From positions 21,080,001 through 21,144,000 of the forward strand of contig OZ076416.1 in assembly GCA_964187785.1 (NCBI GenBank): a stretch of 64,000 nt of DNA. Reading direction: 5' to 3'. The notes under the pieces are model-generated. The model ran no database searches, had not been told where the DNA came from, and saw nothing but the letters and a program-made list of their open reading frames with translations. Position numbers and translations under genes: made by a program. Below are positions 1-64,000 of this stretch, piece after piece (the first letter of the stretch is position 1; every line of letters starts with the position of its first letter). The stretch comes from Amphiscolops sp. MND2022 (taxonomy: Eukaryota).

Positions 1-264
1 AGTATATTAAGGGTGGTAATCTTATATCAATGGTAAGGGACGGAATTAAGTCTCAAAGTCGTTAGTATAGTCAATTTCGTAGAATCGGTCCGACGGTTCG
101 TAGAGTCTGGGCGATCATTGTGCACGATTTTATATGTTCGGATATAGGCCTTTTCCATCTGTTGCTGCCAGACAACAGTGGGAATACCTTTTGTATCCTT
201 AATTTTTTGGCTGTATTTTATTGTTGGAGGATCTGAAAAGACATATTGTCGAACCGACATATAG

Positions 265-1860
265 TCATGTAATTGGAGTCGTGGCAAAATTAGTTTTTTG
301 GATCAGTCTTTTTGGTGTTGGATTGACTTGAGTTAGCAGCCTCTGAGTCGCTTGCTCTTTTTGACTTTCCCTCAGAGTTTGATGCCTTTGTATCTTTCTG
401 TTCTGTCTGTGTCCTCTTGGGACGCACGTGAGCGCCAGCGCCTTGCCAACATCTTTTAGTTGGATGGTTCTTTTCTCACATGTGTTACATAGTAGGTAAG
501 TTGGACACTGTGGTTTCTTGCCATCTTTCTTCTCCATTTCTTTCTTCTTTTTTAGTTTAGGACAGTTTTTGTGGTAATGGTCGGTCGCTTTACAATATTA
601 GCATTGGGCGTCTTTGTTGGTGTTGATACCGTTAGACAGCAAGTTGCTATGTTTCGTAGACGCCGAGGCCATAGTGGCCATTGCCAAGTCATTTGACTCA
701 TCTGATGCGTTGAGTTCTAGTTCTCTTTCGAGATGAGCGACTATCTCTTCGTACGTTCCGTTCTCCAATCGGGCATATTGACAGATCGCTTTAGCTTTGG
801 AGGCAGTTTCGCGTATAGCAAGCTGTCAATCGTGCTTTTTGCATTTTCACCAAAAGCTTTTTCTGCCTCTTGGTTCAATTCTTCCAAGAAGTCCGGCAAT
901 TTCATGGTACCTGGGTTGAATATCATATCGTACTTTCGCCGGAATATGACCAGTACGTCTTCTACAATTTGACGGTTGATTGAATTTATGTTCCTGAACG
1001 TCTGTAATGCCCCCTTTCGTAACAATGAATGGAAGTGATTGATTTTCATCTGTTCTGTCATTGCGGGTTGCTTTTTGATCATCGTGTGGAACAAGTCCTC
1101 GAAAAGCTCAATTCTTTCGCTTTTCCGGTCAAACGTCATCGGAGTTGTTTGGTGATGACGTGATGGTCATAAATTGAGGTTTGTTTTGTAAATTGACCAA
1201 TACATCGGCCGATCTATCGACTGGATCCTGAGGAGGTTCAGGTACCTCTGGGTCTGGGGCTGGCAGAGTCGTGTCCAGAGAGACGTTGTGGTTGGATTGC
1301 TGCCTGTCCAAGTTTGAGATTGAGTGGATTCGTGCAGTCAGAAAATCAGGAACTTGCGGTTGGGTGTCGATAGCTCCTGTCACCATGTAAGAACCATATT
1401 CTGTGGTGTCAAATCACCTACAGACCGCGAGTCCTTTTTAGAATTCTTTGTTTTAGGCCCAGATTCAATTTCCCTGTTTTCCTGACTATTAGGGGACATA
1501 CTGGCCTCAGTGTCCCTGTGCCCTGTGGAGGACAATGAGTTAGCATTACTTTGAATCTCTGGAGTACCTCTCTCAGCTATTGCAGTAGTGATATCTCTGT
1601 TTGTTTGGCTATGCATCATAGACATCATTGAGTCCAATTCGTTAAAGAAAGCCTCAAAGGACTGTCTAACATCATTTTGCCTCGAAGCATCATTTTCATA
1701 TGTAAGTCTCTATATTCATCTCTATGGTACGTGTTTTTATCTTCGTCCTCGTGGGCTGAGGACTGTTCTATAGCATCAGCTAATGCTCTTTCTATGGGAT
1801 TGTTATTCTGATTTCCCAACATTACGTCTAGTTTATCGAAATCGGACATCATTGGACTTT
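265..1860 (-). pseudogene. gag: Ty3/Gypsy gag region, frameshifted fragments
   Basis: ORF 741-1139 (FDRKSERIELFEDLFHTMIK...KINHFHSLLRKGALQTF) resembles the gag at 56192-56422; Cys-containing relic in ORF 265-537; upstream broken ORFs 1129-1852. Confidence 0.7.
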
Positions 1861-1892
1861 CCCGGCGGTTAGCAAACTGATGGTGTGGCGGG

Positions 1893-2418
1893 AAGCCCGT
1901 AGGTCCAAAAAGTTAGCAACAATATACATGCACAAAACAAAGCAAAACACATGCGTTTCAACACTCATCAACGTTTCACGGAATTACATGTGGATGTGTT
2001 AATAACACCCAATATGACATCACTGTCAGGCTTTCTGGGGTTAAATGTACATTCCCTAAATAATTAAGGCTTCTCTAGTATCCGAGTAAAAGCACTTGTT
2101 AGCTAGCGCCTTTAATTTAAGTGTGGACCCAGTGTCCAATCGACATAAGAGTACTAGCTTGTTTGTTGACAGGCGCCATTTGGCCGTCTAGTCCATTGAT
2201 TAAAAGCACTGAGTAAAGCATTGAATGAAAGCACTGGTATTAAAATACTGCGCTAAGATTGGCTAATGGCTTATTCGCACTCGCTGTCCAAGGCGACAGG
2301 CAAGGAAACATTTGAACGCGTTTCCTTCACCTGTACGCCTTGGTGTCAAATTTACTAACATCAGAGAATTAGCGCCAGTATATAAATTTGTTGTGCGATT
2401 ACGTAATACAAAATCACA
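1893..2418 (-). repeat. candidate 5' LTR plus primer-binding site of the 1-2.4 kb Gypsy
   Basis: Minus strand starts TGTGATTTTG at 2418 and is followed by TGGACCTACGGG (PBS-like, 1907 downward) just upstream of gag. No second LTR in the window to confirm. Confidence 0.4.
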
Positions 2419-3029
2419 TCTCTAAATGATGTTTTATACTAAAAGTATATGAGTTACATGATTTTTAGGATAATAAATACAGTTTTCTACTTGAAAGCTT
2501 TTAGTTTAAGGGAGTTGTATTTGGTTTAGCCTTCTGGTAATCGTGACAGATGGATTATAGATTACCATCACAGGTGGACGCCTGGGACAAATATACAAAA
2601 AATTGTGATTCAATATGACCTTTTCCAAGTAAACTTTGATTTTCATGGGCACAAATATTTTCAATTAAAAGTTTCAGACGAAGACCACTTTTGATTAAAT
2701 TCAATGTCTTTGTCATTTAACTATATGAAAAACTAGGGAAAATTTTCTCCTAGTTTGAGAACACATCAACAACAAAGTAGTTTAACAGTAATATTTGGTA
2801 CGCTTTTTATATAAATTGATACTGAACCGCCGATTCGCGAATGTTGTTTCGCTCAATTTTTTTTTCGCGAATATTAAAGAGAATGTTTCTTATAACACAA
2901 GGAGGTTCTATTGTTCATGGTGATCGGCCACGACAGTACCAGTGAGATCCTGAAGAGGCCGAAATCACGTGATCGAAGCAAACCAAGAGGAAATCGGTAC
3001 TGAGCTAGAATCTTCAAAGAAAACAACTA

Positions 3030-3620
3030 ACGTTTTGTGGGTAGACTCGTTTGTCGAAAATTATTTCAAAAGTTGAAAAAACTTGACAATCAACACTTGA
3101 AAGGAAAAATGATAACTTGGTCTCTTTTTCAGTATACGGACAATACAGACTATTGGAATCTATTGATGATAGAAGATTTAGACAACGAAAGAATTGAAGA
3201 TTGTAAGGGTTCCATTTTTGGTTTTGATGATATGCTTGACAAAAATCAAATTAGAAGACCCTCAGACACAACCTGTGGGAGACACCATTTGTTTGATGTT
3301 TGCAATCAGCCGAATCTTGTATGAATTGACAAAATGACCTATCAGGAACAATCACAACTTGATCATTGTGTTCATACAAACGCACAAACAAAGATGTTGA
3401 ACGCATTTCTAGAGAAAACTTTGTAATTGTCGTATGAAGTGTTTAAAAAGTTTTGCCAGGAAGCATGGAAAAAAGGAAAGAAATAACAACAAAAAGATAA
3501 AATCTTTTTTTAACGAAAAAATATGCTACTTGTAATTTGAACAGAATCCAATGACCGTACCAAAAACAGACTTTCGATGAATTATAACAGGTAAAAATTC
3601 TGTACTAATGATACTTGGTA
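3030..3620 (+). pseudogene. relic A32/FtsK-like packaging ATPase of Polinton/Maverick-like type
   Basis: Across three frames: degenerate Walker A (VGRLVCRK), Walker B-like FDDML, GRH motif, IRNNHNLIIVFIQT, KDVERI, SYEVFKKFCQEAWKK. The motif order matches what I recognise for Polinton-type ATPases; several stops and frameshifts. Confidence 0.65.
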
Positions 3621-4047
3621 TTACTTTGAAATTGTAACAGCTTTTCTATGATAGCTGTGATTTCTGCTTTTCTTCCAGGTAACATTTGCTCCATAATACA
3701 GCATTACTGAACCGTACAAATTTTCATCACGATCAGGTGGAAAATGATATAGACCTGTCGGCTGGAAGTTCCTTCAGTTTCTGAAACTTTAGTTTTGACG
3801 CTCCTCCAATCCACTTTCGAAAGTTGAACCCACAAATTATGTAATCATAAGTAAGGTGGAACAACAATTTGTTTTAAAAAAGTGAAAAAATTGGAAAAGG
3901 TATTATGTCATCTTCCAGATTAGTGGTTATTTTTCGCCCCCACAACCTTATTTGTGTATGGGGGAGGAAAATGATAACCTGTTGCGTTTTTTTTTACAAA
4001 TTCTGCCAAATCTCCACGATCTGCATCCAGTTCAGTTGGTTACTATT

Positions 4048-5088
4048 CTAGTTACTCCCCAGTATGTCTCTAACCTGTTGGCAAGTGAGACACTGGCTGA
4101 CGTATTCGCCCACTGTGCGGCGTATCCCAGGCCAGGTATGGCGTTCTTGTATTCGCGCCACAACCATGCTAATGCCTTGGTGTCCCATGGCATCATGCGC
4201 ACGAAAAAGGATCTCGTGTTGGTACAACTGAGGCATTACAATCATACAGGGTCGCTCGTGCAGCGGACGCTGTGAAGGCGGGTATTTCACACAGAGAACA
4301 CCATTTGAGTTCAAGAACAGTACCTCCTTCTTTTGTTTGAAGTAGTTGCGGGCAAATGTACGAACATCTTCAGGAAAGATGTCTTGACTTATGCCTTCTC
4401 CATGGACAAGCCTTTTGATCGCTAGGACATGAACGTCCCGGTTTTGGGCTAACACCAGGTCCTTGATAAAATGGACAGTGTGGGTATGTTCGTGGAGCTC
4501 AGTATTCACGCTGCGAAAAGCCATTACTGCCTGCTTGATGTGGTTAGGCGCATTTTGTAGTGCCGCGCCTTCGGTGTTAGCCACGTCATAGGTGGTACGT
4601 GAGGCAATGTTGGTTGCGTGCGTAGGCAGTAAGTAATCATGTCGGGCTTCTTCAGTGACATCTATCCAATCCTCTGGGTAATCGGGATAGAAGTCTTCGT
4701 GGGCCTGTAGGATGGGAGGTGGCGGTGAGGGTAGTGGACTGTGTAAGACTTCGTTCCGTTTAGCTTGTCTCTTTGCTCGTTTTGAGCGACGAATCACGCG
4801 TTGAACCAGATCAGGGGGGTTTGGTTGTAGATTTTTCAAGTGTATCGGTAACTCAGGATGATTGGGAATTACCCGTCCTTGCTGATCAAACAAAAGTGCG
4901 GTGGGGAGCCGTTCGTATTCGTCTTGGGATAGGAAATTCCAACGTTCTGCATCTGGTGGTAGTTTTTCAAGCTGTCGTTCTCTCCATCGGCAATCATTGG
5001 TGCGTTTGGACAAACCATCGGCATTGCGATGTTGCGTTCGTGGTCGGTGTTCCACACGGAAATGGTATTTTTCCGATCCATCTACCAA
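4048..5088 (-). pseudogene. pol: RNase H end, long linker and integrase HHCC zinc finger (truncated)
   Basis: HRNADGLS, then HDAMGHQG...WPGIRRTVGEYVSQCLTCQQ; no DDE core follows. Confidence 0.85.
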
Positions 5089-6175
5089 TGAGAGCTTGAT
5101 CCGTGGAATACGTTTTTAGCCATGAAAGTGCTTGATTATCCACTCTCAACGTGAACTTTCGTGGACACAAGTAACTATTGTTTTTGACAATGAAGTGATA
5201 TGCCGCGTACATTTCTAGCTTCGATGCTCCGTATTTGGCTTGGGTGGCAGTAAGCTTCTTGCTGCGATACACAATGGGACGTAGGCGCCTTTCTCCTGGT
5301 GGGCCTTGCCACTGATGGAGAATACCTGAAATTGCGACAGCGCTGGCATCAGTATCCAGCACAATTTCTCCTTCGGAATCCGGTTGCGCACGAGCAGTGG
5401 CATCAATGAGTGCATCAAGGGTTCAGATCCCCAGGCAAAAGTGGCTTTAATGCCGGTGATCGCATGCAAGGGAGCCACCATTTTGGCGTGCCAAGGAATA
5501 AATTCGCGGTAATAATTGGCAAAGCCTAGGAAGCTTTGCATCTCCGTTTTGTTACGCGGATTTTCCCAGTCACGTAGTTTTGAGACAGCCTTGGGATCGG
5601 GTTTTATTCCTTCTGCTGACACTACGCGACCAAGGTACTTGATCTCGGACTTCATGAAGTCGCATTTAGCAACTCTCATTTTGAAGCCAGCTTCTCGCAA
5701 GCATTCAAAAACTTCACGAAGACGTACCATGTGATCCTCCACTGTTTTCGTGGCGATAACAATGTCATCGATGTAGGCCATCACCATGTTACCTTCACGA
5801 TTCACGATCTTGCGTAGCGCCCGGGCTATTGCTCTTTGGAAGTTGGCAGAGGCATTGCACATCCCAAAGGGCATGCGTCGCCATTCAAACAATCCTAGCT
5901 CGCAGGCGAAGGCAGTTTTTTGACGGTTTGCTTTCTTTTCGGACAGGGATTTGCCAGAAAGCCCAAGCTAGATCTATACTGGTGTAGATTTTAGCTTTGC
6001 CCAGCCTGGCGAGGCTTTCATCTATCCGAGGCAATGGATACGCATCTTTGACGGTAACTTCATTCAAAGGGTGGAAATCACAACAAAAGCGTAACTCGCC
6101 ATTCTTTTTCTTGACCTTGACTATCCCGGTCGCCCAAGGTGACAGGGAGGGCTGAATCATGCCCAATGCAAGCAA
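4994..6175 (-). pseudogene. pol: reverse transcriptase and RNase H, split by frameshifts
   Basis: PLPRIDESL, IDLAWAFWQIP, MPFGMCNA, YIDD, FLGFANYYR, DTDASAVAISGIL, ELEM-like SKLEMYA, DNQAL. Confidence 0.93.
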
Positions 6176-8736
6176 ATTACGTACCTCCTGATTGCACGTT
6201 CTGCCTTTTCGCGGGACATGCGTCTTGCACCCTCACGGTGGGGTACTGCACCTGGTTCTAGTTCAACGGGGTGCTTGGCTATGGTGCATCGACCAATATC
6301 AGCCTTGTGTTTCATGAACAAATCGTCAAATTCGGTCAAAATGTTTTCTAGTGAGGCGCTGGCTTTGGGACCCCATAGGTTCTGGACCTCTTTAAGCTGT
6401 GACTCAGGTCCTTGTACTGGAGCCATGAGTTCGGGATCCGTACGCTTACGTACCTCGCGTTCTGAAAGACCTTCCTCGGTGGGGTCTGCTGAGGACAAAA
6501 AATCAAATTCAGAAAAAGAAGTTAATTGTGAATTAGTATCGTAATTCATCTCTTCATAAATTTTGTTAACAAACGCAAATTGGTCATTATCGACCTGAGT
6601 TCGTTGGGTGGGTTTAGGTGTAGACTGTTGTGGGATGGCCCGATAGACCAATGACACGGGCACCACGTTGCCCAATTGGGTTCCCCTTCGTATCCGTTGT
6701 GGGTTACTGGTCATGTTTAGCACGCTGACAAAAACATGGCCTGCTTCACCGACAGTGGCAACGCTGTCCTCTAAAAACACAATGTTTCGGAGCGACATAT
6801 CAGCTATTGCCGCATTTATTATCACGTTTTTGAATATCAACGGTTCAAGGTCATTGGTGACCAATTTCGCTTTGACCACCGTTCGTTCCAATGGCTGTAG
6901 AACCAAATCGCTGTCTAAAGCGACGGGAGTGGCTACGGAAGCATCACCTACCTGTGTAAGTGCATGATGCCAGACAGGTTTCACTGGCGCGCGGACCACA
7001 ATCTTCATGGAGGTCAGATCCATGAGCACCTGGTAGGTTCGGAGGAAGTTACGTCCTAGCAGTAAATCCTCCACGCCCATGGCATCATCCACCACGACGA
7101 AAATGGTTTCAAGTTCGTAGCCTCCTAACTGGAAACGGATTTGTTCTGCCAACCCAAAGGTTTTGATTGTTTTGCCGTTGGTGGCATACAAGTCAATTTG
7201 GTACGGTTTCAGTACAGAGCCTGTTTGGGCGGCTATACGGTTGAAAGCTGAAAAGGTCAGGACAGATACGCCAGAGCCTGTGTCAACGAGTCCTCGCAGA
7301 AAGATTGGTGCCGCCTGGGGCACAACAAAGGAGACTACGAGTGAGGCGCGCTCGTCTATCCGTGCCTCACCAGTAGGTTCTTGATGATTTATATTGTAAC
7401 ACTTGAGTTCCTGCGCGCCCAAGCAGATTCCAGGAGGAAAGATGTCCACCACTACGCAGGCTTCAAACATCACATCTACTCCATCCATGGTGGCGCAGAT
7501 AGGCACGGGAGAATAAGTCGTGAGAGTGTCGGAATCCCCTGGGGCATACCACTCCTTGGGATGGGGTATTTCCACGCGTTTGTACAGGGTTTGTAGTTCA
7601 ACCCAAAGTTTGGCTAACGTCAACGTTGGTCGACGCAATTGTTCCGCAGCCAACATCAGGTGAATAGAGATCAACGTTTGTCCCTGAGGGTCGAACGTGG
7701 TTGGTTCTAGGCAGGTTTGGACTTGCTTTGTACCGCAGGTGATAGTCAATGGGGTGTAGAACGCGGGTGGTTCCGCTGGAAGCAACATTAGCACACAGTC
7801 AGCCTCTAATGGCACTGTTTGGACAGCGACCCCGGCCGACTCTACCTCTGCCCAGCGATTGTGAGCAAGTTCTTCGTCTGGAATCACAAGAATTCCAGTG
7901 CACGGTGAGTCAACATTGTCGAATATGCCACAGTGAGCACATTGGCGAATTCCATGATAGTTATCCAGAATTCCATCGGTCACGTCTTCAGCAGTTATTT
8001 TTCCTCCTTCTGGTTCTGGCGCAGCTGCAGCTTTGCGAGCCTGGTCGCGATTGGGGCAATCTTGAGCGAAGTGGCCAGTCTGACCACAGTTGAAACAAGC
8101 GCCTAGTGGAAGGCGTGCGACAGGTGGTGCTGCCGCCAGATTTGTTGGGGCGTTATTAGCGGGAGGGGGTGATAGAACCCCTCGAGGAAACACCAGCTTG
8201 TTGGGTGGTAATGGTGCAAAGGGATGAGGTCTTGATCTCATGGCATATCTGGGGTCATACGGTACAGACTTGGGTCTAGTACGCTGCAATTGTCGGGTCG
8301 TAAATCGCAAGGATTCTACCGTGTGAGGTTCGCTGACAGTGGTCTCGGTTGCATAGATGATGGACAATTCCCTTCGTAAAATGGGATCACGAATGCCCTC
8401 AATGAAGCCCTGGAGGATTTCGTAACGTTTGGTTGTGACGGGCTCTTCGGGAAAGCCTTGGCTTCGAAGCCCTTCCAGTGCGTCCAAATACTGCATCCAA
8501 TCTTCTCTATCGGATTGCTGCCGGGTGGTGAAGGCCTGGCGCACTTGCATGCGGTTGCCTCCAGTCCCAAATCGACTAGCTAGTAATTCGAATACTTTTT
8601 CGGGGGTGTCCCTTTCAGACTCGGCTTTATTGATGATATAATTGCGAGCTTCACCTTCCAGGTGTCCGATAATGCTCCAGGCTTTATCGTCAGGAGTTGC
8701 CTTGGCTTGCGTACGCTGTAAATAACGTCGCATCAC
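6157..8736 (-). CDS. gag: gag C-terminal part with zinc knuckle plus aspartic protease
   Basis: CFNCGQTGHFAQDC knuckle; LVDTGSGVS protease motif; LLGRNFL. Confidence 0.9.
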   Translation of the reverse strand: MMRRYLQRTQAKATPDDKAWSIIGHLEGEARNYIINKAESERDTPEKVFELLASRFGTGGNRMQVRQAFTTRQQSDREDWMQYLDALEGLRSQGFPEEPVTTKRYEILQGFIEGIRDPILRRELSIIYATETTVSEPHTVESLRFTTRQLQRTRPKSVPYDPRYAMRSRPHPFAPLPPNKLVFPRGVLSPPPANNAPTNLAAAPPVARLPLGACFNCGQTGHFAQDCPNRDQARKAAAAPEPEGGKITAEDVTDGILDNYHGIRQCAHCGIFDNVDSPCTGILVIPDEELAHNRWAEVESAGVAVQTVPLEADCVLMLLPAEPPAFYTPLTITCGTKQVQTCLEPTTFDPQGQTLISIHLMLAAEQLRRPTLTLAKLWVELQTLYKRVEIPHPKEWYAPGDSDTLTTYSPVPICATMDGVDVMFEACVVVDIFPPGICLGAQELKCYNINHQEPTGEARIDERASLVVSFVVPQAAPIFLRGLVDTGSGVSVLTFSAFNRIAAQTGSVLKPYQIDLYATNGKTIKTFGLAEQIRFQLGGYELETIFVVVDDAMGVEDLLLGRNFLRTYQVLMDLTSMKIVVRAPVKPVWHHALTQVGDASVATPVALDSDLVLQPLERTVVKAKLVTNDLEPLIFKNVIINAAIADMSLRNIVFLEDSVATVGEAGHVFVSVLNMTSNPQRIRRGTQLGNVVPVSLVYRAIPQQSTPKPTQRTQVDNDQFAFVNKIYEEMNYDTNSQLTSFSEFDFLSSADPTEEGLSEREVRKRTDPELMAPVQGPESQLKEVQNLWGPKASASLENILTEFDDLFMKHKADIGRCTIAKHPVELEPGAVPHREGARRMSREKAERAIRRYVICLHWA

Positions 8737-10399
8737 GAGGATCCAACCATCAATGGAACCTTCCTTGGATCCTCTATAGACGCTGGCTTAGCTTGCGTTT
8801 GGTCACGTCCAGCCAGCAGAGGGGCCAGTTCCTTGGACATTGCCTTTGAAATGGCGGCTGTGAATCGCAGCTGTTCTGGGGATATCACTTCCTCTCCCTC
8901 ACTAGGGGCTGGAGAAATGTCTTGACTGCCTCTAGTGGCTTGCACAGATAGTTCACCATTCGTGTTATCTTTCTGGCGAGTACTGCTGGCGCAAGGCTTG
9001 CCTGTGAGCATTCCTTCGCTCGCGGTCAAGAACAGTGATTTGGTCCCAGCAGTTTTTATCCTGACGGTTGCGTAGGCTTCATCCTCTGTGCTGCTAGTGC
9101 GTGAGCCAGCAGTTGCTCTGGTGTCAGTCAAGTCAAAGGTCGACGATGTGATCGGCATTGGGTCTACTCCCTGATCCCTGGTTCGGGTCAGCGACGTCAT
9201 CGGTGGCGTTGGTGCATCATCACTGAGTACGTTGGGCGTGCACACGTGCACTTTTGTGGCTTTCTTGTTTATCGGTGGTGGTATGACTACTTTGGGCTGC
9301 GTTTTAGGGCTTGTTTTCAGTGTTATTGACGGGTTGGGGGTGCGCATAGGCAACATCTTAATCGTGGACTCAATAGGTTCGGCAACTTCAGTTTGCTTTA
9401 CCTCTGGAGTTCTTGTGTGAGATACAGCTCCACTTTGAGTACGAATCTGGTCACTGAGTTCAGCAAATTGTGCTTCCACGCCGAGTTCGCGCTGGAGGAA
9501 TAAGTCCTTCATCTCCTCCAGACGATAGCCCATAGCGTCCACTTTCGCAGCTTACACTGTGGTCTGCTGGGTCGAGCTCCTCAAGCTACCTTTTACGGAG
9601 TCCTGCAGGGCTTCCAATTCTGCAGTCATGACCTCGTGCTGTTCATTGCATTCGGCACGAGTGTCGGCCAGACGTGCTAGGGCTCGTTGGGCTTCAACTT
9701 CCACTTGCAACATTGCAGTCCGTGCGGCAGCGGCTTCCTCGACAGCCCGATAGGCCGAGGACCTTCGAGATGAAGTAGTGGACACGGTACCGTCACGAGC
9801 TAGTTCATCTTGCACACACACTGTTGGAGGGCGCGTTCTTTGCTTGCCGGAGGTTTTCGCTCGACAAGCCTCCAGACGATACTTTGCATAGTTCATCCCA
9901 CCGACATAAGTCATGCCTTCCAAGATTGCATCAGTATCTTTACTAGCTGGGCTGTCGTTGTTCTTGGGTGTTCCTGAGCACCCAGCGCGCACAGGGGAGG
10001 GGTCACCTCCACTGCCGTTTGGTTGGAGTTGGACCACAATCCAGCCGTCTGAGGCGATGTCAACTCGCCTCTCTTGTCTTGGATCCAGTGTCCTGTGCGG
10101 ATTAGTTCTTCCGATAGGGGTGAGTTTAGGGCCATAGCATTCTGATCTTCCCGCCGTTGCTGATCAACAGTAACACAGTCACTCATTGCTTCTGGAAAAG
10201 AGGAACCAGTCGATAATGACTTTGTTGGTGGCCATTCTCTCAGACTCACCTGACTTATAGTATCTGAGCTTTCACGTTGGGTCGAGCTTATCTCTTGCAG
10301 TTCGCTCGAATCGGTAGCGTCAGACGCATTGGGTTCGCTACCTTCCTCCGTGGTATGCGTGAACAGCCGGACTACGGTTGCTCCACCCACCCAAAACAT
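8733..10399 (-). pseudogene. N-terminal gag-side ORF segments of the same Gypsy element
   Basis: Three adjacent co-oriented ORFs (8733-9542, 9552-10037, 9911-10399), Ser/Thr/Pro-rich and coiled-coil-like, separated by single stops or frameshifts. Confidence 0.6.
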
Positions 10400-10584
10400 G
10401 ATGCTTCACATGTTGATCTAAGATACGTCACAAGTCGATTCACCAGTATCCCCAGCTTCGAGTCACTGGGCCGTACTGCCGTTCGCCCGTACCTACCCCT
10501 CGAAGCGTTGCCGGTGTGACAAGCGTCCAACCTGACTATGAGCTGTCCTGAGGTCACCCAATCCGTTCCCAGAGGCCACTAAAG

Positions 10585-11438
10585 TGTACTAGACTACGTT
10601 AGGCCTCCAGTCGTCTCGGTGTGGACCTAAGCAATTTTCAACTACGGAATGCCTCGCGAATATCGAAATTGCTTCCAAGGGCCATAGCGGGCTCAAAATC
10701 GCACACGTAGTAGGTTTTCACACACAAGTCCGGAAAACGAACTCAGATCGGGGTTAAACGGGGGTTAAACAGATCTATGAAACGGTCAGGAAGGGTTTAC
10801 AACAATTTTTGACTTTCCTCGAACAGTGTCAAAAATAACACAAGTGGCCCGTGTCCGTCACCTAGTGGTCGGAGTTGGCTCAAATTTGGCCAGGGGTACC
10901 TACACGCACGTAGGTACACAGAATTGAGCACCGTTGGGGGCTCCGACGCTTGTACACAGTTTCCCCTGAGCACAGACGTGCGGCATTCCTATGTATCAGT
11001 AGGGGTCAAAATGCACCCTAATCACACAATTTCTGAGCACTGGTTGCAGTCAGCGTTCTGGTTTTTCCCTAGCAGTGTTTCAGCTAGTATCAGTTACGTT
11101 GGTGAGCAACAAACTGTTCTCACTCTCTGGCTAAGGTATTCGGGTCTATTGAAAAAACGGCCTTTTTGTAACCTTTTTTGGACAGTACGTTTTCGGCTAT
11201 TTCTCGATGACTATCGTATCGACCGACACAAAAATTGGCACACGCTGCCAGTAGGTACCTACAATGCCGTTAAGATAGTCCAATTGCAGCGCTTGGGCAT
11301 GCGGAGGACTTCGGGTAGATCTGGACACCACTTTAGAAAAAAAACAGTCTTTTTTGACACTTTTTTCACAAATCGGCAAAGAAGGTCGACACTACAATTG
11401 TTACGGCAGGGTCAATGGGGTTAGCGTGTTGCCCCACA
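10585..11438 (-). repeat. candidate 5' LTR
   Basis: TG...CA termini (minus TGTGGGGC...TACA), followed by a degenerate PBS-like TTTAGTGGCCTCTGGG. Single copy only. Confidence 0.4.
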
Positions 11439-13904
11439 AGTCGTAGCAGTATCACCAACTTTCGATTGGCAGTACCCGTTCGGTGTAGGACACCGTCGGC
11501 TCTACAATTTCGGCTTTTTTTGGTTGTTTCGGTACTATTTTAGGTCGACACGTTAGAGAGTTTTTCTCTACTTTGGTGAGAGCTATACCCACCAAAGTTT
11601 CGGTACGAGTGTTTATTTTAGTGGTGGTTACGAAATTGTAATCACGCTTCAGCTATGGTTTGGGAATCTATGACCCAACCCTGGCAATCAGACAGTCCGG
11701 TTTTATGGAAATTCGATCAAATTCAGTGCGTTTTTCCACTTTTCTCAGCACTGAATAAGAATTTTTGCACGCGGTTTTCACCACAATGCGCTATTTTTTT
11801 TGCAAAAACAAAAAATTAGAGCGCCTAGGCTCTTGGGGTTGATTAGAGGTTTGGTTAATCGGGCTTTTGACACTACACTCTGCAAGGGTCAAAAACAGCC
11901 AAAATTACAAGAATTTCATCTTTTTCTGGTCTCTACACCAGTAAATCGATCAAAAAAAGCTTTTTCCAGTACCCTGGGGTTGTGATTCACTCGAGAAACT
12001 TCTTTACAACAGTGCCCCAGGCTTCTACACCTAGGTGCCATAGTGATTTTAGGGTGTTTTTCACCCTTTTTCCCAATTTTCGCGCATTTTTACTGCAAAT
12101 TTCCACTCTTTCGCCTAAAAGGGTTACGAGAACCTTTGAGCATTATTTTTCTCAGCTCTCTCAAGGTTCGAGGCTACTTTTGCCACCATACTGGCAGTGC
12201 TATTTTGGATTTACGGAGTGCCTGGACTCCAACAAAAAAATGCTCGAAAAACACGAAAATTCGTCCTTTTTTACAAGAATCGCAGTTTTCTTCGCTCAAA
12301 AGCGTTCCACTGGGTGACGTTACATTGAAAAAAAGAGTCACTGACCTGCACCAACGATTCTCCATGAAAAAAGGTGCAATCTCAAAATTTTCGCGAACCA
12401 TGATCCATCTGGACGACATCGCTGGTCCAGGGGGGTGCATCTTCGCCACGCAATTTCTCCATTACCAGACCAGCTAGAGACTTTCGGTTTGGACCATTAG
12501 CTTCGTTAGGAGTTGTTCTCTCCGTCCACCGAATTTCACCCCTCGCGGACGTCTCCACGAGAAATGGGAATCGACGAACCCAGACACTCCATTTCGCATC
12601 CCCTTGGCCCTGGTGGAGTATGGATTGTCGCTCATCGGTACCTGTCATACGTGGCTCAAAAAGCTGAAAATAGCTGCAAATACCTGTTAACACACGTAGC
12701 CACGTGCTACGAAGGACATTACCTGTAAAACAAACACCCGCTGATGGGTTGACATAACATGACATTCAAACACATGCATTTACGGATTTCTCAACCTCAA
12801 AATGCCATTTTCGAACCTGAAAACGCATTTTCTTCGGGATTTCTGGGTTTCCTTCGTTCTAGCGGCCAAGAATACATGCAATCGTTTAAAATAGGAGCAA
12901 AACTCTGGTTTCCCCTTCAGAGTCGAAACTGTCTTGGCGCTGAACACCGGAGAGTCAGATATTTTAAAACCATGAAGGAAAGCTTCCCGAAGACGATCCC
13001 TCTGTTGTCGCCAAAAAATGATGTTCCGATGTAACGAAAAGCGCTTAGCGTATATTCGCTACGCAGGGCGGAAAAACTGAAGCCATAGGTAATGATCCGG
13101 GACTGATCGCCATGATTCCAGTTCATTTTGTCCTCCTAGGGAATGCCGGTCCCGAGAAGGGAGAATCGTCTCTAGGGATGCTTTCTGACCGGTTCCGGTC
13201 TGTAACCGCTACTAGTCACATGAAATACGCTTTTTTCCTCGTATCCACTGTGTAAATAGCCTGTATAAATTGGGTTAAGCTGCATAGAACTGAATTAAAT
13301 GGTCCAGATGGAAATCCATCGTAAATGACATTAACATTAACAGAGGTGCTCTCGAGTAAAGAATTCATCAAACAAATCAATGAACACATTAAAAAGGCAT
13401 GAAAATCCAGTTTGGCGAATCTAAAATCACTCAGGGTGGCATGGCACTGGTCCTCGGGTTTGACACAACCCTGGGTCCGGGCGCTGCAATCACTCGGACA
13501 TGCTGGTTCTGTCTGATTTACGATGGGCACCATAGGAATTACCGCATGGGCTTACGATTTTTCGATTCTGTGACGTTGTACACGCTTCTTTTATCGTCGT
13601 GTCACTTTTTTTCCGCCTCGCGGGCCTTGCTTGTCCACGCTCTTTATGATTTTTGCGGGACTGGTACCTCGTGAACAGATGTTTGAGGGCCACGTCACTT
13701 TTGAACGAAATTTTCAGAAAATCGTCAAACTTCGAAAATTTTGTCTGTCATAGGGTGCCGTTACACTACTGCTACATTTGTCTCCAACTCAATTGAGGGT
13801 GCATACATGTTTTCAATATATGGCAGGTCATCAATTTCGAAGACGCGATAATACGAAGAGCCAAACAAAATTTTTGTGCAGAACGAACAAACGAAGTTAA
13901 GTAC

Positions 13905-14134
13905 TAGCTGGGATGAGTCTAGCTCAATTGGACGACCGCTCAACTAACCGACTGATCAATTGGAAGACTATCAGCTGTTTCTAAAATAATATTGGTTGAT
14001 TCATCTTCGCTGACAGACTCCGATTACGTAATCATTACAAGTTGTGAGCGGAACTGAAAATGGAATGCGTGCAGAATCGATCAATTGCACAGTCGTCTAA
14101 CTGAGCGATCGTCCAATTGAACGGCTCCCAGCTG
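13905..14134. mobile_element. MITE-like foldback element
   Basis: AGCTGGGA...TCAATTGGACGAYCGCTCA...CGACTG at ~13906-13955 is an imperfect inverted repeat of ~14087-14133. No TSD found. Confidence 0.5.
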
Positions 14135-14240
14135 GGATACCTGTACGTAACGAATTGCGTCACGCACTAAGATGAATCAAGGTCCATTTCAGCAGAATGG
14201 TACAGTTTTTGAAGGAGGAAATGTAGTCCCCGTAATAAAA

Positions 14241-14277
14241 CACGTCAACTTTACGACGCATATCCCTACACTTTTTG
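14241..14277 (+). repeat. left terminal inverted repeat
   Basis: CACGTCAACT then TTACGACGCATATCCCTACACTTTTTG (14251-14277). Confidence 0.75.
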
Positions 14278-14319
14278 AAAACTGCGGAATTGACGGCTAA
14301 CCGCAGGTAGCACCTACCA

Positions 14320-14700
14320 GACCTGGAATCCGCTGTTTAAAATGACGGATTTCAAAGACACACTTTATAACATGTGCAGCGGATTCCGCTTGCGATTTTT
14401 TCTGGATTCCGGGGACAAATCTCTTTACATTGAATTTTTGGTGGAATTCAGAGGCATATATTATTATATTAGACAACAGTGGATTCCGCAGTCGCTGTAC
14501 CGGAATCCGGGGTCACATAATAATACACAGCATAAAAACAGCGGATTCCAAGGACAAGCTTTCGTAATGTAGAGAAAAAAACAGTGGAATCCACTGCTGC
14601 GACAGCGGATTCCGCAACAGCACCAGTGGATTCCGCTGTTGTGCAAGCGAATTCCGCAGTTTTTGACAGCTGCTGTTTTTAACAGTGGATTCCACTGCAA
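14320..14700. repeat. left subterminal array of CAGCGGA(A/T)TCCGCTG-type palindromes
   Basis: About ten degenerate copies, e.g. CAGCGGATTCCGCT at 14377-14390. Confidence 0.85.
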
Positions 14701-15627
14701 GATATCGCGAAATATGTACCACACCTTGTTTATTCAGCACTTACAATATTTATGTTTTAGGACCATTTGTATTCCTTCTGGTTCATCGCCCATCAGCACA
14801 CATCAAGGACACTTCAATGAATGACACACATAATTTGGATTTGGCCTATTTAAATGTTTTAATTAATTAATTATTTCAAACTTAAAAATTTTTAGTTCAA
14901 TCAAATTTAGTCAATTTGTTCAATCTGCATATCAAACCTGGTTCAGCATATGTCAATTAATCTAGTGATTTGAAGAACTTGTAAATTAATATTTAATAAT
15001 ATTAATTATAGTATTGATTTGTAAAAATGTTATCATCACTTCATAATTTGTGCTAAATTTTTGTAACAATTAGATTGCGTGTTGTAATTAAGTTTTTATA
15101 TGCTTATTTTATCAATGAAGAAAAGCGCCAATTTTAGTCAAAATTCAGTTGTCAAAATTGCATTTTGTCCGAACTTTGTAAAACAAGTTACCACTCTTCT
15201 CTGTGTTTAAGAGAATGCACTGCTTGTATTGATTTGTAAGAACGTCATCAATATTAACTTCAGAAGTCAACTTAGGTCAGAAGTTTTGATAGCTCAAGAC
15301 TTTTTTTACCAGTTTAACGAATAAAACAAACCTTGTCTGAAAATAACATTGTTCAAAATAAGGACTGTGGAAATACTTTACACTATATCTAAAATTGATT
15401 GTCGTAAATTAAGTAAAGGTTTTAAAAAAAATGTTTAAAAAAGGAACTATTCCTTGTTATTAATTATTAATTCTTATTATAAATGATCTATTAATTAAAT
15501 TTATCAGTCAGCTAATTCGTTTTGATAATCATGAGTGATAATTGTATTTGAAGATTTTAGAGTTTCAGAGAGAATTAATCATAGTCATCAATATTGACTT
15601 CATAATTTGTGCTAAATTAATGTGTCG

Positions 15628-15641
15628 GTAACTATAGCAAC
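15628..15641. promoter_or_regulatory. RFX X-box-like motif in a promoter-like patch
   Basis: GTAACTATAGCAAC, with TCACGTGA at ~15712 nearby. Confidence 0.35.
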
Positions 15642-18250
15642 GCGCCGACCGTCATAAATGGGCTGGCGCCAATCTCACTCTTCTCTGTGTTTGAGAGAAC
15701 GAGGCATTGGTCACGTGACTGAAATTGTTCGATTACAGAGTAAAATAAACAAACCGTTTTGTCAGTGTGTGATTAGTTACTGCCAATACAAGTTGTTGAC
15801 CAGCCTGCTCCTTTCTTGAAATCTTAGTTGAAACCTGCTCCTATTGAATACCTTTCTTGAAATCTTGATTGAAATTCATAATCCCAATCCGATTTGTCTT
15901 AGTTTTAAATTAGATGAAGAATTCTCGAAGTCTTCTTACTAATCTTCTTCCTATTCAGTCTTCTTTTGATTCTAAATCAAGGTAAGTAACATTTATAATC
16001 CTCAACCTAATTGTCAAGATTATTTGAGAGAATCTCTGTATAAGATAAAAAAATATACTATATATGTATATATAAATATTTATACAATATATTATATTTA
16101 GTAAATATAAATAAAATATAATATATAAATATATAACGAGACCGGGCTCATTTAAGGGAGTCTCTGTATTTAGGATAATTATTTGTCTCTGTATTTATCT
16201 CAAAAAAGAAATTAAAACGAGTAGGTTTTAGCTGAACGGACACTTGACTAGGTTACTGAAAGATCCAAAATAGAATGTATAAAATGGCAGTTCTACAAGC
16301 AAAAAGTTATTCGGTAAAAAGTTCTTGGGCTGTCTTATCGCCGTAATCGAAACGTAGTTGCTCGAAGGGTTCTATCTGTCGTCTGGCCTTCATTACTGCG
16401 ACTCTCAGAGGGGGATCTGTATGGTCCAAGAGGATGCTAGCAGACTTCATGTTGGCTTCTCTGTTATCAGCGTTGTTTCTTCTCTGGGTCGCGTGGTTGG
16501 CTAAACGACCCATACCTAAACGTCATAAATAAATTGTAGAGATTGTTATTCTTACAACTCTAAGGATAAAACATCATTATTATTATTACATAAATTCGTT
16601 GGATGATCCACACAAATCTCGGAACTGGCATCTATAAGTCGCTTTGGTGGACCTGCTACTTCCATGACAAACTCGCTCGTAACGTCGGGTTGCTGCACGT
16701 ACTCCTCGAATTTCTGGCCGGTAATGACTTTCCCGTGGTAGTCTACAATTATTGTGTCTTTCTCCAGTTTTCCTAGACTGACAATGCCTCGACCAAATTT
16801 AGTGAAATGGGCATCGCAAATCCACTCCCACTTTTGGTTGTCAATTCGGTCTTTCAAATTTATCTGGTTTTCGTATGACAACCTGTCTCCTTTGCAGATG
16901 ATGAGATTGAACTGCGGCCTGCATATACTGGTCCGTGATGATGTGCTCTTCATCTATTCAAAACACAAAGCATCCAAACTCAATGATTTTTTCTAATAAC
17001 TATCGATCACTTAGCATGGGGCAGCTCCAGACAGGCCAAACACTCTTTTAGCTGCTTACCCTATGGTACCAAAACAAACTATTTTTTTGCCGCATTTGAT
17101 TTTCGATTTGTGCCATTGGGAAATTTTATCGTAATCTAATGCACTGCAATCTAAAGTACTCGAACGTGACGTAACCCAACCTAACCTGTTTTATAGCTAT
17201 AGTCATCGTTTTCTTGATGTCACATTTGTCCCAGCCCATCCTCGCATAAAAGGTGTTCAGGCGCTGCTCCAAATCACTGCAATTTGACAGTAACCATCCA
17301 TTGTTCTTGATCCAATGTTGCGCTCTAATTGTTTGCCGATGGTACCGTAATTGGTCAAGTCTGTGCTTCACCGCCTTGGAAACCTCTTTGTGGGTATAAT
17401 TTTCTGTCTGACTTTTCACCTAAAAAAGAATTTCCATTCCTTGGTTGAAAGCATAAGTTTAGAAAGGAAAGTCAATATTTTATTACCAAACGAAAAAGAA
17501 CAAAACCTGATTGATTACTTGCTTCTGTTTGCCAATGGTGAAACCTGGATCGCTTCGAAACGGCAGAAAACTCGCAACATGTCTCTCTAGGGTGGTCTCT
17601 TGAGGGTTATCGATGTGCTGCTGAAGCTAAAAGACGCAAACTTCGGTAAAAAGATTGAGAACATGCAGGATTTACTGCGAAAAAATTCGTGACGTAGATT
17701 CAATAAATCAAATCGGTCTCGCAATTAAAATTTCCATGAATTTGAAATAATTGTAAAACGAGTGGTGACCCTGGAAACATTTGAAGCAATTTAGGTGTTT
17801 CTGGGTTGAAATTTAAGTTTTTACCGTGTCTTTGAATTGGTCGCATAGTTGGCGCACTTTGAAATGTGTTGAGCCATTGGAATTGACGAAAAAGCGGTGA
17901 GTTCTCACTGTTCTTTTGTCATCTGCGAAAACCCTGTTGAAATTATCAAGACCTTCTTTTGGCAGGAATGCGGTCTTGCCTCCAGGTAGTATGTTTTCAA
18001 ACCGTCCACTAGCCATCGGGGAACAGTGTGCGACGATCTTATCGGAGAAAATTCAGCAGGCTCAACATAGATTGTGATTCATGCATCAACTGCTGTTTCA
18101 TTGTCTGTGTTCTCTTGCAAGGAAACGATGGCCTGTGTAACAGCATGCACTGTCAGCTCTATGATACCTTTGTCCATCATTGGTGGTGCTGCATGCTTTG
18201 ACAGGAAACACGCCAAAGCACGAAAGAGCATTGTTCTTTCCTTTTGTGTC

Positions 18251-18350
18251 AGAGCTTCCGTTTTCTTGTACTGCTCTACAATGTCCTTGATGGCTATCTC
18301 AGAGCTTCCGTTTTCTTGTACTGCTCTACAATGTCCTTGATGGCTATCTC
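18251..18350. repeat. exact 50-bp tandem duplication in a SET-gene exon
   Basis: 18251-18300 equals 18301-18350; shifts the reading frame. Confidence 0.97.
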
Positions 18351-18699
18351 AAGTTCTTCTTCAGTCGTCTCGCCACAAGTAGCCCTGACAGAAGTCTTCG
18401 ATATTTTCTAGATATTTTGAATACAAATTTCAAAAACAACTTCAAATGTTAGAATGAAAGTCAAATAATACTCAACAAGTTCAATTACAAATTCAAATGA
18501 AAATTCTTTTCCAAATTCAAACACAAAATGAATTTTAAAATTTAGGAAACACGAAGTTGTTTCTCAAAATTTTCGCTTATTTTATACGATCGTGCAAACA
18601 CTGTGAGGTGTGTGACACGTTCCGTCTTTTCTTGAAAGTGAAAGCTGAAAAAAAAAATAAAAATCCGTCACCGCTCAGCCAAGGCGGTAGCTGGAAATT

Positions 18700-18860
18700 T
18701 TCCTGGAGTATGGTACAGGAAACTGAAATCATAATGTATTAGGATTTGTCTGCGGATTCCGCTGTACATGTGTTAACCTTTGCCCCTAAATTCCGCAATG
18801 CTCTTTTGGAAGTCAATGATATGAAACATAAGACAGCGGATTCCGCTGCTATGATGAATA
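18700..18860 (+). repeat. diverged partial copy of the 218-bp unit in SET-gene intron 1
   Basis: GGTACAGGAAA...CTGCGGATTCCGCTGTACATG...CCTAAATTCCGCA matches the 24.6-25.1 kb unit. Confidence 0.8.
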
Positions 18861-19959
18861 AAACTTTTTTCGTGCTCTATGTGGTTCTAGAAGGTGATAA
18901 TCTCCCGCTTCAGTTTAAAATTTTCACTTGAAATTCAAAAACTGACCTCCGGAATATCATTTGTTGCAGAGCTAGCTGCTCTTTTACGACTTTCTTCAAG
19001 TTGCTCAGTCGACGAAGCTTCAAGCGGAGGAAGAAAAAGGTCCGGCGAATGTTCAGGTGGTGGAAGAAATTCACCAAACATGGTCGGAGGAAGTTCGTGC
19101 GAAATTCCATCTATGTTGAGCCATTGCGATTGATTCCAATCAAAATAAGACGGGTGTGAGTATTGGCGAACTACAGCCGGGCTCTTTCCGGTGGGGGTTG
19201 TCAAATATTCATGCGATCGTGAGAGAGGGGTTAATGTTGGAACTGGAGGATGAGGTAGCGTAAGTGAAAACGTCTCGGGTTGCACTGGCGTTGAAGTAAC
19301 TAGTTGAGGCGATTGAAGTTCTGTCAAATTTCCAAGATCTTCTAATGGTTGTGATTGAATTTGATGCGTTTGCAGAGACATTGTAGGTTCCTTCGAGGAA
19401 TAGAACGATGTACAATTCAAATTGACTGATTTCTAGTAGATCAAACTTATATAATGAATAGTATTATGATATTACTCTACTGAAACTGCTAATTACTTAA
19501 CTGATGATTGCCATCATAGTAATTTAACACTTCCACTTTCACAAATTAATAAAAGCCTCATCAGACGCAGCCAATGGAAATAATTGTAATTATATAATTA
19601 TAATGAGTATAATTTTATAATTATTTCTATTATAATTTTTGGCAGCGCCTGATGTGGTTCTTAATCATGTGGAAGTGTTAAAACCACACCTCATCTATCA
19701 TTTGACTTGAATCATCAGCACTTGTTCTCATTGTTCGTTCATTGGCCCGAAAGAATGCCCAAGTTTTCATCAGGACTTGAAAGATGAATGCGTAAAACAC
19801 ATGTATCTCGGATTGGACGGCTGAGACTTACGGCATGATAAAACCCTATCTAAAATAATAATATACAATCTATGTAACACACTCTAGAACAACATGGAGC
19901 ACCAAACGATTTTTTTCTTATAACAACAAACTGTTTTATACTCCATAATATTGCCTCCC

Positions 19960-20460
19960 AAAGAACCGCAGGGATACCTCGAGAAAATATCCAAATGAGC
20001 CTAGTAGCATAAAACAGTTGATTCCGTGGTTAGCGAGAGTGTTGCGCCTCATAACAGCGGAACCCGCTGTTTTGTATTCCAGATTGATGCCTTCCAAAAT
20101 CGCAGTGCGGAATTTAAGGACAAATGTTAATACATGTACAGCGGAATCCACAGGCAAATGTTAATACATTGCAATTTCAGTTTCCTGTACCATACCTCGA
20201 GAAAATATCCAAATGAGCCTAGTAGCATAAAACAGTGGATTCCGTGGTTAGCGAGAGTGTTGCGCCTCATAACAGCGGAACCCGCTGTTTTGTATTCCAG
20301 ATTGATGCCTTCCAAAATCGCAGTGCGGAATTTAGGGACCAATGTTAATACATGTACAGCGGAATCCGCAGGCAAATGTTAATACATTGCGATTTCAATT
20401 TCCTGTACCAGACCTTAAGAAAATATCCAAATCTGCTCAGTAGCATGAAACTGTGTATAG
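19960..20460 (-). repeat. tandem array of 218-bp units containing the palindrome
   Basis: CTCGAGAAAATATCCAAATGAGCC at ~19978 and ~20196; inverted relative to the 24.6-25.2 kb array. Confidence 0.92.
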
Positions 20461-21136
20461 GAATTTTAGTTTTTTTAAACCCTCTCTTGAAATTGCATTT
20501 TGGGACCAGTAATCTCAAATTTCCCAGGATGAAATCCTAATTAGCTAGAAGTCAAGTAGAATCTATAAGAATCTATCAGTGCATATATGTCTGTAATTGT
20601 CTTATAAGCGCCTATAAAAGTGCCTAAAATCGTCTACTGAAGCATTTGTGATCCGTTCCTCCAATGTGGCTAGGGAGTCGTCGCAGGGTACTTGGGAGCA
20701 GTCGCTCATTCCGAAACCCAGAGAAATGTCATTTAGAGTTTAAAACTTTCATATAACGAGAATACAGTATGCTAAGGCGCAGTTGGTGCAGTGAGGTCAA
20801 ATCGAATAAAGTAAATATCACGTAACGTTGCTTCAGTAACAGTTTCAGTAACGTTAGACATTTGTGATTGCAACATCTGCCGTACTAACTTGTGCATTGT
20901 GTCATGATTGCCTGTATGACTGATGCATATCTCTGAAAGTAGGAAAAGTAACAGCACGCGCGGCATGTAAGACTGATGCTTACCTCTGGATTTAGGAAAA
21001 GTATCTGTAATCTCTTAAAAACTAAGATCAAATGCTATTGAAGTAATTATTTTCCAACCTCTGCAATTATGACCTTGAATGTGAGAAATTGTATTAGGCC
21101 TAAAAATTTAACTGTTTGAAGGTTCTCTTCTGAAAT

Positions 21137-24100
21137 ATGCCCCAATTTCAATGCCCCACGTGCCAACTAACCCTCTCAAATAAGGGTAATCTGACCCGGC
21201 ACATCAACCAGAGTTGCGGTAAGAGAGAACAGACGCGCGGCACAAGAATGAAGTGCATGTTTTGTGGCTCTCCTACAGATGGCTCATTCTTCAAGGACGT
21301 GCAGCAGACTGCTGATCATGTGCTGACACTCCGATGCTGGAATGCTCGAAATGCCCTAACAGCGGAAGATCGAGCCAAATTACTGGAGCCCACACTGGAA
21401 AACTTTGTTCTCGTAAGAGACACCTACCCGGGCTGCAAGAAGGCCTTCTCGGCAGAAGGGAGGACGAGGAAGTTCTTCGATCAACCGCCACCGTCTAAGT
21501 TGGTTAAACGAGAAGTCCAAGTCCGAGAAGCCAGTGCGACATCGATTTCATCACCGTGGTGGGAGGTAATTCAATCAAACAAATAAATTTAATAAAAACG
21601 TAGCTTATGAGCATGAATAAGAATTAAGTCAACGGTTCTGTTTGATTTTGAATGAATGACATTTTTGAGTTCAAATGATTAATTTTTGAACAGGTTCCGG
21701 AAAGCAGCAGTCCTGTGGAGCCTGAGCATGCAGGTGTTGTTTCCTCCTCTTCCACCCTCCATTTTGCAACAGAGGCGGAAGAATATATTGCGGAAGAGTC
21801 TGTTGTTCTTCTTGAGGAGAAGCAAGAAGAAGAGGCAATCGCTTCCATGGTACTTTTGGAAGCCTTCAAGGTTGCAGAAGTCAACCACATTCAAGTTCAA
21901 GAGCCTAAATGTGTATGTATTTTTTTGAGTGACTGTTTCATGTTTCATGTAATATTTTTCAGGATGTGTAGTTTTTATGGAATTCTAGTTTTAAAAGCAT
22001 AATGGTTTGGAGGGATTTAAACTTCTAAAACCGATAATGCTTTAGGAAAAGTGGCAACAGAAACGACGACGTTTGCACAAGAATGTATCACGAATGCCAG
22101 TGACACTTCCAAACCTGAGCAGATGTACGCTTACCATGCGAAGGATGAACATGACGAACACGAACCTCATGAAATCGTTCGCTAGCATCTGGGAACTGCG
22201 TGACCTTATGAGTCAAGTAAGAACTTCCCTGGATTTGAGAATGAGATCTCTTCTCAGGATCTTAGAATGCAATTTCTTCTCCTCCAGACTCTAGATCTAA
22301 TCGGTTTTGAGTCTCTGGATTCAGGAATAAGATCTCTTCTTTAGACTTAAATCTCTGGTTTTAAGAATAAGATCTTTTCTCTAGATATAAATCTCTGGGT
22401 TGACGAGTAAGGTTTTGTCTTCTGTGTAATGTAAATTGGAGTAAATTTAGATTCCAAATGCTACCTCGATGCGGCGTGACATTACAGCAGAAGAAGTCAC
22501 ACCAGAACTGCTGTCAGACCCGGCTTTTTTGGACGGGGAGTATGTCTTCGTCATCTGTGACGGTTTGGCCATCCCCGGCTTCAACACGAAGCTAACCAGA
22601 GAGAAGATGAGCCGAATGTCGTCTGTTCAACAGATGATGCAGGGGTACAGTGGCAACCCCGTAACACTTCGTTATTTGACGACGAAGTTCGAGGTTAGCA
22701 GAGTCAATGTAACTGCTAAAAGAGATACAAACATCAATTTTGTTCTCTGTTATAAATTTGAGAATACATGTACCTGACCTGATATTTATTATTTAGGAAG
22801 GGAAGAAAGTTGTGCCAGGTAACAGAGTTACCGAGATGATGGAGAGTGACCCCCCCAAATTTTTCAACGTCATCGATGCCGAGGCAAACAAGTGCCCAGG
22901 AGCCTCATTCAAGAAGCCTAGCTTTCTAGACGAGGTTTCCCTTGGGCATATGAACTGGGAACAGACACCTGCAGCATTGCGTCCAGTGCGTGAATCGAAT
23001 TATTTGCTGATTTCACAAAGTGGCGCAATCACGGGGTTCCACCAGGATTTTTCATCCACAAGTGTGCTGTATTATCTGGCCAAAGGTTGGTACCAGGTTT
23101 TAGTACAAGTAAAATGAAAATCGTGTTTTTTTTTCAAAATAAGTCAAGTGTTTGGTGGCTGACGGACTATTGTTACAGGGGTTAAAGCTTTCCATGTTGT
23201 GAGGCCCACTGCCAGAAACGTTGACTTGTTCAAGGCGTTCAAGAATCTCCCCAGGCAAGTAAAATTGTTTATACTTACACTACACAGTGCTTTTCTCTCT
23301 GTTATGCATGTAAGACTGATAACCGGGAAAAATTTATTACTGTTATTGATTGTTTAGAAGGGACCTCTTTTTTGGCACCCATGAAGAGCTTGACATGGGC
23401 GGCTGCACAAAAGTCATTCACTTCGAGGGACAGGCGCTGATTCTTCCTGCGAAGATGATCCACGCTGTGGAGACTTTCGGCATGTCAGTTGCTCTGGGAG
23501 TCAACTTCATTCACCGCCTGCACGTGAAGAAAGCTGCCGAAGAGTTCTCTGAAGAGCGGTGCCGACATGACCCCTACGACGAATGTTATCCCCACCTTCC
23601 CCGACTTTTGTTCACGCACATTGCGAGTTTGATGAGGTACATTATTTATTTTATTAGTTATAATATCACTTTTCATGATACATGTAGTTTTGTATATAGT
23701 CTGTTTGAAATAATTATGAAACAATCATATTCCTAAACACAGAGGTTGCATAGTTGTACTATCACTTTTCATGATACGAGTAGTTTTGTATAAAGTCTGT
23801 TTGAAATATTTATGAAACAATCAGATTCCTAAACACAGAGGTTGCTGTATTTTAGTTCTTCTGCATCCGTGGACAAGCTTGAGAAGGCACAGCTGCTCAA
23901 CGCTGCTATGATTGTGCAGAAGACGAATTGTCACACTGTTGAAAATTCCATTGACACCGTTTGCCAGAAAGTATGTAATTTTCATGCAAACTTTCATATT
24001 ACTTTTTGACTTTGTCTAGCTAGAAGGTCTTTGCTTTTTGTTTTTGTTTTTTTTTTGTTTTTTGCTTGTCGGTGAAACAAAATATGTGTTTCTATTTATT

Positions 24101-24434
24101 ACGGAGGAATTTTGTTTCTAGTATGGAGTTACATCTGCATTAATTGTGCAGAAGACGAATTGTCAAACTGTCGAAATTTCCATTGACACCGTTTGCCAGA
24201 AAGTATGTAATTTTCTTGCAAACTTTCATAATACTTTTTGACTTTGCCTGACTAGAAGTTTTTTGTTTTTGTTTTTTGCCTTTTGCTTGTCGATGAAACA
24301 AAAAATGTGTTTTTCTATTCATTACGGAGGAATTTTGTTTCTAGTATGGAGTTACATTCGAACAGATGACAAGCTGGCTTTCCTGTGACATCGCAGTGCC
24401 TTCGGGGTCCTACGGGACTTCCCATCAAGGATGA
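21137..24434 (+). CDS. C2H2 zinc finger plus JmjC domain protein (KDM2/KDM7-like), 9 exons, ~629 aa, apparently intact
   Basis: Exons 21137-21565, 21694-21912, 22046-22216, 22451-22693, 22797-23085, 23179-23254, 23358-23636, 23856-23970, 24366-24434 join in frame (1890 nt). CPTC...HINQSC finger; YLLISQSGAITGFHQDFSSTSVLYYLAKGVKAF, LILPAKMIHAV, GVNFIH parallel the KDM2/7 core; HxD at 23040-23048, distal H at 23461. Confidence 0.9.
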
Positions 24435-24579
24435 TCCTGATGAGAACTATTTATTAACTTTTCAAATTTTTTAATTTTACTGATTTTTATTGAACATACA
24501 TTAGATAGAGAATTGATGATTTTAGTATAATTTTATGAATTTCTCAGCTATTAGGCTGCTAGATTTCAAACTGCTAGGT

Positions 24580-25190
24580 AGATTTGGATATTTTCCCAAG
24601 GTATGGTACAGGAAATTGAAGTCGCAATGTATTAGCATTCGTCTGCGGATTCCGCTGTACATGTATTAACATTGGTCCCTAAATTCCGCACTGCGATTTT
24701 GGAAGGCATCAATCTGGAATACAAAACAGCGGGTTCCGCTGTTATGAGGCGCAACACCCTCGCTAACCACGGAATCCACTGTTTTATGCTACTAGGCTCA
24801 TTTGGATATTTTCTCGAGGTATGGTACAGGAAACCGAAATCGCAATGTATTAACATTTGCCTGTGGATTCCGCTGTACATGTCTTATTATTGGTCCCTAA
24901 ATTCCGCACTGCGATTTTGGAAGGCATCAATCTGGAATACAAAACAGCGGGTTCCGCTGTTATGAGGCGCAACACTCTCGCTAACCACGGACTCCACTGT
25001 TTTATGCTACTAGGCCTATTTGGATATTTTCTTGAGGTATGGTACAGGAAACCGAAATCGCAATGTATTAACATTTGCCTGTGGATTCCGCTGTACATGT
25101 ATTAATATTGGTCCCTAAATTCCGCACTGCGATTTTGGAAGACAATAATTGTGAAGCGCAACACTCGCTAACAGCGGAATTCACTGTTTA
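24580..25190 (+). repeat. tandem array of 218-bp units, inverted partner of 19960-20460
   Basis: GGATTCCGCTGTACATG recurs at ~24647, ~24865 and ~25083. Confidence 0.92.
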
Positions 25191-25403
25191 ATGCTCCAAT
25201 TGTTTCCGACTAGCAAAAACCGACTTCTCCTATATCAAATACTCAGAAAGACTATGATTTTGCCCTCAACAACTTTTCAAGATGAACGACATAAGTTTGT
25301 ACGTGAACAACTCAATTGAACAGAACAAAAGAACAAAATATACAGAAATGTTGTGAAAACGAACATAAACACAACTAACAAAAAGAAACCTACGAAATTA
25401 GGT

Positions 25404-28400
25404 TCATGTTGATACTGTTTCCTCAGTATCTGCTGCTTTTTCCTCATCGATCTTTCTTTTGTTTCTGTGGCTCTTCAGGGCTGAGATAGCAGAAACTTTT
25501 TGACCTTGTTCACTGCACTGCCTCGCTAACAAAGGGCGCACATCTTTAACTTGCAATTTCTTGACATTTGGTCCGGGTAACATTTCGTACTTTTTCGGAT
25601 CCAGGATGCGATCTGATTCCAACGAGTCAAGTACAAACGAAAAGTGAATGAATTTCCAATCTCCTCCAGCAAATTTGCGACATAAAAGTCCTGTTGGAGT
25701 TGCCGCATTTTCCGATACAGACTTCTTTGGCACGTCCATCAACTCTTTATCGTTCGTTGATTCTTTGACAACATCCGTCGACTTCCTCAACTCTTTTTCG
25801 TCCTTCATAACGACAAAGCAGTTTGGACAAGTTGAGTGCGAAAATAACAATGTTTCAGCACTTGCTTTGGTGCAAACTGTTCCGCCCATCTCTGCTATCG
25901 CATTTTGGATATCTTCATTTTTCATTGAACCAAAGTTACCCACTACAAAAAAGTACAATCCCAAAAATCGGTGTTTCTTGTTCCGTGTCTCACCGACAGC
26001 AATCGAAGCGCACGAAACAGGCTGCAGGCAAATATCATTGTAAGTCTTCGATTCTTCGTCAGCTTGATTGACGATCCCACCAATTCCTCGGGCTTTCGAT
26101 AACAAATCGTTAATTGAAACTTGTTTTGCTTTGAGGGTTTGTTTCCTGAATAGCTTCAGCAAGGAAAATTGAAGCTCGAAAAAAAGGGGGTCTTGGGTTG
26201 ACTGCTTTCCTCCGCCTCTCATCGTCTTGCTCTGGAATGCTTTGTTTGCATTATGGTTAGACTTCTCCAAACCCTCGCACATATGATTCCAAGGAGTTAT
26301 AATATGTCCGCTTTCAATTAGTTGTGGATAAAGTAGCATCTTCAGCTTGTAAGGCGTAAGTCCTTTATCTTTGCCAAAAAGTAACATTGAGACTTGGTAA
26401 TACGTCTCTGCCCACTTGGTGAAACTTGTAATGTCAAGACCGGTCCGTGAACTGCGCAAAAGAATAGTGCACATGTTAAGGCTTTCCCTCATGAGCTCAG
26501 CTGCATCTGAAATAGAAATTCTTCTTCTTCTTTCCATACACCTTCGAATAAATTTGTCATGTCTGGAATCATATCAGAAAACTCGTCTTTGTTGGCAATT
26601 GCTGTAAGTGCTCCCGAACAAGAAAGTGACACCGCACCGACAGTCTTCACCTTCTGTCCAGATTTGGTAGTCGTATCGAACTGGAAGTGCGGTTTCTTCA
26701 CATCTCGTTTGGTCAGATTTTCTTCCAAACGCGCAAGTGACTCCTTCTCTTTGGGATGCTTGTCATCAACAAGCTTCTGTGCAATTTTTTTAAGGTCATT
26801 TTCGACACATCTTGTTATCATGTGCGTTACATCAGGGCAAACGCATCGTATGTCGTCGTAGCTTACGAGAGACGTCGCAGGTAGATCAGTGCGGAAAGGA
26901 ACTGGAACTTGGCTTCTGTATCCAGATTTTGGATTGACTGTTGTAGGCAGAAACGTGTCGTCCGATCCCAGAAACAGTGGCATGAGTGACGGGAAATCTG
27001 AGCTGCGATCGTTTGAGATTCCAAGAATTAACCTAAATGTAAGAAAAAATTTGACATCTTGTAGGCTCAGGAAGTTCTCAAATTACATTACAGCAAAAAA
27101 AATTACAAAGACATAACAGCAGGAGAATAAACAGAAAGAATCTCTCTTAAATCCAGAGTTTTTGAATCAGGCTGCAACCATGTATGATGCTCCCAGTAGT
27201 TTGTAGCAAAACATTTTGCAGCTACAGTGGCATGAAATAATTTGACAAAACTCTATAGGACTGTCCATCGTTCAGTTTTAAATTGAAGCGGTATCAAATG
27301 TTGCTCACCTGAGTAGGAACGGGTTGTCTCCGCTATAAGTCAATTTGACGCCGAGTTCTCTCAACGCAACAGTCTGCTTGAACAGCCACCCGGATGTTTG
27401 GTCCCCAACTTTTTCGTATCCCACATTTTGCTCTAAAGCAAACCTGCTGTCGTTGCCTCGGTACGCAGCAAAACAGAAGACACTGTCAGATGATTGCACA
27501 CTTATTTCCTCACAGATCAATCTGAACGCCAGTCTTGTTACTTCTGTTCCTCCAATTGCGGCACCATCTCCCCAGATATCAACTTTTAGTCCCGAGATGT
27601 TTGTAGTTTGAAGGATTGCGTATGCAGCAAGTTTGACACATCGAACAACATCCACTCGGAATCCACTGAAAGTTCTTTCCGGATTGCAGAGTTTAATGAA
27701 ATGTTGGGTGAATTTGGCATTGGACGTGACAATCGTACGAATTGAGGGTACCAAGTTAAAGCCCAGGCCAGGAGCTGACAATCGAGAACGAATCAGGTTG
27801 ATCACGTCATTTACGTTACCAGTCTTCGTATGAATTGCCAATGCGTCGCGAAAGTCAGAACAACTACCCCTGTCTATGAACAAGCCAGCACTAAGGCCCC
27901 CTATGATGTTCTTTTGCTTCTTGGACGCTCCATTACGCCTCTTCCTTTGTTCAGCTTCTCTGTGTGCTGCTTCAGTCAACCCACGAATACTAATCCCTTT
28001 GTACCTGATGCACCAAATCACTTGTCTCCAAAAGCTCTTCAAGTTCAACTTTTTCCCGGCTTTACACACATCCTGAGCATTTTTACGTAAAGAAAGTTTC
28101 GGCCTGCTCTTAATTCGGTTAGCTGGTTTGATGGATCCGCCAGATGAGCCAGAGGAAACGGGCATACACGAGTTGTTAGGGGCAGGAGCATTGAAGGGGA
28201 CGACGTTTGGGACAGATGCTTTGAATGGGACGTTGTTTGGTACAGACGCATTGATGGGGACGTTGTTTGGGAAAGATACATTGTAAGGGTCAACATCAGG
28301 AATAAGCTCTCGGGAAAAAAAGAAGGAGACAAAATCTTTCCTGACTTGGTTCCATGTGTGATCTCTCAATCCGCAAACTATGATAAGTTTCATTATTTTT

Positions 28401-28810
28401 GCAGCTACGTAGACTGCTTCACGTCCTCCTTTTTTGGCTTTGACTCTTCTGACCAAAGCTTCTGGATCTCGATCCAGCGAAGTACCAGTAACAATTTGTT
28501 TGACGGCTGTAAGCATATTACGATACCTGTTCTTGGAATTTATTTCCGCAAGAAATATCTTCTCTAGAATGTCGCTGTTGATAAACTGCCTATTGCATTC
28601 GACAATCAACAAGTGTTGATGACATAAGTCTTGTATGTAATTTGATCCTTCCATTGCAGGATGAAGATGAAAATCAAATGAGAATGGAGAGGTTAATATC
28701 ACCTTATATGTTCGCAAATCAACTCTAATACTGCGTTTAGTGTTATTTGACGCTTTTTCAATTAATTTGACGTTTTTTGAAATGATTTGACGCTTTCCAA
28801 AGGGTGTCAT
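25404..28810 (-). CDS. RAG1/Transib/Chapaev-like DDE transposase with C-terminal BRCT-like domain; one intron, one frameshift (~1043 aa if repaired)
   Basis: Intron 27033-27308 (AG|GTGAG...TTTAG, phase 2). D in IWGDG (27566-27568), D in YSGDNPFLLR-LILG (27326-27328), CPDVTHMITRCVE, TPY, E in EGLEKSNH (26265-26267). A single missing base near 26520 separates ORFs 26489-26983 and 25404-26537. Confidence 0.82.
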
Positions 28811-28955
28811 AATGCGTCTCTAACCGATAGACGGGTGTCAGTTTAGCACCTCGCTTTTACTAAAAGTTTTACTGGTAGTCAGTCGTTGTAATCATTATAC
28901 AGTTGTCGAGTTACTCTACCTGTTTACCTTCCTTACCTGAATAATATTTTCCAGT
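28811..28955. promoter_or_regulatory. 145-bp divergent intergenic region between transposase and Tudor-like gene
   Basis: Two ATGs face away from each other (28810 minus, 28956 plus). Confidence 0.5.
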
Positions 28956-30503
28956 ATGTCTACGCCCGCGGAAATTTTTCGTCCAAACGAAATGGTTCAT
29001 GTTATTGACGAGAGTATATCTAGGTGGACAAAGGCTAAAATTATTGGCATCGTTAGCGACTGGTCTGTTAAAATAAAATGGATAGGCTACACTTCAATCT
29101 ATCCTTCAGAAACTATTGAGGTACCCGAGGAAAAGCGTACAGATCAGTCGTCATGGAACCTTCGAAAAGTTATAGAAAAGACACATTCCTCCATACTTTC
29201 CAGAGAGGACAGACGACAAACACCAAAGGCAGTACAACTCGAGTACAACCCCAAACATTGTGTTCATGACGATGAGGTGAGTGTCAGTCCAAATAATTTT
29301 TGTTTTTCGAAAATCAGTGCGGTTTAGCGACTGCGGAATCCGCTGCTGTCTAATATAATAGGCTTTGCATCCGGAATCTACTGTAAACTTAATGTAAAGA
29401 GATTTGTCCCGGGATTCCGCTGCACTTATGAAGTGTGTCTTTGAAATCCGTCATATAAAACAGCGGATTCCAGGTCCTGTAGGTCCAAAATGCTGCGAGC
29501 AGTCAACTCCGTTCTTTTCAAAAAGTGTTGGGTTATGCATGGCATCGTAATGTGACATGTACATTGTTTGATTGTATTTCTCTGGGATTAGGAGAAGAGT
29601 ATTCGGATTACCTATTAAGACTTAGTCCATGTAAGATTGTACACCTCTGGAAATAGGAGAAGTGTTATTTATTAGGTCTAATTTTTTATTTCTGCGCTAA
29701 TTAGGATTCAGTCCATGTAAGATTTGTAAACTCTGCAATTAGGCATTTTTGAAAGGATCTCTGCATTTAGATTTAACCTTTTTTTCTAGGTAGACTTCTT
29801 AGACGAATCGGAAGACGTTGCCGTTGTGAAGCATGGACGAATACTACTTAATGATCTGTTCCTACAACAAATGATGGTTTCCGTAGAAGGCGAAATGCCC
29901 CGATACGTTTCGTACAGCGTACTACGGAACCCAGTCCAACAAGTTAGTGCCATCGTCCCGAAAGTAGAAGACGACGATGACGACGATGACGACTCGATGC
30001 CTCGTCCGCCGGCTCCAAAAAAGCCCCGCTCTCAGAAGGAGAAGCCCTTAGAGATTGACATGATCAATTTAATCCCCGTGCTTCCAGACGGGGACACCAG
30101 GACAAGCGTGCCATTGACTTGCGCTCCGTGCACAAACGGCATTCTTTTTAAAGGGACCAAGGCATTAGATCGAGGAGGATACATTTGCACAATTGAAATG
30201 CTAGAGTACGTCATTTCAAGGAAGAAAGCATTTGTCAGTTTATCATGGGATGAAAATGCGGACTTCACTAGCAGAATTCCAGCGTCTTCAGTAAGGCTCC
30301 CGGAAGAGAATTACACAACATTGGACCCCGTGAATCTAGACAGCATGGTTTGTCCTATTGATGGAACATATGCTGTATTTTCTGCCATCAAGCGGGCCAT
30401 AGGTCTGTATCGAAAAAAAACATTCTGCGAGTTTCAATGTGTGCCCCGCAACAACTTTCACCAGGCGATGTGTTGGATTCGAAGCAGATTCAGCTCGGGA
30501 TAA
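28956..30503 (+). CDS. Tudor/chromo-barrel-like repeat protein, 2 exons (~344 aa)
   Basis: Exon 28956-29276 (GAG|GTGAGT) joins 29790-30503 (TTCTAG|GTA) in phase 0. FRPNEMVHVIDESISRWTKAKIIGIVSDWSVKIKWIGY fits a Royal-family barrel pattern; acidic/basic linker DDDDDDDD...PKKPR. Confidence 0.6.
29325..29560 (-). repeat. inverted copy of the element's left end inside the Tudor-gene intron
   Basis: Reverse complement aligns with ~14245-14500 (CCTGGAATCCGCTGTTT..ATGACGGATTTCAAAGACACACTT...GGACAAATCTCTTTACATT...TATTATATTAGACA). Confidence 0.9.
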
Positions 30504-30756
30504 TGTACGTATTTCAAAATAAAATTGGTCAATTAGGAGGATCATTAAGTAATTGTTAACTAAGAGCACTGAAACAATCCAAGATGATCGTTTTTTGAGT
30601 TCTTGTTATTGTTTAGGTCAGATTTGCTGCTCATATTGAAACTGGACTCAAATTGAAAACAAAATTGGTCAATTAAGAAAATCATTAAGTATTTGTTAAC
30701 TAAGAGCAATGAAACAATACAAGATGATAGTTTTTTGAGTTCATGTTAATGTTTAG

Positions 30757-31023
30757 GTCAGGTTTGCTGCTCATATTGAAACTGGACTTCGCGGATGTCA
30801 TCGCTCGTGGGACTCACTCTTTGGAGAGCGGTGGGACATTTTGCCAGGAGACGGAGAAGAGTCGCTGGACACCCTCATCAGAGCAATCCGATTCTCTGAG
30901 ACCCAAGACTTTCTCTTCCGAACCATTAAGGTGCAGATAAACTCTTGTGAAGGTCGCTTCCGAAACGAAGAAAAATATCGGGAAATCCTCAATATCAACT
31001 CTAAACACAATGAGGGACTCTAA
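30757..31023 (+). other. probable further exon of the Tudor-like gene, or an orphan exon
   Basis: TTTAG acceptor, then open frame VRFAAHIETGLRGCHRSWDSLFGERW...NEGL*. The preceding exon ends in TAA just before a GTACGT donor-like site. Confidence 0.4.
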
Positions 31024-31089
31024 ATTTGTATTGTGTGTATTATTTATTGTATGCTAGCATCAAATAATAAATCAAGTTTAGAATCAAGA

Positions 31090-31830
31090 TCATCTATCCT
31101 AATCCCAGAGAAAATAGTAGAGTACATGTAGTTTTAGTAGCATGTAGGCCAATAATACATAATGGAGACAGTAATTTCAATCTCAGAGACAATAGTTGTA
31201 TACATGTATTATTAATAGCATGTAGGCGTATTATACATAATCCTAATCCCAGAGGCAATAGTAGCTTACATGTATTATTAATAGCATGTAGGCCTATTAT
31301 AAATACATAATGGAAACAGTACTCCTAATCCAACAGGCATTAATAGATTACATTCATGCCTATAATACATCAGGGAGACACAATTATCTTAAACACAGAA
31401 ACTGTATACACCCTGTAGAGGTTTCAGACAATGTATATTAATTAGTCGGCTTTTATTTTATAGTTGTATTGTCTCATTGATGCTCGTTTATTAATACCTG
31501 CCAATTTAGTGCAGATGAAGAATTGTTCACCGAAAAGAGAGTACAAAATAGTTAGAGTAAAGTTTGAATTCAACGAAATCGTTTCTTATCATAGAACTAG
31601 ATTACAACACAATCAATTAAACACAAAATACAGTAGTAGATTACGAGCAATACAGAATTATGATACTTTAATTTATCTCAGTAATCTTAATCCCAGAGAC
31701 TATAGTAGAATACATAATGGAGACAGTAATCCTAATCCCAGAGACAACAGTGGATTCCATACATGAAGGCCTATAATACATCAAGGAGGCTTGTTTATCC
31801 TAAACCCAGAAACTGTATACGCCCTATTAA
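31090..31830. repeat. degenerate minisatellite with CTAATCCCAGAG cores
   Basis: Repeated (C/T)TAATCCCAGAGA...TACATGTA...GCATGTAGGC segments; inverted relatives at ~29580-29710. Confidence 0.7.
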
Positions 31831-31879
31831 ACACAATAATAAGTGTATACAGCAAGCTTTATACTAGCCCGCACTCGTC

Positions 31880-32235
31880 TGCGGATTCCGCTGTCATACA
31901 ACTTGAAGCAGATGTCACGCAGAGCTGTCAGTGGATTCCGCTTCACAAAACAAACATTTTAATACTTGCTTGCATTAGTCTACGGAATCCGCTGTCACTG
32001 CCCCGGATTCCGCTGGTACTGGTCCGGATTCCGCTGTCACTCCCCCGGAATCCGCTGTAAGCAGCGGATTCCACGATTTCGAACTGACCAATGCAGCGGA
32101 TTCCGCGATTTTGCCATATCGTCAACTGAAATCGCGAGAAAATATACACTGCGGTATTAGTCCCTGAATTCCACGCGGCGAATTCCGCTCTTTGCGGTTG
32201 GCATGTTTTAAAGCTTGGCCCAGGATTCCACTGCT
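31880..32235. repeat. right subterminal array of the same palindrome
   Basis: About ten copies of (C)GGATTCCGCTG / GGAATCCGCTG immediately inside the right TIR. Confidence 0.85.
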
Positions 32236-32259
32236 CAAGCGGCTCAACTTTGAGCTGCA

Positions 32260-32297
32260 CAAAAAGTGTAGGGTTATGCGTCGTAATGAAGCTTGTG
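32260..32297 (-). repeat. right terminal inverted repeat
   Basis: Reverse complement reads CACAAGCTTCA then TTACGACGCATAACCCTACACTTTTTG; one mismatch to the left core. Confidence 0.75.
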
Positions 32298-33781
32298 GGT
32301 CCACTTATCTGTCAAACAAGTTTATATGAGATATGTGAAACGCATCCCTCTTTGACAGGTCCTGTCTGTATTTTTCTTGCATAAAAGTCACTGAACACTT
32401 TTTGAGCTGATATCCCAGTTCGGATCTACTATGCACCAGGAAGTTTCCAAAACAGTGTTTCTCGAAAAACTAATGACGACGGCTGGTATAACTTTGTCAT
32501 TAACCTCACTAGTAAACGTTGAAACTGGGACGACCAGTGACTTCACTCAATTCAAGAACGCCAGCGGAACCTATCAACGTAAATTAGTAAACTAACCACT
32601 AAAACGCCAAGTCACAAGCAAACTACCAGGGAAATTGTGAGAAAAACTCCATAAAAAATGAATGCCTCTGTTCCAAAAATTTATCACTTGCTGCCCTAAT
32701 CCAGTCCTTTGCACTACTGCTATTTGATGCATCGAAGCGACTTTGAATAAGATTGCCTCAATCTTTACGCGCAAAACATTTCCATCAGCAAGCTGATAAA
32801 CATCAAGTGGCTATTTTGCCCCCTGCTGAAAGCCCTGTCCCGAGAATTGCAAAGGACGAAAATCATGAAAGCCACGGCGGAGAACCCGAAAAGCAAACTG
32901 GCAGGCTAAAATAACGTCAAACTTGTGCGAAAAAAGACTCAATCAGCCGAGTGCTAATTATGCCAAAGACAGATCTCAAACTGAAAAGGGTAACCTTCTT
33001 TAACATGATGCTACTAATTGTTATAAATGCCCAAAACGAATCTTTCTGCTTGAATAGGCCTTGAATGAATCTTTCTGATTGTTTCCCTTCTCTTATCGTC
33101 GTGCAAAGTCAATAATGTTGTAAAACGTTGTATTTTCTTGATGTCTTAGCTACTGTATGAGCTACTTATTCTTACCTTCCTGTGATCTAATTGAAAAATT
33201 CACCGTTGACACCACCACCTACGTTTTTAAGAGCTATCTAAGCGGTGATCCTGAGAGAAGAAACGCAATATGCCCGTTGCTGATAGCAATTACAGACTGG
33301 AACAGGTCGGCAAATACTCCTTAGAGGCCGAATCATCTCCTGACGGGACAAGTTTTGCTTCAGGAGGACTTGCGGACTTGTGAGAACTTCAAAATGGAAT
33401 TGTGGCCATCGGCGCCTGTCCCGGGCAAATACCCATATCATGAGTTCCTCCATGTTCAGAGACTACGGAAGCTACGGCTACTGCTTGGCGTTACATCGCA
33501 TAGGCGATCGTACTCAGCTCTTTGTAGTCATTGTTATTGATGATCGATGGTGAAAAGAATACCTTGACTTTCCAGGAAACTGAAGAGGAACAATTTCATT
33601 TTATTCGTTTTGAAACTGACATTTGTTCTATACTTTGCGTTTGGTTTTTAGTCGGGGCTTTTCGTAGAAAACGCAGAATATAGCAGTGACTTTTCTTTTT
33701 TTAAGACCAACGAACTGACAGATTTTATAAGCTTTATAAGCTGACTTGCACTAACACTAAACTGTGCCACACTACTTCTAC

Positions 33782-33863
33782 TGGCACTTGGCATAGAGGT
33801 TAATTAGGCTTTTTTTGAGGTCTGCCAAGCAGAAGGACGTGGGTTCGAGTCCCGCCCTTGGCC
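33782..33863 (+). other. degenerate tRNA-like / SINE-head sequence
   Basis: A-box-like TGGCATAGAGG, T-arm GTGGGTTCGAGTCCCGC, followed by a T-run. Internal T7 run and no clean cloverleaf. Confidence 0.35.
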
Positions 33864-35246
33864 GATTTTTTTGTGCAGGTTATATCGTTTTTTTCGCAAG
33901 TTTTTCAACTTTAATTTTTAATTTTATTTTTTTAAAATGTCTCCAAAGGGTCCCCCTTCTATGTTTTTCTATTTTGCAAAAGAATGGATGTTCAAAAACT
34001 CCCAAAGGGCTCCTTTTACATTTTTCGGCAGTATGCGACTCACCGGAGACCAAAAAAGTTCGACAAAAATTTCGAAAACTTTCGGATTTTTTTTCAATTT
34101 TTTCCTAATGCGGGTACTTTAGAAGAAAATACTTGACACTTTGAAGTCCTTTTGCTATTTTTGAGCCTTAGATATGGCGCCGACTTGGGACGTTCCCGGC
34201 TTGTTCCTGTTTAAACAACTGTGTGCCCAGTTTCGGAATGCTGAATTAGAATCTTTTTCATTGTAAAAGGAACTAAAGCTCGTAGTGGAACAGGTTGCTC
34301 AGAAATATTTTCTCGAAAGTCTATTTGGCACAAAGAATTTTTTCTTTTTTCTCAGTGGTTTTAAGCGATTTTTGTGGAAGAATGACTTCCTCATTTTCAG
34401 AAAAAACAACTCCATAAATCATGGGATTATTGTTTTTGCGCTTCAAATCTCATCCAATGAACTTATTGTCCTAGATTGGTTCAAGATTCAAAACGGAATG
34501 ATAGGCAGGTATATTCTGAAACAAAAGCATCTCCATCTTCAGATACTGTCAGTAGGAACACCAGGAAACCTCATGAATTGTTTTTACGTGTGTGGGGGGA
34601 GAGGTATGTTTCGAGACTGAGAGTGTACCGGCGAGTTGCCACGAAGCTCTAAAATGAGGAGCCTCCTCGACATATGAAAATACTTGTAGGAGATTATTGA
34701 GTTAAAAGCTAGTCTTGTGATTTCTTTAGGAAAAAGGTTGCCTGTTTATGCAACCTAGGCACTCTCCAGTTCTAGATAGTGCTCCTTTCGTTGTATATTA
34801 CATGGTTTCTTACGTTCGACTTGAAGTATTTTGATGTGTATCGGGATGTTGTCGTAAGCCGTAACGTTTGTGGATTTTGACGTTCTTTTTGCAAATAATC
34901 AGTGTTCTTCCCAAGTCTCTTGTACCTGTTTTAGAGACTACTTAAATGTTTAATTTTCCCAGTTTTGCCGAATTTTGTAGAATTTTAGCCCGGGTAGTAC
35001 AATGAAGCACATGTTCAGAAGATCTCTTGAAGCCTTTTTCTGGGGCAGTATTCACACGTTGTTTGGTGTCGCTAAGTCCCGGACTATTCTGACTTTTAAG
35101 TTCACACGGTGGTTCTAGCATTTGCTTTCATAATACTTCTTTCATTATATCTTTCATTATACTTCCGCCAATTTGAAGCTACTTTCTTGAGCCTCAGCTA
35201 TTCTCCAAAGTTTATTGGAACTGTTTTTATTACGTATACACAATTC

Positions 35247-36910
35247 TGAAACACAAAATTGAAATATACACAAAATTGAAACTTGGGCCGCCTACTTTGA
35301 ACAGCTACTCAACAGACCAGCAGCCAAAGATGTGAAACCCAACCCGGACCCTGCTCAGCCTCTAGCCAATGTAGACGACCAACCCCCTTCCATTGAAGAA
35401 ATAACACGAGCTATTGCAAACCTGAAAGGTAACAAAGCACCCGGCACAGATATGCTTCCACACGAACTTTTCAAAGCCGGTGTCGATCAACTGTCACCCC
35501 ACCTGTTCCAACTCCTCCGCTTAGTGTGGGCCCAGGAAGCCATCCCTATTGAATGGAAAATCGGGATAATAGTTCCGGTCTACAAAAAGGGAGACAAAGT
35601 GAAGTGCTGCAACTACAGGGGAATCTCTTTGCTCAATATCGCGTTCAAGGTTTTAGAGGCGATACTAAAGAAACGCATTGAGCCAGCCTACACCCCACAT
35701 GCCAGAAAGAACCAAGCCGGCTTCAAGCGCGGAGTAGGCTGCAGAGACCAAATCTTCTCCTTGCGCCAGCTGCTAGAACAACGCTATCAGTTCCAGCGGC
35801 CCACCACTGTTGCTTTCATAGACTTTAAAGCCGCGTTTGACAGTGCCAGGCGCCAAAGCATCTGGAATATCCTGGAGAGCCTTGGATTAAGCCCAAAACT
35901 TGTCACAACTCTGAAAGCCATGTACAACGACAGCTCGAGTGCAGTCCGCGTTTATGACTCCATCTCGAGGGCATTCGTCATAAATTCCGGAGTACGACAA
36001 GGCTCCATCCTTGCTCCCTTCCTTTTCAGCCTGCTCATTGACCACATAATGCTCACAGCCCTCTCATCTGGCAACTATGGGTTAGCACTCGACGACATGA
36101 CTATCCCCGACTTAGACTTTGCCGATGACATCGCGCTCCTAGACGACAACATACAGGACATGCAAGGCCTACTGGATGCTGTTGTGTTAGTCAGCCAACA
36201 CAGTGGTCTCCTCATCAACACGAGCAAAACTGAATACATGACATCAGTGGCCAATCCAGTCTTGCAATGCAATGGGGAAATCTTGAACCAGACGGATAAA
36301 TTCACGTATCTCGGCAGTTCCATCCAGTTAGACGGCAACATTGAGCACGAGATCAGACTGAGAATAGGCCGTGCAAACAAGGGCTTCCACATGCTCAACC
36401 CCGTCTGGAGAACCAAATCCCTGCCGAGAAAAATTAAACTGAAGGTATATCAACCTTCTTTATTCTTGCGAAACCTGGCCCCTGAAAAAGTCAGATTTAT
36501 CCTCTCTCACCAGCTTTGACCTCCGTTGCAGGAAGCGGATACAGGGTCCCGCTGCACCATCAAGCGACATTCCAAACATCATCCGCAAGCGCCGCCTTAA
36601 GTGGCTGGGACATGTCTTGCGAATGGAGGAGTCTGATATCCCAAATGCTGCCCTGGAGTTCACCAAAGGAGACGCCTGGAAGCGCCCTCCGGGGGGCATG
36701 AGAATGACGTGGAGAAAGCTGGCCCAAGACGACCTCAAACCCTACCTCAAGCCCCCCAACATGAGCCAATCCAACTGGAACGCTGACTGGTTCGACATCG
36801 CCAAGGAAACGGCTGCCAACAGGCCAAGATGGAGGGGCCTTGTTCGTGACATTGTGGCGGGCAATGATCAACGCTAATCGAAAAAGCCCTGATGGATGGA
36901 TACACAATTC
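35247..36910 (+). mobile_element. 5'-truncated RTE-clade LINE
   Basis: RT ORF, short GATG-repeat tail, and an 11-bp direct repeat ATACACAATTC at 35236-35246 and 36900-36910 (candidate TSD). Confidence 0.88.
35332..36877 (+). pseudogene. non-LTR reverse transcriptase (ORF2 C-terminal part), frameshifted near 36460
   Basis: KAPGTD, YKKGD, NYRGISLL, QAGF, FIDFKAAFDS, GVRQG, FADD, YLGS; tail RPPGGMRMTW...W. Confidence 0.92.
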
Positions 36911-37200
36911 GATAAAAATTTCAATAAATGTAATAGGCTCTATAGTGGAAACAATAACAATTTTTGAAGCTCGCTGTCTTTTGTCGTCTGCTGTATATAT
37001 TTTTTAAAGCCTATTTTCCAACCAATCGTCCCCGGAAAAAAGAACCAGTTACTACTTTCAAGTTCTAATATTGCATGCACAGGGAAGAATTATCATTGAT
37101 AAAAATTCACAAATTTGGTCTCGGGTTGTGTGCTAGCAGTAACTGAACATGCATGCTTGTTTGTCGAACATTATCATCCGCATCAGATTTTTTTCTCTGG

Positions 37201-38346
37201 TTACTCTCTCATCAACTTTAGGTATCTCGACACGAAGGCGTTGCGGAACTTGGCTCCACGTAGGTAGAAGAACAACGTGAAGCAGTTGTTGGTTATAAAA
37301 ACGAAACGAGCGAGTTCGTCGATGAGGGCTTTTATCTCTGTGTTCAGAAAAGATCCAAACTCGCGATTTAACACGAAGAGCGCCGTGCCAGTTAACGTCG
37401 TTGCGAAGTACAACATACAGATGTAGAGAACGGTTTTCACAGCAGTCAAGTCATCTTCAGAAAGATTTTTCTTCATTTGTACCTTGACAAGTTTTGGATC
37501 GAACGTTTGTTATAAACATAAATCTCAATAAGAGACTTGACAAGGCTTCAACAACCATTTCGTACTTCTTCAAAAAAGAAAGAAATTGATTTTTTCGTTT
37601 CTGCGGATTTTCTCATTTGAAAGTATTTATTTTAAACTCAGTTTTGCTCTAAAAAGAGCTGAAGAGCCAGTTTTCCATTAACGTCATTTTCAGACCAGAA
37701 CTAAAAAATGAGCACTAAATGCTCTATTAATTTATAAAGGATTTGCAAAAAATTGTAAGAAAATTATTCCTTGAATACCTTTTTTTACATCTTTCCTTTT
37801 CACATTTTTTATATTTGCTGAGCAGAATTCATTTTGAACAGAATAGCTAGAAAATAACTCGATCAAAGACTGAGTTGGCAGTAGCAGCAACAGTGTTGGT
37901 TGAATCCACGTTTCCCAACTTCCCATAATTCCCATCAATTGATGTTTCTTCAACTTGAGTGTCTGCAGTCGTTCTAACTGGATGCACGTTTTGGTGTTCC
38001 ATAGGAATACCTGAGTTTTCTTGGCGCTTACGAAGTTTTGAATTGCGATGTTGATACAGCTGGAAAATGAATGTAACACAGGATGTAAACAATAAAACGA
38101 AATGTGTTCCAGCGAAGAAGAAAACACTGAATACGATACGGTAGGTGGTTAAATACCAGTTGTTTCTAGTCACACAAACGTCGTTTTCAATTTGCAGGGC
38201 AAAAAATGCTGGGATTGTTGTTATTGAATAGAATATTGTCATTGTGCATGATATCTTGGGATTCAATTTGTTCCAATTTTTGGCACGATGCCAAATAGGG
38301 TATGTTATGATAAGCGATCTGTCGACCGTCAGAGTTGTGAAATTAT
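37201..38346 (-). CDS. class A (rhodopsin-like) GPCR, TM3-TM7 portion of a host gene
   Basis: LTVDRSLIITYPIWHR (TM3/ICL2), hydrophobic TM4-TM5, long ICL3, TM6 AVKTVLYICMLYF, TM7 NNCFTLFFYLRGAKFRNAF. Acceptor TTCGTCCAG at 38347; TM1-2 not found in the window. Confidence 0.72.
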
Positions 38347-38504
38347 CTGGACGAAAAACTGTCACACTATCAGATTTTTAATCAGATAGAAGCAACCTTC
38401 CAACTTCAAGTAAACAGTCAAAGGTTATTTTCTCATTTTGGGTTTTAAAAATCATCCCAGTTGAGTCGCGTTTCGAGACTTGCTATGCTATGTTGCAATG
38501 TTAT

Positions 38505-39005
38505 CAGAGATGCAAGTGGGTCACTTATGTTCGACACATGACTCATGCGACCCATCGGGGCTCTGACCCATGACCCACTTGACCCATCGGAGTTCTGACC
38601 AATGACCCATAACTTGATTCAAAAATGTGTTACTAGGAAAGTTAAATTTTAAAGCAAATGATCTTTCTAACTTTCCAAATTTACAGAAATAGCTTCAACA
38701 ACATTTGGCGAAAGTCGATTTCTCAGTGGTGTGATAATCTGACGTGCGTTGAAGGCATATAATGGCCATTTTTGAGAGTTTTGGCAGAGTTTTTTTGTTT
38801 TTTGACACCCTATGAAGAGGATCCAAAATGCTTGCACCATGTTCTTGTGCTTATTTCTTGTAGGATGCAAATGACTGCCCGGTAAACGTTGACCCATCTT
38901 GACCCATCATATTTTTGCCCCTGACCCATGACCCACCTTACCCACGAGAAAAAGCGACCCATTTTACCCATTGACCCACTGACCCATGACCCACTTGCAT
39001 CTCTG
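38505..39005 (-). mobile_element. non-autonomous hAT transposon (501 bp)
   Basis: Perfect 19-bp TIR CAGAGATGCAAGTGGGTCA; perfect 8-bp TSD AATGTTAT (38497-38504, 39006-39013); GACCCAT subterminal repeats; hAT dimerisation remnant IITPLRNRLSPNVVEAI. Confidence 0.96.
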
Positions 39006-39439
39006 AATGTTATATCCACAAGCTAGGAGAGTTCAATCACAAAAGAAGTTAGATCGATTGCATGTTTGTTTGTGGACGCTTCGAGACATAGTCAGGAATT
39101 TTGATCTAGCAAAAACGTCCCAAATGACTCCAAAACTGAAACAACCTGCTAATCAGTACATTTTTTTTCAAATGAGGAACCTGAAGATTTTTGCTAAGAA
39201 AACGATTCAAAAAAGGTTAACAAAAAATCAGAACTGTTTCATTTCCTTTCATTTGGGATGTTTCAGTAAGGTATAACAATGTCAAATAAAGGTAAATGTT
39301 TGAACATTTTTACGTGAAAGCTGCTAGCAAAAAAGCCTTATAAGCTACAACAATTTTCAAATTGTTTTTGTTCTTGACGATTTTGAGGCTTTTTGAAAAT
39401 TTTCTGACTGTTTCAACAGCTTAATGTATTCACAGAGTT

Positions 39440-41255
39440 CCACGACGAAACCATGATTATATCAATCGGTTACGACTATTTACCGCAGTAGTTTTAGGGT
39501 GGTCGCACCAGTTTTAGATTTTACAGCCGTAGATGTTACTGTCGGCGGAACGTTTTCGAATTCAGAATCAGATTCTTCGGGAACAGTCAGAGTAGTTTGT
39601 TTTTGTTTTGTTTTAGCAACAGGTGCCATTAATTTGATATTTTTTTGGTTTCCAGTCAAGATTTTTGTAAGGTCAGATAGAATGTCTTTCCTAAGCGTAG
39701 ATTTTACTTCCTCTAAGTTCTCAGTTTGAACCTTTGGTGATTTGCTCGTTCCAACTACGTGATTTTCACTCTAATTATTTCCACTCAAAGGAGTCTCTTG
39801 GTCAACAGAAACCAATTCATCTACAGCTTTCCTTTTCTGGCTTCTGGTAGTCATTTTAGAAAGAGAGAAAGAGAGTTCTTTGGAAATTTTTGAAATTTTC
39901 AAAGAAAATGTTTTGTTTTTTAACAGAGCGTTTTCGTAACAGCCGAAGATTGTTTGAAATTTTACAAGAGCTCCAAATATATATACCTTCTCAGCATCAT
40001 TTGTTTCTCACCTAAAACTCCTAGAAATCCCAAATATCGGTTTTGTTCACAAAAATTGAATAATCATCCTTATTGTTTCAGTCCTTCGATCATTAGTTCA
40101 TTATTCAAAAATCCTAGTTAGGGAGCTCCTGTTGAAATCATCTTCGTTCAACAATCCCATTTCCGGTTTATTCAAAGGAGTGGCGGCCAAAATAAAAGTC
40201 TAGTTGAAATTCTACCGAAGAAAGTATTCTGGCGTGAACAATGATTCAGCGCATAGATAATAAGAAATCAACTTTCGTGGCAAAAAAGTGACAAGCAGAA
40301 AATGATTCTGATAATTTTTTGGAAAATTCTAACCTAACCTACTTAAAAAATTGAGCTCAATTGTGGAAGGAACAAATGATGCTGGAAAGAAAGACTGCAA
40401 AACAAAATTGAGCTTACATATTCTACAACATTGTAATACTCTACACAAACTTGACTTGTTCAAGAACTGCTATATATAGACTTGGTTGACTCTTGCCAAT
40501 CAATTGGTAAAAAAGAGTGTAGGAATAGAGAAGTCACCTTTTCAGTATCACAACCATTCACAAGGACAACTGTTCTTCTTGTCCTAACCTTCAGCACGGT
40601 TTTCCAAATCATTCCCAACAAGACGGAAAGCAGCGGAGCCGAGTGATCCTGATGCTGTTTTTTTGGATTATCACGTAACGATCCGGTGTGTATTAGGCTT
40701 AGATGTAGCAGACTAAACTGGCCTCGATTTTTAATTCGCTTCGTAGCTGCTCAGTATGTAATAAGAATGGTCATAATTGAATGGCTGTAGGCGGAGATGT
40801 AGCGGGGCGCGTAGGCGTTCCTTTTTTTCTTTCAGTTAATTGGTGTTGCTATGGTATTATTCTTATTGAACGAAGCGCGCGTCCTAGTTTATTTGAGCTC
40901 AACTAAATCGGCCAAGGAACGACGTTATTGGTCCGAATAATAAGATAAGGCAACACATCAATCTCGGTCTAAACAGCGTCCATTACGTTGTTAGTATTTA
41001 TTTAGATTACGTACTTGTTCTCTCGAAAGATTTTGACAGCTACTTCAACCACTGTTGTGCCATTTCTATTGTGTTTTTGTATTTCCCGTTTTAGATTTGA
41101 AAATGTTATCTGTTGGGATCACGGATTCAAATATCGATCTCCGTTTTGTTTTCCATGGTGGAAAAGATTTAATTTCTTGTGTTTTCTTTTAAGTGTTTGG
41201 GTAGATACGAAAACTGTGCGGGCTGAAACCGGAAATAAATTATCTAGGCGTGAAA
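39440..41255 (-). repeat. Gypsy LTR-like segment plus leader and gag start, copy 1 (truncated)
   Basis: Colinear with 56520-58285 throughout, with many substitutions and indels; PBS-like TGGCCGCCACT at ~40190. Confidence 0.8.
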
Positions 41256-41303
41256 TGATAGACCGGAACCTTTTTGGCTTGTCAGAAATCGTTTTTGAAA
41301 ACT

Positions 41304-42129
41304 TTACGTAACGGTCACGTTTACTGCAAAAACCTTCCGCCTTATCACCTTGTCGTGTTGTAGCTTAAGAAGAACAAGGTAAGACATTTTACTTTTATAA
41401 GTTGAATTTCCAATGGCCAAGTCCATTGTTGACTTTGTAATTGCCCTCACAGCAAGCAAAACACCGACCGGGAGCGGGTCGTGACAGGGCGCCTCAGTCT
41501 CTTGATGCCGGTACTCAAGTGCAATGAGGGATTTCGCGGACAACACGTACAGGCTGTTTTCTCATTCTCTGTATTGTTGTTGAGGTGAAGGAATTCCCTC
41601 GTTCGGCTGAGCAGTAGAATTCCTTGTCGTCTAGTTTGATGCCATGATGTTCTTCGTTTTCCTCGACAGTTGGCTCGCTTAAGTCGTCCAGTTTCTCTGT
41701 TTTCGTAGGAGGGACGTATTCTTGCCTCTTCTCGTTACTTATGTCTTTAAGTACTGGAGCAGGCAATAGCTCGGGCTTGTCCCGGGATGAATCCGGTTCC
41801 TCAAAGTAGTCGTCGGAGTCACTATCTTTTTGCCTCTTGACATTAAAAGCTTCTTATCGGGCGGAATTGAACGTGGATGTATAGTCTTGGTTCGATTCTA
41901 ATTCAACTTCGCTGCCCCTCCACATTTCTACAGATGAGTCGCTGCGATTTAGTCTCCCCACCATGTTTACAGGTAGCGTTTTTTTGGTGGTGCTGTACCT
42001 GTTGTTTTCTTCATCCGAGGACATGTCGATAACAAATGCATAGTTGTCCACTTCAGGTAGAATTTGTTCTAAAACTTCTGTTGAAGTTTTCATTATGAGT
42101 AAACTGCTTTTTCGCTTGTTGAACGGCAA
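41304..42129 (-). pseudogene. hypothetical acidic protein, interrupted ORF chain
   Basis: Co-oriented ORFs 41854-42129, 41515-41766 and 41304-41546; no family recognised. Confidence 0.4.
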
Positions 42130-42620
42130 ATGGAGAGGTCAACTTTCCTCCGTTCGTAATTTTCACTGAAATTCAATTGGTCGCTTTTCCTTCCTCCGTT
42201 CCGGTCCGACTTGAGTTCGGAAAGCGTTTTGCTTCCATCTGCGCTGTGATTGGCTGGACCGAGAAGGAAAGTCTTCTGAATTTTTTTAACTTCGTCATAG
42301 CGTCATACATTTGTTTCCGAAAGGGCAACGCTCGTGTGACGTCATAGGTTTAAAGATGGCTTGTCTTCTTTTTTAGGACTTCTAATTAATTTGATTCACC
42401 TTTGAATTTTGAAAGCGATAAGTCCCGTCAACGCCGAATATGACTTGTGTGAAATTGGATGATGTATTTTCCCTTTTAGTAGTAGTAGTAATTAGGTGGT
42501 ATTAAAGTTTTGTGCCATTATTCTTCCGGAGTAGTCTCGTTGTTCTGCTTTCCGTTACATCTCTGGTTGTTCTTTCTTGTTTCAGATTGATTTGAAGATT
42601 TACTCCGTTGATTTCCTGAG

Positions 42621-45600
42621 ATGGAAAATGAAGATGAACTTCCTGCTCACCCCGTTGCCGGATTCCTTAGTGGTAATGATACCAACTACACATATTCGGA
42701 CGATGATGTTGTGAGATCAGAAGGAGAAAACATGTGTTTTGTTCCAGGTTGGTAAAATCTTTCTGGCTTAAATGGTTAATTGGAGTGTTGTTTTTGTGAT
42801 CAGCTTTTTCAGTCTTACCCGATTACCTGACGCTCCCGAGGTTGCCACGGCTGAAACCTCTTTTGGGGCTGAAAGGGAATTTCCAGTCACTTGCACTGTT
42901 CTCCCGCCAGTATCGTCTGTGTTGTCTTCTGCTCCCTTACTCACCGTTAACGAGATGTTAACGTCTGTGCTCCCGAGGGCTTCTGATCTTGAGCCTTCAG
43001 TCTCTAATGTTGCAGCTGATTCCGCTGCTGTTCCGGAGGGCACTGTTGTCGGAGTTAGCTTGCTTGGACTTCTCGAGACGGTGACAGGTGCTCAGCGACG
43101 ACTTGATACTAGCGAGGAGTCTCACGATGGTGAGGCTAATCCCCCCACAGAGACGAAAGGTTACTCTATAGTTTTCGATATTTTGATTTTGCGGGCTTGT
43201 ATTGTATTATAGTCGTGGTTTTAAGTAGCATGTGGTGTGTTAGCAGGTTTGAAGGCGAGTGTCCCAACCCTCAGAATGTGACATTGTTGGGTCAGCAGCT
43301 CATAGAGGAGGTGGGAAACCAAGCCTCGCAGACCATCCAAATCGGTATGTATAAAGTTCGTGTGTTTCCTTATTTGTTGACTGTGGCTTCGTGTCATTGT
43401 TGAATGCTTTTCCTGTTCCGCGTGGGCCTTTTCCATCATTTAATCATTTAGCACTCGTGAGGTTTACGTATGGTGTTGTCGGTTTCCAAAATCTTGCTGT
43501 TATGGTGGAAGAGCGACTTAGAGCTGCAAAGAAAGTAAATGAGTACAATAGTCGGAACTTGTTGCGCCGTGATATGCTGTCTTTGAACACTGCTTTCGAA
43601 GTTTTTGTGTCGGGCGCAAAGTGTGCATTACGATACACGTACCGGTAAGCTGCCTTTAGTCAAGCAGCGTAATCTGAGTAAAATGGTAAAATGGTCATTC
43701 AGCGTAAGTTAGTCAAGACGGTCTATGCTTCAACGGTGTAGCAAAATCAACGCGCGTAATGGAAAATTGTGTAAGTTAGTCAAAACACGTAATTAGAAAA
43801 AAGCGGAAGTTAGTCCAAAAATACTCTTTTTCGTAAGTCAGTCAAAACGTTGACTAACTTCCACTTTTTGCAAATTGAGGGACTCCTATACTTCCGAAAA
43901 GTGGAATGTGGTCAAAGTTTTGACTAACTTACACCATGTTTATATGCATTCAAAACTCAGTGTTCATTTTAATTCTAATTCATACCACAGCATCATAAAC
44001 CAGTCAAAGTAAACACACCAGTGGTTCTGGGAGGTATTTCTTCTGCTGGATTTGTCAGCGGGATTTTGACATGAAAGCGCATGGGTCTGGCGAGCTCGCT
44101 TGGCATTTTCGGTGCAACGGACATTGATTTAAAGACGTCACTTGTCGTGTGCATATGGGATTTCCTGTTTTGAATCAGTTGATGGAGCCCATGACATTGT
44201 CAGACAGTCAGATGGCCGATTACAAATCTAGGGTTTTCGTGGATTTAGCCGAAGGATATCCATTTCCAGAGGATCTTGTCCCTAAGCACGCTACCGTGTT
44301 GTCGCGAGTGCCATTCATGACACTCGTTTCCAGTTTTTGTGATCTCCAGAGTGGCGGTTTTCACTTTTACTCTGTTGCGACGATGTGGGGAGACTTTTGT
44401 TCGTCACTTGGGACACAGAAGCATAATTTCGCAATAAAATGGAGGCAGTCCGAGACCGTGGTTAGTTGCTTGTTATGTTTTTCTCCTACTTTTTTGTCAT
44501 GCTTGTTGTTCACCTGTATTCCCCATTGTCTCATGATCCCCAGTTGTTTCAGTCTTCCTTGTGTCAGGGGCTTGCTCCGCGGGTGCTGCGTTTGACATTA
44601 AAGAGCATAGTCAGTTTTAAGGAGTACTCGATTCGGTATGAAAAGACGAAGTCCGAGGAGCGATGCTATGTCCTGTGCTGGGAACGGGACTGTTTGAAAA
44701 AGGTCTGTGTTGGCTGTCAGTCACTGGATCTTCCGGTGCCGGATGCGAAGCTTGTGCCTCTGGCTCGGGTTGTCAATTGTCTCGGTTCACAGCAGTTGCC
44801 ACTGTCCGTCGTTGGTGGTAGTCCTTCTTTGCTCCGAGTTCAGGGGACTATCGTGGCAAGGATCGAGTGTTTTTGTTTGTACAGCGCTTCACCAAGGATG
44901 TTTTCGTACAGTGTTTCCGGCAAGCACACCAGGATATCTTCGGCATGCTGGAGGTAATGACAGCGGCCGCCGAGTACGTGATCTTGTGGCTGAAACGTGT
45001 TGTTCACGGTGGTTGGGTGGAGGACAAGCGTTGTTTGAAGAAGTGTATACGAGCTGACTTCGCCAACTTTGGTGATCTTCGCGCAGTGTTGACGGATCTC
45101 ATTGAACCGTGGTCATCCATTCGGCCTTACCTCCGGTACAATGACCATCCCCACCTCAAAGACGTCGTCGACATGGTGAGTATTTGGATGATATCATTGT
45201 TTATCTTATCTTGCGAGGCCTTTGCTGTTATGGTTTCTGATTGGTCGGCTTATTTCTTTTTGTTGTTTTAGCTAAAGGGTACTGACTTCGAGTTAATCTC
45301 GGATAAATTGATGGTATATCGGTTTGGGTTGCAATGATTGCAATGATTTATCTGTTGATTGAGATTCATTTGGGTGAACAGTTTTTGTTATCCTCATCGT
45401 AGTTTGATATCTTGTTGTTGTGTTAGCCAATGTTAAATTGGAGAAGCTGCAACAGGGTCGGTCAGATTACGGATTTCACAGCTACGGTGAACTTTGCAAC
45501 TTTATATATTGCTTGCTGTTAAAGATTCGCCGTAGCGCTGATTTGGCTGGTATGCATGAGTTGGAATCTTACATGGATTTGTCGACGCTGGATACCTTCG

Positions 45601-46682
45601 GAGCACTGCCGATCGATGCCGATCGAGCACTGCCGTGAAGTATGCGTTCGGGAGGGAGCTTGCCGCAGGAAAGACGAGTGAGATACGGGAACTGCGGGTG
45701 AAGTCCCTTGCTTTTCTTGATCACTTGGCAGTTGTGTTGCTCCGGAACTTGCTGTGACATCAAGATTATCTCAGGGCTGTACAGTTTTTGTCCTGGGTTC
45801 ATGCTGGTGAGCGACGACTGTACTGGTTTTGAAATGTTTTTGTCCTTATGTGAACTGTTAAAGTCCTGGGACGTAGTGAAGCATGTTGAAATGGAGGCTG
45901 CTGTGGAAGAATAGCACAGTTATATTGTTGAGAAATGGAGGCAGCATGAAGTTGGACACCGTTCGGCTAGTGACAATCAGGATGTTATCCGCTATCTTGT
46001 CCGGGACTTCAATTTTCAGGCACGAGATCATCTGTTTCGAGTGTTTAAACTCTGTTGTTTGGTCATTGGGGTGCCTGAGAGTGTTCCTCTTCCTGTGACC
46101 ATTGATTTGAGTGGCAGTGCGCTGAGTTTGGAAAGCTTCCGAGGATGTTTGCATCTGGTTCAATCATATGTGCTCAACTGGGGCTATTCGCATCAGATAT
46201 TCTTTATGGACAGTACGTTGGATGTGGTACGACAAGCTATTGCCAATGCTGGTTGTTTTTATGTGTCTCCCAACTTTGATCTGTGGCACGGAGTTTGCAG
46301 TAGGGATTTGAATGACTTTATTGCTCGACATTGATCCTTGTATCGCAGTTTTTTGTTGGAGCGTCGAAAATCAAGTAAAAGTTTTTACATTGGCGTTAAT
46401 AAAGCCAACTGCGAGGCACGCTTGAGACAGGGGTCAGTCGTCACTGAGACCAGTAGTGTTTCGAGTTCAGTCCTTAAGAGCAAAAAGTCAGGAGAGACTC
46501 AAGGACAACCCGTGTTCAAAAAAACTACTGCCGGTGGTTCCAAGCCAAGGAAGAAGGTTGTTAGGACGGATGTGTCTGTGGTGAAAGAGAGTGGCAGTAC
46601 TAGTGGGTCAAAAAAGTCAAAGAAGAGCAAAGGAAAAGGAGATGAAGATCATGAAGAGTATCACAAATTGAAAAAGCAGTAG
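42621..46682 (+). pseudogene. spliced BED-finger / hAT-transposase-like gene, copy 1 (antisense to Gypsy pol)
   Basis: ATG MENEDELPAHP at 42621; GT-AG introns (donors near 42748, 43345, 43645, 45175); finger FFCWICQRDFDMKAHGSGELAWHFRCNGH (~44040-44120); LIEPWSSIRPYL; HLFRVFKLCCL; Lys/Ser-rich tail; internal stops. Confidence 0.65.
43655..43935. repeat. small foldback repeat in an intron
   Basis: AAGTTAGTCAA-type motif about four times forward, then TTGACTAACTT twice in reverse. Confidence 0.5.
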
Positions 46683-46834
46683 TCCGCTTGATTTGTTCTT
46701 TGGTAAATATTCGTTTTGATCTTTTGATTTTGGATGACAGTTTTTCTAATTTTTGAATTCTTTGAAGTTTGAGCCATTTTTGTTATCATTTGTTTTCATG
46801 TAGTTTTAGAGGAGAGAAAAAACTAACGTAGCCA

Positions 46835-49800
46835 CTATGGTTCGGTCTGGTCTACTAGTCGTTTTTGTTCAGGTTTGAGGTTGAGGCGTTTCCTCCGTAG
46901 TGACAGCTTCGAGCATCCGAAAATCGTGATGCGCATTAAACTCAAGATTAGGACTAAGTTGTATCTTCCCGTTTTCCTCGGACTATACCCAACTCTATAG
47001 GCGGTAGAGTAGGCGGATGGGGGGCTTTCCATAGGCGGCGGAGTCATTATGTAAGGAATGTCACTAACGTCCAAGTTGAATGACGTAATATCTCCGGAGG
47101 ATGTTTTGTCTTCAGCTAAAATTTCGTCTGCGGTTGTTATAACTTCTTCATTTTCCGTTGTAGTTCCGTCATCAATTGTCAGTTCCGTGATCGTAGCTTC
47201 TTAATTTTTCTTCCCATGTGTTCCCGAACTGAATTTTCCTGAATTCAGTTACCAAAACTTGCAAGTACCAATTGTCAAGGGTTGTTTTAACCTCACGATC
47301 TGGAAGTTGATCTTGCACTTTGACTGTTACGTCAGGTACTCGCTGCTTGGACGCATATAGCCTTAGGCGAATTCTATGGGAGGTTGTGTGTATCTTGTTC
47401 CCGTTCTCCGTACGACGTAGTTGTTCTTAGAGGGGAGTTTGACCACAATGTAGGGTCCCGTGCAAATGCAATCTTTGAAAGCGAATTTCATTGACTGGTT
47501 ATCAGCCTTCGGTTACAGGACATAGCAATAGTCATTGACTTTCAATGGCGTTGCTGCCTCTTTTTTCTCATAATATCGCTTACATTTCAAATAACATTGC
47601 ATAAGGTTGTCCTTGGCTGCTTGATGAACTTCTGCTACTTGTTCCTGTAATACATCCGTTAGATCTTTGTTGTCATCGTTGTTCCATTCGGGCTTGAGTC
47701 CCAGTTTGATGTCCAGAATGTTGTACGGATTTCGGCCGTGAAACACTGTCGTTGGTTTGCAGCCTAAGCTTCCGTGGTAGCTCGTGTTGTAATTCATGTT
47801 TTCAGTGCATATGTTCTTTCGACTATCCCTTTTGTTTGAGCGTGTTTTGTTGATGCATGGCTAATCTGTATTTCAAGTGTCCGTGTTATTGATTTACTAC
47901 GTCTGAACGGAATTTTGATCCTTTGTCGCTCAGAATCACTGTTGGTAAATAGCAATGAGGTGTCATTACATCAACTTTGCATCGGCCGACTGTTCTGGCT
48001 GTCATGTCTTGAGTTGGATATGCGAAGAGGTATCGGGAGAAGACGTTCATCATCGTTATAATATGCTTGTACCCGTTTGATGAAGGTAAGTTCGGTAAGA
48101 TATCGACTTCTAGGCAATCTTCAGGGCCGATTATGAATTCGGTATTGCTAAGCATTTCGGGAGGTCTTTGTTTTTTGTCGATGCGTTTATTAGCTATGCA
48201 GTCGGGACAGTTGAAAACTCAGGCTCTAATCTTCCGTGCCAATCCCGGGAAGTAGTATTGCGCTCGGCATTCCTGGATCATTTTGGTGATTTCTGGGTAT
48301 TTGTTCAATTTGCCATGCAATGTTGATAGTATTTCTGGTACAATATGCTGAGGTATCAGAATTTCGTGGTGCGTGACTGTGCTGTCCTCTCGGTAGTATT
48401 TTCGCATGAGGACTCCATCTTTGTCTACTATTCTCTTTTCGTGGCGTAAGAGGTTTCGTCCTCGTGGTTCAGTTTGAAGAGGTGCTTTTCGTTTACTTCG
48501 TGTAGTATGCGCAACTTTAGTGCTTTCAGGAGTGGGTTCGCATCTTGTTCGTTGCGTATTCGTACATTTTCTTTGATCGCTCCAAATGCGTAAACTGTTG
48601 CGTTGATAGGTATTTTGATTGTTTCTGTTATTTCTGTAGAAAAGTTCTGTTGTTCTTTTTCTTAGATTGCTCGTTGTTTACTAAGTGCTTTCTTGGCGAA
48701 CATTTTTTTTCAGATACTTCTTCTTCGTCTGGTAGGAAAAAGAGTTGCTCTTCATCGGCGACATCTGTTAATTGTAGGTTGACTTCGATGGGCGCCGTTA
48801 AATTGTCGTCACGCAGTTTGAGTTGGACCTCTTCTTTAGGGGTTAACTTCAATCGGGAGAGGAAATCGGCGGTGGTGTTTTGCAAGCCGGCTACTTGCAT
48901 GATGCGGAATTTGAAGTGTAGTACGTAGTCGCAAGCGTTCCAGAGAGTAGGTGGACTCGTTTTTGTTTGGAAAAATCTCGTTTCTGACCTGTTGCCTGTT
49001 AGTACTAGAGTTGGCAATGTTGTTTCCCGGAGAATGTCGCTGTATTCTAGGAACGCGTGGTAGAGGGCCAGGAGTTCTTTGCAGTCTTTTGACATTTTCA
49101 GTGATGGACAGAACACGCGTGATCCGAAAGCAACAGGGGCAAAAGTTTTCCTCTTTGATGGTAGCTTTCTGTCGTCGTTTCCTCAATATTTAGCGCGTAT
49201 CCAGATGCCCTGAAGCTTGCGTCCGTCATTAGTACGTATTGTTTCCCAGCGACACGTTGTCGAATGCTAATCCACAGGCTTCTGCAAGGCTTGTGTTAAT
49301 GGCTTTGAAATCGTTAACAGGCTCTTCAGAGATGGTGATTTTTGCAACTGCTTTCAATAGTTCATACGTTCCGATAACTTCTCCGATTGTCGGTGCATGT
49401 AGTTTCTGTAAGAATTAACGAATACGATGTATTTCTGAACTTGTTTCTTTGATTTGGGGAATCTGATTTTGGATAGGAAATTTGCTAATTTGTGGTCATG
49501 CGGGGCAACAACGTACGGGGAGATGGTTCTTCCAAGGAATTCAACTTGGGTGACCCCAAAGTGGCATTTTTCGGTTGTCAGTTTTAGGCCAATTTTCCGA
49601 ATACATTTGAAAACTGCTCTGATGTTTTTTATGCGTTGTTCCGTTGTACTGGCGGCAATCCCAATGTCGTCCACAATTTGGGCACACTGGTCTGCTTTGA
49701 TGACTGTGTCGAGATACTCCCGCATGGAACTTGAAAATGCGGACAAAGAACTACTAAGTCCTTGGGCCAGCCTGCAGTAGGCAAACGTACTACTAGCGAA

Positions 49801-52800
49801 ACTAATTCCAAGCTATTCTACTGACCATTGGACTGCCATCTGAAGGCAGTGGTAGGCTTGGGAGCAGTCTAGTTTGCAGAACAGTTTTTTCCCTGCTAGG
49901 TGTTGTGTAGCATTTGAGAGGGTGCTGATGGGGTGATTGTTGCTGATGTAGTCATCTGAGATGAGCGCGTTGATCTTCTGCAGGTCCACTAGGAGGCGCA
50001 GCTTTCCGTTGGGTTTACGTTTAACGAAGATGGGGCTAGTATATTTGGAAAATGGGAGGGTTGTGATGATCCCATATCTGACCATCAGGGCCAATTCCAC
50101 CGTGAGGTTGTCTTTAAGGTGTATGGGTACAGGTAGGCTCTGCGTATATACTGGCTTATCGTTTTTGGGTGCTAGGCAGACTTTGAATTGGGTGTTCATT
50201 CCGATGTCGAAACGGTGGCGAGCGAAGATGTCGTTCAATTCGACAATGATGAACTCTAAGGTTTCACGATCTTCTCCCGTTATGAGTGAGTTTCTCCCAT
50301 TTAAACAATAAAAGGAATTGTGTTTTAGAGTTTTCATCTTGATTGGAGTCTAGCTGTTCTAATTTTTGTAAGTCCCAGGGTTCTCGGAGAATTTTAATTT
50401 ATTGTTGGATAAGGGTGTCTTCCGATTCATCTCCGGATTTCGGGTGTCGGAAACCAGACTTTTTCTTCTGTTTTGTCTGGGGAATCAACTTGCATTAGAG
50501 CATTGACGTAGGCGACAACGTCGTCGTGATCTGTGAGGAGATTCTGTGCTGCTATGTCTACTGGCCGGGTTGATTTCGTTTCTTCGGGTGTCAGTATCTG
50601 TAATTCTGCTAGTTTCGTGTGTGGGGTGATTGTGTAGGGCAAGACCGTGGTGTTAGCTAATTTCGTGGATGGCTATATTCAGTGTTGGCATATTGTATTT
50701 TGAAAGGGGGAGGCGGGGTTTTTCCTATCATTGATGCTTCTGAATCTTTTTGTATTTTTTATGCATCCCTTCCGCTGATGAAGTTTATGTAGGCTCTTGA
50801 GTCGACAAGAGCGTCAATTTTGATCTTTTCAAATTCCAGGGGGATGAAAAGCATCATTCGTTTTTTCTTTAGATCGATCGCTGACATCAACGGGATGTAG
50901 TCATTATGTTTATCATGTTGTATGATTCCTTTGGAGACGTTGAGATCATGAGACAGTTGTTGTGGGTATTCCGTTACGTCTTCCTTGTTGTGATTATTCT
51001 GTCGTGTTGGTGGTTCGGATTCTGTTTGAGGTGGTGGGGGAGGGGGGTGTCCACCATTTGTTTCCTTGATTTGCGTGACCAAATTGTTTTGTCTTCAATG
51101 CATTTGATAGTCTCAGCATTTCTTGGTGTGGACGTTACAGTGACGGGTACAGTCGGTGTTGGTTCTGGCCTTTTCAGGATGATCGACAGGGGTGAGGGGA
51201 TTTCTGGTACCGGTTCTGGGTGTTTCTGAGGTTCGGGATTTGTGTTTTAAATGATAGGGTGCTCGCATCATAGATTGTCGGTTCATCCCATTCTGATAGA
51301 TTTAGACTATGGCAGTGGTCTCTTGAGCGTAGCATAGTTATCGGGTGACTCCATTATCCATTCAAGGAGTAGTTTGGGGTCATCCGGATGTAGGGTCCCG
51401 TCCGAATGCAATCTTTGAAAACGAATTTCATTGACTGGTTATCAGCCTTCGGTTACAGGACAGCAACAGTCATTGGCTTTCAATGGCGTTGCTGTCGCTT
51501 TTTTCTCATAATATCGCTTACATTTCAAATAAGATTGCATAAGGTTATCCTTGGCTGCTTGATGAAGTTCTGCTACTTGTTCCTGTAATACATCCGTTAG
51601 ATATTTGTTGTCATAGTTGTTCCATTCGGGCTTGAGTCCCAGTTTGATGTCCAGAATGTTGTACGGAATTCGGCCGTGAAACACTGATGTTGGTTCGCAG
51701 CCTAAGCTTTCGTGGTAGCTCGTGTTGTAATTCATGTTTTCAGCGCATGTGTCCTTTCGAGTATCCCTTTTGTTTGAGCGTGTTTTGTCGATGCATGGCT
51801 AATCCGTATTTCAAGTGTCCGTGCTATTTGATTTATTACGTCTGAACGGAATTTTGATCCTTTGTCGGTCAGAATCACTGTTGGTAAATAGCAATGACGT
51901 GTCATTACTTCGACTATGCATCGGCCGACTGTTCTGGCTGTCATGTCTTGAGTTGGATATGCGAAGATCTATTGGGAGAAGACGTTCATCATCGTTATAA
52001 TATGCTTGTACCCGTTTGATGAAAGTAAGTTCGGTAAGATATCGACTTCTAGGCAATCTTCAGGGCCGATTGTGAATTCGGTATTGCTAAGCATTTCGGG
52101 ACATATTTGTTTTTGTCGATGCGTTTATTAGCTATGCAGTCGGGACAGTTGAAAACCCAGGCTCTAATCTTCCGTGTTAATCCCGGGAAGTAGTATTGCG
52201 CTCGGCATTCCTGGATCATTTTGGTGATTTCTGGGTATTTGTTCAGTTTGCCACGCAATGTTGATAGTATTTCTGGTACTATATGCTGAAGTATCAGAAT
52301 TTGGTGGTGCGTGACTGTGCTGTCCTCTCGGTAGTATTTTCGCATGAGGACTCCATCTTTGTCTACTATTCTCTTTTCGTGGCGTAAGAGGTTTCGTCCT
52401 CGTGGTTCAGTTTGAAGAGGTGCTTTTCGTTTACTTCGTGTAGTATGCGCAACTTTAGTGCTTTCAGGAGTGGGTCCGCATCTTGTTCGTTGCGTATTCG
52501 TACATTTTCTTTGATCGCTCCAAATGCGTAAACTGCTGCGTTGAGAGGTATTTTGATTGTTTCTGTTACTTCTGTAGAAAAGTTCTGTTGTTCTTTTTCT
52601 TCGATTGCTCGTTGTTTACTAGGTGCTTTCTTGGCGAACATTTTTTTGTTCCGATACTTCTTCTTCGTCTGGTAGGAAAAAGAGTTGATCTTCATCGGTG
52701 ACATCTGTTGATTGTAGGTTGACTTCGATGGGCGCCGTTAAAATGTCATCACGCAGTTTGAGTTGGACCTTTTCTTTAGGGGTTAATTTCAATCAGGAGA

Positions 52801-55330
52801 GAAAATCGGCGGTGATGTTTTGCAGGCCGGCTACTTGCATGATGCGGAACTTGAAGTGTAGTACGTAGTCGCAAGCGTTCCAGAGAGTAGGTGGACTCGT
52901 TTTTGTTTGGAAAAATCTCGTTACTGACCTGTTTTCTGTTAGTACTAGAGTTGGCAATGTTGTTTCCCGGAGAATGTCGCTGTATTCTAGGAACGCGTGG
53001 TAGAGGGCAAGGAGTTCTTTGCAGTCTTTTGACATTTTTAGTGATGGACAGAACACGCGTGATCCGAAAGCAACAGGGGCAAAAGTTTTCCTCTTTGATG
53101 GTAGCTTTTTGTCGTCGTTTCCTCAATAAATAGCGCGTATCCAGATGCCCTGAAGTTTGCGTCCCTCATTAGTACGTATTGTTTCCCAGCGACACGTTGT
53201 CGAATGCTAATCCACAGGCTTCTGCAAGGCTTGTGTTAATGGCTTTGAAATCGTTAACAAGCTCTTCAGAGATGGTGATTTTTGCAACTGCTTTCAATAG
53301 TTCATACAATCCGATCACTTCTCCGACTGTCGGTGCATGTAGTTTATGTAACAATTAACGAATACGATGTATTTCTGAACTTGTTTCTTTGATTTGGGCA
53401 ATCTGATTTTGGATAGGAATTTGCTAATTTGTAGTCATGCGGGGCAACAACGTACGGGGAGATGGTTCTGCTAAGGAATTCAACTTGGGTGACCCCAAAG
53501 TGGCATTTTTCGATTTTTTTTCGAATTTAGGCCAATTTTCCGTAAACATTTGAAAACTGCTCTGATGTTTTTTATGCGTAGTTCCGTTTTACTGGCGGCA
53601 GTCCCAATGTCATCCACAATTTGGGCACACTGGTCTGCTTTGATGACTGTGTCAAGATACTCCCGCATGAAACTTGAAAATGCGGACAAGGAACTACTAA
53701 GTCCTTGGACCAGCATGCAGTAAGCAAACGTCCTACTAGCGAAATTAATTCCAAGCAACTCTACTGACCATTGGACTGCCATCTGAAGGCAGTGGTAGGC
53801 TTGGGAGCAGTCTAGTTTGCAGAACAGTTTTTTCCCTGCTAGGTTTTTTGTAGTATCTGAGAGGGTGCTGATGGGGTGATTGTTGTTGATGTAGTCATCT
53901 GAGATGAGCGCGTTGATCTTCTGCAGGTCCACTAGGAGGCGCAGCTTTCCGTTGGGTTCACGTTTAACGAAGATGGGGCTAGTATATTTGGAAAATGGGA
54001 GGGTTGTGATGATCCCATATCTGACCATCAGGGCCAATTCCACCGTGAGGTTGTCTTTAAGGTGTATGGGTACAGGTAGGCTCTGCGTATATACTGGCTT
54101 ATCGTTTTTGGGTGCTAGGCAGACTTTGAATTGGGTGTTCATTCCGATGTCGAAACGGTGGCGAGCGAAAATGTCGTTCAATTCGACAATGATGAACTCT
54201 AAGGTTTCACGATCTTCTCCCGTTATGAGTGAGTTTCTCCCATTTAAACAATAAAAGGAATTGTGTTTTAGAGTTTTCATCTTGATTGGAGTCTAGCTGT
54301 TCTAATTTTTGTAAGTCCCAGGGTTCTCGGAGAATTTTAATTTATTGTTGGATAAGGGTGTCTTCCGATTCATCTCCGGATTTCGGGTGTCGGAAACCAG
54401 ACTTTTTCTTCTCTATTGTCTGGGGAATCAACTTGCATTAGAGCATTGACGTAGGCGACAACGTCGTCGTGATCTGTGAGGAGATTCTGTGCTGCTATGT
54501 CTACTGGCCGGGTTGATTTCGTTTCTTCGGGTGTCAGTATTTGTAATTCTGCTAGTTTCGTGTGTGGGGTGATTGTGTAGGGGAAGACCGTTGTGTTAGC
54601 TAATTTCGTGGATGGATATATTCAGTGTTGGCATATTGTATTTTGAAAGGGGGAGGCGGGGTTTTTCCTATCATTGATGCTTCTGATTTTTTTTGTATTT
54701 TTTATGCATTCCTTCCGCTGATGAAGTTTATGTAGGCTCTTGAGTCGACAAGAGAGTCAATTTTGATCTTTTCAAATTCCAGGGGGATGAAAAGCATCAT
54801 TCGTTTTTTCTTTAGATCCATCGCTGACATCAACGGGATGTAGTCATTATGTTTATCAAGTTGTATGAATTCTTTGGAGACGTTGAGGTCATGAGACAGT
54901 TGTTGTGGGTATTCCGTTACGTCTTCCTTGTTGTGATTATTCTGTCGTGTTGGTGGTTCGGATTCTGTTTGAGGTGGTGGGGGAGGGGGGTGTCCACCAT
55001 TTGTTTCCTTGATTTGCGTGACCAAACTGTTTTGTCTTCAATGCATTTGATAGTCTCAGCATTTATTGGTGTGGACGTTACAGTGACGGGTTCAGTCGGT
55101 GTTGGTTCTGGCCCTTTCAGTTTGATCGACAGGGGTGAGGGGATTTCTGGTACCGGTTCTGGGTGTTTCTGAGGTTTGGGATTTGTGTTTTAAATGATAG
55201 GGTGCTCGCATCATAGATTGTCGGTTCATCCCATTCTGATAGATTTAGATTAGTGCAGTGGTCTCTTGAGCGTAGCATAGTTATCTGGTGACTCCGTTAT
55301 CCATTCGGGGAGTGGTTTGGGGTCATCCGG
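46835..55330 (-). pseudogene. pol: Gypsy pol (protease, RT, RNase H, integrase), heavily frameshifted and present twice
   Basis: LVDSRAYINFI, KRKPNGKLRLLVDLQKIN, KLDCSQAYH, IVDDIG, NTTADFLSR, YYFPGL..., SRYLFAYP, SDKGSKF, HGRNPY. Confidence 0.92.
47448..55330. repeat. ~3.94-kb tandem duplication (47448-51387 and 51388-55330)
   Basis: Paired ORFs offset by 3929-3943 bp; ATGT microhomology at 47448, 51388 and 55331. Confidence 0.95.
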
Positions 55331-56700
55331 ATGTCTGGCGTTGTGACGGAGGATCATACCTACGTTCCAGCGTCGTTGCCAGTTTTGCGTTGGTTCTTCT
55401 TTGCATTCAGTGATTATGTCTTCTTCGTATCGGTTTGGGGGGTCTTCTATTGTGTACGCCCTCGCGTGTACGGTTTCCACGAAACGTAGGCGCGGAGATC
55501 TTAGTTTTTTGGCTGGATTTCAATAGTGGGAATGGGAAGTTCGCCTATTTGGCTGTTGGGTATGGCAAACTCCTGTTGTCGTTTTGTGGGGTCTTTTGCC
55601 GCGTTTGCCAAGTTCCAGCAGTTTTCTGTTTCATGAGTTTTTCCGCATGTGTCGCATTTTGGTTTCAAGGTTATCAACTGTGTTAGAGGCTCCGTTCTGC
55701 GTTTTAAATTCGTAGTACCTGTTTTTCCTCAGCTTGCGGCATTGCGCTTTGTAATGGCCGTTTTTGTCAAAGTGGAAGAAGTTTCCCCGTTGATTTGGTT
55801 TCTTTTTGGTTTCCAGGGGAGCAACGTTAACCGAGTTTAATGTTACTAGAGTGGTTCCGTCGGGAGCGTCCAGGCATTTGAGGTGCATTTTTCTTTCGAG
55901 ATGTAGGACAATGTCGTTGTACGGCTTGTTTTCGAAGTAGGTCCGGTTAGGGATTTTTTTGACTCGGCCGGGTATCTTTGCGTTAATGGCTCTGTCGATA
56001 AATTTCTGCGCCCCTGGACCGAATGACTCTTTTGCGGTTTTTTGCAATGCATCTAGAAATTCGTGGAGTTTTTGTTCAGTTGGGTCGAAGTGTAACGAGT
56101 CCCACTCACATCTAGCCTTGGCAGACGGTTGGAAATCTCCCAAATGGAGTTTAAATGCCGTGATTACCTCTTCGAGATTGTCTGTTTTCGCCTAATCTAA
56201 TTGACAGCATGCTTGTAGCGCGTTGCCGCGAAGTCGCGAGTGGAAGTAGTTAATTTTCTGTATATCGGCGGGGTGCGGGTACATTTTTATATTATTTCTG
56301 AAAGAGTCTTCAAAAAGTTCGAATTTTTCAGATTTACCATTGAACACTGGTAGTGATGCTGTGAGCGCCTTTGGCATAGGAGGCAAGTGAGACAGTTGGT
56401 AGAAGTCAGGGTGTGGTGCCAACAGTAATCTTGATGTTGAGGGACGGTCGTTGGGTGCCAGACATTGTGGGCGATGTGAGCGCGTTTTCTTTCCCTCAGA
56501 TTCGTTGAGTCATTAAGGACTCCTGTCACCATGTTACCACTATTTACAGAAGTTGTTTTTAGGGTAGTCGCAGTAGTTTTAGATTTTACAGATGTAGATG
56601 TTACTGTCGGCGGAACATTTTCGGATTCTGAATCAGATTTTTCAAGGACGGTTAGAGTAGTTCTTTTTAACAACATGTGCCTTTAATTTGAGCATTTACT
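55250..56700 (-). pseudogene. gag: Gypsy gag, frameshifted
   Basis: LPVFNGKSEKFELFEDSF...KINYFHSRLRGNALQ; WDSLHFDPTEQKLHEFL; decayed knuckle FHFDKNGHYKAQC. Confidence 0.85.
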
Positions 56701-58285
56701 TTTGGTTTTCAGCCAAGCTTTTCGTAAGGTCAGATAGAATCGCTTTCTTAATAGTAGAATTCTTTTCCTCTAAATTCTCAGTTCGAACCTTCAGTGATTT
56801 CCTTGTTCCAACTACGGGATTTTCACTCTAATTATTTCCACTTAACGGAGTCTCTTGGTCAACAGAAACCAATAATTCCTCTACAGTTTTCATTTTCTGG
56901 CTTCTAGTAGTCACTTTAGAAAAAGTTCTTTGGAAATTTTTAAAAACTTCAAAAAATGTTTTGTTTTTTAACAGAGCGTCTTCGTAACAGCAGAAAATTG
57001 TTTAAAATTCTACATGAGCTTCAAATATATATACGTTCTCAGCATCATTTGTTTCTCACCTAAATCTCCTAGGAATCCTAAAAATCCGTTTTGTTCACGA
57101 AAATTGGTTAATCATCCTCCTTATTTCAGTCCTTCGATCATTAGATCAATATTCAAATTTCCTAGTTATGACTTCTTTGCGGAGCTCCGGTTGAAATCAT
57201 TTTCGTTCAACAATCCAATTTCCGGTTTATTCAAAGGAGTGGCAGCCAAAATAAACGTCTAGTTGAAATTCTACCGAAGAAAGTATGCTGGCGTGAACAA
57301 TGATTCAGCGCGTAGAAAATAAGAAATCAATTTTCGTAGCAAAAGTGTGACAAGCAGAAAATGACTCCGATAATTCTACGGAAAATTTTAACCTAACCTA
57401 CTTAAAATAATTGAGCTCAATTGTGGAAGGAACACATGATGCTGGAAAAGTAAGAACGCAAAACAAAATTGAGCTTACATATTCTAAAACATTGTAATAC
57501 TCTACACAAACTTGACTTGTTCAAGAACTGCTATATATAGACTTGGTTGACACTTGCCAATCAATTGGTATAGAAAGAGAGTAGGAATAGAAAAGAGCAC
57601 CTGTTCAGTATCACAACACTTCACAACGACAACTGTTTGTCTTGTCTTAACCAACAGCACGACTTTTCAAATCGTTCTTAACAAGACGGAAAGCGAGCGG
57701 AGCAGAGTGATCCTGATGCTCTAAGTTTTCGATTATTCCGTAGCGATCCCGTGTGTATTAAGCTTAGATATAGCGGACTAAACTTGTCTCGATTTTAAAA
57801 TTTGCTCTGTAGCTGCTCAGAACTTATTAAGATTGGTTATAACTGAGTGGTTGTAGAGGGAGATGTAGCGAAACGCGTAGGTGCTCATTTTCTTTCTTTC
57901 AGTTAATTGGTGTTGCTATGGTAACATTCTTATTAAACCAAGCGCGCATCCTAGTTGGATTGAGTTCAAATAATTAGTCCGTAAAATTGGAAATTGCAAC
58001 ACATCAATCTCTGTCTAAACCCCGTCCATTTTCTTGTTAATGTTTATTTAGATTACGTACTTGTAATCTCAATAGATTTTGACAGCTACTTCAACCACTT
58101 TTGTGTCATTTCTTTTGTGTTTTTGTATTTCCCCTTTTAGATTTGACAATGTTATCCGTTGGGATCTTAGTTTTGTTTTTCAGATGGAAAAGAATTAATC
58201 TTATTTCATTTGTGTTTTCTTTTAATTGTTTAGGCAGATATGCAAAACTGGGCGGGCTGAAACCGGAAATAAAATGTCTGGGCGT
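56520..58285 (-). repeat. Gypsy LTR-like segment plus leader and gag start, copy 2
   Basis: Colinear with 39440-41255; PBS-like TGGCTGCCACT at ~57248. Confidence 0.8.
57912..57925. promoter_or_regulatory. consensus RFX X-box in the LTR-like segment
   Basis: GTTGCTATGGTAAC; degenerate GTTGCTATGGTATT at 40845-40858 in the other copy. Confidence 0.4.
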
Positions 58286-61200
58286 TTTGAAACTGACGCA
58301 AGCGAGGTGGAAGACTTAAATGACAGTACCGGGGCAGACGGACTTCCCGATCGGCTAACTTCCAGGGTAGTGAACTCCGATCTCCTCTCAGCTCTGGGCC
58401 AGGAGTGCGAGCTCACTGACAAGGCTACTAAGGATATTCACATTACTCCTCACGCCGAAGAGACCAGACACCCAGAGCAATTTTCTGCAAATGGACGTGC
58501 AGACCTACGAAAACAATTTGCTAAGGCACCCCCTATTATCTTACCTACGGGGCACGCCACAGTCTCGGTCAATGAGACTCAGATCCATGCTGTCCTCAAA
58601 ACTCTCAGATGTCCTCAAATCTCAGATGAAACTGTGAAGTCTTGGTTCCATGTTATGCTGTAACTCATCATGCAGGCGGTACACGGAGGGAGGGACCAAA
58701 CTCGTGGTCAGTTCAGGAAAGCTTTCATAAGGGGAGAAACTCCAGTCAGGGGTATCTATGAGAGCTCTGAAGTAGAGACCGAAAGGGAAAGCTACACAAC
58801 AGACGGGTATACCAGTGGCGCTCTAGCTTCAGATGAAAATATTGGATTTACCACATCGAGACAAGATGTCGTATTTGACACCAACCGTCTTTATGCTGAT
58901 ACTGTCACTGCTACGGGAGATGCTAGGGGTCTACCTAGTACTAGTCATGCTTCTGCTCCCAGTCCATTGTTACAGTGAGGGTGACTACGAGTATTTATGT
59001 ACGGTTCATCCACAAGCCAGGCACCGACAAACTATATCTAGTCCTCCACGAAAGAAACGAGAACTGATGAGTCTGCCTGGCAAGGCGATGAAGCCTGCTT
59101 ATTTTAAGGAAATCCATTGGACGAAAGTATGGACGAATCCATTGGACCCCTTAGACCCCGTATAAACTTTTTTTGCCAAATATGCAAAACAAATGTCTCC
59201 ATATATTCCAAAGGAGCCCGAGAAATTGTCCGCCATTTTTTATCCGAGGCCCATCTGAGAAAAGACCAGCTATGGCGTTATGAGCATTTGGGAAAGCTCG
59301 ACAAAATGATTACAGTTACCGTCCACCCTGTCAGAGGAAAAGATGGACACCTTCGACCCGCATTGGAGCTAGAGAAAGAGAAACCGCTTTTCAAGTTTGC
59401 TCCTCTGGTAGACATTGGCCCCCGGTTTTCTTTCAATTAGGACTATATGGTTAATGCAGGTGGACTGTCTAGTCCAGAAGACGCCCGACTCGGAACCCAA
59501 ATCTCCCTCATTGGCCAATTCGTTCCTTATTTCGGCAACCTCAGCACTTTGGGTGGAAGTGGGCAACTTCACTAACCACCAGGACTAACCACCAACAGTT
59601 TCGAGGTCTTGACTGGAACTCCACAATGATTACGGTATGTATGTTGAATAAAGTTTAATGTGATACGTAGCTATCGTTTTGCATGATTTTGAATGACTCA
59701 AGTTGTTCCAGGCTTGTTTTCTTGCGTGGTATGGAAGACATAGCCCAATCAGTCAATGATACGAGATTGTATTCCCTTGAGTTTGAGCCACATGGGAGCC
59801 AATGCATCGCGTCCCTACGTTACTGGTCAGACCACCTTGTCAAAGTCCAGCTTTGCAGATACAGTCTGGCCACCAACCCTAGTCGTATCCAGCTGCTCTT
59901 AGTCGCTCGAATTTTGTCTTTCCTCTGAACAGCGCCCCAGATTGTCTGCATGTCAGGATGTACTTCTGAGGTCCTCCAGTCAATAGAGCAGTCCAACTTG
60001 CTCAAGAAACGAAATAAGTACTCTTCCGATACAAAGCCTTGTCACTGCCGAAGCTAATGCACAAATGTGAAAGAAGTGTGTTTGGCCGGATTAACTTTTT
60101 CACGCAACTAAAGTACTAAGTGGCGTACCTTGCCAATAGCCTCGACGAACCTTGGAAGCCGCAGAGTTGGCTAAGGTTAGTACCAATAGCTGTGTTTGTA
60201 TATAGAAGTTGTTTCCTATGCACTTGGTCCAGGTCATTGTTTCTTTCAGGCCATATCCAGTTGTGATTTACGAATTCGGGCTATTCCCAACATTTGTCCT
60301 GAAATTATCACCAAGTGGGAACCCTTCTTGGACCACATCATCAAGATTTCAGCTGGGTACGAAATGCTGGGGGTCAAAAATAAGGTTATTGGAAATTCCA
60401 TTGATCAAGATTGCTCCGAGGTAGCTAGTTGTTGGCCATGACTTGTAGATAACTAACCAGACTTGGTTTCCTTTCAGCCTCAGAGTCTTGAGTGGCAGCT
60501 CATCAGCATTGCAGTTCAATGGGGTTTTCCTAGGTGTTCACTTTGACGAAAGTTCTAGAGATTAGACTCTCTGACTGTTGGCTTTCCTTGTTTAGACAAC
60601 ATTTCCTTTGAGAGAAGCATAGTGGGCCATGGAGACTCTGGATTTTTTCACCTTTCGGCAATTAAATTGTTTCTTTCGCAAACTCTGTTACTGATCTCTT
60701 CTTCTGAAGCTTTTACCCAAGGGCTCCGATTGGACTCATTTGCCTATATTGCGCACAGCTGAGCTCCGTCAGTTATTTTCGAGGGTTTTCCTCCACAGGC
60801 TGAGAGTAAATTTGGACATGGATGAGGCAGCTACGGCCAAAGTCAAGAGGGACAATTGTGACAAGGAGGGCCCAATTCCCAATCTGGCGGAATTAGTTGA
60901 AGAGGCCAAAGAGAATTTCGTCGCAAAGGCAAGAGGCTACCTAGTGTTTCTACTTGAGAACTTTCTGGGCCACATCAGCTTGAAAACCGACATCGTCAGA
61001 GAAATGGCTAGTTTGATCCCCGCATTCACTTGAGCCTACCGTTAGAACAAGTTACGTTTTGTTTCGCTGCAATAAATCAGAGCGTCAGCCTTCGTGGTTG
61101 GTTGGAGGGTTCTCTTGAGGACGACTGTCGGGACGAATATTTAGAATTAGTGAGCCGCGTTCGCCAGATTTACCTTTCGCTGAAAAATTCGCCAGCCGGG

Positions 61201-61734
61201 TTTCCCGTTATAGTGGATTTACTGTCCGCAATGCCTGAGCTCAGAAATTGTCACCACCTCTTTCGCCTATTTAGACTAAGCTGTATTTGCCTCACTGAAG
61301 ATACTCCGTTTCATTGTGGATGTTGATTCACAAAGTGCGAAATGTAGACTAGGACGTGTTTTGTTACCTGCACATTTTTTTTCTCCCGCGGTCCAGACTG
61401 TATTCCTGTGTGTACCAACGAACATTCCTTATCCAAGTTTCGGGAGATAGAAGAACAATTCATTTCTGGTAGTGTTGCTGGTGATCCCTGGACTCACGTC
61501 GGCGTGTTTGATCAGGCCTACAAAAACCGTTACATGAAGTACAAGTTCATAACGCAGGAGCCTAATACAGCTTCCTCTAGTCACTCTGCTTCCAATTCAA
61601 GTTCGCCATCTACCATTAGTCGTCGTAAATGTTCTCCTGGGTAAGGAAAAAGGAAAGTCGCGTTTGTGTCCACAGTATCTGTAAAAGAGGACAATGCCCA
61701 AACAGAATCCGAGCAAACTGCTTCTATATCCTAA
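58274..61734 (+). pseudogene. spliced BED-finger / hAT-transposase-like gene, copy 2 (antisense to Gypsy pol)
   Basis: ATG MSGRFETD at 58274; FFCQICKTNVSIYSKGAREIVRHFLSEAH; donors near 59634, 60175 and 60420; IITKWEPFLDHI; HLFRLFRLSCICL; Ser/Lys-rich tail; stops and frameshifts. Confidence 0.65.
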
Positions 61735-61929
61735 ATGTACATAATGTACATATGTTCCATATACATGTACTTTATGTTTCTTCTCTTATAACTTTTTTTG
61801 TTCGTTGTCTTTTTCTGGCGACTATAAATATAATTCGCCATTGTATCCTTTGTTGAAGCGTTTCTTTTATATGTATGTGAGTAGTCAGAGTAGTGCCACA
61901 AAAATTACAACAGTCAGTCGAAAGTACTA

Positions 61930-64000
61930 ATGGGACCTTAATTTACGTATCTGACTAGTATCTGTATTCATCAGTATAGTTGGGGGTGGGGTTATGTCGA
62001 AGATTCTACTTCCCTCCTCTGGGGCTCGAAGTTTCTTCAGACTTTTCATTTTTCGATATTCCGGGCACAGTAGTATCTGCGGCACCTTTTGCACTAATTT
62101 CCGCGTCATTTAAATCATTGGTGATGTCATTTTCATTTCGACCTTGCCTCATTCTCAATGACGTCACCTTCATCACTCTCGCTGCTGCGTTCATCTTCGG
62201 TGACGTAATCGTCTGCTTCGCCGTTCGCGGCGGGCGTTGTTCGGTAGGCGTATGGATTTGTCCGGCCAAGTATCTGTTCTCGTTTCAAACAGCTCGTAAT
62301 CAAATACCACTTCCCATGAAATAGTATACAAGTCGTCTTGCGGTATTACTATTTTATCGTCGGGCTGTATTTTTTCACCGGAGTAATTGTCCTGTAAGGG
62401 CGTGTTAGGCACAAGTTTTTTGAGTCTAACTCTGTATAATTTTAGGTTTTGTTGGTATTTCCACGACGCACAATATAATTGTCGTTTGACAAGACTTTTT
62501 GAATGACGAAAGGGCCAATCCATCTGTATTCTCTAAAAGGATTTTTGAGTGCTTGACTGTCAGCTTTAGGTCGCAGGATACAACTATGATCCTTTTCTCT
62601 AAGCGGAACAGCTTTGGCTTTTTGGTCATACTAGTCCTTGTACTTTAGGTACGACTGCATAACATTTTTCTTTGTTTGGTCAATAAAGATTTGCGTCCTC
62701 TGCTGTGTTTAGCCCTGAAAATCAGTCGTTGGCAGAAAGTTTTTTAAGGGTTATTCCCTATTTTATGGTCCAGGACGTTATGGGGGATGGGTCCATGAAA
62801 TACCTTGCTCCGCTCACGTCCAATACTAGAATAATATGTAGTATTCTAATTGAGCACAGCTAATGGCAGGTATTTATGTCATTGGCATCGATATTCCCCT
62901 GAGGCCATTTTCAAGTTTGTTCTGAAAGAAGCATGCGTCTTTTCTAAGTTGTCAATTGTTTGCGGGTGTTTAGTTAGTGCATTTAAGTGTTATGCCTGAA
63001 ATTTGAGTGATTTCTGCTACAATCTTTGAAGTAAATGCAGACCCTTTGTCCGTGATGAGCGTTGTTGCCAAGTATGAATGCTTAGTCATGATATCAGTTA
63101 ACACTTTGGCTACATTTGTGCCTGTTGCCTCAATTAGCGGGTAGGCAAACAAGTATCTTGAAAAAACATCAATTGCTGTCATCACTGTCTGGTATCCGCC
63201 ACTGGTAGGTAAATTTAGTAGTAAATCAATTCGCATGGCCAATTTACCAAGGTCCAATTCAGGCAGGTTAAGCAATTCGTGCGATAATGCATGATTTGAC
63301 ACACGTTTGGCCTTAGCACAAATTTCGCAGCCATCTACCCATCTTTCGACATGTTTTGCTATCCCTGGGTATTAGTATTTTTGGCGAAATTCCTGTAACA
63401 ATTGAGATATGCTAGGGTGTCTGTTTGCCGTGCCATGTAGGGCAAATTGCAAATCTTTCAGCAAGTGCTTGGGTAATAGCATTGGATGATCTTTGAGTTG
63501 ACTAGTTTCATCATCGTAATCGCGTGTTATTACTTCGTCCTTGAGCACTATGCGGTCCAGATTATTCAAATGCTGTTTTTACCGAATGTCCTGTTGGAGA
63601 ATTTCCTCGGAATACTCTCATTTCTTGATTTTTGCTTTTAAGTTGAAGCCAAATTGGATCTCTAGCTTGCTCCAACAGTATCTGATTAGTTCGTAGCAAC
63701 TTCTGGGTAAGTTTAGTGATTTCATTCACGTTGTTACCAGATATTTCGTCAATCTGTATTACGGTCTCATCGACCTTATCTCTTTTTTGGGCCATTTTTT
63801 GCGCTCCCAAATATGTTCTTCTGTTTCGTCGCCCTCCTCAGTGAAGAATACTTCTTCTTCCTCTGAAACAGCGGCCGATTGGACATTTACTTCAAAGGGT
63901 CTGGTTGCAACATCTTCTCGTATTTCTAGGATCGGTTTTTCGTTGGGCTCCATTTCCATACAAAATAGGTAGTCCGCCGCTGTGTTGTTTTTGCCTGGAA
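61930..64000 (-). pseudogene. pol: Gypsy pol 3' end (RNase H end, integrase and C-terminal extension), frameshifted
   Basis: VATRPFEVNVQ, HGTANRHP, IDVFSRYLFAYPL, ITDKGSAF, FHGPIPHNVLD, IVIPQDDLYTISWE; continues beyond the window. Confidence 0.9.

Follow-up and report, generated by a model that had tools for sequence, protein, structure and literature searches.

RAG and Transib enzymes leave hairpinned ends that require end joining, and the RAG1-RAG2 pair ties recombination to H3K4me3. TnpA of CACTA elements binds subterminal arrays, and both Spm TnpA and VANDAL VANC are non-enzymatic DNA-binding proteins thought to counter host silencing of their own copies. A C(2)C...H(3-4)H zinc signature was reported for CACTA, Mirage, Chapaev and Transib (the CMCT clade; Kojima 2025, PMC12730594), as were target duplications of 2-5 bp (PMC12730594). 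Fungal KDZ, Plavaka, ESTA and other elements carry TET/JBP dioxygenases (PMC12730594), and HarbingerS, as cited there from Kojima and Jurka 2014, has a SET domain. Chromo, PHD and SET domains have repeatedly been associated with transposable elements by Grau-Bove et al. (bioRxiv 10.1101/2021.11.30.470311), who mentioned no JmjC case.

Our analysis covered a window of 64,000 nucleotides from Amphiscolops sp. MND2022 (contig OZ076416.1), in which positions 14249-32288 are a single copy of a multi-copy cut-and-paste DNA transposon of about 18 kb that was recently active. As the best explanation of the whole, we consider it probable that this is a defective copy of a RAG1-fold transposon whose chromatin cargo serves the element. 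A RAG1-fold transposase together with a histone methyltransferase and a demethylase on one element was not found in the searchable literature.

Mobility and ends of the element

Collinear copies with 85-99% identity were present on at least 12 further contigs of the same assembly, and the order of the SET, JmjC, transposase and partner genes was the same in all other copies, as far as the contigs extended. Flanks differed between copies (five distinct on the right, six on the left), while homology between copies ended precisely at the inverted ends (CATTACG), which bore out the single mobile unit proposed in the preliminary description. One copy (L010) was an internal-deletion derivative of the element, and one carried a nested LTR retrotransposon insertion. 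Both flanks were seen for the window copy and for no other copy, and a search for an empty site found none. Since the window flanks read GTCAA up to the left end and AAGCT from the right end, only a 2-bp AA is common to them; it could be a chance match and is at most a 2-bp duplication. This copy, the sole one with both flanks, had no target-site duplication of even 3 bp, and the 4-5 bp duplication expected earlier is absent.

The inverted ends are 29 bp long (5'-CATTACGACGCATAWCCCTACACTTTTTG), and termini of 5'-CATTACGACG were found in 11 ends from different copies. Comparison of copies placed the ends 8-9 bp further in than the bounds first drawn (14241-32297); the CAC triplets that had been taken as the termini are copy-specific flanking DNA, and the terminus is 5'-CATTACG. 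The inverted repeat itself was upheld, with 26 of 27 positions complementary between 14251-14277 and 32260-32286 and 0 matches expected in shuffles. In the window copy, the left end has been mutated to CTTTACG.

Palindromic arrays had also been described at both ends, and these were confirmed as GCGGAWTCCGC arrays: GCGGAATCC occurred at 18 exact sites against 0.24 expected, all within 14.3-32.1 kb, with arrays of 21-bp spacing directly inside both ends. The GCGGAWTCCGC motif also builds three internal 218-bp repeat arrays. The array at 19974-20458 is inverted relative to 24564-25149 (477 nt, 95% complementary). The internal left-end-like fragment showed 80-83% identity to 14258-14502, with a degenerate inverted repeat of 23/29, and was found in other copies as well. 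Neither the internal arrays nor this fragment featured in the preliminary description.

Table 1. Coordinates of features in the window (position 1 is its first nucleotide).
Feature	Position	Strand	Details
Left terminal inverted repeat	14249..14277	+	CTTTACGACGCATATCCCTACACTTTTTG; position 2 mutated, all other left ends CATTACG
Left subterminal array	14278..14740		near-palindromic GCGGAWTCCGC, in part 21-bp spaced
SET-domain gene	16310..19432	-	ORF pieces 18938-19432, 18082-18348, 17129-17419, 16555-16953, 16310-16522
SET C-half with NH and FDYGD motifs	16310-16522	-	Pfam SET
SET N-half with GRG motif	16555-16953	-	Pfam SET
218-bp repeat, one unit	18671..18888		carries GCGGAATCC motif
218-bp repeat, 2.2 units	19974..20458		left boundary of JmjC cassette
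JmjC gene	21137..23640	+	N-terminal C2H2 zinc finger, then JmjC
JmjC ORF pieces	21137-21583 (zinc finger), 22451-22774, 22797-23095 (HxD), ~23175-23255, 23350-23640 (second His)	+	
218-bp repeat, three units	24564..25217		right boundary of JmjC cassette
Transposase gene	25404..28810	-	exon 1 28810-27309; intron 27308-27033; exon 2 27032-25404
BRCT domain of transposase	~25587-25967	-	exon 2
Copy-specific deletion site, ~106 bp	26515..26521	-	frameshifts transposase exon 2
Partner gene	28956..31020	+	ORF pieces 28956-29279, 29790-~30480, ~30790-31020
Left-end-like fragment, internal, inverted	29320..29547	-	inside partner-gene intron
Right subterminal array	31860..32259		GCGGAWTCCGC motif
Right terminal inverted repeat	32260..32288	-	CATTACGACGCATAACCCTACACTTTTTG on minus strand

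Transposase and partner gene

The four genes are arranged as two divergent pairs, SET(-) with JmjC(+) and transposase(-) with partner(+), and contain introns (in the transposase, for example, with GT..AG borders), both as previously proposed. The transposase is about 1,080 aa long and belongs to a family of 179 cluster representatives at 50% identity, whose 90%-identity clusters held up to 128 member sequences. Its AlphaFold model was of high confidence (pLDDT 91, pTM 0.91), and in a Foldseek comparison with the PDB the top 48 matches were all RAG1, HzTransib or BbRAGL (probability 1.0, E down to 4e-6, TM 0.33-0.51), the next fold in the list being Hermes at TM 0.26. The candidate catalytic motifs VDIWGDG, SGDNPF and CEGLEKSNH would supply the conserved D, D and E; in the predicted model the first lies on strand 1, the second follows strand 4 and the third opens a helix. 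The stretch before the catalytic E read TPYKLK...P.L...G.I..PW.HM.EG.EKSNHH in an alignment of 17 sequences. A C-terminal BRCT_2 domain was detected in exon 2 of the window copy (31.7 bits vs the Pfam cut-off of 27.3), and BRCT recurred in 9 of 17 family members by Pfam. We take the protein to be a DDE-type transposase with a core of the RAG1/Transib fold and a BRCT domain at its C-terminal end.

At the level of sequence, the BRCT domain was the sole Pfam or PDB match of the transposase: no match to RAG1 or Transib was returned by phmmer or hmmsearch against the PDB at E<=10, no Pfam transposase family was matched by 17 family members at E<=5, and no conserved CxxC or Hx3-4H zinc signature was present in the 17-sequence family alignment. 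Structure bears out the description of the element as RAG1-related; the CAC cue does not. Membership in Transib proper gained no support: neither a match in sequence nor the zinc motif was present. Because of the RAG1/Transib fold, we infer that the transposase would bind the 29-bp ends (5'-CATTACG...CGTAATG-3') and would excise and reinsert the element. The window copy cannot make this protein: its frameshifting deletion removed a segment that is kept in all other copies and encodes conserved residues. The copy is defective through this deletion and its mutated left end.

The partner gene is shifted in frame by an A8 run at ~30417, where most copies have A7. In metagenome relatives at ~35% identity, a divergent partner gene lies upstream of the transposase, and the partner is conserved with the transposase throughout the lineage, even at that distance. 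Its proposed Tudor-like identity gained no support from Pfam, PDB profile searches or the structure model. Pfam returned nothing but a marginal SH3_1 match (E 0.05), with no match to Kelch or PHD, the profile search against the PDB gave no match, and the AlphaFold model had a pLDDT of 40, a confidence at which the Foldseek result is meaningless. The protein is rich in tryptophan and other aromatic residues with a beta-rich pattern, which is all that recalls Tudor. It may act as a required accessory subunit that either binds the subterminal GCGGAWTCCGC arrays, like TnpA in CACTA elements, or reads chromatin.

Chromatin genes and alternative readings of the cargo

Two exons of the SET gene in the window matched Pfam SET at collinear stretches of the profile (1-60, E 0.08; 63-105, E 0.025); individually they scored under the Pfam cut-off, and the SET exon of a sister family scored over it at 27.6 bits. 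The motifs GRG, ANH and FDYGD are legible in the translation, and the protein ends shortly past DYGD. With its GxG, NH and (F/Y)DY motifs intact, the gene is predicted to encode a SET-domain lysine methyltransferase, perhaps weakly nearest to KMT5A/SETD8, which was among the top 12 PDB matches of the N-half profile (E 0.04-0.08 over 30 residues only). The two halves of the JmjC domain independently matched the same group at collinear positions (KDM2A/KDM7/PHF8, E 0.006-0.04, for the N-half; PHF8/KDM7, E 0.003, for the C-half); single E-values were modest and the halves agreed. Its metal ligands are intact (FHQD and IHAV), and the homologue in the sister family matched Cupin_8/JmjC (Cupin_8 E 8e-4), which points to a putative demethylase of the KDM2/KDM7/PHF8 (JHDM1) type. 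From the histone writer, eraser and reader proposed earlier, the writer (SET) and eraser (JmjC) were retained, and the reader was left without tool support. Through changes to histone methylation at the element or in its surroundings, the two enzymes could help it to resist silencing or could condition sites of excision and integration.

SET and JmjC are under purifying selection, with dN/dS values (0.08-0.39 and 0.19-0.60, respectively) equal to or under those of the transposase (0.48-0.65); the partner gave 0.33, and most bootstrap intervals excluded 1. The sister family, with a transposase 50% identical, also has partner, SET and JmjC+C2H2 genes. These findings bear on whether SET and JmjC were taken up from the host and ride on a real transposon without serving it, as in Pack-MULEs. 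Large DNA transposons commonly capture genes, and short metagenome relatives show only partner and transposase within the few kb available, so that SET and JmjC may be a later addition. Against such passengers stand the full length of both genes, their introns and intact catalytic motifs, their recurrence in the sister family at comparable divergence (37-59%) and their constraint, and we regard this reading as improbable. It is likewise unlikely, though a little less so, that the cargo handles the double-strand breaks made by the element and steers end joining at excision and integration sites instead of countering silencing. A SET8-like writer of H4K20 methylation, a PHF8/KDM7-like eraser of H4K20me1/H3K9me, a partner that reads methyl-lysine and the BRCT domain would then act together. 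The nearest solved relatives of the enzymes (KMT5A/SETD8 and KDM7/PHF8/KDM2A), the BRCT domain of the transposase and the need of RAG-type hairpinned ends for end joining would fit such a role; the KMT5A similarity is weak, however (E ~0.05), sequence cannot reveal the substrate of either enzyme, and the Tudor identity of the partner was not confirmed by any tool.

The structure of the locus could also be read as a composite, in which a smaller SET/transposase element was invaded by a second transposon carrying JmjC, and 29320-29547 marks an older right end. Arms at 19974-20450 and 24564-25040 (477 nt) are 95% complementary around the JmjC gene, the JmjC block is 86% identical and the SET block 94% identical between the same copies, with a breakpoint at 19967-19974, and the internal end-like fragment is present. 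We consider this nesting very improbable, as the arms, which lack separate termini, consist of the 218-bp repeat that belongs to the element itself, gene order is constant in all copies, and sister-family loci likewise have arrays between their genes; the mosaic of identity is attributed to recombination of subfamilies at the arrays. Nothing except the missing clear target-site duplication favors a host gene cluster, immobile as a unit, that lies between two unrelated short inverted-repeat elements. Such a cluster is barely credible, because the same gene order recurs among different flanks on 13 contigs, with the inverted ends as the exact limits of homology, and because the genes occur in multiple copies. 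The cluster of the SET exon numbered 45 sequences, and the partner exon formed 17 clusters, of which the largest had 76 members; the idea that these are single-copy host genes, raised earlier as grounds for refutation, fails on these counts.

A broader interpretation, which we hold to be doubtful, is that the element represents a deep, undescribed branch of the RAG1/Transib fold that lost the zinc module, gained a BRCT domain and is always accompanied by a non-Kelch partner. In this animal lineage it would have built up a self-sufficient set of histone-methylation tools, with SET8-like writing, PHF8/KDM7-like erasing and possibly reading functions, which would tie DNA cleavage to both chromatin state and the repair of breaks. 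If true, this would parallel the link of recombination with H3K4me3 in RAG1-RAG2, built from different parts.

Comparison with known systems

The transposase core shares its overall fold with Transib, RAG1 and RAGL over ~540 residues, these being the only strong structural matches, and the arrangement of its D...D...E motifs is that of an RNase-H-fold transposase. The pairing of the transposase with a second, neighboring accessory gene is similar to that of RAG1L with RAG2L. Unlike Transib and RAG1, the protein has a C-terminal BRCT domain, has no detectable sequence similarity to them and lacks the C(2)C/H(3-4)H zinc-binding signature; the termini are CATTACG instead of the CAC heptamer, the 5-bp target duplication is missing at the window copy, and the 18-kb element has subterminal and internal repeat arrays. 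Unlike RAG2, the partner matched neither Kelch nor PHD in Pfam.

As in CMC and CMCT elements, the termini are 5'-CA...TG-3' (CATTA is one base off CACTA), short subterminal repeat arrays are present, and multiple proteins are encoded on a large element. Target duplications in the CMCT clade are 2-5 bp, and here at most 2 bp (AA) at one copy, indistinguishable from chance. The element differs from CACTA/EnSpm in the absence of a Pfam Transposase_21/24 match, in its CATTA terminus and in its flanks (CAA vs AAG), which lack a 3-bp duplication, and from CMCT in the missing zinc signature, the BRCT domain and the histone-enzyme cargo. A named but unpublished Repbase family may match it.

In Spm, anti-silencing is likewise accompanied by binding sites in subterminal repeats, but no homology to VANC or TnpA was found, and an anti-silencing role here is putative. 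Elements with TET/JBP dioxygenases and HarbingerS are similar as DNA transposon lineages that stably carry an enzyme editing epigenetic marks, and HarbingerS provides a precedent for SET. Their transposases are of another lineage, whereas here a methyltransferase and a demethylase occur together with a conserved non-enzymatic partner, and the presumed target is histone lysine rather than the DNA 5mC of TET/JBP. The fusions of Grau-Bove et al. and SETMAR mostly join single domains in one protein, whereas in this element separate genes form a fixed multi-gene cassette.

Limits and copies of an 18-kb mobile element

A protein search with the largest ORF reached the first further copy, on a contig of ENA assembly ERZ25074608. 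From window 32288 down to the contig end, contig and window were collinear at 87-97% identity; beyond 32288 they were unrelated. Copies were found on twelve more contigs in all, with identities among copies from 85% to 99%, and in every copy the homology boundary lay exactly at 5'-CATTACGACGCATA(A/T)CCCTACACTTTTTG. The flanks differed among these loci (L-numbers), reading AAGCTT (window), TTTTAC (L001), ATCCGT (L004), TTCAAA (L005) and TAGGCT (L010) on the right, and ending in GTCAA (window), CTAAA (L011), TCCAG (L029), GCTGT (L030), CTTTA (L032 and L034) and TCGTT (L033) on the left. These homology limits and differing flanks placed the element at 14249-32288 (18,040 bp); the whole 18-kb unit, with its 29-bp inverted ends, moves together, as the preliminary description had proposed. 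L010 was an internal-deletion derivative joining 28790 to 17492, one copy carried a nested LTR retrotransposon, and some had internal tandem duplications, a pattern of a transposon family active until recently. The 99.95% identity of L008/L031 to the window across 20.4 kb indicated that the window and ERZ25074608 derive from one genome or from two nearly identical ones.

The arms 14251-14277 and 32260-32286 were complementary at 26/27, which upheld the inverted termini described earlier; the pattern did not recur in the window and was absent from 100 shuffles. The same description had the termini ending in CAC. That reading was rejected, as homology among copies ends inside the CAC triplets at 14241 and 32297, which are flanking DNA outside the element ends. 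The left end in the window carried an A-to-T change at position 2 of the inverted repeat. The 9-mer GCGGAATCC occurred at 18 sites (0.24 expected), all within 14.3-32.1 kb, and is part of the near-palindrome GCGGAWTCCGC, whose 21-bp-spaced arrays at both ends matched the palindromic arrays previously noticed. The motif also lay within a 218-bp repeat, two arrays of which were inverted to each other (477 nt at 95%). The window held no N runs.

Both flanks were available for the window copy only, and the longest sequence common to them was AA; the 4-5 bp target-site duplication anticipated earlier was not found, and for this copy a duplication of 3-5 bp is excluded, while one of 2 bp (AA) is possible. 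An A/T-dinucleotide target was considered and dropped once AG and GT were seen at the ends of additional left flanks. Walking contigs from five anchors recovered no second copy with both ends, the walks being stopped by contig ends, nested retrotransposons or duplications, and no empty site or paralogue of the window flanks was found among all fetched loci. Contigs L009 and L010 ended, and the match of L007 broke up, past the SET gene (window-equivalent ~16130) in a variable AT-rich repeat region, which is probably the cause of the assembly breaks and of the poor recovery of full copies. A scan of JGI metagenomes for the exact inverted-repeat pattern gave 0 matches, and the short metagenome relatives, searched for inverted ends, gave no convincing pair.

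Several rearrangements were seen among the copies. In L012 (ctg158302), positions 3990-10120 held a 98.5% identical copy with a 2,046-bp segment in three tandem copies, equivalent to window 27904-29949, which spans the 5' part of the transposase gene, exon 1 of the partner and the end-like fragment, and the SET region was tandemly duplicated in L032 and L034; these duplications may be real rearrangements or assembly artefacts. The copy on ctg180833 (L006) contained a nested LTR retrotransposon at 7064-12798. In window coordinates the match overlapped by 5 bp (20851-20855), and beyond the insertion came a second retroelement and a part of the host element that was repeated. The end-like fragment in the partner-gene intron and the true left end form a second possible end pair enclosing 15.3 kb.

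Retrotransposon debris surrounded the element, with a Gypsy-type gag-protease-RT-integrase upstream and two further reverse-transcriptase ORFs downstream, one of them within 44-56 kb, a 12-kb region that lacks tandem repeats and is strongly skewed (G>C and T>A). Neighbouring loci carried DUF1759 (BEL/Pao-type) retrotransposon genes, and the known distribution of that family makes a metazoan host probable.

Coordinates of genes, repeats and neighbouring features in the window
Feature	Position	Strand	Remark
Retrotransposon debris	4048-10399	-	
AT-rich repeat region	15000-16200		variable
SET gene	16310-19432	-	Pfam SET on two exons
Tandem duplication, 50 bp	18249-18348		perfect; 5' edge of putative SET-gene exon
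218-bp repeat, one unit	18671-18888		
218-bp repeat, 2.2 units	19974-20458		inverted relative to 24564-25217 array
JmjC gene	21137-23640	+	PDB matches to KDM2A, KDM7, PHF8
218-bp repeat, three units	24564-25217		inverted relative to 19974-20458 array
Transposase exon 2	27032-25404	-	
Transposase intron	27308-27033	-	276 nt, GT..AG
Transposase exon 1	28810-27309	-	
In-frame repeats, 4 x 30 bp	28175-28294		transposase N-terminal part; VPxNA-type decapeptides
Partner gene	28956-31020	+	conserved divergent neighbour of transposase
Left-end-like fragment	29320-29547		inverted degenerate copy of left end, in partner-gene intron; 80-83% identity over 245 bp; inverted repeat 23/29; kept in other copies
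Retrotransposon debris	35332-36519	+	
Retrotransposon debris	53480-54280	-	

Transposase and partner gene

The transposase family comprised 179 representatives at 50% identity in a library of 1.8 billion proteins, with full-length members of 1,000-1,300 aa and clusters at 90% identity of up to 128 member sequences. All members came from ENA, Logan or JGI assemblies, none with an informative name, and pattern-based scans of 185,579 prokaryote genomes and of IMG/VR viral contigs found no relatives. Searches of Pfam with the single sequence and a profile returned nothing besides a BRCT at the C-terminus, which scored 31.7 bits in the window and was matched in 9/17 members, and the same two kinds of search against PDB gave 0 matches. 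The core of P0006, a full-length relative, was modelled over residues 300-840 from a 68-sequence alignment, with pLDDT 91.3 and pTM 0.91. Its best 48 Foldseek PDB matches were all mouse or zebrafish RAG1, Helicoverpa Transib or amphioxus RAG-like proteins (E down to 4e-6, probability 1.0, TM 0.33-0.51, ~545 columns), the next fold being Hermes (hAT) at TM 0.26. This fold supports the earlier label "RAG1-related".

Conserved motifs in the family were (V)DIWGDG, GKDSR, SGDxPF, CPDxxHxxxRxVExD, TPYKLK and HMxEGxEKSNHH...TMRGGG. In the model, the DIWGDG aspartates lay on sheet strand 1, the SGD aspartate just past strand 4, and the EKSNH glutamates at a helix start, suggesting these D, D and E residues as a candidate RNase-H-fold DDE triad, read from a secondary-structure map and not from a superposition. 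The segment TPYKLK..P.L...G.I..PW.HM.EG.EKSN presumably resembles that around E962 of RAG1, which we take as a lead. The C(2)C and H(3-4)H zinc signature reported for CACTA, Mirage, Chapaev, Transib and RAG1 (Kojima 2025, PMC12730594) was absent from the family alignment. The N-terminal part of the transposase contains a variable low-complexity linker, with decapeptide repeats in the window and many PPTMDxETMDSHA units in the sister family (L002 ~10200-10900).

At 26518, the window had ~106 bases fewer than all other copies. The missing segment encodes conserved residues (VLKQMYPSLFSKPNP; sister family ILKQFLPELFDKPRP), and its loss shifted the frame ahead of the putative catalytic glutamate and the BRCT; this locus carried the same deletion in the ENA assembly. 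Exon 2 was intact in L009/L035, L011 and L029. The partner gene read A8 in the window and A7 in most copies, shifting the last ~35 codons of its exon 2, which could be a homopolymer assembly error. With the transposase frameshift and the left-end mutation, the window copy is non-autonomous at best.

For the partner gene, Pfam, two PDB profile searches and an AlphaFold model (pLDDT 40) with Foldseek returned nothing usable. Its proposed "Tudor" identity is a guess from a tryptophan-rich, strand-rich pattern.

The SET and JmjC genes as part of the element

The SET, JmjC and partner genes belong to the element, as gene order in the copies, the relatives and selective constraint all indicated. The preliminary description had allowed for single-copy host genes; the genes proved multi-copy, with 45 members in the SET exon cluster and 17 clusters for the partner exon, one of 76 members. 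Gene order was identical in every copy as far as contigs reached, and the same order in copies with differing flanks, together with the multi-copy genes, led us to reject a host gene cluster. Loci L002 and L003 of the same genome represent a sister family, whose transposase lacks introns, is 1,119 aa long and shares 50% identity with that of the window. This family also has a partner homologue (30-42% identity), a SET homologue (37-59%; Pfam SET 27.6 bits, over the cut-off) and a JmjC homologue (40%) with C2H2 fingers. In the metagenome contigs L014, L017 and L024, from other projects, transposases ~35% identical had the partner just upstream and divergent, which indicated that the conserved core is partner plus transposase. 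Both enzymes were confirmed for two families in the genome of the window only, because the other contigs were too short to tell. Ratios of dN/dS, computed between the window and diverged copies with bootstrap intervals, were 0.08-0.39 for SET, 0.19-0.60 for JmjC, 0.33-0.34 for the partner and 0.48-0.65 for the transposase, with 1 outside most intervals; since copies decay neutrally after insertion, these values understate constraint on the active lineage.

Two further genes were seen beside related transposases. A small Cys-rich ORF just downstream of that of the sister family (L002 14711-15073), with weak RING-type (E ~0.001) and CxC3 (E ~0.06) Pfam matches, may be a further accessory gene. 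A PLAC8-family gene lay ~300 bp past the transposase stop in L014 (5886-6887); should this gene belong to the host, the L014 element would be compact, with partner and transposase alone.

The N-half of JmjC matched KDM2A, KDM7 and PHF8 (E 0.006-0.04) and its C-half PHF8 and KDM7 (E 0.003), collinear with the N-half in the same chains. JmjC retained HxD and H as iron ligands, together with the Thr upstream and the Lys encoded by a small middle exon, and its first exon encoded a C2H2 finger. Two SET exons matched the two halves of Pfam SET, both under the cut-off, with GRG, ANH and FDYGD readable in the translation; KMT5A/SETD8 was among the top twelve PDB matches of the profile, weakly (E ~0.05). 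The 50-bp duplication at the edge of a putative SET exon may disrupt the reading frame; it was apparently present in L009, L001 had a single unit, and the L033 match was ~55 bp shorter.

In several copies the JmjC block was 86% identical to the window and the adjacent SET block 94%, with the switch at 19967-19974, the edge of a repeat array, which suggested that subfamilies also recombine at the arrays. In L029, L030, L032 and L011, dS was 0.33 for the JmjC cassette enclosed by the inverted 218-bp arrays, against 0.05-0.10 for the rest of the element. A nested, independent JmjC element was rejected, as the arms are the element's own 218-bp repeat without separate termini and the order is constant; from these sequence comparisons, the difference in divergence points to subfamily recombination at the arrays.

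Proposed role and comparison with known systems

The element codes for a protein of RAG1 fold whose acidic motifs are conserved, for a partner that is likewise conserved, and for two histone-methylation enzymes evolving under constraint. Cut-and-paste would be performed by transposase and partner assembled on the GCGGAWTCCGC arrays and the ends. The BRCT may link the transposase to repair factors or chromatin factors in a phospho-dependent way. The SET protein and the zinc-finger JmjC would be expressed from the divergent promoter region full of 218-bp repeats and alter lysine methylation on the element or its targets. Their role is most likely self-serving chromatin editing, as anti-silencing or site conditioning; the main alternative is a break-repair role built on H4K20 methylation.

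In full-text literature searches, no paper tied JmjC, SET or BRCT to a transposon of RAG1-like or CMC type, and none on Transib, Chapaev or EnSpm had this gene combination; an unpublished entry may exist in Repbase. Epigenetic cargo has precedents (PMC12730594): the fungal elements KDZ, Plavaka and ESTA carry TET/JBP genes, and HarbingerS carries SET; fusions of reader domains with transposons are also known (bioRxiv 10.1101/2021.11.30.470311).

If our reading is correct, the RAG1/Transib fold is commoner and more diverse than sequence searches reveal, none of the 179 representatives having a functional name. The element would clearly exemplify a DNA transposon that carries both a histone methyltransferase and a histone demethylase under selection, and would turn the notion of elements actively editing their own chromatin into a testable idea with defined genes. 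The partner-plus-transposase core with BRCT would provide a new comparison point for how the dependence of RAG1 on a chromatin-reading partner arose.

Among known systems, the element falls within the definition of neither the RAG1/Transib nor the CACTA group. RAG1 and Transib are nearest to the transposase by predicted fold. In architecture, CACTA-type elements are closest, sharing CA..TG ends, subterminal repeat arrays, several genes and large size, with the terminus CACTA in that group and CATTA in this element.

Follow-up and report, generated by a model that had tools for sequence, protein, structure and literature searches.

SETD8-like and KDM2/7-like genes carried by an 18-kb DNA transposon in Amphiscolops

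Do a methyltransferase gene and a demethylase gene that diverge from one another in a stretch of Amphiscolops DNA write and erase the same histone mark? The locus belongs to Amphiscolops sp. MND2022 (GCA_964187785.1, contig OZ076416.1, 21,080,001-21,144,000, forward strand); "the window" denotes this whole stretch of 64,000 nucleotides, and all positions below lie within it. An initial annotation had placed SET and JmjC motifs at 16307-23636 and read them as possibly a pair of opposing enzymes for one monomethyl mark, co-regulated as a toggle. Motif positions and splice models agree that both genes are real, divergent and located where they had been placed. The motifs all fall inside that span, but the JmjC gene runs past 23636.

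The transposon and its transposase

Both genes are carried as cargo by a cut-and-paste DNA transposon of 18 kb, delimited as follows:

14249-32288, no strand: whole transposon, 18,040 bp, with an AA target duplication at 14247-14248 and 32289-32290
14249-14277, plus: left terminal inverted repeat, whose second base deviates from the family's CA start
32260-32288, minus: right terminal inverted repeat
25404-28810, minus: DDE transposase gene of RAG1/Transib fold, with one intron (27033-27308)
25587-25967, minus: C-terminal BRCT domain of the transposase (Pfam BRCT_2, cut-off passed with E 1.7e-7)

About 40 full-size copies with CA..TG ends are dispersed in the genome, and a search for element ends gave 412 matches versus 0 in the control. 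A 2-bp target duplication was found at 13 of the 14 paired ends of the window's family and in 5/5 elements of related families. All end flanks listed start with CA, the sole exception being the left end of the window copy; the ends of the other families start with CATTAC. The dispersed copies, with their ends and target duplications, rule out a host gene pair, and DNA-transposon ends rule out a provirus, of which no viral gene was seen.

When a model of a transposase paralogue from the same genome (pLDDT 67) was compared with known structures, it showed a RAG1/Transib-type DDE fold, with Z 12.6 to RAG1 (rmsd 5.4, 366 aligned), 12.5 to BbRAGL and 9.5 to HzTransib. Atlas features for the transposase fold stood at 0.95, and Foldseek returned E 0.008, which is not below 0.001. 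At the sequence level, no PDB match below E 0.5 and no Pfam transposase family was obtained. The window's transposase is ~107 bp shorter near 26518 than 8/10 sister copies, so its frame is broken in this copy.

Ends, duplication, copies and the modeled transposase fold together place the transposon in the CMCT (RAG1/Transib-fold) group, a clade that, as outlined in PMC12730594, comprises EnSpm/CACTA, Mirage, Chapaev, Transib, Plavaka, ESTA, Lanisha and RAG1. With that outline the element shares 5'-CA..TG-3' termini, a target duplication (2 bp) within the 2-5 bp range, the RAG1/Transib fold and the DDE motifs; unlike it, this lineage lacks C(2)C beside the second Asp and H(3-4)H ahead of the Glu, and has a C-terminal BRCT domain, CATTAC ends, a length of 15-19 kb and three cargo genes. 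Between the second Asp and the Glu, these zinc motifs were absent at their canonical places in 12/12 transposase relatives, with scattered, non-conserved matches only. Thus, the element works like CMCT transposons but is assigned to none of the named member families. Transib and RAGL elements are marked by CAC ends and a 5-bp duplication, whereas this element has CAT ends and a 2-bp one, and its end flanks do not show ESTA's TA-only duplication.

The two enzymes and their predicted products

The methyltransferase gene was modeled as follows:

16307-19381, minus: SETD8-like gene, six exons, all GT-AG; 631 aa in sister copies
19381-18947, 18407-17825, 17626-17507, 17419-17186, 16953-16590 and 16515-16307, minus: its exons
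16307-16953, minus: SET domain in two exons, with Phe at the SETD8 Tyr334 position, stopping nine residues past the catalytic Tyr

Its motifs are GRG (16794), DYHG (16743), RLANH (16507) and RFDYGD (16354), all on the minus strand. In the window copy, the SET gene is frameshifted in exon 2 and meets a stop at codon 183, while the JmjC model stays open for 607 codons. The lesions of the SET gene, 50 bp duplicated and 1 bp deleted, occur in none of the 10 sister copies examined.

Both enzymes were placed in their families by PDB ranking. While Pfam matched the window's two SET exons alone weakly (E 0.08 and 0.025), intronless SET paralogues in the same genome cleared the cut-off (E 5e-9 to 2e-12), and the SET model aligned with such a paralogue over residues 172-631 at 36% identity (E 3e-83). 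With a SET-family profile, 14 SETD8 entries came out on top (E 1.5e-12 to 5.6e-11), against 1e-5 for the best non-SETD8 eukaryotic SET, which bears out the proposed resemblance to SETD8/PR-Set7. A single motif search of the genome for a host SETD8 gave 0 matches. The 460-residue N-terminal region had no match in the PDB profile search, and Pfam recognized no DNA-binding domain in the SET protein. A "tyrosine-recombinase-like" label for the protein's middle region was without backing from Pfam, the PDB profile or BLASTP against a fish SET protein; the same motif-based label for a gene of a second repeat class (see below) was likewise dropped.

The monomethylase activity suggested for the SET protein is not supported. 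The top PDB match of the profile is the SETD8 Y334F mutant, and all alignment rows listed, like each of the 9 distinct motifs from SET C-termini, have Phe as the switch residue corresponding to Tyr334. Since Phe at this position permits multiple methylation, according to the account in PMC3874154, multiple methylation is predicted instead, and with a di- or trimethyl product the SET protein would be no copy of the host monomethylase. GRG, YHG, RLxNH and the catalytic Tyr-x-Asp of SETD8/KMT5A (PR-Set7) are retained, whereas the transposon protein differs in the Phe, in a C-x-x-H-P insertion and in its short C-terminus. SETD8's C-terminal segment, with a His and a Trp that have functional roles, is missing, and the window family has no His or Trp past the catalytic Tyr. 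Nor are the SETD8 i-SET residues that face the H4 tail retained in the profile alignment. SETD8's arginine anchor is given as Arg188/Arg192 in PMC7893823; no similar pair was apparent on inspection at the expected spacing, the profile alignment beginning downstream of the anchor.

The demethylase gene was modeled as follows:

21137-23970 and beyond, plus: KDM2/7-like JmjC gene, at least eight exons, one GC-AG intron; 607 codons open
21137-21565, 21694-21912, 22046-22216, 22451-22693, 22797-23085, 23179-23254, 23358-23636 and 23856-23970, plus: its exons
24345-24434, plus: candidate for the last exon, which is uncertain
21146-21208, plus: C2H2 zinc finger at the protein's N-terminus (Pfam zf-C2H2, E 2.7e-4, under the curated cut-off)

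On the plus strand, H-Q-D lies at 23040/23046 and the third metal His at 23461. Pfam found no JmjC match in the window's exons, while an intronless paralogue in the same genome was above the cut-off (E 2e-6). In the PDB ranking of the exons, KDM2A, KDM7 and PHF8 lead, in agreement with the KDM2/KDM7 resemblance first proposed; no JmjC hydroxylase is among the matches listed, and the grouping with unrelated families that the initial annotation had named as counter-evidence did not occur. The narrower assignment to KDM7 is not supported as such. Although the paralogue matched KDM7 at 1e-16 to 4e-14 versus 4e-12 for KDM2A, the window's exon 5 favors KDM2A (0.011 vs 0.018 for KDM7A) and exon 7 favors PHF8 (0.002 vs 0.036 for KDM2A), both weakly. 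An N-terminal PHD finger defines KDM7 in the account of PMC13632499, and Pfam detected no PHD, CXXC/F-box or JHD, only the C2H2 finger. A PHD-JmjC-JHD gene of the host's own lies elsewhere in the genome.

Like KDM7 (PHF8, KDM7A) and KDM2A, the transposon JmjC keeps the metal and 2-oxoglutarate ligands and the aromatics that limit methyl state; unlike them, it has a C2H2 finger in place of PHD or CXXC/F-box. H-x-D and the 2-oxoglutarate Lys are kept in every JmjC segment listed, the window gene's Lys included. The Tyr and Phe described in PMC13632499 as confining PHF8 to the dimethyl state are in register in the alignment of the window's protein. At the Asp of the KDM7 TDFH motif, relatives have G, D, P, N or T, and specificity for histones could have shifted as a result.

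Such losses bear on an improbable alternative, in which the enzymes switch transposition on or off by modifying non-histone proteins after translation (the transposase, the fourth protein described below or silencing factors of the host). The missing PHD, SETD8 C-terminal segment and i-SET residues, the variable TDFH Asp and the constant company of the transposase would fit it. However, every one of the closest relatives with a solved structure is a histone lysine enzyme, and SET/JmjC pairs of a similar kind are present in a class of repeats in which the transposase described here was not detected.

A conserved four-gene kit

The remaining gene and the repeats of the element are:

28956-31023, plus: fourth gene, ~400-420 aa, three exons, the second intron not fixed
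29320-29558, minus: degenerate inverted copy of the left end in the fourth gene's first intron (73-76% identity, three sister copies)
18671-18888, plus: 218-bp repeat unit in SET intron 1
19974-20450, minus: 218-bp units in tandem, separating the start codons of SET and JmjC
24564-25217, plus: 218-bp units in tandem, separating the 3' ends of JmjC and transposase
14379-32106, no strand: near-palindrome GYGGAWTCCRC, 18 copies (0.06 expected by chance)

An 80-residue N-terminal domain of the fourth protein may be Tudor-like. All 11 PDB rows are UHRF1 tandem Tudor, at E 0.7-1.5, not significant; Pfam gave TTD in 2/65 and Agenet in 1/65 members, all under cut-off, and an Atlas search gave no usable match. 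A methyl-lysine reader is thus a weak lead for this gene.

Transposase, SET, JmjC and the gene with the Tudor-like N-terminus form a kit that is conserved across families: it was found in 7/7 elements of the window's type that were mapped far enough, in five layouts, in related elements of 15-19 kb whose transposases are 36-81% identical. As had been proposed, SET and JmjC share one element, with a divergent JmjC at 40 of the 42 SET places. In the window copy, their start codons are 1,755 bp apart. Direct head-to-head order, taken earlier as a sign of co-regulation, occurs in one of the five layouts only, which rules it out as a conserved feature. Beyond this genome, four metagenome loci of 2-6 kb carry a transposase relative, the longest having ORFs for the transposase only, and one candidate stretch in viral contigs was not confirmed; the kit is unconfirmed there.

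An alternative is that the genes are passive cargo, captured hitch-hikers with no function. Many copies are indeed broken (of 11 copies, 7 keep an open SET frame and 5 an open JmjC frame). Between subfamilies, however, dN/dS is 0.28-0.35 for SET and 0.20-0.33 for JmjC (Fisher p 0.013 to 3e-21): fixed differences are depleted of amino-acid changes, and catalytic residues are retained between families down to 36% transposase identity. Comparison of coding sequences thus shows purifying selection on both genes, which tells us just that they mattered to the element's lineage, and leaves passive cargo largely refuted and scarcely credible.

In a second class of repeats in this genome, a SUV4-20-like SET (E 5e-12) is paired with JmjCs of a similar kind; compared by eye, 16 of the 19 top-ranking SUV4-20-like places lie within 8 kb of a JmjC place, and this pairing keeps H4K20 in play. 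It bears on the possibility that both enzymes meet on one lysine: SET would write me2, probably on H4K20, and JmjC would reverse it, the two steps being timed as a cycle, perhaps one tied to the break left by excision. H4K20 methylation steers the choice of break repair, and the transposase has a BRCT domain. The closest SET is SETD8, PHF8 demethylates H4K20me1 (PMC13632499), the two lineages of captured SETs are both H4K20 enzymes paired with JmjCs, SET and JmjC occur together in all seven mapped elements, and a dimethyl product would fall within KDM7-type reach. Against this, H4K20me1 is the sole H4K20 state that PMC13632499 gives for PHF8, while the SET switch predicts a higher one; KDM2A leads for exon 5, gene order is not conserved, and co-expressed opposing enzymes would cancel unless apart in time or place. 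A mark common to both, in the dimethyl state on H4K20 or another lysine, may exist, but we regard the one-lysine cycle as rather doubtful, and the reading of a co-regulated toggle of one monomethyl mark is weakened.

Since all relatives carry a methyltransferase, a demethylase and a possible reader, these elements may edit their own chromatin. Our main reading, which we put at about 0.5, is that the kit tends the element's own chromatin, SET and JmjC acting jointly on different marks or states and not as an H4K20me1 on/off toggle. The SET protein would write a di- or trimethyl mark, with H4K20 as its likeliest site; JmjC would remove repressive mono- or dimethyl lysine, most likely H3K9me1/2, possibly H4K20me1 or H3K36me2. 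These substrates are proposed from family resemblance at ~30-40% identity. Copies managed in this way would remain expressed and mobile. Having lost its PHD, the JmjC could instead find the internal motif arrays through its zinc finger, or rely on the Tudor-like protein for targeting. All copies of GYGGAWTCCRC lie within the element and outside modeled exons, with 0 in the window's other 46 kb, and each family has a motif of its own; the arrays may instead be transposase-binding sites.

The kit might also work in trans on host chromatin in general, for instance by loosening germline silencing or favoring transmission. A first look across many repeat families gave 694, 992 and 465 SET/JmjC candidates genome-wide, which could supply a large dose, and the SET protein has no recognized DNA-binding domain. 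Yet each family has its own full kit and internal motif, which a benefit in cis fits better than a shared good, and we hold action in trans to be very unlikely. A broader proposal goes further than our main reading: an undescribed 15-19 kb RAG1-fold lineage that lost its zinc motifs would use a writer-eraser-reader set centered on H4K20, aimed through motif arrays at its own copies, to resist silencing and bias excision repair toward sister-chromatid copy-back, and a second, unrelated repeat class would have reached the same solution with SUV4-20-like enzymes. Taken whole, this is speculative and on balance unlikely.

Comparison with known systems and meaning

Single components have precedents. 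HarbingerS and Phytophthora MuDR families are listed in PMC12730594 as carrying SET genes; they likewise are DNA transposons encoding a SET methyltransferase, but belong to other superfamilies in an oomycete host, and that listing mentions no demethylase partner. Amoebidium endogenous giant viruses have KDM4-like JmjC genes proposed to counter host chromatin, in the account of PMC11244446: there, too, mobile DNA captured an intron-bearing histone demethylase that lost its reader domains, but the carrier is a virus, the family is KDM4 and the account mentions no paired SET. Anti-silencing is encoded by fungal TET/JBP transposons (as summarized in PMC12730594) and by Arabidopsis VANDAL elements, whose VANC proteins target family-specific tandem repeats (as described in PMC5735166) that recall the motif arrays here. 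As these sources present them, both target DNA methylation with a single cargo activity, unlike the writer and eraser pair described here. In the open literature we found no transposon with the SET and JmjC combination; Repbase Reports, subscription journals or supplements may describe the lineage.

These accounts thus already record element-encoded anti-silencing at the level of DNA methylation (VANC, TET/JBP) and the capture of individual histone enzymes (oomycete SET, viral KDM4-like). Selection on a writer and eraser pair in several families would mean that transposons are able to fight at the level of histones with enzymes of their own. The families also supply enzymes that are easily assayed, among them naturally occurring variants of the SETD8 switch and KDM2/7 enzymes without readers, and they add a branch of the RAG1 fold without zinc motifs. 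For the Amphiscolops genome, hundreds of SET/JmjC "genes" are repeat cargo and not an expansion of host genes.

Element structure and transposase

The two chromatin genes lie in an 18,040-bp DNA transposon. Six-frame translation confirmed the SET motifs (minus strand) and the JmjC motifs (plus strand) where the initial annotation had placed them, and the main features of the window are as follows.

14249-32288: DNA transposon holding both genes
19381 to 16307, minus strand: SET gene, 6 exons, predicted splice model
21137 to 23970 and beyond, plus strand: JmjC gene, at least 8 exons, predicted splice model
741-10405, minus strand: degenerate LTR-retrotransposon gag/pol ORFs, labeled from translations read by eye
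35263-36877, plus strand: LINE-type reverse transcriptase ORFs, labeled from the translation read by eye
39492-58166: LTR retrotransposon whose direct repeats are separated by ~17 kb; a 3.94-kb stretch inside it is duplicated in tandem

According to the splice models, 1,755 bp separate the two start codons, an interval that in the window copy contains an array of 218-bp repeats. An intronless paralogue backs the SET model, aligning with residues 172-631 at 36% (E 3e-83). In the window SET gene, a duplication of 50 bp and a deletion of 1 bp bring a stop at codon 183; neither change occurs in any of the 10 sister copies, 7 of which have SET open. The JmjC model, weakest at exon 3 and the last exon, is open in the window copy and in 4/10 sister copies; it requires a GC-AG intron (23255-23357) with a consensus-like donor.

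Across the 1.07-Gb assembly, from a eukaryote that is probably an animal, the 27-bp end motif of the element had 412 matches, compared to 0 in the control, and 13 of 14 paired ends were flanked by target duplications of 2 bp, which differ in sequence. A JmjC exon lay divergently within 12 kb at 40/42 close SET places. Full-size copies number ~40 against the 412 end matches, with many more short derivatives; several end pairs 0.2-1.8 kb apart are non-autonomous derivatives. In sister copies L041-L044, the JmjC region is ~86% identical to the window and the SET region 96%, a contrast that suggests subfamily recombination or module exchange.

The third gene encodes a DDE transposase that carries a BRCT domain at its C-terminus; in the window, a ~107-bp deletion breaks the transposase. 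Related transposases were also found in other assemblies. By sequence, the transposase matched nothing in the PDB and no Pfam transposase family. A transposase relative sits beside RAG1 by Atlas features (0.95), and a structure model of a paralogous transposase of the same genome (pLDDT 67) aligned with RAG1 at Z 12.6 (rmsd 5.4, 366 residues), followed by BbRAGL (12.5), HzTransib (9.5), and the P element (8.9), with unrelated rows at 7.2 or less. Foldseek gave the same ranking but did not reach E 0.001. The CMCT clade of DDE transposons with a RAG1/Transib fold is defined by CA..TG ends and 2-5 bp target duplications, with C(2)C and H(3-4)H listed as common motifs (PMC12730594, in excerpt). 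In how it works, the element is like a CMCT transposon; it is assigned to no named member, because C(2)C and H(3-4)H were absent at the expected places in 12/12 transposase relatives.

A gene kit under selection

For comparison, we used ten other regions picked from the SET and JmjC matches of the genome. Three mapped regions and half of one belonged to another repeat class, while 7 complete elements of other families carried the same transposase type, all 7 with SET, JmjC, and the fourth gene. One relative of the window family is degraded, and its JmjC was detected only by a later, closer search. Transposases are 36-81% identical between families, and an exact motif occurs 186 times. Ends were located for five elements, all of which start with CATTAC and show 2-bp duplications. 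Counting the window family, there are five gene layouts, in which SET and JmjC are directly divergent (one), divergent with intervening ORFs (one), at opposite ends (one), or in tandem (two). What is conserved is the gene kit, not the gene order. The head-to-head placement, initially read as a co-regulated toggle, thus stands as a property of the window family and not as a conserved order, being directly divergent in one layout of five. The L075/L076 family (G000:C6:83.9-103.3 kb) has two extra ORFs, of 289 aa and 382 aa, in the interval from JmjC to SET; the 382-aa ORF had no Pfam match and may be the 5' part of the SET gene.

Selection was assessed from fixed differences between three subfamilies of 4, 3, and 2 copies, two of 11 copies being excluded as mosaic or deleted. 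Whole-gene dN/dS was 0.28-0.35 for SET and 0.20-0.33 for JmjC (Fisher p 0.013 to 3e-21). For the catalytic domains it was 0.09-0.22, with small counts in the SET domain alone (1-4 amino-acid changes). The JmjC acidic region with exon 3 was unconstrained in one comparison (1.11). At the level of sequence, these data show a kit that is mobile, under selection, and intact in its catalytic residues; that SET and JmjC are passive cargo is highly improbable.

Writer, eraser, and the proposed histone mark

With a SET-family profile, SETD8 entries ranked first in the PDB (E 1.5e-12 to 5.6e-11), ahead of a bacterial SET (7e-10) and then KMT2A (1e-5), in agreement with the earlier SETD8-like call; by sequence, the relationship to SETD8 holds. 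The top row, 3f9w, is the SETD8 Y334F mutant (PMC3529403, in excerpt), and it leads because the family has F-D-Y where SETD8 has Y-D-Y. Phe occupies this switch position (Tyr334 in SETD8) in every SET C-terminal motif printed and in P0177, a Channa striata hypothetical protein that is the only named relative of the SET family and shares the C-x-x-H-P insertion of the transposon SETs. In SET enzymes, two tyrosines limit the product to monomethylation and Phe permits higher states (PMC3874154, in excerpt); one Y334F structure holds dimethyl-lysine (PMC3529403, in excerpt). The SET protein ends 9 residues beyond the catalytic Tyr, and in alignment its i-SET is unlike that of SETD8. Given the Phe switch, the early C-terminus, and the i-SET changes, the proposed H4K20 monomethylase does not follow. 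A SET/JmjC switch acting on non-histone substrates is an unlikely reading.

An intronless JmjC paralogue matched, at E below 0.01, solely KDM7, PHF8, KDM2A, and PHF2, and the window exons ranked the same KDM2/KDM7 group first, weakly. The KDM7-like label survives as membership of this group, within which the window exons do not separate KDM7 from KDM2. The metal ligands are retained, as is the 2-oxoglutarate Lys, and the Tyr and Phe that bar PHF8 from trimethyl-lysine (PMC13632499, in excerpt) are in register by a by-eye count. The JmjC protein of the window has an N-terminal C2H2 finger and no PHD. The host has a separate, canonical KDM7-like gene with JmjC and JHD parts and an exon that is PHD-like; the sole JHD match in the genome (G000:C4:53.01-53.03 Mb, loci L119-L121) marks it. 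With a Phe switch in one enzyme and the PHF8 residues in the other, it is conceivable, if doubtful, that SET and JmjC cycle one same lysine.

A second repeat class includes families with a SUV4-20-like SET, for which KMT5B scored E 5e-12 and the next family 1e-3. Of the 19 best SUV4-20-like places among 465 first-look candidates, 16 have a JmjC place no more than 8 kb away, as compared by eye. In other families of this class, SET is followed by a long low-complexity tail and paired with a KDM2/7-like JmjC. Neither ends nor a mobility gene were identified at the mapped loci, which include the following.

L080:7782-8357 with L081:1164-1451, both minus strand: members of this class
L092/L093/L105 and L086-L089: others of this class

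Judged by their closest relatives, the two methyltransferase lineages that were captured both consist of H4K20 enzymes, and this is the best indirect support for the initial choice of mark.

A possible role in family activity

Within the N-terminal 80 residues of the fourth protein, F, D, W, A, W, R, and K are invariant. Cluster representatives gave 161 matches to this domain, a part of which are short stretches of repeat proteins, and with a 65-sequence profile, 11/11 PDB rows were the UHRF1 tandem Tudor domain (E 0.7-1.5). That domain binds H3K9me3 via F152, Y188, and Y191 (PMC11707192, in excerpt); by eye, two of the three cage positions appear aromatic in the fourth protein, the F152 position not. 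A Tudor-like N-terminus is accordingly put forward as a lead, not a result. The window holds 18 copies of the word GYGGAWTCCRC (0.06 expected), each within the element and outside modeled exons; one further family has it too, and two others have enriched words of their own. VANC targets are family-specific tandem repeats (PMC5735166, in excerpt), and both they and these arrays are repeated, family-level motifs; by analogy, the arrays could be VANC-like targets, or equally well transposase-binding sites. Alongside such family-level words, action of the kit in trans on host chromatin appears quite improbable.

Oomycete HarbingerS and MuDR elements already provide examples of SET cargo (PMC12730594, in excerpt), and viruses of Amoebidium carry KDM4-like genes as cargo (PMC11244446, in excerpt). 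In the literature outside Repbase Reports, subscription journals, and supplements, no paper was found on a transposon with both SET and JmjC. Our preferred reading, to which we assign a probability of about one half, is that the kit would maintain the activity of copies of its own family: JmjC would strip repressive mono/dimethyl marks, and SET would add a higher methyl state, probably at H4K20.

Follow-up and report, generated by a model that had tools for sequence, protein, structure and literature searches.

A KDM2/7-type JmjC gene within an 18-kb DNA transposon of Amphiscolops sp.: a candidate anti-silencing demethylase

Introduction

Why should a decaying DNA transposon carry an intact gene of the histone demethylase type, and does such a gene serve the element, its host, or neither? 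The question is raised by a stretch of 64,000 nucleotides from Amphiscolops sp. MND2022 (contig OZ076416.1, positions 21,080,001 to 21,144,000; hereafter the window), in which a JmjC gene lies in the company of a transposase gene, a SET-domain gene and a further gene, gene D.

Gene model

The JmjC gene consists of nine forward-strand exons, and the initial annotation had joined them into an uninterrupted frame of 1890 nt; its coordinates are reproduced, given one GC-AG intron (intron 6), and the sole stop is the terminal one. Exon 1 (21137..21565) encodes a finger (aa 6-27) and a further Cys/His cluster (aa 41-67), exon 2 (21694..21912) is acidic and of low complexity, and exon 3 (22046..22216) supplies a basic linker, KRRRLHK. 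Exon 4 (22451..22693) holds a pre-JmjC segment common to the family members P0153, P0164, P0168, and P0170, followed by the catalytic part in exon 5 (22797..23085; N378, I380, T433, H436 at 23040-23042, D438, F439, and Y446), exon 6 (23179..23254; K453, with a GC donor at its 3' end), and exon 7 (23358..23636; H511 at 23461-23463, N525, and an F-to-L change at aa 556). Exon 8 (23856..23970) starts colinearly with P0167, and exon 9 (24345..24434) ends in TGA; splicing to the acceptor at 24366 yields 1890 nt, whereas an alternative in-phase acceptor at 24345 lengthens the frame to 1911 nt. An optional in-frame cassette exon (24122..24202, forward strand) derives from a 232-bp duplication (23903-24134 / 24135-24366).

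The exons have 46-53% GC, and the introns 65-75% AT. The frame requires the GC-AG form of intron 6 (CAG/GCAAGT): a nearby GT donor paired with the acceptor at 23358 or 23361 leads to a stop, and the remaining open GT choices alter a spacing that homologues keep. Ungapped alignment to homologues backs junctions 4/5, 5/6, 6/7, and 7/8, the four within the catalytic part, which are colinear with intron-poor relatives, while splice signals are the sole basis for junctions 1/2, 2/3, 3/4, and 8/9.

Judged from the splice signals, the joining of finger to JmjC domain is the weakest link of the gene model, and no homologue confirms the fusion. The donor of intron 2 is weak (rank 38 of 71 GT sites), as is the acceptor at 22045 that opens exon 3 (rank 12 of 67), an exon for which homologue support is absent, while a stronger rival acceptor at 21962 (rank 2 of 67) would terminate the protein at residue 218. 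It is thus possible, if tentative, that two separate genes are present, one of exons 1-2 stopping after acceptor 21962 as a 218-aa finger/acidic protein and the other, the demethylase, starting in or near exon 3, which has a second open frame of equal length. A search of long relatives (561-2000 aa, 7118 candidates) returned no full-length finger-bearing homologue, a weak point in the same direction, the profile searches covering lengths other than 327-560. However, the intron so created would measure 50 nt, as against 93-218 nt for the homology-supported introns and 75 nt for the last SET intron, none of the eight junctions of the fused model breaks phase, several relatives seem to start at the same exon 4 boundary and thereby point to upstream exons, and the ranks derive from a scoring matrix whose training set comprised no more than 12 donors and 10 acceptors. 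A division into two genes can be accommodated by the functional reading preferred below, for it concerns architecture only.

Catalytic residues and kinship with KDM2/7

The Fe ligands are complete (H436-x-D438...H511), with T433, K453, and N525 also in place, so that the HxD...H triad and the T, K, and N positions previously reported for this gene are all found. By alignment, the equivalents of PHF8 H247, D249, H319, N189, T244, Y257, K264, I191, F250, and N333 are all retained; the 2-oxoglutarate and pocket residues from N189 onwards correspond to N378, T433, Y446, K453, I380, F439, and N525 by counting along the alignments, their roles in PHF8 being those given in an excerpt of PMC9516565.

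A family profile compared with solved structures gave 14 matches at E<=0.01, all of them KDM2/7 chains (KDM2A, PHF8, KDM7A, PHF2, or a worm homologue) and the best being PHF8 (4e-33). Profiles were needed for this, as single exons yielded weak KDM2/7 matches among solved structures (E 0.0025-0.03) and no JmjC match in Pfam. No PHD, CXXC, F-box, or LRR domain was matched by Pfam in the ORFs of exons 1, 2, 4, 5, and 7, and inspection of exons 3, 6, 8, and 9 by eye revealed no PHD/CXXC-like Cys/His pattern. The residues and the Pfam scan together uphold the earlier description of an intact KDM2/7-type gene without PHD or CXXC. On these sequence grounds, the product is probably an Fe(II)/2-oxoglutarate lysine demethylase, an old derivative of a host KDM2/7 (PHF8-like) enzyme that has lost its reader.

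The carrier transposon

The JmjC gene is part of a DNA transposon of 18 kb, which has CG...CG termini flanked by TA and carries a palindromic motif subterminally. At the left end (14254..14720, forward strand), the terminal inverted repeat starts CGACGCAT, preceded by TA (14252-14253) and followed by 10 palindromes with the core GGAWTCC; at the right end (31700..32283, reverse strand), 10 such palindromes precede a terminal repeat ending ATGCGTCG, with TA after it (32284-32285). These boundaries are drawn from a terminal repeat of 27 nt and a flank of 2 bp, both at a single locus, where the TA match is inseparable from the terminal repeat itself, and no 5-bp target duplication was found at the eight end positions tried there. 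The ends read CGACGCAT and are not RSS-like (CAC). A degenerate internal copy of an element end (29320..29550; 73% to the left end over 245 nt) sits in intron 1 of gene D, and the element may accordingly be composite in structure.

Arrays of a 218-bp unit flank the JmjC gene. One (19974..20455, 2.2 units), the left arm of a 477-bp inverted repeat (95%), lies upstream between the divergent SET and JmjC genes, and the other (24564..25190, about 2.7 units), inverted relative to it, lies between the convergent JmjC and transposase genes; an older lone unit (18671..18888, about 80-82%) is found in SET intron 1. The segment between the arrays was considered as a separate nested element, a notion that found no support: no element terminus appeared in it, and among about 23,000 pairs of boundaries examined, the best direct repeat flanking it was an AT-rich 8-mer. 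The motif CAGCGGAWTCCGCTG occurs exactly once in the 64-kb window, at 13 sites with at most one mismatch, and at 26 with at most two, 25 of these being inside the element. Its core GGAWTCC has 37 sites in the window, of which the element holds 33 (1.6 expected); all but one of the 33 fall in the 218-bp arrays and ends, and 23 are at the transposon ends. An Rfam scan of 14000-33000 matched no family.

The transposase gene (25404..28819, reverse strand; one intron, 27308-27033) encodes a DDE enzyme with a RAG1-like fold and a C-terminal BRCT domain, and its window pieces keep the catalytic motifs WGDG, SGD, and E..EKSNH (D, D, E). When the homologue P0007 was modelled, the best Foldseek matches were RAG1 and Transib, with Z scores of 17.1 for RAG1 (rmsd 4.1, 404 aligned), 16.5 for BbRAGL, 11.8 for HzTransib, and 11.2 for the P element. 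Placement is by such fold searches only, the transposase profile having matched nothing among solved sequences at E<=10. BRCT is supported by a fold match and by Pfam in 9 of 20 homologues. Among the 16 of 26 homologue rows that span the zinc-motif stretch, CxxC was seen in 1 and H-x3-4-H in 4 without a common place, while DxxH was seen in all 16; the N-termini of homologues, inspected by eye for the Chapa zinc domain of Chapaev, displayed no Cys/His pattern. The N-terminus of the transposase has a sub-threshold match to the Sputnik capsid (E 0.031), taken as chance. Compared with Transib and RAG1-like elements (excerpt of PMC1131882), the transposase has the fold in common, but the element is without RSS-like ends, 5-bp duplication, and C(2)C or H(3-4)H motifs, adds BRCT, and measures 18 kb against 3-4 kb. 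From the models, the carrier seems to form an unclassified branch close to RAG1 and Transib.

That the region is instead an endogenous virus is highly improbable. JmjC is the most enriched domain of the giant-virus insertions of Amoebidium, whose KDM4-like genes keep introns (excerpt of PMC11244446); against such an origin stand the matching ends, the DDE transposase, and the intron-rich genes of the window, together with the lack of any capsid, polymerase, or packaging gene among the scanned ORFs, save the Sputnik match mentioned above, and of any match in 50,697 phage records, the viral set searched.

The finger and the motif

The initial annotation placed an N-terminal C2H2 finger where host enzymes have PHD or CXXC. 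The absence of the latter two stands, but the finger is a single C2HC (C-x2-C-x12-H-x4-C) whose second His is absent. As a 30-aa piece, it scores 26.1 bits against Pfam zf-C2H2 (PF00096; cut-off 25.2, profile positions 1-21 of 23), and 21.9 bits against the same cut-off when scored inside the whole of exon 1. It is the only canonically spaced finger of the gene, with no tandem array, and the Cys/His cluster that follows (C-x2-C-x17-H-x5-C) had no zinc-finger match. A single-sequence AlphaFold model of exon 1 residues 1-123 was uninformative on fold (mean pLDDT 40.7).

The single C2HC finger, the fusion without homologue support, the uninformative model, and the location of most motif sites at the ends all weaken the putative sequence-specific targeting of the enzyme by its finger, to which the initial annotation had pointed. 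With 23 of 33 core sites at the transposon ends, binding by the transposase is the ordinary reading of the motif, and the palindrome is more probably recognised by the transposase than by the finger.

Neighbouring genes

The multi-exon SET-domain gene (16307..19381, reverse strand) is identified from its motifs, GRGI..DYHG..IDAS..RLANH..FDYG, its Pfam matches (E 0.079 and 0.029) being below cut-off. Compared with solved structures, a SET exon gave weak matches to SETD8/KMT5A (E 1.1-1.5, 8 of 10 rows) and a Legionella SET protein (E 0.4-0.5), and the last SET exon matched no SET structure. Gene D (28956..31023, forward strand) has three exons and an N-terminal small barrel, for which the leads are Tudor/chromo-barrel-like only, all matches being under 0.9; it had no match in Pfam or the PDB and is possibly Tudor-like, as far as the models go.

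All three neighbours appear to be broken in the window copy, in agreement with the earlier view of a decaying element. The transposase gene has a frameshift near 26510-26540, where about 35-40 residues are absent relative to homologues; a 35-nt intron was considered there and rejected, as homologues carry about 40 more residues at that place. The SET gene is broken by a perfect 50-bp frameshifting duplication (18249-18351), possibly with further lesions, and a one-base slip is inferred for gene D in an A-run near 30414.

These modules invite the suggestion that SET, JmjC, barrel, and BRCT act on the H4K20 and break-repair pathway, or on substrates other than histones, the transposase itself for example, and serve to steer how the excision break is repaired or which chromatin is targeted, not to lift silencing. 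H4K20me1 is a substrate of PHF8 (excerpt of PMC3479184), demethylation of TOPBP1 by PHF8 has been reported (PMC8099190), SETD8 is among the weak structural neighbours of the SET exon, and BRCT is retained in the transposase family alongside the Tudor-type leads of gene D. The SETD8 and Tudor assignments are, however, sub-significant, the last SET exon is without SET structure, and no single mark links the modules, which leaves this proposal unlikely. Decidedly unlikely is the richest version of events, in which an unclassified RAG1-fold transposon lineage carries all that is needed to write (SET8-like), erase (PHF8-like), and read (Tudor-like) methyl-lysine, and the eraser, brought to the palindromic arrays by its finger, is a natural sequence-targeted histone demethylase with which the element programs its own chromatin. 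Should the finger truly target the arrays, it would be a natural sequence-directed epigenome editor.

Family copies and selection

The JmjC gene belongs to a distinct, multi-copy family with 44 relatives. Among the rows covering each site, H436 is kept in 35 of 37, D438 in 36 of 37, H511 in 30 of 30, T433 in 35 of 38, K453 in 29 of 35, and N525 in 11 of 13. The six relatives without K453 look like read-through beyond the exon 5 donor. Near-identical exon 5 and exon 7 pieces occur on other contigs, grouped in clusters of 11, 6, and 18, and another lineage has a cluster of 78 members. The window copy is 41-58% identical to the most distant lineages, and the depth of the family also shows in a tree built from its members only. 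Sister copies of the transposase are 78-91% identical. In bacterial and archaeal genomes, none of 70 pattern matches was confirmed as a relative.

A permutation test was run on protein rather than DNA, with five sister rows for each exon and with shared variants that are not independent of one another. Variants shared among sister copies sat where conservation is low (13 columns, mean 0.415 vs 0.647, p=0.0005), whereas singletons had a weak, non-significant tendency in that direction (26 columns, mean 0.587, p=0.11). As shared changes avoid conserved columns and private ones do not significantly do so, the pattern suggests selection on the mobile lineage rather than on the window copy. The intact frame of the latter is unremarkable and is no evidence of selection on that copy: the other genes carry 3-5 lesions over about 6.4 kb, and at that density a 1.9-kb frame would stay open by chance with P about 0.23-0.41.

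The same chance would suit a passive cargo, either a captured piece of a host gene in neutral decay or a lone domesticated host gene inside a dead element, as would the F-to-L change at aa 556, private to the window copy in an otherwise invariant column. Such a cargo is nonetheless improbable, given that the family is deep and far from canonical KDM2/7, has an active site conserved across several multi-copy lineages, and spares conserved sites in its shared substitutions; the multi-copy sisters also speak against a single domesticated locus.

Proposed role

The account preferred here, with moderate confidence and partly by analogy, is that the JmjC gene is an accessory gene of the 18-kb cut-and-paste transposon and encodes an anti-silencing demethylase. 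Its basis is the position inside matching ends, the intact catalytic and pocket residues, the multi-copy sisters, and the selection-like shared substitutions; adjacency of JmjC gene and transposase was observed at one locus, that in the window. In active copies, the enzyme would strip repressive mono- and dimethyl marks of the PHF8 type (H3K9me1/2, H3K27me1/2, and H4K20me1) from the element's own chromatin, and promoters and ends would stay open. Recruitment to the palindrome-rich 218-bp arrays flanking the JmjC gene might fall to a DNA-binding partner that the element encodes, be it the finger of the enzyme itself, the transposase, or gene D. The window copy would be a dead insertion with its JmjC frame so far unhit. 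A SET methyltransferase in the same element sits awkwardly with plain erasure of silencing marks.

The finding bears on how multi-gene DNA transposons with spliceosomal introns resist histone-based silencing, and with a KDM2/7 family that is carried by a transposon and has its active site intact, the question can be tested using a single recombinant enzyme and a single multi-copy element. A carrier near RAG1 and Transib also matters for how V(D)J recombination arose.

Comparison with known systems

With PHF8/KDM7B and the other KDM2/7 enzymes, the predicted protein has in common the JmjC core, Fe triad, 2-oxoglutarate and pocket residues, N-terminal NVI strand, and post-barrel helix. Unlike them, its model is without PHD, CXXC, F-box, and LRR, has a C2HC finger and an acidic linker, and belongs to a multi-copy, element-borne family with the motifs HQDFS and FFG.H..L..GGC. 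Among the literature matches listed, none described a JmjC/KDM2/7 enzyme encoded by a DNA transposon; the published anti-silencing cases found concern DNA demethylation (VANC, TET/JBP), SET writers, or viruses.

VANC of the Arabidopsis VANDAL elements (excerpt of PMC5735166) is likewise an element-encoded accessory protein linked to short motifs in non-coding tandem repeats, and here too the non-coding parts of the element contain arrays of the motif; VANC causes loss of DNA methylation and its binding is demonstrated, whereas here the enzyme is of the histone demethylase type and the binding putative. The TET/JBP-bearing fungal DNA transposons, including ESTA (excerpt of PMC12730594), also carry a 2-oxoglutarate/Fe dioxygenase as cargo, and ESTA, which has TA duplications where the present element has TA flanks at one locus, resembles it in RAG1 similarity; the TET substrate is, however, DNA, and in ESTA the transposase shows the C(2)C and H(3-4)H motifs and one consensus starts CAC, whereas the window transposase is without these motifs and the ends are CG. 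According to the same excerpt, SET genes also occur in HarbingerS and in MuDR elements of oomycetes; these share the principle of a histone-modifying enzyme in a DNA transposon but carry a writer only and belong to other transposase superfamilies.

The giant Plavaka elements of red algae (excerpt of bioRxiv 10.1101/2025.02.11.637652) correspond in size (17-19 kb), in having three accessory genes with SET (PAG2) and a 2-oxoglutarate oxygenase, and in inverted-repeat tandem arrays beside the oxygenase gene; PAG3 there combines the oxygenase with a DNA-binding domain. They differ in an EnSpm-type transposase, in host group, and in that PAG3 is not described in that excerpt as JmjC/KDM. The KDM4-like JmjC genes of Amoebidium endogenous giant viruses are similarly parasite-borne, intron-bearing, stripped of PHD/Tudor readers, and proposed to counter host chromatin, but are of the KDM4 clade, in a viral carrier, and with no added finger (excerpt of PMC11244446). 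By analogy, VANC, the TET-bearing transposons, and these viral KDM4-like enzymes would provide the precedents for element-encoded anti-silencing.

Element architecture and neighbouring repeats

The window holds two copies of the 18-kb element's terminal pattern in inverted orientation, one at 14251 and one at 32286, whereas 100 shuffles yielded none; on the simplest reading the element ends are CG...CG with TA flanking each side. Four genes are contained within, namely SET (minus strand), JmjC (plus), transposase (minus), and gene D (plus). The palindromic core GGAWTCC is found at 33 sites within these 18 kb, where 1.6 would be expected, with four sites in the remaining 46 kb; ten lie at each end, three at a degenerate internal end, nine in the 218-bp tandem units, and one elsewhere. 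The 218-bp arrays on both sides of the JmjC gene form a 477-bp inverted repeat (95%). Likeness between the two arrays (19974-25040) is 92-95% and within them 90-97%, a further copy at 18671 being only about 80% like either; the stretch with the JmjC gene may thus be able to invert, or may have undergone recent homogenisation.

Many local tandem duplications of 26-232 bp, mainly intronic, are scattered over the element (18249-18351, 22224-22398, 23655-23845, 23903-24366, 30516-30788, and 31091-31761). Its AT-rich left part holds a possible exon at 15914-15981 (plus strand), between AG and GTAAGT and outside the assigned genes, and a 39-nt inverted repeat (13924-14120) lies immediately left of its left end. 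Elsewhere in the window, 4048-10405 (minus strand) is presumably a broken Gypsy-like LTR retrotransposon, with frames that we take to be gag with a zinc knuckle, protease, reverse transcriptase, RNase H, and an integrase-type domain, while two overlapping frames at 35263-36877 (plus strand) are presumably a LINE-type reverse transcriptase. A tandem duplication of about 3.94 kb (47448-53825, 94-97%) consists of minus-strand pol fragments of Gypsy-like type. Direct repeats of about 1.6 kb (39492-41120 and 56557-58166, 86-95%, spaced 17.05 kb) are possibly an LTR pair.

Splice model of the JmjC gene

Three-frame reading with a coordinate-based splice model reproduced the nine-exon open frame of 1890 nt proposed in the initial annotation, running from ATG at 21137 to TGA at 24434 via the acceptor at 24366 (1911 nt via that at 24345), without an internal stop. 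GC content is 46-53% in the exons, and AT content 65-75% in the introns; seven introns are GT-AG and intron 6 is GC-AG, its donor CAG/GCAAGT scoring 11.0 against 5.1 for a nearby GT site, and only the GC donor reproduces the spacing of the homologue P0001. A 232-bp duplication has created an optional in-frame exon at 24122-24202. A profile search reduced 1067 candidates of 13-326 aa to 44 relatives, of which P0154 and P0167 aligned without gaps to model residues 344-566 and 360-596, spanning junctions 4/5 to 7/8; no equivalent alignment among the 44 covers junctions 1/2, 2/3, 3/4, and 8/9. Intron 1 has the top-scoring donor and acceptor of the region. Intron 2 is weak, and its acceptor is outscored by a rival at 21962, which would give a 50-nt intron and a protein stopping at residue 218. 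The finger is probably spliced to the JmjC domain in one protein.

Enzyme family and catalytic residues

Against solved structures, the family profile matched only KDM2/7 enzymes, PHF8 being the top (E 4e-33). Counting along the alignments, equivalents are retained of the PHF8 iron ligands H247, D249, and H319, of the co-substrate residues N189, T244, Y257, and K264, and of the pocket residues I191, F250, and N333, bearing out the metal-binding triad and the T, K, and N positions noticed earlier. These roles are as described in the available part of PMC9516565; that of PMC3479184 reports that PHF8 employs an N-terminal PHD and demethylates mono- and dimethyl H3K9, mono- and dimethyl H3K27, and monomethyl H4K20. 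Among the relatives, the triad positions are retained in 35/37, 36/37, and 30/30 rows, with ligands lost in P0171 and P0172. Several relatives share end points resembling read-through into introns and so appear to be spliced eukaryotic genes; none was found in the prokaryote genomes or phages searched. A second, intron-poor multi-copy lineage of this JmjC family (P0154, P0159, P0163, P0165, P0174, P0175, P0182, and P0183; a 78-member cluster, frameshifted variants included) lies closest in the tree to the protein encoded here, although support is not strong.

The zinc finger

The finger, annotated initially as C2H2, is in fact a C2HC variant (C-x2-C-x12-H-x4-C) that passes the PF00096 cut-off solely when scanned in isolation, and a second cluster (C-x2-C-x17-H-x5-C) gave no zinc-finger match in the Pfam scan. 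Its structure prediction was uninformative. Under the recognition code, the helix NKGNLTR would contact GA through its +6 Arg and +3 Asn, and GA is part of the motif core; since one finger reads about three bases, this agreement is weak. It is possible that the finger itself reads the 15-mer to which it had been proposed to target demethylation, but binding by the transposase is likelier, as most sites lie at the element ends.

Decay and selection

The description of an open JmjC frame inside a decaying element holds: the transposase lacks about 35-40 residues and carries a frameshift near 26520, the SET gene has a 50-bp perfect duplication (possibly an assembly error), and a one-base slip is inferred in gene D. 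Given three to five lesions in approximately 6.4 kb, however, the chance of an unbroken 1.9 kb is 0.23-0.41, so that intactness says little about selection on the window copy, which bears a private F556L in an otherwise invariant column. The family is more informative: there are 12 sister fragments of exon 5 or exon 7, 11 of them at 76-97% identity, and some represent 6-18 sequences. In a protein-level proxy, distinct from dN/dS, that used five of seven exon 5 and five of five exon 7 fragments (159 columns; the frameshifted P0185 and P0186 omitted), copy-shared substitutions sat in unconserved columns (p=0.0005), and singletons leaned the same way non-significantly (p=0.11). Such a pattern would be predicted if selection acts on the gene while the element transposes and each inserted copy then evolves neutrally.

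Transposase, SET gene, and gene D

Transposase exon 1 has 179 relatives at E<=0.001. The modelled intact homologue P0007 (pLDDT 76) matched the folds of RAG1 (Z 17.1), BbRAGL (16.5), HzTransib (11.8), and the P element (11.2), concordant with an Atlas search, and also BRCT domains. Its confidently modelled N-terminal domain (residues 1-115; window 28301-28650, minus strand) resembles what we take to be a KilA-N/APSES-type DNA-binding domain. An extra C-terminal segment in the homologues P0068, P0070, P0078, and P0117 presumably resembles an HMG box; the Pfam scan matched none there. DxxH is present in the family. C(2)C and H(3-4)H, the motifs by which the available text of PMC12730594 defines the CMCT clade, are not conserved in the homologue alignment, and Transib-type ends with a 5-bp duplication were not found at this element; the carrier is therefore assigned here to neither Transib nor ESTA. 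A Repbase name for it may already exist. The SET gene was identified from motifs and sub-threshold matches, one structure search being negative, and gene D as a Tudor-type protein is a lead only.

Proposed role

The SET, BRCT, and barrel domains in the element suggest the main rival explanation, that the JmjC enzyme acts in H4K20 or break-repair signalling. To the anatomy, residues, and copy number observed for the gene and its element, we would add an inferred activity, substrate, and recruitment: most likely, the enzyme would strip repressive marks of low methylation state from the chromatin of the element itself, being recruited to the palindrome arrays by an element-encoded protein.

Comparison with known systems

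In the open literature searched, a KDM2/7 JmjC gene was not found to be described from any DNA transposon, and the carrier appears to fail the tested definitions of the nearest superfamilies. The JmjC gene is a real feature and a variant of element-encoded chromatin enzymes. Known parallels, each as far as the available text of its source goes, include VANC as an element-encoded anti-silencing protein (PMC5735166, PMC8616336), the TET/JBP and SET cargo of transposons (PMC12730594), and the KDM4-like genes of endogenous giant viruses (PMC11244446). The accessible part of a preprint on red-algal Plavaka elements (bioRxiv 10.1101/2025.02.11.637652) refers to Helitron-borne 2OG oxygenases as well, and describes elements that carry SET and 2OG genes, with inverted-repeat arrays beside the oxygenase gene.
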